Positions 1-64,000 of a stretch of 64,000 nt of DNA are shown here, piece by piece (the first letter of the stretch is position 1; each line of letters starts with the position of its first letter). Made by a program: the position numbers and the translations under genes. The stretch is from Ostrea edulis (Eukaryota). Under the pieces are notes generated by a model. It had not been told where the DNA came from and ran no database searches. It worked only from the letters and a program-made list of their open reading frames with translations. The stretch covers positions 42,408,001-42,472,000 of the forward strand of contig NC_079171.1 of the NCBI RefSeq assembly GCF_947568905.1, in the 5' to 3' direction.

Positions 1-486
1 AGTGTATCAAGAAGAAAATATTTTATTTAATAAATGTCCGATTGATCATCATTTTGCGTGTTCAAACGCTCACTTTGTTCATGTCATTCAGAATATTTTT
101 GACAGATATAGATGAAATGGAGGTGAACACTTATTTCTTTTTTATTATCTTTTTTTTATTGACTTGTTCTGACACCTTTAACTTCGTACATGTATCACAC
201 TTAATCAATAAAAAAGAATGTCCAATTGAGTGTTCAAACGATAGCTTTCTTCATGCCAAACAGAATATTTTGACAGACAGAGATGTAGGTGAACGCTAGT
301 TTGTTGTTGTTGTTTTGTTTGTTTGTTTGGTTGTTGGTTGTTTTTTGTTGTTGTTTTTTTTTTTTTTTTTTGCTTTTGGGGGGGGGGGGTATGTACATTT
401 GTTCTGACAAACATCTTGTACATCTTTAACTTCGTTGTATATGTAATACACTCATCCAATAGACTGATCAGTTTAATACTGCATAC

Positions 487-3400
487 CTGGAATTCCTTCA
501 TTCCGTCAGAGAATGGTTTCGACTTTAACTCTCTCTTTGCGGCCGTGTGATTGGCTGCCAGCTCAGTGGCGCAGACCAATGAGCGGACCACTTCCCTCCC
601 GTTCAATATAATGTTGTGAACTGGTCCTAAATGTGATAGATAATAAATCTATTAAAATTCACCAATGTTTTTTCAGTAATAAACCTATGCTGATTCAATG
701 TACATATGCATGTACTTTATTTCTTAATATCTACATTTCCAGTGTATTTGCCGTTTTGCTGTCATTACATATTGTAATGGTGGGCATTTCCTTATGAACG
801 CGCTGCAGTTGTAAACAATGCGCGTATGAATACCAAACCAATTGATAAAAATAGTAAGTGTATTTGATTATTTCAAGAGCTGGGAATGCTGATAGGGATT
901 ATGAAGTATATCAGCGTAAAGCGTACGTGTCGCATTCATTTTCACAAATGAAATTTATTTCTTATATATAAAAGCCTTGAACTTTCTACTTGACGAGAAA
1001 AAAATTATACTTCAAAGTTAAATATGAACAATAATTTTTGCGGAATCCACTTCTCCGATTTCACAAATCACTCATTGCTTTTATACCTCCATAATACAGA
1101 CTCTCTAGATGTTTGTTTCTGAAATGATGGAGATATCCAGCACTCAGTTTGATACATTTAACATGCAGAGCACGAGATTTCACTACTAGACATGCATTTA
1201 GATGTTAAAATCTACGCATAGCTTATGAACTCAAGGGTAATACTAAAAGGGGAACAACATATTCCCCGTCCTACTTTCAAGTGTAAGGTTTAATAGTTTT
1301 CATTGCAGTTTGTTTCCTCGTTTTCGTCAGATGTCTGGACGTATTAATGTCATGTTGAAATGGGACATCATGACGCAGACGAAAAGAGTAAAAGTACAGA
1401 GGAACACGGGTCACTCCACGTAACGACCTATGCACTTTTGACTAAGTACTGATCATAATCACGTTTACCCACAGTTTTAAACTCAAAATATTAATATAAT
1501 GAGTAGCAAATCTATTCTTTCTAACCTCCAGTTTTGATAAAAATATAAAAAATTCATTACAAGTTTTTTTTTCTACTAAGGAAATTATACGCATGCATCT
1601 ACAGAGACTTTGTTATATCTTATTCTTGGTCACGATCAGCGACAGTAGAATATTACAGCGAAATATGCTTTACTTTTGCACTGTCGTAAAAAACGTGACA
1701 CTCCTATTACATGTACATGAATACTCGACCTTGATAAAAGAACTGCTGTTACGCGTGTTTCACAGACGAACGTTCACGTACATGATTTGAATTATCAATA
1801 TATACGCAGGTGTTCTGTAACTTGTGTGGTTTGTGCATGTCTGTATTATGTTCCAAAACATCACACGAGTGCAGAAATTCCGCCCATTTCAAATACTTGA
1901 TGCCATGATCAAGTGGGCGAATACAAACCACCAGACTCTGCTGGAAATGTCAAGGTAAAACTCCCAATACCTGAGATGAGAAACATGATAGCATAAGCTC
2001 CTACAAATGATCTCCCTTTCTTTCCAAAAAATGTAGGGATCAGCAGCCAGGAAATGCACCGCACCTGTACCGACATGGCATAGCCGCTGGCCAGTGCCAG
2101 TCCTAAGACCCCGCCTACTAGCTCACGTAAATCTTTCGGGAGGCTCAATGGTTCCAAAACCGCCTTGTATAGAGCTGAATAATGATAAATATTACGAGAT
2201 CATTTTCATTACATATTGATTCTCGGATAAGAGAGAACTGTCATATAAAACTGATTATACATTTTTATTGCTTTATTGTCAGTAATTTTAAGCAGGCACG
2301 TAGCAATGCCTTCCGTAAAGGGGAGGGGTGCAGGCGAAAAGGAAAATTTGAAGAAGGAAAAAAACAAATCAGAAAAACGAAAGACATTATTTTGCCCGAA
2401 CTCCATAGAGGAGATAGATGACGAGCCGTTGTGGGGGTCCAATGTCCCTCCAGGAGCGAGAGGGGCGGGAGGGGGGGGGGGTCCTGTACTACATACGGTC
2501 ACTTCATCTGTTCAAACTCTTACATTCTTACCATTCCGCTATTCAATATATTTTTTTTAAAAGGTGGGTGGATCAGTCAGTACATCTTACTTTGCATGTG
2601 AAAAATAACTAACTTTGCATGTGAAAATAACTAACTTTGCATGTGAAAATAACAGACTTTGCATGTGAAAATAACAAACTTTGCATGTGAAAATAGCTGT
2701 TTTTACATGTACGTTGTAAGAATAAAGGAAAATGAATGTTGCCAAAGGAATGTGTGTGCAAGGGGGGGGGGGGGGTGCATGTGCCTGCAGTTTCCCTATG
2801 AAAACGTTTTCATATACCAATATGTTTTATCAGTAATAAATTCATACTGTTTAAGATTTCTCACATGTACTCAATGACTTACCGAATCCAATCATAATCC
2901 CCATAGGAAACCCCAATACCGTTTTAATGCCGTTGTACTCCTCTGGGCTGGACTGTAATATGTTGACCAGTTTATCGACAGCCAGATAAAAACCTGAAGC
3001 AGACATGGTTTTATCACAGCACTATAGGGCGGAATCCAAAATAGAACTTCTAAATCTAATTCAGTCTCGGACACATTCTACAACCCGTAACAAACGATGA
3101 ATTAACAATGCAAGGAAAGATATGATATTTTATAAATAAATAATGTACACTAAATACTCTATTGATTCATAACACGTATAATGAAGCTGAAAATCATGTA
3201 CACTAAACGACATTGAAGATGGATTTCATGATGCTTCAGGGGCGGATCCAGGAATTGTGGGTGTCCAGGGGGGCGAAGCCCTCGAAAGCTCCTGGATTTT
3301 ACAGATTTTATGGGGCTTGAAATATTTCTCCTATTTAGTCATTTGTACTATTTTCTATCATTTTGATAAGGTGAAATTAATAAAATGACCCAAATTTTAA

Positions 3401-3954
3401 GGGTTTTTTGGAAAAAATTAAGTTCTCACAGTAAAGTAATTCAAGAAATCAAAAGATTTTGTCATTTATTTCTCCGGGAGTAGAAGAAATTATTGTTGGT
3501 TTTTTTTTTATCGTTTAGTACATTTTCCATTTACCGCTATTTACCTTAAATTTGAAAATTTGAAAATTTGCGCCCCCTCTAAATCCGCCAGTTATTAGTT
3601 GGTTTTTTTTTTTTTTTTTGGTTTTTTTACCTTAAAAAATACTTAAAAGTCCAATGTATGATGAATTGAGAATTTAGTGCAGATCTTAAAGAAAACCATT
3701 GTAAAAGGCTTACATGTGGTGTATTGATAACTTCTTAAGAGTTTGAAATGTGAAAGAACGTGCACCGTAAAACATTTGAAAATAAAGAATTTGAACTGAG
3801 CGACCGATGAACGAAATGTGAATGATGAACGCAAAAGGAACGGAATGCGAACCAAGAGTGAACGCGAACGGAAAGGAAGCTGAGGTTTCTTAGAATGCGG
3901 AGCGAACGATTTCATAACACACACATACTCTTTCTCTCTGTGTGTCTCTCTGTC

Positions 3955-4013
<59 letters not shown>

Positions 4014-5358
4014 AACACCTTTCCCTTTTAGCAAATAAAACTTATTTATACCTGTAATAGATACACATCATGAATGGCTTATTGTGTATTTGGTTGAATT
4101 TAAAGTGTATCCTATTTTATTAAATTGAAGGAAGAGATGGATTATCAAATCGATTTGTCACAAAAATTACCCTAATTAACATGTATCTACGTAAATCTAG
4201 GACTGATGTGAATTCAATATTCTTTATTTCGAACAAATCAACTTCAGATCTTGTACATGTATTACCCTAAAATGTTGTACAATATATCATACATCAGATT
4301 ATATAGTAGAAAACCATCCAAACAACACAATCAAATTGTTGATATACAATAATACTGTAGGTAGACCTGGGATACATTGAAAACGTGAAATGGTCAGTTT
4401 TAGGGAAAAAATGTAATCACGTATTAATTAGCTGTGTGATACAGAAGACAATTCCCCATTTTTATTAACTTAGAGGAGAAGGCGACTACGCACACTACCA
4501 GGAGATTCTGATCTGCTGAAGTCAACTACATGTGTAGGAGTTCAACCACTCGTCATGGTGTACATGTACGTGTTTACCATCCTAATGAACATTGCCTCTA
4601 GTTAAAAAAAAAGAGTGTAGGTTTGTTGTTGTTTTTTTTTTGGGGGGGGGGGGGTAGCACAGTATTTACCTTGTGACACTGACCTATCAGCTTGATAAAA
4701 CAATATGTACAACTTTGAATATTAACCTCATAGAAATCTACAATTTCGGCACTTTGAATTATCAGACTTCTAACATTTTTTCGAATGACTTGAACACCCT
4801 CCTCTGGAATATATCGAGGGGAATATTTCGTAATGTTTTTGTTTATGTTAATGTGAAATATGCCAATTAATCATTTTTTCCCAATATATACAGATCGGAA
4901 GTGATATACATAGGCCCTATATATAAGACTCGGACAGGCCGCATAATTTACAATCGTACAAGAAACTTTTTTTTTTCTTTACATTTTACACATAACAAAT
5001 AAATCACAATGTGTATATTCACATTTCATGTATTCATTTTCTTTTTACATGTACATAACAGTGAATCGAATTGATATGTGTTTTGTGTCCCTTAAGATCA
5101 CATTAACCAATATATGAATAAAGAAAATCTAAGGGACATAGCCAAACCCCAATGTACCTGCAGATCAAAAACTTTGACTTGAGTTACAATACACGATGAA
5201 GAATTAACCTAATCCCACTCACAACAGAGAATTCCGCCTCGCCGTCTTCGTCTTCTGTATTTCCGCTTCCGATATTTCGCCATATATTCTTCGTAAGTTA
5301 GCTTCTTACTTTTACTGTTTTCGTCCTTACCCTCTTCCATTATGGTAACTGATGCCAT
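487..5358 (-). CDS. DCST1: DC-STAMP domain protein, DCST1/sneaky-like (5' part; gene continues beyond the left edge)
   Basis: Exons 5358-5223, 2993-2883, 2174-1971 and 626-487, all GT-AG and phase-consistent (1,1,1,0), 591 nt = 197 codons: MASVTIMEEGKDENSKSKKLTYEEYMAKYRKRKYRRRRRRGGILCCFYLAVDKLVNILQSSPEEYNGIKTVLGFPMGIMIGFALYKAVLEPLSLPKDLRELVGGVLGLALASGYAMSVQVRCISWLLIPTFFGKKGRSFVGAYAIMFLISGPVHNIILNGREVVRSLVCATELAANHTAAKRELKSKPFSDGMKEFQ. The multi-TM segment with RC..LL.P.F.GK.GR and GP..N...N..EV.RSL.C..EL..N.T is the DC-STAMP family signature (recognised from memory); DCST1 versus DCST2 is tentative. Confidence 0.85.
2588..2695. repeat. Short tandem repeat, ~22-bp unit
   Basis: About 5 copies of ACTTTGCATGTGAAAATAACTA. 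Confidence 0.85.
3237..3593 (+). mobile_element. Non-autonomous TIR element (MITE), CAGGGGCGGATCC family
   Basis: Starts CAGGGGCGGATCC and ends AAATCCGCCAG; the internal sequence matches the inverted copy at 9768-10139. Confidence 0.75.
3935..4010. repeat. (CT)n microsatellite
   Basis: Direct reading; similar tracts at 39337-39399, 52266-52310 (GA) and 60800-60858. Confidence 0.95.
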
Positions 5359-5383
5359 GATTACAGCTGACAGTATAAATTTA

Positions 5384-5429
5384 TGACGTGATTTACCATT
5401 ATGACGTCACTTTTACTGTCGGTGCGTCA
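5384..5429. promoter_or_regulatory. Clustered CRE/ATF-like motifs immediately upstream of the DCST-like ATG
   Basis: TGACGTGA at 5384, perfect palindrome TGACGTCA at 5402-5409 and TGCGTCA at 5423-5429, 26-71 bp upstream of the start codon. Confidence 0.4.
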
Positions 5430-6662
5430 CTTTCAGAGCTCATTTATAATAATTTTCATTGTGCATAAAATCATAATGCAACATTTATTTTCTTTAGTCA
5501 TTTTTTTTTCTTCATTTTATCAGGATAATATTTTGAATTCTAAGATCAGCACATCTCTTATTCCATATGACTTTTAAAAACTAGTGTCCGTTTACATCTA
5601 CAGTACTTGACCATAAGTAAGTTCCCAGAGAAAATTTCCACTATATATTTCATGCATGCAAAACCATATATTTTCAAACAATTTTTCTGATCGCATTTCT
5701 TGATCAATTTTGATAAATAAAAAGCACTGATCTCAGAAGTATTCACAGTCTCATCTAATAATTTCAGAATAATTTTAAAAATTATAATTTATTGTAAAGA
5801 TGTGGCAATTTTAACTCGAAGTTTAATTTGAGAGCACTTACTCTTTATATAAGTATGTGTAATTTTGGAATTAAAAAAATTGACATTATGTTATCTCTCT
5901 GCAATATTTCATCGTAACATTGTTTAAAAATATAACAGTTACTTTTGATATTTCTAAAACAAAATGGTTTTTATTTCATCCACATAGAGGGAAAATTGGC
6001 TCCAAGAGAAGATTTTGAAAAAAGATAGATTTACATGAAGTCTGTAAAGAAAATTTTCTATGGAAACTTACTTTTGGCCAAGTACTGTAAGTTGTTGATA
6101 TTGAAATGTCTATAAAAATAATAAGAGCATGTGTACTACAGTTCTAAAGCTCGACATTAGATATTCTACCTTTATACAACCACTGATAGGAAATGTCTAT
6201 TTATAGATGTGTGGTAGTACTAGTGCTGTTACACATCTGTCTTATAGTAACGTGAAGTCATTGAGTGCATTCCCGTTTAATTTTCACCAGGTTTATTTAT
6301 AGATTTTTAAAGACGCTAGAAAAGAGTATAGCTGCTGTAGAAACTCCATCAAAACATGAAATTAATGGTTGATTTATTTTTCTCTCTCTATATCTTTCCA
6401 TGTATCTATGGGTTCCATTATTCTTGTTTGTAATAAGTAGGATGACAACCTAACGTTATATAAGGTCAATGAATGCAAAATTAGATTTGACCACAGATAA
6501 CAGACTCAGGACACGGCAATTTAATTTTGCGGTCATAGTTAATACCATTCCAAAATTAGCCAGTGACGGATTTAAGGGGACGATGTTACGGAGTTGAAAC
6601 CCCCATCCCCGGTTTAGTCATTTCAAGCAAAATAGGAGGTCTTATTTTCTTTTAATCTTTTT

Positions 6663-6694
<32 letters not shown>

Positions 6695-7702
6695 TTTTCT
6701 TTTTTTTGGGGGGGGGGGGTCTTGGGGCAGAGAATGTATAAACTTGGGTCGCGCTTCCCTTTGAAAAAATTATGGATCAGTCCCAGAATACTGACCCATA
6801 GCGTAAAAAAATGCAGAAAATTTCATTAGTGAAATATACAGTGTATGTACAAAAGACATTTCAAAAACAATATTTATATCATATTAAAACCCTGCTTAAA
6901 TCGCATTTCATTAATAAACCAGTTTAAAAAAGATTATTATGAATATAATAGAACTGCGACAAATCCTTAACCTTGGTTAGAGTTTCACCTCCTGTCTCAG
7001 TCTTTGCTTCTTAGACAATCTCAACATACCTTACATTTAGAGAGGATAAACGAGTATTCATGAACATCGATATCCCATACAAACTTGTCAGAGGATAACA
7101 CCCTACCCCTCTCCCCGATTTTTTGGCTTTTAAAGAAACGATATATTCGGTTTATTCATATTTTATTATCGTTGTTTTATATACTACGGTGCGTATTGAT
7201 CAAAGTTATTTCCATACGCAAAATCTCGAGGGGAAAATCTGATATTGATTAGATTGCTTGATTCGCCCATTGAGAGTATCCGCCGTATATAAAGGTATCA
7301 AGACACCCCCCCCCCCCCCCCCCCCCCCCGGTGACGGCTGGGAGGTGCAACAGATTCCGTTCGTAAAGATGGCAGTCACCGTTCATTCCACTGGGACACT
7401 TCTTTTTCCGTTAGGGGGTGAACTTTTTAATTTACTGGCGTTCTCATGGTAGATAAATACACTGTCATGTGTTGTAAACTTTACTTCATTGTGCTTACAT
7501 GTTTCCCACAACGCCCAGATGATAATTGCCAATCATTTTTCTGTACATATTAGACACAGAATCATATAGTTTGCAAATACACACTAATACATTGTAGCGC
7601 ACTTTTCAAAAATATCAAAGTAGATAAATACAATAAATAAACAAACTCACTAAACACAACAAAGCTCCCGGGAAATATTTGCTAGAGGAAAAATTTATTT
7701 AA

Positions 7703-8021
7703 CGATGCATATTACACCGGAGAAATTTGATATGGATGAAAAGTGGAGGATATGTACAACAATATTTTGAAATTGAAAATTTTCAAATGTACTTTATTTA
7801 CTCAAAAATGCAGTTTTAGTCGAAAACAATTTGAAAAGAAATTAAAACCCCTACTGGACTCGAACCAGCGATCCACAGTTCAACAGTCGACGTGCTAACC
7901 AACAGAGCTACTCAGCTAGGCGATAACTTCTTAAATGAATAGACAAATATATAGCTAATATTCATATTTTCATCCATGTTTTAAATGGAAGTCAGCTATT
8001 ATGACGATGTACAGAACCTCC
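7703..8021 (+). mobile_element. TTAA-flanked MITE (Kolobok-like) with an internal tRNA-like segment, copy 1
   Basis: TTAA at 7699-7702 and 8022-8025; collinear with 11544-11840, ~35577-35889 and ~40595-40823. Confidence 0.65.
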
Positions 8022-8417
8022 TTAACGAAAAAGAAACTGATTTTAACATACTGTAATTTGGCGTGAAATGAGAGCAGCATTCCAAGATCCCTACAGTGTT
8101 TTCAATCAATCTTAATCAGGGCCTGTCACAGTTACTAGTAACTTATCAAATCTATTTCCTTAGTTAGAAAATCTTACCATGTAAATTATGCAGATTTTTT
8201 TTTAAAATGAACCTTATCAAAATGAACCTTATCATTAGCTTTCGTAAAATAACGTATGCTAGATATAAGCATTTGACAACAGTTCGGTAACATTTTTAAT
8301 TCAATATCATCATATACAAAGAATTGCATTGACTTGGCCTAACGTAGAAATACACTTAACACTGTACGACCATATCGTACTCAGAATGTTCCATGAGGTC
8401 AGATTGTCGTAGGAAGA

Positions 8418-11400
8418 ATGACAAAGGATAAAAACGCAAGATTAGAACAGAACTGTGGGTGCTTCTACGTCACAAGCGCGCTTGTAATTGGCTGCATCCT
8501 TGCATCTCTTACTGCCGTGAATTTTTATCAAATATGGACTCTCAAACAGGATGTAGAGTTTCTAAAACTGCAGTGCAATCTCATAGCGGTAAGATGAATC
8601 TCAATATGCATACATTATTTCTTATTGTTTTACGTCCCTTCCAGAATATTTTTCTGATACTGAAACGTCACAGGCTTTTTATCTTTTACCTATGATGTAT
8701 TTAAACCAATTAGCTGTGACAGCTTAAACGTTCAAGTGACCTCGGATCAGTTCAGCTCACTCAAACCATATACAGTGACACATGAAGTTCATATACATAC
8801 TTGCAAATTACAATTATTGTACAGGTCAGAGGTAAATGTTAAGATGAAGAAATTTAGAATAACCTATCCTCACTATAGACGTCGTTTTAATGAGGTCTGA
8901 AAGAGAGAGAAAAAAACACCCCACGATTTCCGCTTCTAATGCATGAGCTTGACCAAAGAAAAATCCCTGCTTCAACTTCTCAGGGACAGGTTTGTCACAG
9001 CCGTGGGCTCGTATCCCTGCTCTACATATATTTTTTTATCCGCAGCGAGTCTATTTTAAAAACTGACAACTGAAATCTTGAGTTTGACATTGAGATCACC
9101 GCGTAAGGAGAAACTTCTGGGTTTTCATGTTCACAAATTGAATATATATATTTACAGGAGTTGTCTGTAGTAATTATATCACGTTAGCCGTAACTCGGTA
9201 CAGCTGCACTAGGGTAATTGCCATCACCGTTCACTGATCTGAAACATGCATATTTTATTGTTGTAATCCATAATCTATGATATCCTGTGAAAATAAGCCC
9301 CATACCAATTAAGATTCTGATTATTATTAGTGGTCACTTTAACATGGAGAAAACACAAGTTCATAATTCAATATTTACCAATGTATAATGTAAGCGTAAC
9401 TAATGAAAATAGCTATAAAGGTCTTTCCACAAAGAAAGAAGAAGCACAAAATCAAATAAAAACAAAAAGAATAGAGAAAATAAAGAAATAAAAACAACCC
9501 AGCATCTCTATAATAGGCATGACTGTACAAGTTTCAATAAACCAAGAAATAGAAAACACCTGACTTGACAACATTATTCATCAAACGTGCATACTATAAT
9601 AACACCTGTACGGTATAAACAATTCCATATTGAAATATTGCAGGGTGTATCATGGTAGAGGTCGTTACTATACGGTATACTCATAATAACAGTCACAACG
9701 ACTTACAGTTAATCATTTAAGCGACTATGATCGTCCAGTGCTTGTCATGGTCAGTAACATGTATTATCAGTGGCGGATTTAAGGGGGCGCAGCCTGCGCC
9801 CCCCCCCCCCCCCCACCCACCCACCCCCCCTAATTTTTTCAAATTTAAGGTAAATCGTGGTGTCTTGTTCAGAAAAATGTACTAAACGATAAGAGAAGCA
9901 ATAATTTCTTCCACTCCCGGAGAAATAAATGACAAAATCTTTTGATTTCTTGAATTACTTTATTGGGAGAACTTAATTTTGTCCAAAAACCCTTAAAATT
10001 TGCGTCATTTCATTAATTTCACCTTATTAAAAATGATAGAAAATAGTACAAATGACTAAATAGGAGACATATTTCAAGTCCTATAAAATATAGTGCCCCC
10101 CCCCCCCCCCCGTAACCACAATTCCTGGATCCGCCCCTGATTATAGAGTATACATGTATTTCTAAACTTCAAAAAAGTCAACTATACATGAATAAATACG
10201 AACACAAGCCTGGGAGCCATGGACTTCGAACCGTCTCGAGAACTTGACCAAATGAGCATCTCAAAACATGAAGAGGCTTATGATATACACGTATATACTT
10301 ACTTTTTCTTCCAGGATAACTCTAGAGAAGTTGTAGAAGACACGTCACGAAGCAAGAGGCAGGTTGTTAGTGATCTTAGTTCCTTTATAAGAAATATCAC
10401 GGTAAGATTCTCTAGAAATATCACGGTAAGATTCTCTAGAAATATTACGGCAAGATTCATAAGAAATATTACAGTAAGAAACACAACAGAAATATTACGG
10501 CAAGAAACATAATAGAAATACATGTATCATGGTAAGATTTAGTAGGAATTTTACGGTAAGATTTAGTAGAAATTTTACGGTAGGATTTAGTAGGAATTTT
10601 ACGGTAAGATTTAGTAGAAATTTTACGATAAGATTTAGTAGAAATTTTACGGTAAGATTTTGTAGAAATATGATAAAAATCTGGAATATCAGAACTATCA
10701 TTTCGTCTCCGATTCCGTTGCGATTTACTATTTAGTATATCCAACGAAATTTTGTTTTCTGCATTTACTCGGGCAACTTTGCAGAAAACAAGCAAATGTA
10801 ATATAATGAGTCCAGGCACTGAGCGTCATTTTTGAAAGTGGAAGGGTGGGGCAAACGAGGGAAAAAGTTGCCTTCATATTTGTCTTAAAAAAAATTGTTA
10901 TGATTAAAAGTAGTTCTACCCAAACCCTAAAATCGTCGAGGGGGTGGAGGGGGTGGGGATTATTTTTCAGTATGCTTAGTACATGTGTTCAATTCAACAG
11001 TTCAACCTTGCATTTCCACTATCATTTACCCCTACTATAAAAAGTGACCGATCTTTACATGTAAAAATGAGGAACTTTTTATGTACGTCTGTACGTCACA
11101 TGCAAAAAAAAAGGGGGGGGAGCGCTATTTTTTTCCTCTGGTTGTTACGTACCTGGTATTAATGTAAAGTTAAAATAGAAATGTTAAATTTTAAAAGATC
11201 AGGAAAATATCACCGAGATATTTTTAAAGAAATATAGGACATGTAGTGTTACGATAAGATTAAGTGTAAAAATAACATGAAAAGATTAAGTATAGAAAGG
11301 GGTGCAAATCAATTTTTACTTTTTTCGTCCATGAAAAAGGGGACTACAGACCCTAAAAGGGCAAATTATTGAATACCCCCCTTTACTAAGCAGTACTACT

Positions 11401-14400
11401 GTATGTCTTTCAGAACCAGCAATTGGCTGTACAATGTAACAGTAATACGACAATCTGTATACAAGGTCAGTACCATCTATGTAGGTTTCAGTCAGCCTTA
11501 CCGCGTACATTTCATATTCTTGATAATGTTAACCATGACTTAAGGAGGAATGGCATGCCTGTAAAATCTGATATGGATGAAAAAAGGAGGATATTTAGAA
11601 TTATGATTTGAAAATGAAATCTTTCAAATTTACCTTATCTATTTTTTTAAATACATGGGGGAAAATATAAAATCCCTGTCAAACTTGAAGCCACGATCTA
11701 TAGATCAGCAGTTGGAACACTAATCTACTGGGCTACCCAGTTAAGTAGATTTTAAAGGAATACATAAATATTGCTGATATTCATGTATTCATTCATATAT
11801 CTAAAGGAAGTCCGCCATTAAGACGATCTGTTAGTCCTCCTTAAGGTGCAAGTATGATCGCGTGAATCTTTATATATTATACAGTGTATTTAAACCTTTA
11901 GTTTATATATATTTGTGAGTGGCATGTTGTGATCATTGAAGGGATCACGTTTTCTTTTCTGATTATTCTCGTTAAATTATTTCAGGAAGCAAGGGTGATC
12001 CTGGTCTTCAAGGTACGAAACATCAATGGCGCTAAACTCTAAATTAAAGAGCTTAAATGTATACTGAATATCGCTACATGTAAGCATTGACATTACGTTT
12101 GGTGTTGCTAGCAATTCTTGTTGCAAGAGAGAGATGAAATATACAAAAGATAATTGTGGCCTTTTATTATAATTAATACATAAGATAGGTGAATTTGGAG
12201 TATGCAATTGACGATGCAACTGATTTTTTAAACATCTAGTTCCACAGTCAACGCAAGATGGTAACGGACCGAATTTGCGTGTAGACCGATTGAACAATAA
12301 CCGCATTGTCGCTTAAACACAGCGCTGACAACATATTTTTATCATGTTTATTTATGTGCGTATTTCAGTCGAAGTTTGTGTTAATGTTTGTGTATGTGCA
12401 TAATATCCATCAACATTTATGTGTCAAGGGTTACCCGGAAGTAAAGGCGATACCGGAAGTAAAGGTGATCGAGGGCTTACTGGACTTCCTGGTTTACCAG
12501 GTATAACTTGTACATGATAAACAGTTTGTCTTATGTTGAAATGGATGTAATTACAGACAACTAAAATATTCACGAATGCATTGCAATTACATATTTGGTA
12601 GAAATATCAGTAAGTGCAATACAGATCTAAACGTTACAGTATTTTCAGTTTCAAGTATAATATTCCATTTAGGTTCAGACGGATTCAATGGAACGAAAGG
12701 TGACACAGGACCGATGGGCCCTACAGGGGCTAAAGGTGAAACGGGTCTACCTGGGGTCAAAGGAGAAACCGGGGTTAAAGGTGACACAGGCTTACAAGGT
12801 CCACAAGGCGAGTGTCAATACGATGATAACGTATTTGTTTATAGAGTTTTCAATTCATCCAAAAAGAACCGGACTGAATGCGAAAATAAAACCAGATAAA
12901 ACATTCTTATTATGCATTCAGTAGATAGACAGAGATGGACACAGTGTGTCATGTTAAACATTGATGAAATCAAACTCTATGCATCTCAATTATATTGCAT
13001 TGTGAACAGGAGCATGTTTGAAGTTTCATCAGCACACAAACAAATCTAAAAAGAACGTCTTGATTTTTCTTTCAATAATAAAAGGTCTCAAGGGCGAAAT
13101 GGGTGACCCAGGCCAGAACGGACTTAATGGGACAGTAGGACCTTCCGGTACTCCGGGCGCAGCTGGACTCCCAGGAAGCAAAGGTCAGTGCAATTTTCGT
13201 AGTTAAACTTGCACAGGTCGGATGCCTATAAATGGTTGCAGCAAGACAATCTGTCAGTGAGTTTGCACCATTGCCTAGCTATCTTCGACTACATGTAGTT
13301 TCAACAAATATACATATACTGTATACAGGGTTATTTGGCATCGTGTGATTTTTTTTTTCTCATTCAACATTTGCAAACGTTTACGTTACGTTTTAAATTC
13401 GCACAGACACAGGTGTATCCAAAGAAAGATAACCCTGTTCCGTCACAATTTGCCCCAGTTGTAAATTCGACAACGAGGGCGAAAATAAAACGTGGTGAAT
13501 ATTTTCCCGTACACAGTAGTAGAACTACGAAAATATCATCGGTCCTCTACTGGATATAGTCTAAGATATATTTTACAGGTTAAAAAATAATTCGAAATAT
13601 CTTCATAGATCTTTAAATGATAAATTAAATACTGAAAGTATTATGAAAGGGTGATATTATATTACCTAGCACTCAATGATAGTACAATGAAACGTGGGGA
13701 TAACGAACAGTGATCAATTTCATAACTCCTATAAGCAATACAAATTAGAGAGTTGGGCAAACAATATATACGTGATATCTGTCGTGCATTAATCTATTAG
13801 ATCCTTCACATTGGAATAAAAATCGTGAAATTACAGGTGAACCGGGATTAAACGGACTCCCAGGATTACAGGGACTACAGGGAGCAACAGGGCTCCCAGG
13901 AAGTAAAGGGGAGCTCGGACCAAAGGGCGAGGACGGACCATTCGGACCAACAGGAGCCAAGGGGGAGCCGGGAATCAGGTCTGTCTGTTCGTCTGTGTGG
14001 AGGGAGTGTTGTTTCCTTGTGTGTCTCAGGTTCTTTTAGAATTGTTTTTATGACAGATGAGTGAAAGAGTACAAATACTTCTGTACATGCATATATTTAT
14101 TTGTGCATGAAAAGGTGAAAATAACGAACAGCGATCAATCTCCAAACTCCTATAAGGATTACAAAATAGAGAATTGGACAAACACGGACCCAATGATTAT
14201 TAGTCAAGACTACTCATACAAGGCTGGTTCATCATCTTCTCACGTATAATGTATCAGTTTATCATTGTTTATTCATTGGGTACTCAATGCTAAATCTAGA
14301 TCATCGAGATCATTACAAAAGGCATGCATCTTGATAGTTTTTTCAATGAAGAGAGTATATTTTAGCAAACTGTCTTAACAATTTCTGATAAGGATGTACA

Positions 14401-17400
14401 TATTCTTCATGTATGTCCATAAAATTGTGTAAAACATCGAATTCGGAGGAAGGAGCTAAAATACAGAGTTAAGTGTCATCATTCTTTAATCCTGATGTGA
14501 CAACTATTGTGTTGATATTATATCTGAAGGATTCAAAGAGTCGAACTTCCCATTGTAATCATGATGAGCCACATCAATTTGACTATATTACGATTTAAAC
14601 TCTATAATTAACAGACGATGAATAACTTTGCAAGTTATAAAATTTACATTTTTATTTGCCCGTAAACATTCTCGAAATTATTTCGAATGATATTCTAGCG
14701 GACTGCAAGGACGAAAGGGCGAAACTGGACCTCAAGGATTCATTGGTCAACCAGGGGTCAAAGGTGAGCAGGGTCAAATTGGACCAAATGGTGCTCCAGG
14801 AACACCAGGGCTGAATGGCATTCCAGGATCTCAAGGACAGAAAGGAGAAATGGGACCACAGGGACCTAAGGTTGGTCAATTTCTCTGTTTTTCTCTTACA
14901 TTTTTAAATTTTTATTTCTACATTTCAAACAATTACATAACATAAAGAAACCCTCCTGCTTATCTAAAGGGAAACACTGGTGATGCGGGTCCATTTGGTC
15001 CAGCTGGGGTGAAAGGAAATCCGGGTATGACTGGAGCCAAAGGAGGGAGGGGCGATAAAGGAGAAACCGGATTGATGGGATTGCCGGGTGTCCAAGGTCC
15101 AAAAGGAGATCAGGGGATGCAAGGTCAGGATATGAAATAAACGTATATATCAAGCGGCTTCTTTGGACAATCGGACACTGTCTTCACTATTGGTCACATG
15201 TACATGTCACATGGTTCATTACTGAAGTTATTGGTTTTTTTTGACAACGTCATAAAATACCTTTTGGTATTCTTTCCAGATAAATTTTCGAAGTGATATG
15301 TACAGAACAATGATATCTACATTCACTCTGATAGATTTGGTAATCAATTTTGTAAAGGTGTAAGGTGACAATCATATTTATTCCAAAGTACTTCGTATGC
15401 TAAAACACAAACACAAACAAACACACACACACAAACACAAACAGGCCACAGTCGTTTCAGTACATGTATTCTCATTGGTTAAGAAATGAGAATGGTATGC
15501 AAATAGATCTGACTAAATCTTCCGAGGGTGAAGATCAGAGTTGCGGAACGAAATCCTTCATGAGCGGAGATGTGCATGCATGTTAGCATATATAGTACTG
15601 CACCGATTGACGAATGATTTACCAATCAAGGTTTAGCCTCGATAATATGCACCAACTGCGCACTTTTTTGTGTGTAGCTGTAAATTTTGCAGTTGTTAAT
15701 GTTGTAGGTATTGAAGACAACCGATGTAAGACATTAAACCAGTCAACTAAAGCCATAGACACTTGATGTTACAATATATATAAAGAAATTACTTGACTTT
15801 CAATATAAGCGTGTTATTTTTTGCAACACCAAGCGGCTGTGACCAATTGAAAAGCCTGTACTAAAGCTAGATCACCAATTATTTTCAGTGATAAACCTTT
15901 GATGTTGCATTGTTTATAGCTTTCGAAAATTTAACAATTACGTATCTAAAACAAGTTAGATTATAAATGATAGATGCATGAGATATAGAGGCTTATTTTT
16001 ATTATGGAGGATATGACAACAATAATATGATAATGGGTTGGTTCTCACCGTTTTTGTCCTCCTATGATAAAGCATAGCATTTATTTCTTGAATGTTTAGG
16101 TTATCAGGGAGCAAGGGGTCAGAAAGGAGAAACAGGAATCACAGGTCCTCAAGGACTTCCGGGTTCTCTTGGGCCACAAGGGATCATGGGAATGAAAGGA
16201 GAACTCGGACCGCAAGGATTGCCGGGACTAAAGGGTGAAATGGGAGCTAGGGTAACTAACGAGATAAAAATGAGTTTCGGTCACGGAAACGAAATGTATT
16301 CCTTTTTTTGTCATACATGTTTCTTAAAAAATTTTACAGGGATTTACTGGATTCCAGGGTCCACCTGGCGTTGCCGGTGCTTCCGGTCCTCAGGGACAGA
16401 AAGGTGAACGAGGTCAGCAGGGGTACTTCGGACAAAAGGGAGAGAAAGGTGACACTGGAGCCGGCAGTAATTGTTGTGTACAGCTAGGTAAGGATATGTC
16501 TTTGGCGGATCTAAAAGAAAATATATTATTGGCGAATTCACATGAAAATGGTCACCGAATATGTTGGTACCAAAAATGATTTGCATCTAGTCTTTTGATG
16601 AAAATGATTCTCTTTAGTGAGTTGTCTTGACTTTTACTTCTACATATGTTATTACTTCTACAACGTATAAGTTTACATTGCTTTTAATCGTCATTACAAT
16701 TATTGACCACATAAGAATAATATTTTGTCTCACTAAAATCTCATTGAGGGGTCATTTCTAGGCAAAGACATACAGTGTACTTATTTTAAGAATTGCTTGT
16801 GCTTTGGTTCGCCTAGATATTGACACACTTTTGTTGTTACGGGTTACATTGCATTAAGGTCTTGTAGTCGATCGAAATCTACGAAGGACAATAAGTGTAG
16901 AATACGAGATAAAGGGGATGATAAAGTGCAGTCTCTCCAGAGTGATGTAATAGACATGTGCCACATATTCTTCTATATTTACAGCCAAACCAACCATTCA
17001 AGGAAGCATAGGAACAATTTACCACGTGACAGCTAAAGAAAACAACACGGTTATCTTACCATGTAAGGTCAACGGATACCCTTCTCCTACAGTCACGTGG
17101 TCTAAAAATAATGACGTATCACCGATCAAGCAGGGGGTGTTAACTTCCAATGGTTTGCTGCTGGTGGATGTTCACGTTGGAGATACCGGAAATTATACAT
17201 GCAAAGCAGAGAGCATTCTGGGAATTCAAGAAAAAGTTGTAGAACTAATTGTTAAAGGTATGAGATATTACTTCATATTTGATATCTACCATGTATGTTT
17301 AAAAATGAAAAAGATCGAATATATTTCGGAGCAAATATGAATGCATACAGTTATGAGACTTGTGTATCCGTTATTTGTAAGGATACCTTCAATTAACCTT

Positions 17401-20400
17401 GCAACTGAAAAATACTTCTAAATGAGTGATAAGTTGAGTTCCTATGACCAGGTTCAATTTCTAGTATCCATTCTATAATAGTGAAACCGAAACCTGCATT
17501 TGTAGTAACCGGAAGTATCTATTTGTTCCGATTTGCCTTAGGTAATGATCCTTAGTGCATGGATTGAGGATTTTAGAATAACCCCAATCACTGATAATCC
17601 TACTCTTGTAAAACTTAAAATTTCATTCACACAATGAAACGTTTAACAACAATAAAATTGACAGGGATGATGCAATATCATACTAGTTTCAGGTGTGATA
17701 ATAGCGTTAAATATTAAATTGTCATAACCTTTAGAGGCAATCACCAGAGTGATTTTATTTCTATATTCATGCTAGTATCTTGTTGATTATGCAGTGATGT
17801 AAATGATTTTATACGGAAACATGTTATTTGAAAGGCTAAGAAAATTTGTAACCACAACGGTTGTCTCCCTGGTGTTATCTGGGATTTAATTCTAACATTC
17901 AGACTTTCAAGTTCACAATATTGTTTTGTATAGTAGTGATGGAAGTCACATTTGTATAAGACAATTCTGTGAAACATTCGGTCGGAATGCATTGAATAAT
18001 GAATAAGTATGCTCTAAGTTTAAGAATCCTATCCCCCCCCCCAATCCATTTCTAATCAACAGGAAAAACATTTTAAAAGACTTTCTGATAGGCCTATTTT
18101 CCACGAAACGAATTGGATCAAGTCTAATCAAGCTATCAATGTCGTTCTAGACTAACTAGTGCCTCTACTAAGAAAAGCATGTCTGCAATTGGGATTGGCG
18201 CAAATGGTGTGTTCACATTTTGCTTTGAAAACCAAGTTCTGTGACTAGTCGGGGCATAGTCGACCCCCCCAGACTTGCACCCCCCCCGGGAGATTCCTGA
18301 TTACCGACGTCTGAAATGCAGACTGTCTGAATATTAAGATAATGGTATTTTACCTTTTTTGCAGACGGAGAAGCGAAGATTCATCCAGACCAGGAATATG
18401 TTGGGGCTAAGGTAATTGCTAACAAAACATTGAAAACAATTCCTCTGAATTTATACATGGACTTAGATTATCTTTCGATTCCAATTGTTATGTTGGTGGA
18501 CTGTTAGTCCCCGAGGGTCTCTATATATGTAATTGCTGTTATAAAATTTAGAAATTCATTTCAAAATGAAGGATTATCTCCCTCGCACATAGCTCTTATC
18601 CATAGACGAATTTGACTCCACTGTTTTGGCATACTGTTTTTCCCTAAAATAGCTCTAAAACGTCATTGTTATTTTGGATTTCAAACATTTCGGTTGAGTA
18701 TCACTGAAGAGACATTATTTGTCAAAATGCGCATCTGTTGCATCAAAATTGGTACCATATAAGTTTTACATGATGCAGGAGAGGTGTGGGACCAGTGCGT
18801 GCGTCATTTCCGCTCCTTGTCACAACAACACTATTCACTTCTTTATTTCCATTATTTAGGTCGGGCAAATTGTTCAAAACTTATGCAGGGTCACAGAAAC
18901 AGACCATTACAACCTCCAATATTCCAAGGTCACAGGGTCATTTCCGATTCACAATATCAACCCGGATGGAAGCGTTCGATTTGCTATGACGGGTGAGCGT
19001 GAGACTGGCGAATACCAATGCGAGGCTACCACCGATACCGGAATTGTGTTTGCAGCCTTCTATGGTAAGTCATGCTGAGGGAGTTTCTAATTGATGGATG
19101 TGCAAAACATCATTGAATTTATTAAAATGATTTGAATAGTCTCCTTTTGATGTAGCGTTATACTGAGTAAAATGGATGTGATTAATGTCATGTAGAAGTT
19201 TCGTTTAATTGATTAAGATAAGTTCGTATGATGACGCGACGGGACAACAAAATGAATCCAAATAATGCAATGTTTTCCAGAAGGCATATGACGATGAAAT
19301 AATACACATTGACGAAAGTGAATGTTTTGATGTTTGTATCAATAATTAATTCATCATTCTTAATCATTCACCACTTTCCAGTGTACAAGGACATGGGACA
19401 ACTGACATGTCAGACTACGTTTGCTGACTGTGCAACATTAGATAAATCGTACTGCGGGTAACTTTTTCATTTCGTATTGTACTACTCATTAAATAAGTAA
19501 GTTGTACTGCGGATAAATTTATGAAATTGATATTGTACAAATTATTTTGATGACAATAGAAATTTAATATAATGATGTTCCAGATAGGAAAATAAATATA
19601 CATAGGCTTCCGTAATAGACACGTTGGTTTTCGTGTTTGCTTCTTTCTTTTCTTTTTTTTTTTTTGTTGTTTTTTGTTTTTGTTTATGATGTTATACAAT
19701 GTATATATTCTAGTGCATTGGTCATGTTCATTTCAGCGGAACTTGCCCCGCAGGATGCACAGATCTGAACGAAGCATTCCATGCTCATCGCTTTGCATTG
19801 GTAAATATTTGTGTTTACGCTTGTGTTATCAGAATATTCTATAACACATCCCTATTTTCTGCTGCTCTTTGAGTTTTGATATTTGTCTTTTTTATGTCAG
19901 AACCTTGAAATCATAAATTTTTGGACATTTATACAACCAAGAATAACTTAAACAGTGGTGATCTAAAGTCTTTGGGCGGTCACGTGATATGGAAAATACA
20001 ACTTAAAATAAGATAAAATGATTTGCAATGACAGTAACAGGGATTATATGTTGTGAGAACCTCCTAGAAACCTCAGCATTTTCAATAAAACGTACCGACT
20101 AAGCTAATGGTTTGGTCATAGTTGAATTAATGGTCTATCTATACATACAATATATGGATCTGCATTGCATATGTCAAAAGAAGGAATATTTATACTGCAT
20201 ATCGAAATGAGACCTGAGTGACTTTTAACCAGGTCACTCGTACTTCAACTTGATAATTTGGTGTATTCAGAATTTGCCGGTGTGTCGGGCTGCTTTAAAC
20301 AGTGGTGGTCTAAAGTCTTTGGGCGGTCACGTGATATGGAAAAATGAGCATGCCAAGTAAGAGACTTGATCTTCTGGGTCAATATGTTATTTTATTTCTT

Positions 20401-21425
20401 TATTTACAATCGTCTGGGTCAATATGTTATTTCATTTATTTATTTACAATCGTCTGGGTCAATATGCTATTTTATGTATTTATTTAGAATCTTCTGGGTC
20501 AATATGTTATCTTATTTATTTATTTACAATCTTCTGAGTCAATACGTTATTTTATTTATTTATTTACAATCTTCTGGGTCAATATGTTATTTTATTTATT
20601 TATTTACAATTTTCTGAGTCAATGTTATTTTATTTATTCATTTACAGTGGTTTGGGTCAATATGTTATTTTATTTATTTATTTACAATCGTCTGGGTCAA
20701 TAAGTTATTTTATTTATTTATTTACAATCGTCTGGGTCAATAAGTTATTTATTTACAATCAAACAACTTTCTAAGTACAAACTGTAAACAGTTAACAGCA
20801 TCCTGAGTAGTAACATTAAATAGTTAACAGCATTTAAATTACTAATTGTAATTATCAAATTTAATATCATTCTGAGTAAAAACTGAATGCTTTACAATAT
20901 TAAGAGTAATAACTGCGAATGGTTTACAACTTTAATGACATATGCACCGGAGTTAAGAGCTGCTGCTCATACCCTCATGTATTTTCAAAACTGAAAATTA
21001 TATGTTATATTTACATTTTATTTTCATTTCTGTCCAAATATTCCCAGCTGCTAAAATAGTCGTACTATATTTATCAAGATTCATACGCACATTTCTCACA
21101 TTCATGATGAAATTGCTATCTTTTAATTGGTAAATTTATCGAAGATAAATACATTGCAGATGATTGATTTAATGAAATAATCTTCCGCTTTAATCATACC
21201 ACCTTATTTATTGTATCCAATGTGAAGTATAAAACGTGTGTCTATTTACAACGCTGATTGCTTTATCATATCACATTGGATACGTTGTCAATATGTTTAC
21301 AGTATTGTCATTTCTTCATTACATCACTTTGAATACGTTGTTCATTTGTTTACAGTGGTGGAGAGGCATCTGAGTTTGTGCAGGCCACGCCAGTTGTCCG
21401 TCCTCCGATTACCGTGCTAGGATAA
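8418..21425 (+). CDS. Type II transmembrane collagen with two Ig domains and a C-terminal LCCL-like domain (colmedin/gliomedin-like architecture), 743 aa
   Basis: 19 phase-consistent exons: 8418-8588, 10315-10401, 11414-11465, 11986-12012, 12429-12500, 12673-12807 (GC donor), 13085-13183, 13837-13978, 14699-14870, 14970-15123, 16100-16251, 16340-16487, 16985-17257, 18365-18411, 18860-19064, 19382-19457, 19737-19800, 20271-20356, 21356-21425; total 2232 nt ending in TAA. Exon 1 [57 protein letters not shown] (signal anchor plus coiled coil); exon 2 has RSKR; exon 3 has [11 protein letters not shown]; 120 Gly-X-Y triplets, then SNCCVQL; Ig1 C..W..DTGNYTC; Ig2 ..ETGEYQC; then LTCQTT...GTCPAGC...[26 protein letters not shown] at 21702-21707. 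Confidence 0.9.
9768..10139 (-). mobile_element. MITE, second (inverted) copy of the 3237-3593 family
   Basis: Termini CAGTGGCGGATTT...GGATCCGCCCCTG; the body is the reverse complement of 3237-3593. Confidence 0.8.
10390..10672 (+). repeat. 24-bp tandem repeat overlapping the exon 2 splice donor of gene 2
   Basis: Units AGAAATATCACGGTAAGATTCTCT and AGAAATTTTACGGTAAGATTTAGT, about 11 copies; most contain ACG|GTAAGA. Confidence 0.9.
11544..11840 (+). mobile_element. TTAA-flanked MITE (Kolobok-like), copy 2
   Basis: TTAA|GGAGG...CCTCC|TTAA: short TIR with a TTAA target duplication. Confidence 0.75.
13317..13518. mobile_element. MITE with TACTGT...ACAGTA termini (Tc1/mariner-type)
   Basis: TACTGTATACAGGG...CCCGTACACAGTA inverted ends. 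Confidence 0.65.
18502..18770 (+). mobile_element. Non-autonomous retrozyme/PLE-associated repeat carrying a degenerate hammerhead ribozyme
   Basis: Contains TATCA-CTGAAGA-GAC-ATTATTT-GTC-AAAA-TGCGCA-TC-TGTTG at 18699-18740; element boundaries approximate. Confidence 0.55.
18699..18740 (+). ncRNA. Degenerate minimal type I hammerhead ribozyme (probably inactive)
   Basis: CUGAAGA core, 3-bp helix II (GAC/GUC), U-GCGC-A helix III and AUC cleavage triplet; GAAA is mutated to AAAA and helix I has a mismatch. Confidence 0.5.
20368..20760. repeat. 40-bp minisatellite in intron 18 of gene 2
   Basis: About 10 copies of TCTGGGTCAATATGTTATTTTATTTATTTATTTACAATCG. Confidence 0.9.
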
Positions 21426-23044
21426 CGAGGAACATGTGAACTACTGTAAACTTACTAGGATAACGAGGAACATTACCATGTTAAATACTGTAAACGTACT
21501 TAAGTTTACGCTGAAGATTTTATTTAGTCCGCCGTAATTTTGAACACTAATGCGTACTTCTATCCGATTTACTGCATAAATGGGGAGTTTTCACGAATTT
21601 ATTTGGGATCATAGGTAAAGTATACACCAAGCAGAAGAAAGTGCATTATATACATGTACGTCTACAGTTATTCTGAAATACTCGAGAGTTGATTAATATA
21701 TAATAAAATGCGCCGTACAAAACGTCCATGTTTCTAAGTTTTTTTCTTCTATTTTAATATCACTCTATAATCATGTGTCTATGTTGAAGTTTATTGGACT
21801 CGCGCTTTCTGGTGCCAAAGTCGTATACGATTTTTACCACAACTGGACTATGGTCGATGCTAGTTACACAAACGTTAACTTCTAGGTGGTATCAATGTTA
21901 ACGTTATATAGATGTGAAAGTATTTACTTTTAACTAAGGTTGATGCTTTACTGTATATTACTTACCTACAACATTGACCGGAGCTATATGTATTTATGAC
22001 GTGGTACATGTACAAAGTAAATCCATTCCTTTCATTCCATGAGAAATTATAAAATCATATATAGCCTTGCACATCCCTCTCGCGTAACAGCAATTCAAAA
22101 TGTCTTTATCTTATTTATTTTCAAAACTACGGCCATAAAAAATAAACAAGAAGACTAAGATTTCAAGTTTATGCTGATGTTTACCAACATCAAGTGTATA
22201 AGAGCAAACATATCGAAATAGAAAGATTTCATAAATTCCTGTTTGGTAACTATGTTTTTCTTTGATGTCGATATATCTATGAATTGATCTTTTCAAACCG
22301 CTCTACTTGTATTTCCATTCGACCACGTGACATCTTAATTTTGTATTTTTATATCCTTGATGTCTGGTACTACATATCAACTTTAACCTCCCCACCCTTG
22401 TTAAGAGATGATCTGCAAAAACAACACACACCAAGGCTGATCATTGGATTTGACCAATAGTGGTCCACCTATCGTCTAACAAAGGACAACAGGTAGTGAT
22501 ATGTACTGGGAAGATGCATAACGCATTGATGAATTTTTTTTCAGTATAATTTTCCTATGATACCACCATCAAGAAAATAATTATAAGATTCATTTCTTAT
22601 CATGTAATCATGTTTTTAAATGGTAAAACTAATAGTTTATCTCGTAAAAAAAGCTTTAATTAACGTTTTTGAAATGGCGCGTAGGAATACACGTACGTAA
22701 CAATGAACACAACAACATGGCTGTGCGTTAAGCTGAGCAGAGTTATATAGATCGGATGCAATGGCTAGAATTGAATTAGATATGAAGGACTAAGACAAGC
22801 GGTGACTCGATGTATGTTGCGTTGTGTTGGAGGAGACGTTGAACACTGGTTGTGTCGTGGGAACGTTTTTCAACCAATCACAATCACCGTATCTTCACCA
22901 AGACGATAAATATTAAATAATTTCTGGATGTTTTAGTGTGTTACAAATACAGTTAAAATTAAGCCTCAGACTTGGATTCTTAAAATGTATGATTACATCA
23001 GAGTTACAGAAAAGATACATTTTAAGAATCCAGGTCTGTATCTG

Positions 23045-25238
23045 GGGTTTAAGTGTAAATGCGATAAGGTGTTAGGGTATATATTAGGGTTTAAGTTTAA
23101 GTGGGGTAAGGTATTGGGTATATATTATTAGGGTTTAAGTTTAAGTGGGATAAGGTTATGGGGTATATATTAGGGTTTAAGTTTAATTAAGTGGGGTAAG
23201 GTATTGGGTGTATATTAGGGTAAAAGTGGGGTAAGGTATTGGGGTATATATTAGGGTTTGAGTTTAACTGCGATGAGGTATTGGGGTATATTAGGGTTTA
23301 AGTTTAACTGCGATAAGGTATTGGGGTATATTAGGGTTTAAGTTTAACTTCGATAAGGTATTGCAGTATATATTAGGGTTTGAGTTTAACTGCGATAAGG
23401 TATAGGAGTATATATTAGGGTTTGAGTTTAACTGAGATAAGGTATTGTAGTATATATTAGGGTTTAAGTTTAACTGCGATAAGGTATTGGGGTATATATT
23501 AGGGTTTAAGTTTAAGTGAGGTAAGACATTGGGGTATATATTAGGATTTAAATTTAAGTGAGGCAAGACATTGGGGTATATATTAGGGTTTAAGTTTAAG
23601 TGAGGTAAGACATTGGGGTATATATTAGGGTTTAAATTTAAGTGAGGTAAGGTATTGGGGTTTATATTAGGGTTTAAGTTTTAAGTGATATAAGGTATTG
23701 GGGTATATATTAGGGTTTAAGTGGGGTAAGGTATTGGGGTATATATTAGGATTAAATTTAACTGCGATAAGGTATTGGGGTATATATTAAGTTTTAAGTT
23801 TGAGTGAGGTGAGGTATTTTGGGGTATATATTAGGGTTTATGTTTAACTTCGATAAGGTATTGGGGTATACGCGGGTACGTTAAGGCAGGTTATGAAAAT
23901 TTTTACTGGGATAAAATCCGCGAAACAATGTGACGTCATAATTGAAATACGTGCAATGGATATCACTAAGTAATTCCGATTTTATTTTTTTATTTAAGTT
24001 TTATTTATGCATAAAATAAACCATGCAGCTACTAAGATCCAACGTAATTCGAAATGCTATACTGCTGTTGTGTAATTTCTGTCTGATCGATATGAAAGTA
24101 AACTGATGACGTCATGACTATACATCGAGTGACGTTGACACATGCAAGGAATTTGTTTATATGTGCCATGCAAATATCGACAAAATGTGGAGTATTTGAA
24201 ATATATGACATGGGACATATGGAATATATATGTGAAACGCTGAGAATTTATTGATATTAAGAAGGCATGTTGATATCTTTCATGGACAATTTTGTTTAAC
24301 GGAGAAAACATTCCATTTAGCATGTCGATCCGATTTTCCTCTGTCACAGACTGAAATAAAACTTCAAAAGTAGCACATTAGGCCGCATACTATTAGATAC
24401 TTTTTATACACCGTTTGAAAGGTCATAAACTAATGTACACGGCAATTACTGATAGAATCGTCCGTTAAGGAAACTTTTAAAGAAAACTGCATAGCATCAG
24501 CCATCAGTGCAAAATGTAAAACATGGGCTAGATGGCTTCGTGTTTAAATGTTCAATAATTATTTCTTATTGAAAGTGGTAGGATTCTATCAGTAATTCTG
24601 ATATACTATGGGTGTTTTACCGTCATTATCGCCAGTTAGACCAATATTTAAATCTTGGGATAATGTGTTACTTTTACATTTTCTATTAAGGTACCCCATG
24701 ATCTATTTATAACAATGACGTCATACGGAAACGCATGTTTGTCATGTTGTTATGATACAAAATGTTCTCATGTAAACAACCAAAATAGTTTTTAAGAGTT
24801 AGTAGGTCTTCCTCTCTGTGTAAGACAGATTTTAAAAATTATGCAGTTTACGTGCATAAATGAAGCATGACCTGCCTTAACATACCCGCGTATATTAGGG
24901 TTTAAGTTTAACTGCGATAAGGTACTGGGGTATATATTAGGGTTTAAGTTTAACTGCGATAAGGTATTTGGTGTATATATTAGGGTTTGAGTTTAACTGC
25001 GATAAGGTATTGCAGTATATATTAGGGTTAAGTTTAACTGCGATAAGGTATTGGGGTATATATTAGGGTTTAAGTTTAACTGCGATAAGGTATTTGGTGT
25101 ATATATTAGGGTTAAGTTTAACTGCGATAAGGTATTGGGGTATATATTGGGATTAAATTTAACTGCGATAAGGTATTGGGGTATATATTAAGTTTTAAGT
25201 TTGAGTGAGGTGAGGTATTTTGGGGTATATATTAGGGC
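23045..25238. repeat. 42-bp TTAGGG-containing minisatellite, split by a transposon insertion
   Basis: Unit GGGGTATATATTAGGGTTTAAGTTTAACTGCGATAAGGTATT at 23045-23870 and 24891-25238. Confidence 0.9.
23871..24890. mobile_element. 1020-bp non-autonomous TIR transposon with TA target-site duplication
   Basis: TA|CGCGGGTACGTTAAGGCAGGTTATG...CATGACCTGCCTTAACATACCCGCG|TA; TIRs match 23/25; no transposase ORF. Confidence 0.85.
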
Positions 25239-25804
25239 TGAACTTTGAATGACGTAAAGTATATGATTATATAAAACAATGTCTTTTTATGTACAGTAGT
25301 GTTTCACAAGAAGACTTCTGCCAGGCACCGTTTCCTTTTAACTCTATTACTCTCTTTTGTCATATTAACAACAACAACAACAAAAAAGAACTGGGGAAAA
25401 AACACGGACAAAGATCTTTTTTAAAGTATGATCATGTATCAAAATTGCTGTGAAAGAATACTTATAGAAAAGAAGGACACCTGATGAAGGATTGAAATTT
25501 GCTCCAATAGGAACAATGAAATCTGGTTATATGGGAAACTGAACGAATAGTTATTAATCTCATAAATCAAAAGGGAATACAAAATTTGGAGTAGATCAAA
25601 CACGGATCTCTAGACATGCCAGGCACTCTAGAAGTTAAGAGCATAAGAGGACCAAGGATCTCCTTCTAACGATATCTTATTCCCTTCGTTAGCCATGTGC
25701 AAATTGTTCTTCCTGCACAAGAAATACTGAAAAGTTTGGTCAATGTTTTATTGCTATATCTTCAAACCACAGTCCACCTCTCCAGTGGTTAGAAAGAACC
25801 ATCT

Positions 25805-28800
25805 CTATGCTGTGCATACACCACACGCTTTCGGACAAATTTTAGATTGTTCTTGGTCCAGGCAAGCAGTACTTAGAAATTGAAACTGTTGGCATCTGGG
25901 ATCCGTGTCAATGCAAGGAGGTTTTGTGGTTGTAGTAGTTTGCGAACAAAGTCCGCATGTTTTTGCACAAACCGTAGCCTTCAACGCGTCGACACAAACT
26001 GTCATTACAAAATCGAATTGATGACACCGTGGGTCTGTGTCACAACAACCACTAGGACAAGACGCAGTAGTAGGTGATGTGGTGGTGGGCATAGTGGTGG
26101 TAGTTGTAGGTGTGGGCGTGGTTGTTGTAGTTGTGGTTGTCGTGGTTGTGGGCGTGGTTGTCGTGGTTGTGGGTGTGGTTGTCGTAGTTGTGGGCGTGGT
26201 TGTTGTAGTTGTTGGTGTTGTCGTAGTTGTGGGCGTGGTCGTTGTTGTAGGTGGGGTTGTTGTAGTGGGTGTGGTCTTTATCGTTGAGTGAAATTCTAAA
26301 TTGCATTTAAAGGTGATATTCAAAGTCGTGCAAGTCAGCTGCATTAAACAAAATAGTTTATCTAACACTTTAGTAGCAGCCTACCATGTAGTTTTAAAAT
26401 AAACTTAAAAGTTATCACCGGTAAGAAATATCTTAATATAGGCATATTTCTATAGATGTATATTGTACAATACATGACGTTTATTCATACAACACTTTCC
26501 ACACAAAGGACTCGATGTGAAAATGTTATATTGGCTCAAAGAATACATAGTTACTCACTCTTTATGAAATCACTTAGTGGATCGTTCAGAATTACATTTC
26601 TTGAACAAGACTGGGTAAATAATAGAACCAAAAAATATGTACCTATTTGTCTGTCGCCCTTGTAAAATATATATATAAATGTCTATTGAGAGCTCACGGC
26701 ACATCAAAGGATGATTGGCAAGTTCCTTATACAGTGACATTTCGGTGTATTGAACACAACTATAATGAATTTACGCTTATTGCAAAAATGATATCCATTA
26801 CATATGAGTGGAAAATAGCGAATTTGAATTGTATCTAATAAAGTTTCTATATAATGAACAATTTTCACCGGACTTTGAGGTTCGCTATAATCATATTTTA
26901 CTGTATATTCAATTCAAAAATATCAAGATTTGAAGGATATAGTATACAGTGCATGGTCATTTTTTTAATCAATGAATTCAGCAGTAGGGTGGGGCCATGA
27001 CGGGGGTTACATTTGAATATTTTCATGAGAGTATATAGCGGGAAAACTTTAATCAAGTAGCATGTTCATGATCAGTTATATCGTTTGCAAGAATCTTTCG
27101 TTAATTCAGATTCAAGTTAATTCAAATTCTGGTGGTGGAGGGATGGGGCGTCAAGAGGGAAACAAATTATTATGCTAGAATTGTTTTAAAAACAAAATCT
27201 TACTCTCGAGAGCAGCAGGATAAGGATTTGCTATATTAATATGAACAAGTGAGGATAACTAAAAGTTATCAATCTGATACACCCAATAAAGAATATAAAG
27301 AGAAGGGTAAACACGTTCCCTGAACAACAGTGCTTGGGAGGAGTACGTATCCCTGGTTGACCGGTCACGCCCAACTTGAGCCCTATATCTTGATCAGGTA
27401 AATAGAGCAATCCGTGGTGAAAATCAGTACTAGTATGTAACAATTGTTATGAAATATAAATAAATCAGACGGCATTAGACCTAGTGATAACCACTATTTG
27501 CATTCATATGTCGATTCGTTATATGCCAGCAAAATCGACAGAAGACGTCACAGAGTTCTCCACATCTGCTTCGTACTTATATATTTTATTGAAAATAGAT
27601 ATTAATGGAAAACTTTATTACAATGGGATGGTTTCCGTTTATACATCGTCAACTTCCCATATTTATGGAGCAATATTCCATTATCACATGCATATGAGTT
27701 TTATATATCTCAACTGATTCGATATACAAGAGCTTGTTCTGCGTATGATCAATTTTTAAGTCGAGAAAGTCTACTGACATTCCCGTTTAAAGTCAGCATT
27801 TCGCAAATTCTATAGTCGTTATAACGATTTAGGTCATTGGGTGAAATGCTCTCTGACCTGTTTCATGCCAATTGTTAGGCTTTTCTTGGCACACTAATTC
27901 TGACTACGGATTTCTTCCGTTTACATGATCAAGATACTAGTATAGGGCTCAGTGCGGGTGTGACCGCTCGCGAAAGGGGATGTTCACTCCTCCTACGCAC
28001 CTGATCCTACCTCTAGTATATTCAGGGGTCCGTGATTGCCCAAATCTCTATTTTGTATTCCTTATAAGAGTTACGAGATTGATCACTGTTTGTTATCTTC
28101 ACCTTTTCATCATTATAATGACCATAGAATTTGCGAAATGCTGACTTAAGACGAGACTGTGAAAACCTCTGCAACATTAATTGATTTGGTAATAGCCAGT
28201 CTCAATTTAATAATTGATCACACACAGAGGAAGCTCTTGCGTATCAAATCAGTTCAGAGTCATAAATTCCATGTGTAGGTAATAATGGAATATTGCTACA
28301 CATGTATGGAAAATTCATGGAGAAGCTGAAGTCATCTTGTTTGACATAAAGTTGTGCTGTTAGTCTTCCGCGGGCATCTATGTTCAATAAAATATCCAAA
28401 TATGAAGGAGAGATGGAAGACTCTTTTTTGTCTTTTATTTCGAGTTCACTCGGATATATCGAATCAACAAATGAATGAAAATGATTATTGTTGATGAATA
28501 TAACGTAATCTAAATGTCAATTAATGACCACGGCAATACATTTTTTCTTTTTATGTAGAACATTTTTTGAAGACATCATGTCACAAAAAGCTAAAAACAG
28601 GTCAGTTTATAATGGATCACAATGTATATTCATAGGAATTCGAACAGATTGTGGGAAGACCTGATCACCAAAGAGTAACGTAAATATTGGCAATGAGGAA
28701 CTCATAATCTTTTATATCAATTTCAAAGTACCTTTGCCTAGAATCAGGGTGATGTCTAACAAATATGGTAATAAAGATGGCATTTATGAAGATGAAGAAC

Positions 28801-31800
28801 AGCTGAACTCAGGTGAACATTAAGGTTCATCATAATGGACCTTTTGATAATTGATAAAGCGTCCTCTGCATAGAATGCTACTTCATCTAAATACATGTAC
28901 TATTTTTCGCATCAATTACATGAAGATACAATTGAAAATTAATTTATGATTGAAAATATACATATGCAAGGTGAAGATAACGAACAGTGATCAATCTCAT
29001 AACTCCTACAAGCAATACAAAATAGATAGTTGGGCAAACACGGACCCATGGGCACACCAGAGGTGGGATCAGGTGCCTAGAAGGAGTAAGCATCCCCTGT
29101 TGACCGGTCACACCCGCCGTGAGCCCCATATCCTGATCAGGTAAAAGGAGTTATCCACAGTCAAAATCAGTGTGCCAAGAACGGCGTAACAATCTATATG
29201 ATTATTTATCTATATAGCAGTTGCTGTAGAGCCTGTCGAAGGAACATCTTTACTTCAATATGATTTCTCTTGAATCAAATCCGGAAATGGAAAACTTACT
29301 AGGCATCACATATCCTTTGGCAGTAACGAACCCGTTCACATTTGTGGCAGTGCATGTGTACGTGCCATATGACGTCACATCCGCTGTCAGAGTTAACGAA
29401 GGTTGGTTATTTAGAACTATACCATTTGGAATCGGCCCTAAGTTTCCTGCCAGCTGGAATAAGATGTTAAATGTTGAAAATGAAAGGTCGATAGTTGAGT
29501 TGATAGTAAACAATCGGAGGGCCTTATCAAGGAATAATTTGTGAAAATGTATCCTGACCACCGATATTCAGAGTCAACAACACAAAATATAAAACATAAT
29601 CAAATAATAAAGAAAATATAATTAAACTTTTGTTACATGTACACATCCAACTGAAGAACCCCAAAATAGGGAATCTAAAAAATACTGTACATCATGCTTA
29701 TATCGAATTAAAAACGACTCATTGTGGAATACGATTTATTTTACACATCTTGGATTGAGATTCACTTCGCTATTCAGATGCAATCTTTAGACTCTATTGT
29801 TAATACAATATGGTTAAGTCAATTCAAACTGAATCATACTTCGTTAAACCGGTTATATCCGAAAGAAAACCCATTATTGCACGCATTTTTGCCTTTATGC
29901 AGTGCCTTTCTTTTAAATATCATTTGATTAAAACCCAAGATGGAGAGCAGACAACAACATGAGAAGCAACTTTCAGCCACTCAAGACTGTCTGAGTGACA
30001 CGATACCCTCTCTGTAATGGTGGATTATGCTTACAAAGGACACAAAATTTCATCGAAATATTGCTAGATCTTTTGTGTTACATGTATGTATACGTATGTA
30101 TCATTCAATCAGTGACATCACATTCCTCATAGAAACCTAATTCAATTTCGCGAAATTTTCGGCTGGCACAATTTTTGGGTGCATCTTGAACATTCCCGAG
30201 CAATTTATAGATGTTCGACTCATTTCTGACGTAACAGCCAAGTGTCACGCATACTGTTGACTTCAAGTAAACCCTTAACTGTAAGATAACATTTAGACAG
30301 AGCTAAAGCATTCGTTTCATTTCAGTTCGCATTAAAACAAATTACGAAAATATTGATGCAAGGCAAAACGATAAGAAAATTAAAAGTAAAGTAAAATGAT
30401 TTTCATTTTGGGATTCTAAATGACTGTATGTTCTAATTCAATCAAAAATCACTCTTCAGGGATTTCATGTGATTTTTCTTACATGCTCCTCACTTTCATA
30501 CTCTCCAATGTGTTGTCTCTGACACTGTACAATACCAGGGACGAACAACAGAGTCAGACATGCGATTTGATACATAACCACTTACAGGTTCAAAAGTCCA
30601 TTTAATGGTGCCATTCGTCTTTGGATCCACGCGGCACCGAAGAGTGACCTTAGTGTGCGGATCCACGGTAAAGTTATCAGGTTTTGCGATAAACTGAGGC
30701 TTACCTGTGTCAAGAAAATCATTTATATTGAGTTAATAGTAGATTACAATTATTTGTATTGATGGAAAGGCAGCTTTTTAGAACCTACATTCACAAAATA
30801 TGGAAAACTTTGATGAAAGATTGATTGATTGAATGTATGTATCTTGTTAAATGTCCCTCTCAGAATTTTATTTACTCATATAGAGACGTAACCAATACCG
30901 GTGAAGGGCTTCAAATTTAGGCCTATGCTCGGCGCTTACGGCCAGTGAGGATTCTATAGCGTGCTATGACACGGGGCATCTGTTTTTAAGGTACATGAAA
31001 TCTCCGAGGACCCGTGACATTCACACCTGGTGCCAAGCGTTTGGCGATGGAACTGTCACTACCTATTTTAACGACGTAGGACTGTCGCGGTCGGGATTCG
31101 AACCCTGATCTTCTACATGGGGGATGAACGCTCTACCTCTAGACCACCGCGGTGGTTTTGATTAAAGAAGAGGTAGTTCTGAGCTCAAGGTCCTACTAAG
31201 AAAATAGATAACCAGGGCAGTCATTGTCACCATTTCATGGGGTTTTTCGTACCTTTAACACGAAAGAGTTCCATATGGTTATGACCGTTTTACTACAGGT
31301 AAAATGTACAAGGATTGGAGGAATACAATGATAGCGTACCTAATAACGCCAGTCCACAGAGGCCAATGTTGCAGTAGTCATGGTCGCAACACTCGTTACA
31401 ACTACCAGAATTAGGGAGAGATGGAAATAACCCCAGGCTCTGACACACCTAGAAAAACATATACAGCGAGAAAATGTTAGGGAGAGATGGAAATAACCCC
31501 AGGCTCTGGCACACCTAGAAAACATATACAGCGAGAAAATGTTAGGGAGAGATGGAAATAACCCCAGGCTCCGACACACCTAGAAAAACATATACAGCGA
31601 GAAAATGTTAGGGAGAGATTGAAATAACTCCAGGCTCTGACACACCTAGAAAAACATATACAGCGAGAAAATGTTAGGGAGAGATTGAAATAACTCCAGG
31701 CTCTGACACACCTAGAAAAAAACATACATACCGCGAAAATGACCGCTGTAGCAAGAATCATCCAAAAATAGCTAAAACGAAGACCAGATTATGTAAAAAT

Positions 31801-34800
31801 AAAAAAAATGGAGCTAGAAAAAGTCCATTGTCGCTAGAATAAACAAACAAATAAATAAAGAAACATACAGTTAATGATACACAGGAGCAGCTAACATAAA
31901 CAGGGATAGCTATTATAAGCCAATCTAACTAGAATAAAAAGGTAAAGATAACGAACAGTGATTAATCTTATAATTCCTATAAAGAATACAAAATCAACAG
32001 TAGATGTGGGATAAGGTGCCCAGGAGGAGCAAGCAACCCTAACCCTGCCACACACACCGTGAGCACTATACCTTGATCAGGTAAATGGAGTTATCCGTAG
32101 TCAAAAATCTAGGGTGTGAAGAACGCCTTAACAATTAGTATGAAACACGTCAGATAACATTTGACCCAATGACAGATTGTATTTGTAAATTAGATTAATA
32201 TCACGACCGTAAAATGTGCGAAATGTTGTTTAAACCCCCGTAAAATCGATTTGTTTGTCTCGATTGAAAAATTGACTATACGCAGAACAAGCTCTTGTGT
32301 ATGGAATCAGTTGAGAGATATAAACACCATATCCAGGTGATAATGCAATGTTGCTACATAAATAATGGGAAGTTGACAATGGAGAAACTGAAGTCGAGAC
32401 GAATTTTGTCATAAAGTTGAGTTGTTAGTTTGCCGTTAATGTCTATGCTTAATATCATCCCGTGGGGATCCGGGTTATAATAGGTCCTCAGCACCCCTTG
32501 CGTGTCGTAAGAGGCGACTAAATGGGGCGGTCCTTCGGATGAGACCGCAAAAAACCGAGGTCCCGTGTCACAGCAGGTGTGGCACGATAAAGATCCCTCC
32601 CTGCTCAAAGGCCATAAGCGCCGAGCATATTTTGCAGCCCCATCACCGGCAATGGTGACGTCTCCATATGAATGAAATATTCTCAAGAGGGACGTTAAAA
32701 TTCAATCAATAAATCAATCTGTGCTTAATAAAATATCGAAGTATGAATATGATGTGGAAGACTCTGTGATGTCCACCATTTCTAATTCATTGAGATATAT
32801 CAAATCGACACGTGAATGAAAATGAAAATACTATATACCCCTTATTGGGTCAAATGCTGTCTTGACATGTTTCATATCGATTGTTAGGCCGTTCTTGGCA
32901 CACTGATTTTGACTGCAGATTACTCCATTTACCTGATCAAGATATAGGGCTCACGGCAGGTGTGGCTTGTCGACAGGGGATGTTTACTCCTCCTAGGCAC
33001 CTGATCCCACCTCTGGTATATCCAGGGTCCGTGTTTGCCTAACTGTCTATTTTGTATTCCTGATAAGAGTTATGAGATTGATCACTGTTCGCTGTCTTCA
33101 CCTTTCACAAACATAGCGACAGAAAAAATAGGTTAAGTAGAAAAACAAACAAAGTGAGGAAAGAACAACATTGCTTAAATATACGCAGACATAGTGAAGA
33201 AAATTCTGGTGTAACTAGAATAGAAATATACATGGTGAAGAAAACAAAATGTGGAACAACTGGTGTAACGAAAACGTACACAAATACATCTGAAATAAAA
33301 CCAGTGTGGCTACATAACCAATGTAATTATCTACATCAACATCATTATCTTGATCAACATCAGGTTGAGTATCACTGCCCAAAAAGTATACTACGATTTA
33401 CATATTAAAAATTTTGACTGTGTATTACAACATGTATTGATATGTATCACCTTTGAATTCATACTATATAAACTATCATAGCAACTTCATTATCTAGANN
33501 NNNNNNNNNNNNNNNNNNNNNNNNNNNNNNNNNNNNNNNNNNNNNNNNNNNNNNNNNNNNNNNNNNNNNNNNNNNNNNNNNNNNNNNNNNNNNNNNNNNN
33601 NNNNNNNNNNNNNNNNNNNNNNNNNNNNNNNNNNNNNNNNNNNNNNNNNNNNNNNNNNNNNNNNNNNNNNNNNNNNNNNNNNNNNNNNNNNNNNNNNNNN
33701 NNNNNNNNNNNNNNNNNNNNNNNNNNNNNNNNNNNNNNNNNNNNNNNNNNNNNNNNNNNNATAAGAAAGTTTTTTACCCGTTTCCTCTGACATCCCAGGT
33801 GAAACCTTACTTCTCCTGTCGCATGGTTTGTCACCTTTTCTGTAAAACATTGCTGGAAGAGGATAACAAGACATTAAAAAATATATCTGACATTACTGAA
33901 GTCCATTCCGAAACTGATATAATGTAATTTTTTTTTTTTTTTTTTTTTTTTTACATTTCTATCCAGTCTTGATTTGATTTGTCAAATGCTTTTAATATTC
34001 GTTTAAGTTCTTGATATTTCTCCTACAATCTAACAAAACGTTTTGTCTTAGTGTGCCATAATTACGGTAGGAACATATGTTTCACAACATTACCTCATCC
34101 AAGCCGCAATAACCGGTAGTCCTGCAATCCTCTGGATTTATGACGTCATCACACTGATAACATTTAGATTCCGGTCGGTCACCTTTTAACAGAAAACTTT
34201 ATTGATAATTGTTGTTCCGCGAGAGAATGCAATCCCCATTATACCTTCTGCAATCTTATCCACACCCTACATTAGCGAAATGAACGAATTAAATTAAGAA
34301 ATAAAATATCATTTTTAAATGTTATTGGGATATGACATGAATTTGGTCACGTAATCAAATCATATAGATTTGATCACGTACCAACTTCAAAACTAGGAAC
34401 AATATCACAAAGAATATAAGATATAGATATTTAATTGAAAAGGTTTGAAAAAGACAAAACAGGTGTATAATAAAGGTAATTTAGAGCGCAAAGTTAACTG
34501 AAATGAAGACAAGAAGAGCGGAGTAAACTACATCAATGATGTGATTTGGTCGCGATCAGCGATGGAGAAACTGGTGTTGGTCTAGCCTACTATGTTGAAA
34601 ACGCAATTGTTGAACACAGATTTCGACAGAAATTCAAAGGATCTGAGAGAACTGATGGAGGATATGATGGGCCAAGTTAACGTTAAACTCTTAGTCAGCT
34701 TTTTGGAAAGAAACAACGGCATGTTCGTTAGGACTTGCGGTTGTAGCCATGCAGGAGATGATTCGAGACAGTAGGACAGAATTAGACAAAGAGCAGGTAG

Positions 34801-37800
34801 GTTGCGTCTTTTATTTACCTTCAGTATGTGTAAGAGAAAATAAACACGAGCTGGCGGTGTTTTTGTTCACTTGAAAGATTTCTGTTGAAGGATTTTAATG
34901 AAGACTCGTACCGGTACACTGACATGAACATATAAATTTTTCGAGCCTTGAATGATCATACCGAGTCAAAGCTGTGATGACAGTTGCCAGGAAACAACAG
35001 GTGAATTTATCATCATAAAGTAAATAGGCTTATAATGTTTTTCGCTTCCAATATCATTGAACTTTTATAAATTCGCCGTGCAGAAGTTGCAGACGGTATT
35101 TAAAACTATATAAAATGAAACGACAGAACGGTGTGTTTAATGTTTCTCTTTTATGAATTGATGAAATTATTGTTTGTTTACAAAATACTCTGTATAGATA
35201 TCCTGTTGCGTTTGTTTCTGTTGTGATGTCATTGCAGTGGCGGATCCAGGGTTTACGAAAGGGGTGGGTGAAAGTCAAGTATTAGCCAAAATACTCAGCC
35301 ATTGTGGGTGCCAATAAGGAATTTCATTCACACTATTTCTATAATTAAATTTATGGCGAAAGGAGGGGTGGGGGGTCTAAATCCCCCACTGCAATGCATA
35401 AGCAAGAAGCCAGGTGAAAGTGCAGGAACTGACTTTTGAAGCGGTGATTGTATTCATACGCAAAAACAAACTGATCACGTGACCAAATTCATGTTGCACG
35501 AAATTGAACATTAATTTCATTAGTACTGTCACATAAGGAAGTGCATTGGCAAATGTAAATATAATTGCATGAATTCTTAGAGAGCTATTCTATATCGTCA
35601 CAATGGCTGACTTCCTTTTAAAACATAGACGAAAATATAAATATCAGCAATATTTTCTATTCAATTTTAATATCATTGAGTAGCTCAGTGGGTCAGCACG
35701 TCGACTGCTGAACTGTAGATCGCGGGTTCGAGTCTAGGGAACTTTTAATTTTTTTCAGATCACATTCTACTAAAACTGCATTATTTTGTTTTTACAACGT
35801 AAATTTTGAAAGTTTTTATTTTCTAAATATTGTTGCACATATCCCCCACTTTTCATCCATTTCAAATTTCTCAGACGTAACATTCTTCCTTAAAGGCCTG
35901 TCAAAGAATCCCCATAACATTTTTCATTAGTGTTATCGGAATAAGAGTGTTAAGCCCCGGGATATCTTTACTGCAGGCTGTTCGGTGGAGGAGTAAATCA
36001 AGTTGATCCAAATTGAGACAGATGTCAAATGTGTTTGAATTAATTATCGGGATGAGAAATTATTGCACAATTTTCAGAAATGATTTAGGACTATTGTCGT
36101 GGGGTTATATTTGAAATGGAAGGTGTAGGTCAAAGCGGATCTTAGCGTAATGTAAATCAAAAATGTAAAGATAACGACCAGTGCTCAATCTCATAAGAAG
36201 AGAGAATCGAGAAAAAATTTCTTAGAAAATCTAGAGGTGGGATGTGGTATCCAGCAGAAGTAAATATTCAAAGTATGACCTATAAAGGCAATGGGACCCT
36301 ACATATTTTCGGTGCTTTTAATCAGCATTTGGATTGAACTTTTAAACGTTGGTGGACATTTGTCTCAAGGCAATACAGTATACGAGTGCGAGTACCACAC
36401 GTTGGTATCACTATCGTTAAAGTAAAAGCGTGCCACTTCACTTGATCGAGCGTGCAAATTTCACTCAATGATTGGCCCTATAGTTCCAATAAAATAGAGT
36501 ATGGATGACACGCTATGCGCATTTTTTTTTTTTTTCAATTTGATTGGTCACTGATGACAAACGCAAAACTGGAGGCTATAAAACGTTTACCGTACTCATA
36601 TAAACTCATTCATTTTTATTTTGACTACAACTCTGAGCAAACCTATTCGAAACATACTCAAATAATTTTGAGTATGTACTCTATATGAGTGTGAGAATGA
36701 TTTTACACAAGTTTTATAATCTTCACTTTTGAGTATGTGCACGATTTTGAGCACAGGATTTGAGTATGAAAACGCGCTCCAACAAGTTTTATTACCTCCT
36801 GATCTGCTTCATTAACATCTATTAGAAGCCTCGATAAACGATTGTACGCTCGATCAAGCGTCGTGTCATGCTGATAATGAAATGATATTACTAGTATATT
36901 CTATAACAAAAAATGACTTGACATGATATAGAATTTTCCAATCACTGATAAGATAATTAAGAGCAATCATTTTCTTCTTGTATTATCGTCTGTATCATAT
37001 CCGTATACTCAATTAAGATTTGCAGTTTGGTTGCTGATTTTGAGAACTTTTTCGGAGACCCATCTCCACGTACGTTGTATACACACAATGGTTAAACCAA
37101 CGAATACAAGAAAGAACGAGCTAGCAAAACACTATATCCCTGCCACAAATATTGTAGAATTACATCTTTTGATATAGCGAACTTCCCATGGTTTGAGAAA
37201 AAAGCGGTACTTTGGTTGCAGTGTTAAGATTCCTTGGAGGAGTTGTCGTTTTATAGAAGAACACGCTTCTGTTTAAGGAGGAGAGTAACTGATAGCGGTG
37301 TCCATGTCGATTAAACAACGAGATTTTACAGAGATCTCACCTATGCCACACAGATGGGTATTGCATGGTGTGCTGTCGGGACTCGTGTGGTTGCCGTCTG
37401 TACAACACTCGTAGCAATTCGTGATGTCTCTCTTCCCGAGCACGTGATCATGACTGAGGCCGCTTATTACTTTGCAAATCTGAAAAATCCTGCCATTTTA
37501 TTCCATCCTCATACAATGTGGACAATAATTTACTAAAATACTAATACTTTATCAGGAGACAAAATACCATACAGACAACTTCTGGATACAGAGTATATGT
37601 TTTCATGTTGAAATTAAAAGATTGCGAAAAAATATTATACATGCTCTATACCAACTAAGATCGTTTGATACCCGGATTAGATTATGGCTCGCAGCACCTC
37701 TTTGCTGACGAAAGTTTCCAAATCCGATTTGTTCAAAGAGCATGCTTTTTTTAAACGAAAAGACCACATGCATGTCCTCATAAGATCTGACTCCGAGTTA

Positions 37801-39331
37801 AAAACAAATTGTGACAACAAACAAGAAGAAAAGATGAAAATAACAACATTCAAACAAAGATTGAAGAACTTTACCGGTATATGATAAAGGTTTTATTTGC
37901 CAACATGAGTTTGCAATAGTGATTTAAGTTCAAAATAACGTTATTTTAGTATTTGCTTTTAACCCAAGAAAATGAATACCAAATATAAATACATGCGAAA
38001 GATAAAAATGACTTATTTTAGTCCATGGTTACTCTTTCAATATCAGATAAATAATCGACTTATTGTACAGAGAATCCTACAAGCTCAATAGTGCTGATTC
38101 TGAGAGGGCTAGATGATGCCAACGAACAATTTAATTTTTACCTGCATACTGATACAGCCAGCCTCATATATCAAGCTTCCCACGTCTGTAGTCACTTTCT
38201 GAGTGTAGCATCCCTAGAAAAAACATAAAAGAGAACAAAACACATGTACTACCACATGAAAACTGGTGACCCAGATTCAGAGTACGATCTCTCCTATTTA
38301 GAACCATGTTCTATAAATTCCTATTTGATATCTCAAAATGTCGCGTTAAATCGCGAGAAAATACATTCGTGATTTTATTTTGATCAAGATCGAGTCTTTG
38401 CATGTACTTTAGCAATATAAATATAAAAGCGAGTAATTTTAATTCGCGAATGATGCTTCTCGTGAAATTAAGCAGAAAGCCCTCGCATACATTTAGAAAT
38501 TTACAGTATCATTTTCATGCTGGTCACTGGTTTTAATATATCGTTTTGGGGAAATGTAGTGTGCATTTATAAGTATACCAACACGAGGACAATGAATTTC
38601 TAATTCTAGAATAAGTCGCATCAATATACGTCATACCAATATCAATGTTGGTTTCTCCTTATTGATTTTTCTGACGTTTCGTTTTGTTTTCTTATTTTTG
38701 TTTTGTTCTGTGTTGTTGTTGGTATTATTGTTGTTGTTGTTTTGTTGTTTGGGCTACAACAATCATTTGTAGAAATGTTTCGTTTTGTTTTCTTATTTTT
38801 GCTTTGTTTTGTTTTGTTGTTGTTGTTTGGGCTACATCAATTATTTGTTGAAATGTTTCGTTTTGTTTTCTTATTTTTGTTTTGTTTTGTTGTTGGTATT
38901 ATTGTTGTTGTTGTTTTGTTGTTTGGGCTACAACAATTATTTGTAGAAATGTGTCGTTTTGTTTTCTTATTTTTGCTTTGTTTTTTTTTTTTTTTGTTTT
39001 TTTTTTTTTGTTGTTGTTTAGACTACAACAATTATTTGTAGAAATGTTTCGTTTTGTTTTCTTATTTTTGTTTTGTTCTGTTTTATTGGTGGTATTATTG
39101 TTTGTTTGTTTTGTTGTTGTTGTTTTGTTGTTGTTTGGGCTACAATAATTATTTGTAGAAATGTTTCGTTTTGTTTTCTTATTTTTCCTTTGTTTTGTTT
39201 TGTTGTTGTTGTTTGAGCTACAACAATTATTTGTAGAAACGTGCAGTGGTCATGATCTATTTTCTGCTGTTTTCAATTCAACTTTAACTTCGTCAAGTTT
39301 CTCTTGTTAGTCTTCACTACCAGCCTATCAT

Positions 39332-39400
<69 letters not shown>

Positions 39401-40893
39401 GTTTTCCCTTGATCCGGCCCCGATATTTACCTCGTGATCACCGCATTCCACCATGTTGTTACAATCAGTCAGTATGGGGACCCCGTTACAACTCAGACAC
39501 CGCGGACCTGACAATGCTGTAGAGAAATCAAAAATAATAGCACACATTGTAGAGAACAACATAAAGATCAGAGTCAAAAAAAGGGAAAAAAAATACTAGC
39601 CATGCTAGCACACTCTATATTTTTAAAAAGAAGATGCATTGGTATCGTGGAATCGTGAAGAAATCACGAAACGTGTATACAAGCAGTATCTCAATACTCC
39701 GCGTCCTTAGAAACGTGTATACACGCATTATCTCAATACTCCGCGTCCTTAGAAACAAGTATACAACCATTATCTCAATACTCCGCGTCCTTAGAAACGT
39801 GTATACAAGCAGTATCTCAATACTCCGCGTCCTTAGAAACGTGTATACAAGCAGTATCTCAATACTCCGCGTCCTTAGAAACGTGCATACACGCATTATC
39901 TCAATACTCCGCGTCCTTAGAAACGTGTATACAAGCAGTATCTCAATACTCCGCGTCCTTAGAAACGTGCATACACGCATTATCTCAATACTCCGCGTCC
40001 TTAGAAACGTGTATACAAGCATTATCTCAATACTCCGCGTCCTTAGAAACAAGTATACAAGCAGTATATCAATACTCCGCGTCCTTAGAAACGTGGATAC
40101 AAGCATTATCTCAATACTCCGCGTCCTTAGAAACAAGTATGGAACGTGATAGCTGTCTGAAGATGAAGGTGTTACAATATGACGTGATGACGTCATTATA
40201 TGATGACGTGCCTACATAATATATGATGCGTGTTAGCGCTTCATGAAAAGTATGCTTGCATTGAGCGTTGCTGTTCACACTCACATGTATTTTCAAAACT
40301 GATATTTTCATATTCATATTTTACTTTTATTTCTGTCAGAAATACTTCCGTCTGTTAAAAACGTCGTGTCATAGATACACATATTAACTGCCCATTAAAC
40401 ACATTCATAGGGAAATGGCTCTCATTTCAAATGGTAAGATATATATCGGAGGTAGTGTATATATTCAGATATGACGCGTTTGTATTAAGAAATTCATAAA
40501 GAAATTCGATCAATAAGTATATTATATTCTCTTGAGTAAACAGATGAAAAACCAGAAGTTCCACCGCCTTATGGATTAATTAGTGAACTGACCTTAATGT
40601 CAGCAAAATTTGCATATCCCTTTTAAAGATTGCCTAGCTGGGTAGATCAGTTTGTTAACGTGTCGTATGCTGATCAGTAGGTCGTGGGTTCTAATTTTGT
40701 TTTTAATCAATTTCTGCTAAAACTGCATTCTTTTTACTAACTAAAGTAAATTTTCATAGTACCATTGTACATATCATCCTCTTTTCATCCATACCAAATT
40801 TCTCTAGTATGTTATTCCTCCCTTTAAAGATTGCAAGGAAACTCTTCACTTACCTGCTCCAATTACGGATAACAGAATCAAAAGTTTAATCAT
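25805..40893 (-). CDS. Secreted mosaic protein: signal peptide, 2x Ly6/uPAR-like (three-finger), Ig, Thr/Pro mucin-like stalk, 2x ShKT; 457 aa
   Basis: 10 phase-consistent GT-AG exons: 40893-40854 (MIKLLILLSVIGA), 39516-39431 (CLSCNG..DC..ECGDHE), 38213-38142 (GCYTQK..AGCISMQ), 37479-37341 (IC..GKRDITNCYECC..PCNTHLCG), 34182-34094 (CYQCDD..DC..YCGLDE), 33852-33778 (QCFTEK..LGCQRKR), 31448-31340 (VC..CNECCDHDYCNIGLCG), 30704-30586 plus 29453-29300 (Ig: LRC..KW..YGTYTC), 26295-25805 (Thr-rich, CCDTDPRC..CAKTCGLC, CIDTDPRC..CPKACGVC, stop); total 1374 nt. Minus-strand AATAAA at 25747-25752. Confidence 0.88.
27225..28110. mobile_element. Penelope-like element fragments (3' region, then a degenerate RT C-terminus plus 3' region in opposite orientation)
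   Basis: 27480-28110 (+) encodes degenerate ..STSASYLYILLKIDINGKL..YISQLIRYTRACSAYDQFL..; 27225-27430 is the shared 3' repeat in the other orientation. Confidence 0.7.
28965..29192 (-). mobile_element. Penelope-like element 3' repeat
   Basis: GTGAAGATAACGAACAGTGATCAATCTCATAACTCC...CCAAGAACGGCGTAACAATC; related pieces at ~13690-13760, 14130-14190, 32845-33107, 36160-36260, 41310-41460, 41805-42040 and 42690-42860. Confidence 0.7.
30830..31150 (-). mobile_element. tRNA-headed SINE
   Basis: Minus-strand head CCGCGGTGGTCTAGAGGTAGAGCG...GGTTCGAATCC (A and B boxes); its 3' tail is shared with the SINEs at 32455-32717 and 56176-56415. Confidence 0.75.
31412..31735 (-). repeat. 66-bp tandem repeat containing the splice acceptor of gene 3 exon 7
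   Basis: CCTAG anchors at 31448, 31514, 31579, 31645 and 31711 (spacing 66, 65, 66, 66). Confidence 0.9.
31940..32780 (-). mobile_element. Penelope-like element RT C-terminus and 3' end, interrupted by a SINE
   Basis: Minus-strand peptide DITESSTSYSYFDILLSIDINGKLTTQLYDK..FSFSIVNFP..SNIALSPGYGVYISQLIPYTRACSAY joins across the SINE. Confidence 0.75.
32455..32717 (+). mobile_element. 5'-truncated SINE with (AATC)n tail and 13-bp TSD
   Basis: Core GTCGTAAGAGGCGACTAAAT; flanked by TCTATGCTTAATA (32442-32454) and TCTGTGCTTAATA (32718-32730). Confidence 0.8.
33499..33760. other. Assembly gap (262 N) in intron 6 of gene 3
   Basis: Run of N; the exon chain closes in frame without needing sequence from the gap. 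Confidence 0.99.
35235..35391. mobile_element. Small MITE with CAGTGGCGGAT-type TIRs
   Basis: CAGTGGCGGATCC...AAATCCCCCACTG; the inverted symmetry extends into the flanks (CATTG/CAATG). Confidence 0.65.
35577..35889 (-). mobile_element. TTAA-flanked MITE, copy 3 (inverted)
   Basis: Reverse-complement match to copies 1 and 2; contains TAGCTCAGTGGGT...GGTTCGAGTC. Confidence 0.65.
38690..39240. repeat. Low-complexity T/G-rich tandem repeat
   Basis: Recurring GGGCTACAACAATTATTTGTAGAAATGTTTCGTTTTGTTTTCTTATTTTTG with variable GTT tracts. Confidence 0.85.
39668..40138. repeat. 42-bp minisatellite in intron 1 of gene 3
   Basis: About 11 copies of AAACGTGTATACAAGCAGTATCTCAATACTCCGCGTCCTTAG. Confidence 0.95.
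40595..40823 (-). mobile_element. TTAA-flanked MITE, copy 4 (inverted, partial)
   Basis: Shares TTTCATCCATACCAAATTTCTC...TTCCTCCC|TTAA end and the degenerate tRNA-like segment. Confidence 0.55.
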
Positions 40894-42480
40894 TCTGAAT
40901 CTACAATATAAAATACGTCATTTTGAATCAAATACGGAAAATCAATTACGTCAGAGATATCGACATAGGACAAAGGTTATGGCAGAAAATATCTCTTGAA
41001 AATAAATAACCGAAAAATAACACGTTCTTGGATTACCAAACCGTGAGCACAGATTATCCTCTAGAAGCAGAGGACTATGCAAACCCATGCGCACAGCTTG
41101 TCTCGGAAAATTTTCACTATTTCTATATAGCTTTGATTGCCTAAAATTGTTAGATTATCAAAATGTACATTTATGATCAAGCATTGTCTGATAGATAAAT
41201 TCTGCAACTATAAAGTTAAAATAGCATTAAATCGAAGCTGATAATACAACTAACTCACAAAAACATATATCTATCCATTTAATGTTTATGTCCAGGTATA
41301 GGGTTTAGGTGGTTGTGACTGGTCGATAGGGGATGCTTACTCCTCCTAGACACCTGATCCCACCTCTGGTATATTGAGGGGTCCCTGTTTGCCCAACTCT
41401 TAATTTCATATATTTTACGTTATAAATGATCAATGTTCGTTACTTTCACTTTTTCGTTACAAATCATTGCGTGTGATAAAGTGAACGTCTAGGTAATTGA
41501 ATATTTGAAACAAAAATAAAACAATTTACTGCTATTTAGGCATACAACCGACTTCAATGAGGATGTAAATGGGTTATGAATTCGTAATCCTTTTCAGGAT
41601 TCTTTTTTTACAAGTACGACTAAGATAAAAATAAAAGGTTTGACATTTAATCAATGGCATATCACGTCACGAGTTAGCAAGGATTCCTGATTTAATCAAA
41701 CATTGATACAACTTACGGTCTGATTAAGTCAATCAACAGGGATTGAAATACAACGAAAGTACAGCGTTTCTCAGTATTTCGAAATTTTTATCTTACATGT
41801 TTCGTACCGATTGTTAGGCCGTTCTTGGCACACTCATTTTGACTACGGATAACTCCTTTTACCTGATCAGGATATAGGGCGTACGGCGGTTGTGACCGGT
41901 CAACAGGGAATGCTTAATCCTCTTAGGCACATGATCCCACCTCTGGTGTCTCCAGGGGTCCGAGTTTGCCCAACTACATGTACTTTGTATTGCTTATAGG
42001 AGTTATGAGATTGATCACTGATCGTTATCTTCACCTTTTATGTAGTTGTGGGATCTATGTACTGAGTAACTGGTCCTTTGAATACAGTTATCTTCTGAAG
42101 TTGTTTACACCATCAAAGAAACGACACCCCATTTTTTTCCGGAAATACAAGCTTGCTAACTTCAGTTGATCACGGGGTTCTGAATACTATCCAACACTAG
42201 AGGATCTGAAGACTTCCTGGAGAGACACCGCCTAGAGTGTGTACGAGTAGATATTTGATTTTTGACTACGTAAAACTTTTTAAACTTCATCATAAAACGG
42301 TGAGCCCATTTGTACCGATACATTGACCTTAGACCTTGAAACCTATGGCAAAGTCAAGGCCATCCGACATGTGCTCAACTTTGTATGTTTCATATGAACT
42401 TTCACTGGTGATTGGCTATTAAAGGGCGACTTTTGACTACTCTAAACATTTTGAATTTTTCATTGATCTACCTTGAATTT

Positions 42481-42494
42481 GTTGCCATGGTAAC
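42481..42494. promoter_or_regulatory. RFX X-box-like motif
   Basis: GTTGCCATGGTAAC fits the X-box consensus GTNRCC-N(0-3)-RGYAAC; a minus-strand CCAAT lies near 42411-42415; about 1.6 kb upstream of the gene 3 ATG. Confidence 0.3.
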
Positions 42495-42947
42495 ACAACG
42501 AACCTTCTTGTTCTCTTCATTGTCCTATCATGTTAGACCTTTGAATACGATGTCATTAATGACGTTCGTTCATTCTATATATCGGTGCCTGACCATCATA
42601 GACAGACCTGCTTCCAAGCAGTTATCTTCCCTAAAGTTGTCAATTTTTTTTTTCGAAATCCTCAAACCTTTATCATAATGAAAAAGTGGATATAACGAAT
42701 AGTGATCAATTTAATAATTCATATAGATAATACAAAATAGAGAGTGGGACAAACACGTACTCTTGAATATACCAGAGGTGGGACCAGGTACCTAGGGTGA
42801 GTAACGTACCCCTTGTTGACCGGTCACACCCGCCATGATCTCTAAATCTTGATCAGGTGTATATATGTAATCCATTTGACGTTTAACCTTAAAACACAAT
42901 CAACAATGAAAAGTGGCATTTATTACCATTGCCAAATATCGAAATCA

Positions 42948-43340
42948 GTATCCATAGTATTTAAATCAGTATTCATAGTATTTAAATCAGTGTTCATAGT
43001 ATTTAAATCAGTATTCATAGTATTTAAATCAATATTCATAGTATTTAAACCAGAATTCATAGTTTTTAATCAGTATTTAAATCAGTATTCATAACATTTA
43101 AATCAGTATTCATAACATTTAAATCAGAACTCATGGTTTTAAAATCAGTATTCATAATATCTATATCAGTATTCATAGTATTTAAATCAGTATTCATAGT
43201 ATTTAAATCAGAATTCATAGTATTTAAATCAGTATTCATAGCATTTAAATCAGAATCCATAGTATTTAAATCAGTATCTAAATCAATATTCATAGTATTT
43301 AGATCAGTATTCATAGCATTTAAATCAGTATTCATAGCAT
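42948..43340. repeat. 21-bp minisatellite
   Basis: TATTTAAATCAGTATTCATAG units. Confidence 0.9.
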
Positions 43341-43721
43341 CCTTGCCTTTACATGTAAATGAGCATACAACATTGAGACAATATCCTTTGTAATATCTAC
43401 ACAGAGTATAAAAGAAAGAAAATACTTAATCTGTTCACTATAGAAAAGAGTTTGTTTCAAATCAAAATTGAAAACAATAGCATATTTCTTTCACTTTGAC
43501 AGTTTAGGAAAAATATTGAATAATTTCCAATCAACATAGACTCACATCCAGTAATACCCATGCTGATTCCGAGAGAAGATTTAATAGTATAGGCCCAGGC
43601 CCGGATTTCTTGACATGAACTTAAGTCGAAACTTGGACTTAAGTCTGAGAGTTTACTCAAATATTGACTGCTCAAATAAAAGGAAACTCAAACTTAAGTT
43701 GGAGATATTATGAGAAATCCA

Positions 43722-46700
43722 AGCCAGATCTCAGACAGCAGAATCAGGATAACGAACAGTTCTACTATACCGCGAGAATACAGTGAGATCTCAGTCAGCA
43801 GAATCAGGATAACAAACAGTTCCACTATACAACGAGAATACAGCGAGATCTCAGACAGCAGAATCAGGATAACGAACAGTTCTACTATACAGCGAGATCT
43901 CAGCGAGATCTCAGACAGCAGAATCAGGATAACGAACAGTTCTACTATACCGCGAGTATACAGCGAGATCTCAGACAGCAGAATCAGGATAACGAACAGT
44001 TCTACTATACAGCGAGATCTCAGACAGCAGAATCAGGATAACGAACAGTTCTACTATACCGCGAGAATACAGCCAGATCTCAGACAGCAGAATCAGGATA
44101 ACGAACAGTTCTACTATACCGCGAGAATACAGCGAGATCTCAGACAGCAGAATCAGGATAACGAACAGTTCTACTATACCGCGAGAATACAGCGAGATCT
44201 CAGACAGCAGAATCAGGATAACGAACAGTTCTACTATACAGCGAGATCTCAGACAACAGAATCAGGATAACGAACAGTTCTACTATACCGCGAGAATACA
44301 GCGAGATCTCAGACAGCAGAATCAGGATAACGAACAGTTCTACTATACAGCGAGATCTCAGCGAGATCTCAGACAGTAGAATCAGGATAACGAACAGTTC
44401 TACTATACCGCGAGAATACAGCGAGATCTCAGACAGCATAATCAGGATAACGAACAGTTCTACTATACAGCGAGATCTCAGCGAGATCTCAGACAGCAGA
44501 ATCAGGATAACGAACAGTTCTACTATACAGCGAGAATACAGTGAGATATCAGACAGCATAATCAGGATAACGAACAGTTCCACTATACAGCGAGAACACA
44601 GCGAGATCTCAGACAGCAGAATCAGGATAACGAACAGTTCTACTATACCGCGAGAATACAGTGAGATCTCAGACAGCAGAATCAGGATAACGAACAGTTC
44701 TACTATACAGCGAGAATACAGTGAGATCTCAGACAGCAGAATCAGGATAACGAACAGTTCTACTATACAGCGAGAATACAGTGAGATCTCAGACAGCAGA
44801 ATCAAGATAACGAACAGTTCTACTATACAGCGAGATCTCAGACAACAGAATCAGGATAACGAACAGTTCTACTATACCGCGAGAATACAGCGAGATCTCA
44901 GACAGCAGAATCAGGATAACGAACAGTTCTACTATACAGCGAGATCTCAGCGAGATCTCAGACAGTAGAATCAGGATAACGAACAGTTCTACTATACCGC
45001 GAGAATACAGCCAGATCTCAGACAGCAGAATCAGGATAACGAACAGTTCTACTATACAGCGAGATCTCAGCGAGATCTCAGACAGCAGAATCAGGATAAC
45101 GAACAGTTCTACTATACCGCGAGAATACAGCGAGATCTCAGACAGCATAATCAGGATAACGAACAGTTCTACTATACAGCGAGATCTCAGCGAGATCTCA
45201 GACAGCAGAATCAGGATAACGAACAGTTCTACTATACAGCGAGAATACAGCGAGATCTCAGACAGCAGAATCAGGATAACGAACAGTTCTACTATACAGC
45301 GAGATCTCAGCGAGATCTCAGACAGCAGAATCAGGATAACGAACAGTTCTACTATACAGCGAGATCTCAGACAGCAGAATCAGGATAACGAACAGTTCTA
45401 CTATACAGCGAGAATACAGCGAGATCTCAGACAGCAGAATCAGGATGACGAACAGTTCTACTATACAGCGAGAATACAGCGAGATCTCAGACAGCAGAAT
45501 CAGGATAACGAACAGTTCTACTATACAGCGAGAATACAGCGAGATCTCAGACAGCAGAATCAGGATAACGAACAGTTCTACTATACAGCGAGATCTCAGA
45601 CAGCAGAATCAGGATAACGAACAGTTCTACTATACAGCGAGAATACAGCCAGATCTCAGACAGCAGAATCAGGATAACGAACAGTTCTACTATACCGCGA
45701 GTATACAGCGAGATCTCAGACAGCAGAATCAGGATAACGAACAGTTCTACTATACAGCGAGATCTCAGACAGCAGAATCAGGATAACGAACAGTTCTACT
45801 ATACAGCGAGAATACAGCCAGATCTCAGACAGCAGAATCAGGATAACGAACAGTTCTACTATACCGCGAGAATACAGCGAGATCTCAGACAGCAGAATCA
45901 GGATAACGAACAGTTCTACTATACCGCGAGAATACAGCGAGATCTCAGACAGCAGAATCAGGATAACGAACAGTTCTACTATACAGCGAGATCTCAGACA
46001 ACAGAATCAGGATAACGAACAGTTCTACTATACCGCGAGAATACAGCGAGATCTCAGACAGCAGAATCAGGATAACGAACAGTTCTACTATACAGCGAGA
46101 TCTCAGCGAGATCTCAGACAGTAGAATCAGGATAACGAACAGTTCTACTATACCGCGAGAATACAGCGAGATCTCAGACAGCATAATCAGGATAACGAAC
46201 AGTTCTACTATACAGCGAGATCTCAGACAGCAGAATCAGGATAACGAACAGTTCTACTATACAGCGAGAATACAGTGAGATATCAGACAGCATAATCAGG
46301 ATAACGAACAGTTCCACTATACAGCGAGAACACAGCGAGATCTCAGACAGCAGAATCAGGATAACGAACAGTTCTACTATACAGCGAGAATACAGTGAGA
46401 TCTCAGACAGCAGAATCAGGATAACGAACAGTTCTACTATACAGCGAGAATACAGTGAGATCTCAGACAGCAGAATCAGGATAACGAACAGTTCTACTAT
46501 ACAGCGAGAATACAGTGAGATCTCAGACAGCAGAATCAAGATAACGAACAGTTCTACTATACAGCGAGATCTCAGACAACAGAATCAGGATAACGAACAG
46601 TTCTACTATACCGCGAGAATACAGCGAGATCTCAGACAGCAGAATCAGGATAACGAACAGTTCTACTATACAGCGAGATCTCAGCGAGATCTCAGACAGT

Positions 46701-47328
46701 AGAATCAGGATAACGAACAGTTCTACTATACCGCGAGAATACAGCCAGATCTCAGACAGCAGAATCAGGATAACGAACAGTTCTACTATACAGCGAGATC
46801 TCAGCGAGATCTCAGACAGCAGAATCAGGATAACGAACAGTTCTACTATACCGCGAGAATACAGCGAGATCTCAGACAGCATAATCAGGATAACGAACAG
46901 TTCTACTATACAGCGAGATCTCAGCGAGATCTCAGACAGCAGAATCAGGATAACGAACAGTTCTACTATACCGCGAGAATACAGCGAGATCTCAGACAGC
47001 ATAATCAGGATAACGAACAGTTCTACTATACAGCGAGATCTCAGCGAGATCTCAGACAGCAGAATCAGGATGACGAACAGTTCTACTATACAGCGAGATC
47101 TCAGACAGCAGAATCAGGATAACGAACAGTTCTACTATACAGCGAGAATACAGCGAGATCTCATACAGCAGAATCAGGATGACGAACAGTTCTACTATAC
47201 AGCGAGAATACAGCGAGATCTCAGACAGCAGAATCAGGATAACGAACAGTTCTACTATACAGCGAGAATACAGCGAGATCTCAGACAGCAGAATCAGGAT
47301 AACGAACAGTTCTACTATACAGCGAGAA
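43722..47328. repeat. 3.6-kb satellite of mixed 49-bp and 60-bp units with higher-order structure
   Basis: 49-bp core CAGCGAGATCTCAGACAGCAGAATCAGGATAACGAACAGTTCTACTATA, with or without an 11-bp module (CCGCGAGAATA, CAGCGAGAATA or CAGCGAGATCT). Confidence 0.95.
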
Positions 47329-48474
47329 GGGGCTTTACAGAGAATCAGCATGAATACTGTACAACATAATTGGGCATTTGACATGTGTATATATACCAAC
47401 CATACCTACATTAAACATTTATCTGCTGGGGATACGATTTTTGTGTCGTCATCCTATCGTACACAAGAAAAGGAATTCCTCCTTAATTTCAAAGATTAGT
47501 GAAAACCCATGGGCAAAGCGTAATAGCAGTTAGGGAGTTAAAACTGTTCACTGTTTGCCATTGGAAAATGACCTTGATGAGATAAAGTACACTGCATGTA
47601 CAAAAACACGGTTTGGGAGATTTATTCCAGAAAAATAATCTTCAGCAAGAAATTTTCATGGGTATATTAACTCTTTGCCTATCACGCCGCCTATGACGTA
47701 ACAGTAGCATTTGCTTTCGCCGCTGAATGATGACGTTACCCTTTTCCCCACAGCGCTTTGGAGTTGATTTGTGAAAATTCGGAATTTTTAACACATTTCT
47801 TCACTACGTTTTCCATTGTTATATAGTCTGTTAGTTTATCAAGGATAGTTCTGATAAAAGCTCATATATACTGTAAGGCTATCGAATCGGGAGGGAAAGC
47901 AAGTGAAAAATTACGATGAATATGGGACAAAATATTTTCTTTTGAAAAGATATATAGTCCAAAATTTGCCTTCTTTTTCTTCTTATTTCTCTTTTATTAA
48001 TTATTCCACATGTATGTTTGTATAACCAAGAAATACCACAAATGAATACTTCTTTATCTACTAGTATTTTTAAAAATCATATCAATATAGATCTACATGT
48101 ATTTACATTTGCAATGTGTTTTTTCCCTTCGATATGTTCTGTATATTATTTGTTTTAATTCAAACAATCTTATTATAAAATTTCATCTTGATTTCAAAGA
48201 AAAAACGTAATAAATTCAGCTTTAGACAAGGTTTAACATATTCATTTGTACTGACGACTCATTCAAAGTTTACTTAATAAAAGTAAACGAATATAAGTAT
48301 ATTCATATAATTATATATAAGTACTACATCATGTTCTGTAAATAAGAATTATCCTATGTAGTTGAAATTTTTTTAACGCATGCATAAATTCTCTTCAATG
48401 TTCAAAACAAGATGTGAAAAAAAAGTAAAGCAATGAGAATTATCAACATTACATACAGTAACAAACATGACATT

Positions 48475-51400
48475 AAATTACAATTTCTAAACACTACATC
48501 TAACTACAATCTCTAAACATTTCATCAAATCACAATCTCTAAATATTACATCAAATTATAATCTCTAAACATTACATCAAACTACAATCTCTAAACATTA
48601 TATCAAATTACAATCTCTAAACATTACATCAAACTACAATCTCTAAACATTACATCAAACTACAATCTCTAAACATTTCATCAAATTACAATCTCTAAAC
48701 ATTACATCAAGCTACAATCTCTAAACATTACATCAAATTACAATCTCTAAACATTATGTCAAATCACAATCTGTAAACAGTACATCAAATTAAAATCTCT
48801 AAACATTGTAATAAATTACAATCTCTAGACATTTCATCAAATTACAATCTCTAAACATTACATCAAATAACAATCTCTAAACATTACGTCAAATCACAAT
48901 CTGTAAACAGTACATCAAATTACAATCTCTAAACATTAGATCAAATTACAATCTCTAAACATTAGATCAAATTACAATCTCTAGACATTACATCAAACTA
49001 CAATCTCTAAACATTACGTCAAACTACAATCTCTAAACATTACGTCAAATCACAATCTGTAAACAGTACATCAAATTAAAATCTCTAAACATTGCAATAA
49101 ATTACAATCTCTAGACATTTCATCAAATTACAATCTGTAAACAGTACATCAAACTACAATCTCTAAACATTATATCAACTTACAATCCCTAAACATTATA
49201 TCAAATTACAATTTCTAGACATTACATCAAACTACAATCTCTAAACATTACGTCAAATTACATTCTCTAAACATTACATCAAATTACAATCTCTAAATAT
49301 TACGTCAAACTACAATCTCTAAACATTTCATCAAATTACAATCTCTAAACATTACGTCAAATTACAATCTCTAAACATTACGTCAAATTACAATCTCTAA
49401 ACATTACATCAAATTACAATCTCTAGACATTACATCAAATTACAATCTCTAAACATTACGTCAAACTACAATCTCTAAACATTTCATCAAATTACAATCT
49501 CTAAACATTACGTCAAATTGCAATCTCTAAACATTACGTCAAATTACAATCTCTAAACATTACATCAAATTACAATCTCTAGACATTACATAAAACTACA
49601 ATCTCTAAACATTACGTCAAACTACAATCTCTAAATATTACGTCAAATCACAATCTGTGAACAGTACATCAAATTAAAATCTCTAAACATTACAATAGAT
49701 TACAATCTTTAGACATTTCATCAATTTACGATCTGTAAACAATACATCAAACTACAATCTCTAAACATTATATCAAATTACAATCTCTAAACATTTCATC
49801 AAATTACAATCTCTAAACATTATGTCAAATCACAGTCTGTAAACAGTACATCAAATTAAAATCTCTAAACATTGCAATAATTTACAATCTCTAGACATTT
49901 CATCAAATTACAATCTCTAAACAGTACATCAAATTACAATCTCTAAACATTACATCAAATTACAATCTCTAAACATTACGTCAAATCACAATCTGTAAAC
50001 AGTCCATCAAATTAAAATCTCTAAACATTGCAATAAATTACAATCTCTAGACATTTCATCAAATTACAATCTGTAAACAGTGCATCAAACTACAATCTCT
50101 AAACATTATATCAAATTACAATCTCTAAACATACATCAAATTACAATCTCTAAACATTACATCAAATTACAATCTCTAAACATTACGTCAAATCACAATC
50201 TGTAAACAGTACATCAAATTAAAATCTCTAAACATTATATCAAATTACAATCTCTAAACATTACATCAAATTACAATCTCTAAACATTACATCAAATTAC
50301 AATCTCTAAACATTACGTCAAATTACAATCTGTAAACAGTACATCAAATTAAAATCTCTAAACATTATATCAAATTACAATCTCTAAACATTATATCAAA
50401 CTACAATCTCTAAACATTACGTCAAATTACAATCTCTAAACATTACATCAAATTACAATCTCTAGACATTACATCAAACTATAATCTCTAAACATTACGT
50501 CAAATTACAATCTCTAAACATTATATCAAATTACAATCTCTAAACATTACGTCAAATTACAATCTGTAAACAGTACATCAAATTAAAATTTCTAAACATT
50601 ATATCAAATTACAATCTCTAAACATTATATCAAACTACAATCTCTAAACATTACGTCAAATTACAATCTCTAAACATTATATCAAATTACAATCTCTAGA
50701 CATTACATCAAACTATAATCTCTAAACATTACGTCAAACTACTACCTCTAAACATTTCATAAAATTACAATCTCTAAACATTACGTCAAATCACAATCTG
50801 TAAACAGTACATCAAATTAAAATCTCTAAACATTACAATAAATTACAAGCTCTAGACATTTCATCAAATTACGATCTGTAAACAGTACATCATACTACAA
50901 TCTCTAAACATTATATCAAATTACAATCTCTAAACATTATATCAAATTACAATCTCTAAACATTTCATCAAATTACAATCTCTAAACATTACGTCAAACT
51001 ACAATCTCTAAACATTACATCAAATTACAATCTCTAAACATTACGTCAAACTACAATCTCTAAACATTTCATAAAATTACAATCTCTAAACATTACATCA
51101 AATTACAATCTCTAAACATTGAGTCAAATCACAATCTGTAAACAGTACATCAAATTACAATATCTAAACAATACATCAAATTACAATCTCTCAACATTAC
51201 ATCAAACTACAATCTCTAAACATTACGTCAAATTACAATCTCTAAACATTATATCAAATTACAATCTCTCAACATTACATCAAACTACAATCTCTAAACA
51301 TTACGTCAAATTACAATCTCTAAACATTATATCAAATTACAATCTCTAAACTTTACGTCAAATTACAATCTCTAAACATTACGTCAAAGTACAATCTCTA

Positions 51401-51791
51401 AACATTTCATCAAATTACAATCTCTGTACACTAAATCAAATTACAATCTCTAAACATTTCATCAAATTGCAATTTCTAAACATTTCATCAAATTACAATC
51501 TCTAAACATTACGTCAAATTACAAACTGTAGACATTACATCAAACTACAATCTCTAAACATTACGTCAAATTTCAATCTCTAGACATTTCATCAAATTAC
51601 AATCTCTAAACATTTCATCCAATTACAATCTCTAAACATTATGTCAAATTACATTCTCTAAACATTTTATCAAATTACAATATCTAAACATTACGTCAAA
51701 TTACAAACTCTAAATATTACATCAAATTACAATCTCTAAACATTTCATAAAATTACAATCTCTAAACATTTCATCAAATTACAATCTCTAA
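48475..51791. repeat. 3.3-kb satellite, 26-bp unit
   Basis: AATTACAATCTCTAAACATTACATCA units with variants. Confidence 0.95.
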
Positions 51792-52260
51792 TTTGAATAC
51801 CTTGGCATGTGACCAGAAAAATCACATGGTCAAAGTTCTAAATCATTTCATACTCTCACTCAATTAAAGAACACATTTTTGACATTGTAAAAGGCGTTTG
51901 CGAACATTTACAAAAAGTAGTTTACATTCATTTTCCATTCCAGCCGAAAATAGATTAAGGCAAGAGTAAATTTTAAATGGAAGTGAAAAATGAAATAACC
52001 AATCGGTGCAGTTGGATCAAATTGGAATGCTTACGTCAGATGTACGTCAATCAATTTTAGACAGCGGGAATCAAGCCAATCAGAGTGCAGATAATTATAT
52101 ATTCATACGATAAATGGAAAATAGTTTTTGATATAATATCTAGAATATTAAGATTTAACTCACATTAATGGCCGTGTGTATAATCCAGTGTTACGGTTTT
52201 CACCTGTAGTGACAACCGTGACACAAATCTGAACGGGGGGTCTTATCTTGTTCTGTCACG

Positions 52261-52313
<53 letters not shown>

Positions 52314-52674
52314 ACCAAAGAAAACACGATCAGAGCACTATAAGTACAATACTTGATACAGAGGTTATTTAAACTGCATGTTCCTTTAGCATTGTATACG
52401 ATGAGAGGTGTGCAGTGATTCGGCGTTTTCATGGTGATGAGATAAATATGATAGAAATAATTATTTCAGGGTTAGAAACCCAATGAAATCATCAGCCAAT
52501 CCTTGGCCTGGCTACACTTAAAAGTTTTCATCCCTGTTAAAAATCCCCCAGTCCTGCTTTTGCGTTTTGAGATGTTTATTATTTTACACGAATAAATTTA
52601 CAAATAAAAGTTGGGTGGGTTTTTTTTACGACATCTCTAATTGTACAGTGACTGTTAAAATTGACCCGACCGTC

Positions 52675-52959
52675 GGGGATTTCTAGTCAACTCGTACCCT
52701 GACCGACTCGTATCAACTAGTACTTAATAGGTCAACTCGTACCCAAAAGACAAAAGTCAACTCGTACCCAAGAATCTGTCCATAATGCAGTATATATATG
52801 CGCATATAAGTGACATATCGCTTAGGTACGAGTTGTCATCAATATGAAGAGGAGGAGTCAACTCGTAACCAGATTCTTGGGTACGAGTTGACTTTTGCCT
52901 TTTGGGTACGAGTTGACCTGGGTACGAGTCGGTCAGGGTACAAGTTGACTTGATTCCCC
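52675..52959. mobile_element. Foldback-type MITE with long TIRs built from GTCAACTCGTACCC subrepeats
   Basis: ~100-bp arms: GGGGATTTCTAGTCAACTCGTACCCTGACCGACTCGTA...TACGAGTCGGTCAGGGTACAAGTTGACTTGATTCCCC. Confidence 0.75.
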
Positions 52960-53662
52960 TTCGGGCTATCATGTGAAACTTCCTCCCGGAAAGCCTCCCA
53001 ATATTCTGATAAGTTCCATTCAAAACAACATCATTATATATATCTAATTAAATTAAACAACAAATCTGCAGGTGTTTTCACAGCGATGTAGTGACACGAT
53101 ATCTTCAAAACAAACGAAACCCTGATGGATGCTTCAACAGTCTTACAAAGCAAGATCGTGACCATAGATCATTAAATCGAGGTCACGTGACACATGTAAC
53201 ATTTCTCCTGGATTGTCAGGAGAATTTTATCAAATCTGGCAGAACGGAAAAAGGAGGGGTTAGAATTTACAACAGCAATTGGTTATGAAGTGTTTAGCAA
53301 TTATATCTATAATCGTACACTTTTTGGAGGTGCTGGGGTGTGACTTTTTTATTTCCATGATTACTGCCGAGACGCAATTCTGACAATGTTAATTATCAAA
53401 GTAAAAACGAATAAATTCATCCAATAAAAAAGAATAAACACTTATTACACTGCATGACGCACAACTACATTAATATTTTTGTCAGTGAATGTTGGTACAG
53501 GTTTTTCCCACTGTCAGCTTAGAAAAAATGCATGTATTGTTATCTAATTGTATACATGGATAAAATTAGGTCATAAAATCGGTGGTGTAGCATTAGTCGT
53601 GATAAGAATGAACGATATCGCAACTGAGAAAAATAGTCCCAACTACTACGAAATCAATTAAA

Positions 53663-56600
53663 ATGGCAACTGATCAACGTCCCTCTGCCGACAGAGGGCG
53701 TGTCCTTGTGATGCTGTTCATTGTTGTGTCGTTGCTAGGGGTTATTGCAAGCGTGTGTTTGATATACATCCAACTTTTGGAAATTAAAAACGAACTCGTT
53801 AATCTGAAACATTTAAGAGACGTTGATGAAAATGTGAGTACACCTATTATTTGGGATTTTTGTTTGTGTTTTCAATAAGAGGATTTGAGTTCGACCCCTT
53901 TGTAGGACAAGTGTCGTACTCTGTCGTGTAAATCCAGATACCAATGTTTTGGCAGCATTAAACACAGGAAAAGATACGTGTATTATTTACATTTGGAATC
54001 GAGGAATACGATAACGTTTGCCTTTTTCGATTATTGTAACTATCACGTAATTATGACAATGGCCAGAAAATGTTTTTGAATTTATGCATACAATAATAGG
54101 ATTACGATTCGAATTCATGCATACAGTAATTGGGTTGAATTTAACGGCGAATAGGTCGAATTTTGAATTCAATGAAACATTTTTTTAGTTACATGTATAG
54201 ATAGAGTTGATTATGACACTGTTAAAGGTATACATATTTATAGATACATATTATGTATATTTATGTAGCCAATATTACACATTTACACGTACATACTTCT
54301 TTTTGCTAACAATGCCTCCCAGGGCCCTTGATTGGTCAATGAAATATCTTGTATTTATAGAGATTATAAATTTTTACATTTACAGGTACATAGATTCGTA
54401 TACTTTCAGAAATAATTATTTTCATAGCATCTTGTTCAGTATCACATTTTGCGAGAGAGGGGGCGTTGTTGTAGTTCAGTATTACATTTTGTGTTGGAGG
54501 GGGCGTTGTTGTAGTTCAGTGTTACATTTTGTATGGGAGGGGGCGTTGTTGTAGTTCAGTGTTACATTTTGTGTTGGAGGGGGCGTTATTGTAGTTCAAT
54601 ATTACATTTTGTGTTGGAGGGGGCGTTGTTGTAGTTCAATATTTCATTTTGCGAGAGAGGGGGCGTTGTTGTAGTTCAATATTACATTTTGTGTTGGAGG
54701 GGGCGTTGTTGTAGTTCAATATTACATTTTGCGAGAGAGGGGGCGTTGTTGTAGTTCAATATTACATTTTGTGTGGGAGTGGGCGTTGTTGTAATTCAAT
54801 ATTGCATTTTGTGTGGGAGGGGGCGTTGTTGTAGTTCAGTATTACATTTTGCGTGGGAGGGAGCGATCTTCCCCTCTATATGTTTATCACAATATATTTT
54901 ACCCCACGTTCTGTTTATCTGATCATTTACGGGATTGCTCCTCGCAAATTCGTTGATACAGGCCTAATAAGATTCAGACAATCATAAGCTGATGGTATAG
55001 GTGGGTAATTAACGTGCTTGACACACTTTATAAATATTCTATGCACCTTAAATTTGAAAAAAAAACTCCAGACTTTAAAATTCTAGTACAGTGTAAGATT
55101 TTCGAGTACTAATTCGTATTAGAAATACTGTGGGATCATTTTAATTCGTGGGGGCCTTTTGTGGCCAAGCAACATTTTGTTTGTTCGTGGGGACGTAATT
55201 TCGTGGGTAAGCAATACGATGTCACTAAGAGAGATGAATCTACTTGGTTTAAAAAGATGTTCGTGGGGACGTAATTTTGTGGGTAAGAGTAACCCACGAA
55301 TTCCACGAACATCGATCTCCCACAAACAATGATGATTCTACAGTACTCATAAAATGAATTATCTAAGTAAGTTCGAATAGCGTGCTATATGTACAGTGTT
55401 TATGAATATTATCCATTATAAGATCTGAAGTAATTCTATAGAAAAAATGAGATAATTGTTTTGTTAGGCGAGGGTTTCTGATCCGTTGCTGTCCTAACAC
55501 TCTTGGCATATATTGTCAATTCAAGCTTTATTGTTCAAATTTTTGCATATGTTAACAATAGGAGGGAAGGGACATATTTAGAACATGAAAATTCTGAAGT
55601 CTGAGCTTAGTGGGTCCACAGCCACGCCCATGTTGGTGCTGAAAGGACAAAACTCCCGGAAGCTCATAGCATGCCGGGTATTTTATGGGGAACATTTCTA
55701 CATAGAATACTGTGTTTTATGTGAAAAAAAATCATGTTTAGGGTTCAGATTTGTTTTATTTTCATAATTGCTATGATTGAATCCTCTCCTGAAAGCATCA
55801 GAATCATGACGAAATAGTATTGTATAATTATGAACACTGTTATGTTATGTCCATGATAATAGAGTCTTTAAGTATGATTCAGTCTTCGCACAATTCTTAG
55901 AGAAATTGTAACCTTCTCTCGCGTGATCAATACTTATGCAGAACATTTAATACGCTATTACTCTTTTTAAGTATGGAGATGAAAGGAAAGAAGACTTCCA
56001 CAAGCACCGGTCTCAACAGAGACCTGTAGGTGTACAGAAGCGACAGACAGCCAACACATTCATGCAGGAATTACTGCAGGCCCAGGTAGCCAGTTAGCTC
56101 ACATTTACCTATAGTTTAAACAGATTGTAGCTCACGTGATCTTATTTATTTGGTAAAACTTTTAAATCGCCAATCCCGTGGGGATCCGGTCTTCAGTACC
56201 CCTGGCTTGTCGTAATAAGCGACTTAATGAATGAGACCGCAAAAACCGAGGTCTTGTGTCACAGCAGGTGTGTCACGATACAGATCCCTCCTTGCTCAAA
56301 AGCCGTAAGCGCTGAGCATAGGCCGACATTTTTCTTTACTTCGCCGGCAATGGTGACGTCTCCATATGAGGTATAAATTCTCGAGAGGAACGTTAAACAA
56401 TATTCAACCAATTAATCATTAAATCGACAAACACAAGAGGTTATGGTGTCATATTACATGTAGTAGCTAGCCCGAATAGCCGTGTCACAACACATAAGGG
56501 AGGTTCAGATACGGCGTCGTCGCACGTAGCTCCTCTAAGCTACTACATATATACAGGTAGCTCCTCTAAGCTATTGTTTACACGTAGATCCTCTAAGTTA

Positions 56601-59600
56601 TTGTATGTATATACATAGCTCCTCTAAGCTACTACATATATACTCGTAGCTTCTCTAAGCTAGTACATGTATACATTTAGCTCCTCTAAGTTATCACACA
56701 CATACACACGTAGTTTCTCTAAGCTATTACATATATACAGGTAGCTCCTCTAAGCTATTGTTTACACGTAGATCCTCTAAGTTATTGTATGTATACACGT
56801 AGCTCCTCTAAGCTATTACATATATACTCGTAGCTTCTCTAAGATATTACATGTATACATTTAGCTCCTCTAAGCTATCACACACATACACACGTAGCTC
56901 CTCTAAGCTATTACATATATACACGTAACTCCTCTAAGCTATTACATATATACACGTGAGTTATCTTTCATGTTTTACGTAACATGCCTACATGTATATT
57001 TCACCGAAAGACACATTTCATTTTGAAAAAAAAAATTATAAAGTAATTTTGTTGTAATGATTAAGAAATCAAATGCATTTATTATAAAACATTCGGACAT
57101 AAAGATTTTTTTAAAGTTTTGACCAACTATTGCAAAAATATGCATATGACAATTGAAATGCAAGCATTCATTTTGAGCACTCCATTTTATCATATACTCG
57201 TCAGTGGAACAAAAACCTTATTCGTACAGTCATGTTATATGTATGATGTTCAGAAATGATTTTAACCATAAGGAAATTGAAGATATTCATGTTGTTAATG
57301 GTATAAAGTATAGTTTTCCCGTGAATAATTTGATTGGGATAATCTGGAGAAGTGGTTGTTTTAATGAATTATGTAATAAACTTTAGAAGTTTACTCATTC
57401 ATTGCATGAAGCTGTACAGTTAGTCATTAGATATAGCAGTATTTTGAAAAGTCACCTGACCTTGAATTTCTAGACAACGATTCTTTCTACGTGTGAGTGA
57501 TATAGCTCGTTATTGCCGTGACCATTATCAGCATATAAAGAAATATATAACTGTAATGTAATATACATCGGAGGGGGGGGGGGGGTCCGGACAAAGAAAC
57601 TTCGCCAATATGAATGATAAATGATACATGAATTAAAAAAAAATAGAGCTCTAAAATTTCAAGCTACAAAGCCAACAGAGATTTCAAGCTATACTGTTTC
57701 CTGCGGTAATGCGGTAAAATGAGGCTGTCTAACGTATACAATGTCTATTTTCTCTTTACAAGGCGCATGTACTGGAATCCCATTGTGCTAACGACAGTCG
57801 ACTGTGTATGAGAGGTAAATGATGTAATTTGTCTTCACTAACACTGATACAAGAACCAGCATGGTCATCCATCTAAAGTTATATCTAATACAAGAAAAAC
57901 AATAGCTGGTACTAAGATGTTTCGTAATCAGCACTGTTTTCTTTGATAGACTAATTATTTCATTTCATGCCTTCATTCATTGATTCGTTTACTGCTTATT
58001 TAAAGTTGTATGGTCCGGATTTCAACATTTTTTCCGCCTTGTAATAACACTGCTAAATCACCCCATACACTTATTCCTGATGCCGTTCGACATGCCGTAC
58101 ATTATTTCATCCGTTATAGCCAAAATCGTTTCATTTTAAATCGGTGTTTACAAACAACTGTCACTCGGCCTTTTGAAATAATAGTCACGTGTTCAGTTCA
58201 GACTTTCAGATCATCGGTGGTCTTATCTGTGTAAAGCTGTGTATTTTGTTAAAATGAGTACCTTGCCATAAGTTTAAGAGAAATTAAAAACTATCAAATA
58301 CCTCTGACTAATTCGTTGTTTTACGCTCTTATAATCTTAAATACAGTGTGAATTATACACATCATGGGATTCCCCTGACGCGCGTGGGGATATTTATAGA
58401 CACCTAACAGATGTTTTACAATTCGTGTGTACCCGCTATATTTACGTTTTAAAGCTTTGCCCTGTTTTCTTTTACATGCAGATGTTTGCAAGCAAGTAAA
58501 GTTTAACTTAAGAAACTAACTAATATGCTTTAAAGTAATTCTGTACAAAAATAATACACGAACATCGGATCATACAGCTTTAATAATATACATTCGACTC
58601 CAAACAACCATAACAATCTTGATGATTTAAAGAGAGATGACACATCGTCACAATGACTAACGGAACACAAATGCAGGAATAGATATATATCTGGTATTCC
58701 GTGTCCCTTTGAGTTTTCTCGTCGTTCAACCAGTACTACATGTACATGTACTTACGATTGGCGTTTTGCAGATCAGGAGTTGGGAGTCCCGCAAGGGAGA
58801 TTTTTCTAAATTATTTTCCAGGCTGCTCACTAAAGAAAATTTCCAAAGTTTTAATTTCAAAACATTATTATATTATGATATAAATATTTTGTACTTTTGA
58901 TCCATAAAAATTGTCTTCGTTGTGTGTCTAATTTATAAGTCCCAAAGGTACCATTTAAAATCTTCACAAGTAGAAAAAGTATATTGAAATATTTTTCAGT
59001 GATATCATAGATATGATGTAATAAATGTACACAGGTCCAAAGGGAGATAAAGGAGACCCTGGACTTCCTGTTCAACGCATCACTCCCCCAGCGCCACCTT
59101 CAAAGCAGTGCGCATGCTTAGGTAAGCTTCCGATTTAGTGAAGGCCATGTAAACAAAATTTTATTGAATTACTCTTCCTTACATCAACTTTCTTCGGTTT
59201 GAGATCGTAACGTGCTCCATTGCCCAGAACCTGTTTGTTAAATAATTTTCTTCTTTGATTTTTTTCATCCTCATATTCTCGATCATCGGGTATTCTTAAA
59301 GTTCGTAGAATAAATGAGACAGATCACTATTCGTTATCGTCACATAGTTCTTACCAAACTATATTACCGATGATTTCAAAAAAAAAAATCTTAGCTTTTA
59401 ATAGAACTGTTAAACACATACATTGTAAATTTAAGTTCCTCTCCATTTGTCTTCAGAAGAACCAAAAATAGGACAAATTCAAAACATTGTCGCCAAAACC
59501 GGAAATGATGTAGACATCACGTGCCAGGTGACCGGAAATCCTCAACCATATGTGAAGTGGACAAACAATGGCGCTACGGTTTCAACCAACTCAGTTCTAC

Positions 59601-59701
59601 ATTTAACAAATGTTGACAGTGGGACATCGGGAAATTATACGTGTATTGGACAAAATATTGTTGGAATAAAAACGAAAACTATCTCAATAAATATTCAATA
59701 A
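53663..59701 (+). CDS. Short type II transmembrane collagen-Ig protein, paralog of the 8418-21425 gene; 222 aa
   Basis: Exons 53663-53833 (MATDQRPSADRGRVLVMLFIVVSLLGVIASVCLIYIQLLEIKNELVNLKHLRDVDEN; 171 nt, same as gene 2 exon 1), 55972-56085 (..VQKRQ..), 57763-57814 (AHVLESHCANDSRLCMRG; 52 nt, same as gene 2 exon 3), 59035-59121 (GPKGDKGDPGLPVQRITPPAPPSKQCACL) and 59457-59701 (Ig: ITCQVTGNPQPYVKW..SGNYTC..NIQ*). All GT-AG, same phases as gene 2, total 669 nt. Confidence 0.85.
54430..54862. repeat. 40-bp minisatellite in intron 1 of gene 4
   Basis: GGGGGCGTTGTTGTAGTTCAATATTACATTTTGTGTTGGA units. Confidence 0.9.
55126..55345. mobile_element. MITE with TACTGT...ACAGTA termini
   Basis: TACTGTGGGATCATT...AATGATGATTCTACAGTA, with internal TTCGTGGG subrepeats. 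Confidence 0.7.
56176..56415 (+). mobile_element. SINE copy, same family as 32455-32717
   Basis: CCCGTGGGGATCCGG...GTCGTAATAAGCGACTTAAT...GGCAATGGTGACGTCTCCATATGAG... Confidence 0.75.
56525..56957. repeat. ~31-bp minisatellite in intron 2 of gene 4
   Basis: TAGCTCCTCTAAGCTATTACATATATACACG units. Confidence 0.9.
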
Positions 59702-60798
59702 ACGTATATTGATTTAGATTTGTTTTATCTTTTATTCAGAATAGTTATTTATTTTTTATTTTCAATTTTTACAATCTTCTTTTTTTTTTTTTAATAATTT
59801 GTATGCAGTTTCTTGGATGAAAGACTGACTGCATCAAAACAAAAAAACCATAAAATTAAAAGACCCCCCCCCCCCCTCCCCCCAATATATATCATAAGTA
59901 TTTCTAGGGCCAAAGAAAATTATGAAATCTAGAATTAGTTTTCCTCTATTTACCCACATGTAATGTGTATGCATTTTCACTTTAGTGATAAAAGTTTAAT
60001 TCCAAGAACTTTGAGTAACATTGTTGGTTTCCGCAAAAGCTACACTTGTGTTCAAATCTCTGTGTACTCAAAATAAGATTTAGCAGAATATTAACATTTA
60101 CATTTTTAAAATTTATTTAGATGTCACAATCTTCATAGCATACACTGTGGATAGCCAACTTCTTACATCTTAGAATAATCGTGTAAATATTATATATTTT
60201 CTAGATCCACGCCTTGTATATCTTATATCGTAAATATTGAGCTAATATCCAAGTGTTTCCTTATATTTACGTGTTTTTCCTATCCTAGAGATAAATATAA
60301 TTCACTTCTGTCACAAAGGTCAGGAATGGGTCACAATGTACATGTAGCCATATATACTGGCAAGTATCTCTATTTTCATTTTTAAGATCCTCAACTTAAG
60401 GTGGAAATTTAAACACTGTCTCTGTTGCTAAATAGTACTTAGCCCCAGGGGCCAATAAGGAGTTTTATTTTCTAGATCCGCGCCTCTCTTGGAAATGTCA
60501 CAGAGTTTGTTCGGAGTTCACGCGTCCCTGTGTTATCAGTGTTTAGGATCAGAGAGGGAAATCTGCCTGTAGTACAGAATACGTGGGTGAGTAGACTACC
60601 ATTGTAAATGTTAAACAAATCTTTATATCTAAGAAGGCTAACCTCCACTTTATGCTTTCTCGACCTTCAAGTAAGACGAGTTTAAGGAGGACTGAAGAGG
60701 ACAGACTGGGCGTGGCTCTGAAATGTCGGTACCAAGATTGGAATTCGCTAAATACTGATCCCTGATCTTCACATATCTATATAGTACGATCGGGTTAT

Positions 60799-60861
<63 letters not shown>

Positions 60862-61847
60862 GCTATGGTACTCATCTCTACATAAAACGTAATATGTTTT
60901 ACGGCGTGACCGTGTTTGAGGGCGAAGCAAGCAAATTTTGGCATTAGTATCTATATCCAAAACAGAACGAAAACAACCCGAAGTTAGCACGAGGACAGAG
61001 CTGCTAGCTGTATCAAAGCATCCTAATTTTGGATATTTGATCCGCCTATATATTGAACGCGGGAAATATAACGCAATTGATGTAAACAGTACATTGTGGC
61101 GTCATATTCAGCGTCATTATTTAGCAAATTTACAAACAGCGTTTGAACCAAAACAACAAACATGGCGTTAATGGTGGAGTGATTATATATGATTAAGAAA
61201 ATAAGATTTACATGCTTTTACGAATTTTATGTAACATCTCAGAACGACGTGAACTAGGGTTTACGAGATTCAAAATGGAGAAATACATGTCCACGCGATA
61301 GTATTCGAATCGACGCCATTAGTACCAAAATTTTCAAGTTCCATAGGTATGGTTTAATTTTTCATTGTTTTCCTATATTTTCCTTTTAAACATGTATATA
61401 TGTGTTACCTATAGGGAGAGCTCCGCTCTCACGGCCCTTCGGGCCGTGAGAGGGCTTCGCCCTCTATTATCACGTCACATGACATCAACATTTTTATACA
61501 AGAAGCGGATCCATCAGATATCTACGATATCACAGCCGCGTATCTTCAGAACTCGAACACATTAATATTTGCGTTAAAGGAGTCACTGTGCGCTAATAGT
61601 GCAGAAATATGTTTTTTTAGAAAACCAAATTTATTTATCATTTCAAAATATCTATGAAGAGGTATTTCTATCCTAAAGTTTCCCAACAAAACGCATATAA
61701 GTAAACGAGTTAAACTTATGCTAGTAACATTTTAGTACCACTAAACCTGTCCTGCACGAACTTTAATTCATGACTGATAAAATGCGGCACAATAGGCTTC
61801 ATTTAAATGTGCAGCAGTGCATGTTTCTGTGTGTTGATTCAATCCAG

Positions 61848-62624
61848 TTATACCGAGCGAAGCTCGGACGGGCCGAAGGCCCGTCCGCGAAGCAAGGCTC
61901 TAAAGGTAACACGTATGTAAAAGAAAAAAGTCAAAATCAGCAAAAGAAAAAGAGATAATCTCTATATACGTTCACTGAAATTTTCGTGATCCATATGGGC
62001 GCCGCCATTTATTTTTTCATTACCTGCTTCAACAGTTATTCGTGTTTTATTTTGAATGCCAATAATAGAAGACTTTAACGTGCAATTCGTAATTTAAACA
62101 CTCAGTTTGTTCAAAGTGAATAGTATAATTATCATTGTAACAGATTTTAGCAAATAAATACATATAAAACCGTAATACGACTAAATAAATGAACGAGTTC
62201 ATGAGTTTCTTTGAATAAGAATATACGATAAAATTACGGTTACTTTTTTACCATTTTTAATTTATTGGTTAATTTTGTTTAGTTTTAACGGCCTTTTTCA
62301 TTGCATACGGAATGTATTATTGTTGTTTATAATTGTTTGCTTTGAAAAAGAGAAAAAAGCCGAGGCTAAATGTGACGTCACAGTTTACGTCGCCTTGCGT
62401 TTTATTTCCCGCGTTCAATGAATAGGCGGATCATGTAAAACTGCTGTCCCCATATAAACCCCTTTAATATTGAGATGTTACTGGGTGTTTAGCGCAAGGA
62501 AGTTTCATTCAAAATTTATATTTTTAAATGAATCCTAATCTACCGTACTTAACGGAATTATGACTACCACTCGGGACACGGAGTTACGTACATGCTTCGC
62601 TCGGTCCAACGGTCACACCGTATA
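61848..62624. mobile_element. Non-autonomous DNA element with GAA-loop hairpins and ACCGAGCGAAGC inverted motifs (possibly Crypton-related)
   Basis: Left TTATACCGAGCGAAGCTCGG plus hairpin 61865-61887; right GCTTCGCTCGGT at 62594-62605; class assignment is inference only. Confidence 0.45.
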
Positions 62625-63312
62625 CATATTATGCATGTAACATAATACATGTATATGTTCACAGTCCGCTCACAACAGTGCACCCAATGTAATGACGTGT
62701 CAGATACTGTGACGTATTTCGTCTGCGTAATTCAGCAGGCGAGCGGTTCTGAGTGACCATGGTTATCGCTAAGTGATTCTATGTGATATATTACATTGAT
62801 AAAATAACAAATACAAGAAGGTCTTAAGAGAGAGATCACTTAAGGCACAAAAAGTACCCCCTCCCCAAAAAAAATATATCCCAGCCTTCGTATTAAACAA
62901 TTCATTGTCGTTTTAGTGCCACTTTAGATGCAATCTGATTAAAACCAGATCCTGAGATCCGCTCACTTAGATCACTACACTTTTTTTTGATTTTTTTTTT
63001 TGATTTTTTTTTTTTTTTTTTTTTTTTGCATCTCTAACGTAAATAATGACGCAAAGGTTCATGGGAGAAAAATTATCGTTGGTATAAATCGACAGGGTCA
63101 ATTTGATTGGCTTAACGAAAGGTCATGCTGACGTGACCCTGTATGGGGTTACGTCAGGTCCTAGTGTAGCGATCCAAGTGAGCGGATCTCAGGATCTGGT
63201 TTTAATCAGATTGACTTTAGATGCATTTTTCAACGAAATAAATTATACTGGTGAGTTCACTCTATCTTTCCGTAAAGGAGACAAGAATACTGGTGTATCA
63301 GTAGTGATGACT

Positions 63313-63765
63313 AACAATCTCATTGATGACTAACAAGCTCATGCTGTGATGACTATCAAGCTCATTGATGACTAACAATCTCATTGATGACTAACAATCT
63401 CATTGATGGTTAACAATCGCATTAATGACTAACAATCTCATTGATGACTAACAATTTCATTGATGACTAACAATCTCATGCTGTGATGACTAACAATCTC
63501 ATGCTGTGATGACTAACAATCTCATTGATGACTAGCAATCTCATTGATGACTAGCAATCTCATTGATGACTAACAATCTCATGCTGTGATGACTAACAAT
63601 CTCATTGATGACTAGCAATCTCATTGATGACTAGCAATCTCATTGATGACTAACAATCTCATTGATGACTAACAATCTCATTGATGACTAACAATCTCCT
63701 TGATGACTAACAATCTCATTGATGGTTAACAATCTCATGCTGTGATGACTAACAATCTCATTGAA
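63313..63765. repeat. 19/23-bp minisatellite
   Basis: AACAATCTCATTGATGACT and AACAATCTCATGCTGTGATGACT units. Confidence 0.9.
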
Positions 63766-64000
63766 ACTCTTCAGTTTTCAGTGCATAACGGCTCCTTAAA
63801 GGACATGTCTATGGAAACTAAGATGAATAATAAATTCGATATATTTTACAGATCATTTTAACGGAACTTTAGATCTATATTGAAGGAGTCTTAAAAATAC
63901 TTCCCATACCTCTTCTTGGTACACTTCAGAAAACCCTTCAATGTATCTATTGTTACTTTACTGATAAGACGCACAGTTTGTATTGCTGCCTGGAACAGTC

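Follow-up and report, generated by a model that had tools for sequence, protein, structure and literature searches.

The window analysed here, a stretch of 64,000 nucleotides of the Ostrea edulis genome, contains at positions 8418–21425 of the plus strand a gene of 19 exons (OX387711.1), whose reading frame stays open from the ATG at 8418 to the TAA at 21423–21425, with AG acceptors and GT donors and with neither stops nor frameshifts. The NCBI model built on identical DNA (P0058, 746 aa), named 'collagen alpha-1(II) chain-like', differs from our exon model by a single Gly-X-Y triplet, and P0058 served as the query wherever the whole protein was searched. A 49-nt dead copy of exon 18 and minisatellites are found in the introns, and a mini-collagen paralogue lies in the same window at 53663–59701. 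Scanning the locus for Rfam families and tRNAs gave no matches.

Exon 1 (8418–8588), which coincides with the N-terminus of P0058, encodes the start codon, a cytoplasmic tail, the membrane anchor and a short heptad stretch. The anchor comprises residues 14–36 (23 residues, 8457–8525) and has a mean Kyte-Doolittle hydropathy of 2.05; as read from its sequence, the encoded chain is a membrane protein of type II that has a 13-residue cytoplasmic tail and a signal-anchor, although the weak positive-inside signal (net +1) counts against this orientation. The coiled coil described in the initial annotation amounts to no more than a heptad-like 3-4-3-4-3 pattern of hydrophobic residues behind the anchor (I39, L42, V46, L49, C53, I56), which was read by eye and extends over some 18 residues. 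Exon 2 (10315–10401) encodes the stalk, in which the furin-type motif RSKR occupies residues 69–72 (10348–10359) and is followed by Q, and exon 3 (11414–11465) places a C-x6-C linker (residues 94–101, 11435–11458), common to oysters and scallops, immediately ahead of the first Gly-X-Y; anchor, convertase motif and linker had all been noted initially. An R-x-K/R-R motif is present in each of the five orthologues (RSKR, RTKR, RTKR, RHKR and RHRR). For known collagenous proteins of type II, the furin site of shedding is located just ahead of the first collagen domain (PMC7848082), and it is likely that a proprotein convertase sheds the O. edulis ectodomain.

The collagenous region is encoded by exons 4 (11986–12012; 27 nt, 3 triplets, phase 1-1), 5 (12429–12500; 8 triplets), 6 (12673–12807), 7 (13085–13183; 11 triplets), 8 (13837–13978), 9 (14699–14870; 19 triplets, Pfam Collagen 5.2e-11), 10 (14970–15123), 11 (16100–16251; 17 triplets, alignable to the relative contig L002) and 12 (16340–16487). 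Exon 10 contains an RGD motif that is kept in three oysters. In exon 12, the final 14 triplets are followed by SNCC, the CC knot of which (16472–16477) is conserved in relatives, and two contigs of relatives (L001 and L002) align at 16338–16491. The donor of exon 6 is uncertain, so that the Gly-X-Y run, uninterrupted throughout, amounts to 119 triplets if the GT donor at 12798 is used, to 120 if splicing takes the GC donor at 12807, and to 121 in the NCBI model, which uses a non-canonical junction at 12808/12809 and starts exon 7 at 13077/13078, adding GIK. The NCBI version needs a non-canonical intron; canonical splicing was ruled out as the source of this extra triplet. Rod length is conserved, with 120–124 triplets in the orthologues, and the Pfam Collagen family matches P0058 at 7e-60. 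Because 119–121 triplets extend at 0.286 nm per residue, the rod would measure about 100 nm, and the initial reading of 120 unbroken triplets, a CC knot and a rod of this length is upheld within the latitude of the donor choice.

Two Ig domains follow the rod, the first of which is clear and the second, also claimed initially, borderline. Ig1 is encoded by exon 13 (16985–17257), alignable to L001 and L002, and matches the Pfam I-set family at 1.8e-14 in the exon search and at 5e-15 in P0058 (54–56 bits, above the cut-off of 23.7). When this exon was used to search for homologues, nothing came up beyond ORF fragments of prokaryote style that represent the same exon in relatives (81–92% identical); these served to fetch contigs. 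Ig2 starts in exon 14 (18365–18411), with a 16-residue segment conserved in P0009, L001 and L002, and continues in exon 15 (18860–19064; LCRV to GEYQC; I-set E 0.056). It retains the G-E-Y-x-C motif together with the cysteines of strands B and F, but in the oyster it falls below the Pfam cut-off (I-set E 0.056–0.09, 13 bits), and in the scallop orthologue its match to Ig_2 is narrowly below (E 7e-6, 26.6 bits vs. a cut-off of 27). The C-terminal domain, of about 85 residues and six cysteines, starts with a 16-residue segment in exon 16 (19382–19457), which is 85–88% identical to L001 and L002. Exon 17 (19737–19800) runs from GTCPAGC to HAHRFAL and has orthologous exons at the further genomic loci L009 and L010, and exon 18 (20271–20356) spans segments of 12 and 11 residues. 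Exon 19 (21356–21425) encodes NGGEASEFV, with GGEA-EF invariant across the family, and a variable tail ending at the TAA stop. The 21-letter C-terminal motif singled out in the initial annotation is present in exons 16–18.

Full-length orthologues with the same domain order were found in Crassostrea gigas, C. virginica, Ylistrum balloti and Pecten maximus (P0012, P0057, P0027 and P0059; 738–756 aa), so that the search of other proteomes proposed initially recovers four such proteins from oysters and scallops. The joining of the exons, likewise proposed for verification, is seen in these orthologous gene models and in a metatranscriptome fragment from a relative (P0018), in which the last seven exons are joined in mRNA, colinear from Ig1 to the C-terminal domain. 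Contigs of relatives align to the window at exons only, and the phases of exon 16 are identical in L009, L010 and O. edulis. Between oysters and scallops, identity is 61% in the C-terminal domain, 37–43% in the Ig domains and 11–24% at the N-terminus, and exons 12–16 yield a dN/dS of 0.078 at a dS of 1.36. Judged from these comparisons, the gene is under purifying selection and is conserved at least across oysters and scallops. An artefactual model or a decaying pseudogene, with unrelated collagen, Ig and Cys-rich exons wrongly joined by eye and by gene predictors, could be argued from the fact that the sequencing runs listed with the locus (n = 4) are all genomic DNA, with contigs that span introns, none being O. 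edulis RNA, as well as from the one non-canonical junction of the NCBI model and the dead exon copy and minisatellites of the introns. Such a reading is nevertheless extremely improbable, given that the 19-exon order and phases recur in the gene models of five species and at two additional genomic loci, that the frame is free of stops and frameshifts, that between genera the exons alone can be aligned, with a low dN/dS, and that the transcript fragment of a relative crosses six of the junctions. The O. edulis gene is almost certainly intact, with the architecture as modelled.

Pfam LCCL (PF03815) is the top match for the isolated C-terminal domain in all five sequences tested, scoring 18.5 bits in O. 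edulis, 21.0 in C. gigas, 21.1 in C. virginica, 19.2 in Ylistrum and 14.8 in the fragment (E-values 4e-4 to 3e-2), and, once collagen and Ig families are set aside, it is the best match in P0058, P0057, P0012 and P0027. The profile is matched at positions 1–69 or 2–81 of 96. The spacing C655-x18-C674-P-A-G-C678-x18-C697 (743-aa model) agrees with that of the four cysteines of LCCL. Six family members show no variation at these positions, and C674, C678 and C697 align with cysteines of cochlin. The segment VCRAALNSG...GGHV is present with its key positions invariant and with Asn in place of the LCCL His in C-AA-H-G. Where LCCL has v-y-G-t--Y, the family has HAHRF and the divergent relative L010 has VVTGY; the L010 counterpart of exon 18, a 28-residue exon, matches LCCL on its own (16.2 bits, E 0.012, profile positions 47–70). 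In PDB sequence searches, the cochlin LCCL structure 1JBI was the top match for the C. virginica domain (E 0.8), with CPxGC, C-AA---G and GG-V aligned, this being one of three orthologues; the O. edulis and scallop domains returned only noise, and the family profile had no match at E up to 10. Taken singly, the four C-terminal exons returned nothing or noise from Pfam and the PDB, as pieces of 21–28 residues that are too short, and AlphaFold2 models of the domain reached mean pLDDT values of 36.3 and 39.4 (6- and 12-row alignments), too low for fold comparison. No second LCCL-like region was found in the window, including the region after the mini-collagen paralogue.

The sub-threshold scores leave room for a lineage-specific Cys-rich module unrelated to LCCL, sharing CPxGC and C-AA---G...GG-V by chance or convergence. 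Every member stays under the LCCL gathering cut-off (22.6 bits), the final 15–27 profile positions are unmatched, the invariant HAHRF and two extra cysteines are foreign to LCCL, the PDB searches are negative but for one orthologue, and pLDDT values of 36–39 give no confident fold. We nonetheless consider an unrelated module improbable, because the isolated domain has LCCL as its leading Pfam family in five sequences whose identity goes down to 60%, with a correction for 24,736 models already contained in the E-values of 4e-4 to 2e-3, because the far more divergent L010 matches LCCL through a single 28-residue exon and carries VVTGY at the v-y-G-t--Y position, and because a search of 177,635 PDB sequences with the C. 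virginica domain ranks 1JBI first and the four-cysteine spacing agrees with LCCL. The C-terminal domain is thus quite probably a divergent module homologous to LCCL. The LCCL-like effector of the initial annotation stands as the leading Pfam assignment in the members tested, but at 14.8–21.1 bits it does not attain family threshold, and cochlin 1JBI leads the PDB sequence matches for one orthologue in three.

Several families of collagenous type II membrane proteins share parts of this architecture. Like the MACIT collagens XIII, XXIII and XXV and the nematode COL-99, the oyster protein has a type II orientation, a short juxtamembrane coiled coil and a furin-type site just N-terminal to the collagen, and MACITs exist as both membrane and shed forms (PMC7848082). 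The combination of a type II anchor with a furin-type site ahead of the first collagen domain is found in the sequences of five species, with cleavage predicted. MACITs, however, have several collagen domains with non-collagenous breaks and lack terminal globular modules, whereas in the oyster protein about 120 triplets form a single unbroken run followed by Ig-Ig-LCCL-like modules, and no sequence relationship to MACITs was seen beyond Gly-X-Y. NCBI names the scallop orthologues 'collagen alpha-1(XXIII) chain-like'. With the colmedins (gliomedin, UNC-122, COF-2) it shares a transmembrane segment, a stalk with a convertase site, a collagen region and a globular effector, and colmedins release their ectodomain, which serves as a multivalent ligand (PMC7848082; also PMC2064815). 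It differs from them in its much longer collagen part and in lacking an olfactomedin domain: at E up to 10, the Pfam matches of P0058 and P0057 include no such family. Class A scavenger receptors (SR-A, MARCO, SCARA3-5) are trimeric, with a long unbroken collagen domain in the case of MARCO, and resemble the oyster protein in their type II orientation and in a collagenous stalk that presents C-terminal recognition domains. We know of no furin shedding among them, and the oyster protein bears Ig-Ig-LCCL-like heads instead of SRCR or C-type lectin domains, neither of which appears among its Pfam matches. Ectodysplasin A, a furin-shed trimeric ligand (PMC7848082), is likewise of type II, collagen-containing and equipped with a furin-type site, but its collagen stretch is very short and its head is a TNF-homology domain; TNF and C1q families are absent from the Pfam matches of the oyster protein. 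The transmembrane-furin-collagen-effector scaffold claimed initially is real, its domain order being confirmed and its head distinct from those of these families.

On the side of the LCCL proteins (cochlin, Limulus factor C, CRISPLD/Lgl1, DCBLD and vitrin), the likeness lies in the four-cysteine spacing and in CPxGC, C-AA---G and GG-V, and the difference in the sub-threshold scores, the His to Asn change, HAHRF for v-y-G-t--Y, the two extra cysteines and a module end that is short or missing. To our knowledge, no described LCCL protein has a collagen helix or carries the module at the tip of a rod. Literature searches on LCCL with collagen, molluscs or oysters, on oyster transmembrane collagen and on the accession numbers returned no description, in agreement with the initial remark that no named family of this architecture was known. 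Databases file the family under automatic names as collagen II, IV, XI or XXIII 'like'; we read the oyster-scallop family as an additional variant among collagenous type II membrane proteins.

The best overall explanation, which we hold to be likely, is a membrane-anchored, sheddable collagen rod with an Ig-Ig-LCCL-like head, for which we infer trimerisation, shedding, the nature of a ligand and an immune role. The juxtamembrane heptads would bring three chains together, and these would zip up to form the rod, which disulfides would lock at both ends. A furin-type convertase would then cut after RSKR, some 30 residues ahead of the helix, freeing a soluble trimer with three Ig-Ig-LCCL-like heads that could bind a partner, either a microbial surface or a cell or matrix component, at high avidity. 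Binding is likely to take place at the end domain, because it is the most constrained part of the protein.

The same protein might instead organise matrix or cell adhesion, in analogy to collagens XIII, XXIII and XXV, COL-99 and gliomedin, with the shed rod binding Ig-family or other receptors on neighbouring cells in neuromuscular, epithelial or larval tissues and not microbes. I-set Ig domains are typical adhesion modules, the RGD of the rod is retained in three oysters, and the sole transcript evidence, the P0018 fragment from what we take to be a plankton sample, is compatible with larval expression. One conserved copy per species and a dN/dS of 0.08 have, moreover, a housekeeping or developmental look, unlike a fast-evolving immune gene. 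Against adhesion, collectins, C1q and MARCO are all built as clusters of heads on a collagen stalk. The studied transmembrane-furin-collagen proteins, scavenger receptors excepted, are all developmental or adhesion ligands (PMC7848082), yet LCCL-bearing proteins such as Limulus factor C belong to antimicrobial pathways (PMC10672452). On balance, adhesion is a serious alternative to which we give somewhat less than even chances, and a pattern-recognition role is less probable. More speculative still is the notion that the shed trimer is a soluble bivalve pattern-recognition molecule built on the collectin/MARCO principle, with HAHRF as a putative microbe- or metal-binding patch in an LCCL-derived head; if true, it would be the first collagen-stalked LCCL receptor and, outside the vertebrates, a new branch of collagenous defence molecules.

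Few classes make up the well-studied group of collagenous type II membrane proteins, namely the MACITs, the colmedins, ectodysplasin and the class A scavenger receptors; each is defined by its head domain and has proved to be an important ligand or receptor. Since molluscs commonly shuffle domains in this way, the family described here overturns nothing known. To this group the bivalve family adds another head, in which an LCCL-like module joins two Ig domains; the rod that carries it is unusually long, and its length is retained between oysters and scallops. It represents a testable candidate for a multivalent molecule of recognition or adhesion in oysters of commercial importance, and one well suited to the question of what LCCL-type modules bind.

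The gene at window 8418-21425 corresponds exactly, from start codon to stop codon, to that of an NCBI protein of 746 aa, collagen alpha-1(II) chain-like [Ostrea edulis] (P0058), coded on record OX387711.1 of GCA_947568905.1, in which the stretch 42416118-42429725, comprising the gene and 300-base flanks, is identical at every letter to window 8118-21725. Long Gly-X-Y open reading frame pieces, eight in number, lie on the plus strand at 12.4-16.5 kb and nowhere else in the region. Splice sites read by hand, with AG acceptors and GT donors, define 19 exons that together keep 741-744 codons open, and the resulting model departs from P0058 only by a single triplet (GIK), where exons 6 and 7 meet. 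The triplet count depends on the exon 6 donor: a GT at 12798 gives 119, a GC at 12807 gives the 120 uninterrupted triplets of the initial annotation, and the NCBI model has 121. On this DNA, the extra GIK (window 12798-13085) requires a CG..AT or GA..TA intron, which excludes a canonical-splice source; inclusion of GIK gives a gapless alignment of the oyster orthologues, and leaving it out gives canonical splice sites. The joined exons served in scripts only, and whole-protein searches were made with P0058.

The initial observation is confirmed, all of its landmarks being present in the sequence: a membrane anchor (residues 14-36), an RSKR furin-type site (residues 69-72), a C-x6-C linker (residues 94-101), a CC after the collagen helix, two subsequent Ig domains and, in exons 16-18, the motif [21 protein letters not shown]. 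The coiled coil amounts to only about 18 residues with 3-4 hydrophobic spacing, as judged by eye. Pfam recognizes Collagen (7e-60) and I-set (5e-15) in P0058, with LCCL as the best match outside the Collagen and Ig groups; the second Ig domain gives a weak score of 13 bits in the oyster and matches Ig_2 with an E-value of 7e-6 in a scallop orthologue. The olfactomedin, TNF, C1q, SRCR, and C-type lectin domains are all missing from the Pfam matches of P0058.

Comparative evidence strongly indicates that the locus is a real, working gene. A length-free HMMER search with exon 15 as query identified full-length relatives in Crassostrea gigas (XP_011453280.1, 738 aa, named collagen alpha-5(IV)), C. 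virginica (A0A8B8C332, 750 aa, collagen alpha-1(XI)-like), Ylistrum balloti (XP_060066662.1, 755 aa, collagen alpha-1(XXIII)-like), and Pecten maximus (756 aa, also collagen alpha-1(XXIII)-like), and all four agree with the O. edulis model in how the exons are joined at each boundary. The runs holding the locus are genomic DNA only. Exon joining is supported by these relatives and by a 207-aa marine metatranscriptome fragment (P0018), which runs unbroken from the first Ig domain through the second to the C-terminal domain, indicating that the corresponding exons are joined in the mRNA of a relative. In short genomic contigs from a Crassostrea-like relative, only the parts corresponding to exons 9-16 align to the window, with boundaries within a few bases of the model; the introns of these contigs are shorter than those of O. 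edulis and cannot be aligned. Exons 12-16 yield a dN/dS of 0.078 at a dS of ~1.4, and two further genomic loci (L009 and L010) encode the Ig-Ig pair and the three C-terminal exons with phases as in O. edulis.

Several repeats are embedded in the gene. The repeat unit of a 24-nt minisatellite (window 10390-10671) spans the exon 2/intron 2 boundary, and its copies retain GGTAAGA at 10401 (the donor that the model uses), 10425, 10531, 10555, 10603, and 10651. The second copy is in frame, and use of its donor would extend the stalk by VRFSRNIT, adding one more N-glycan sequon. Intron 14 holds an interspersed repeat present in very many copies (window 18490-18775): across four DNA runs, the summed contig depth is 1e5 to 4e6 over the repeat and 4-130 next to it. 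The repeat has no tRNA or Rfam match. In intron 17, a 49-nt copy of the exon 18 core [15 protein letters not shown] (window 19948-19996 versus 20295-20343, 48/49 identical) looks like a dead partial duplicate, since it has no stop-free reading in phase; Logan contigs of DNA runs end at this copy. A 40-nt tandem array of ~10 copies with 90% identity (window 20369-20755) begins 13 bases past the exon 18 donor.

The nature of the C-terminal domain was addressed on isolated sequences. LCCL is the top Pfam match in all five, with 18.5 bits (E 0.0024) in O. edulis, 21.0 (4e-4) in C. gigas, 21.1 (3.6e-4) in C. virginica, 19.2 (0.0014) in Y. balloti, and 14.8 (0.034) in the metatranscriptome fragment, but none reaches the LCCL gathering cut-off of 22.6 bits; the matches cover positions 1-69 or 2-81 of the 96 in the profile. 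The 28 residues of exon 18 from L010 alone score 16.2 bits (E 0.012) at LCCL positions 47-70. Against PDB sequences, the best match of the C. virginica domain is the cochlin LCCL (1JBI), at an E-value of only 0.8, in an alignment that pairs CPSGC and ICGAAVHRG with counterparts in [14 protein letters not shown] and GGHV with GGPV; the O. edulis and scallop domains gave noise matches only, and the family profile gave no match. The cysteine spacing, C-x18-CPxGC-x18-C, is consistent with LCCL, and two AlphaFold2 runs on the domain returned low pLDDT (36 and 39). Taken together, homology to LCCL is quite likely, the assignment being probable rather than proven, and the earlier interpretation is largely right and partly supported. 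An H-A-H-R-F stretch (exon 17, window 19737-19800) does not vary among oysters, scallops, the metatranscriptome fragment, and L009, and is replaced by VVTGYAV for HAHRFAL in the divergent L010; it lies where canonical LCCL has v-y-G-t--Y, and might bind a metal or a ligand.

Of all parts of the protein, the C-terminal domain differs least between oyster and scallop (61% identity), followed by the collagen (46%), the Ig domains (37-43%), and the tail, anchor, and stalk (11-24%). Despite this divergence, R-x-K/R-R followed by Q, C-x6-C before the helix, and CC after it are kept in every species compared, and uninterrupted triplets number 120-124 in oysters and Ylistrum, with a longest run of 110 in Pecten. 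This pattern of conservation suggests that the cleavage site is functional, that disulfide knots lie at either end of the helix, that the rod length is under selection, and that the last domain of the head is the part critical for binding. An RGD in the helix (exon 10, window 15050-15058 region; residue 346 in the model and 349 in P0058) is shared in position by the three oysters and is not conserved in the scallops.

The window also contains a mini-collagen paralogue (53663-59701), whose membrane anchor is encoded by an exon at 53663; the locus further has four Gly-X-Y triplets (59031-59066) and a single Ig exon at 59435-59698 that is 36% identical to the first Ig domain; no second Ig or LCCL-like exon follows as far as the window end. 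In the L010 locus (6860-15912 of an ENA assembly contig), the Ig-Ig-LCCL-like exons share the phases of O. edulis, and only seven Gly-X-Y triplets lie within 10 kb upstream; the locus may represent a mini-collagen form retaining the LCCL-like head. A Pinctada imbricata protein (KAK3095652.1) shares the Ig-Ig pair (47-48% identity) and, where the LCCL-like end would be, continues with Ly6/uPAR-like cysteine modules, then a Thr/Pro stretch, and finally a third Ig. A weak match links the LU-like part of this protein to window 39431-39511 (minus strand), in the neighbouring gene, and the layout results either from shuffling of domains or from a chimeric gene model.

In known collagenous type II membrane proteins, trimer assembly starts at the membrane side, and furin-type convertases free these proteins by cutting immediately ahead of the first collagen domain (PMC7848082). 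The oyster protein would follow this design, with a shed product consisting of three Ig-Ig-LCCL-like heads on a rod predicted to measure 102-104 nm (119-121 triplets at 0.286 nm/residue), close to the ~100 nm initially proposed. While its working mode resembles that of MACITs and colmedins, it belongs to neither, since its helix is uninterrupted and it lacks an olfactomedin domain; it also falls outside the class A scavenger receptors and the ectodysplasins. No account of a collagen-Ig-LCCL protein or of these accessions turned up in the literature searches, in line with the initial remark that no named family with this architecture is known, and the gene models of the family are public, but under automatic collagen names.

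Two roles for such a product are closely balanced. Microbe recognition would be in keeping with the LCCL module of factor C (PMC10672452). Adhesion or matrix signalling, as in MACITs and gliomedin, would fit the low dN/dS, the single conserved copy, and the RGD retained in oysters. Collagen stalks are also the design of collectins and MARCO, which speaks for recognition, and the transcript from what is presumably a plankton sample speaks for adhesion. On balance, we lean only slightly towards a role of the oyster protein in adhesion or matrix signalling.
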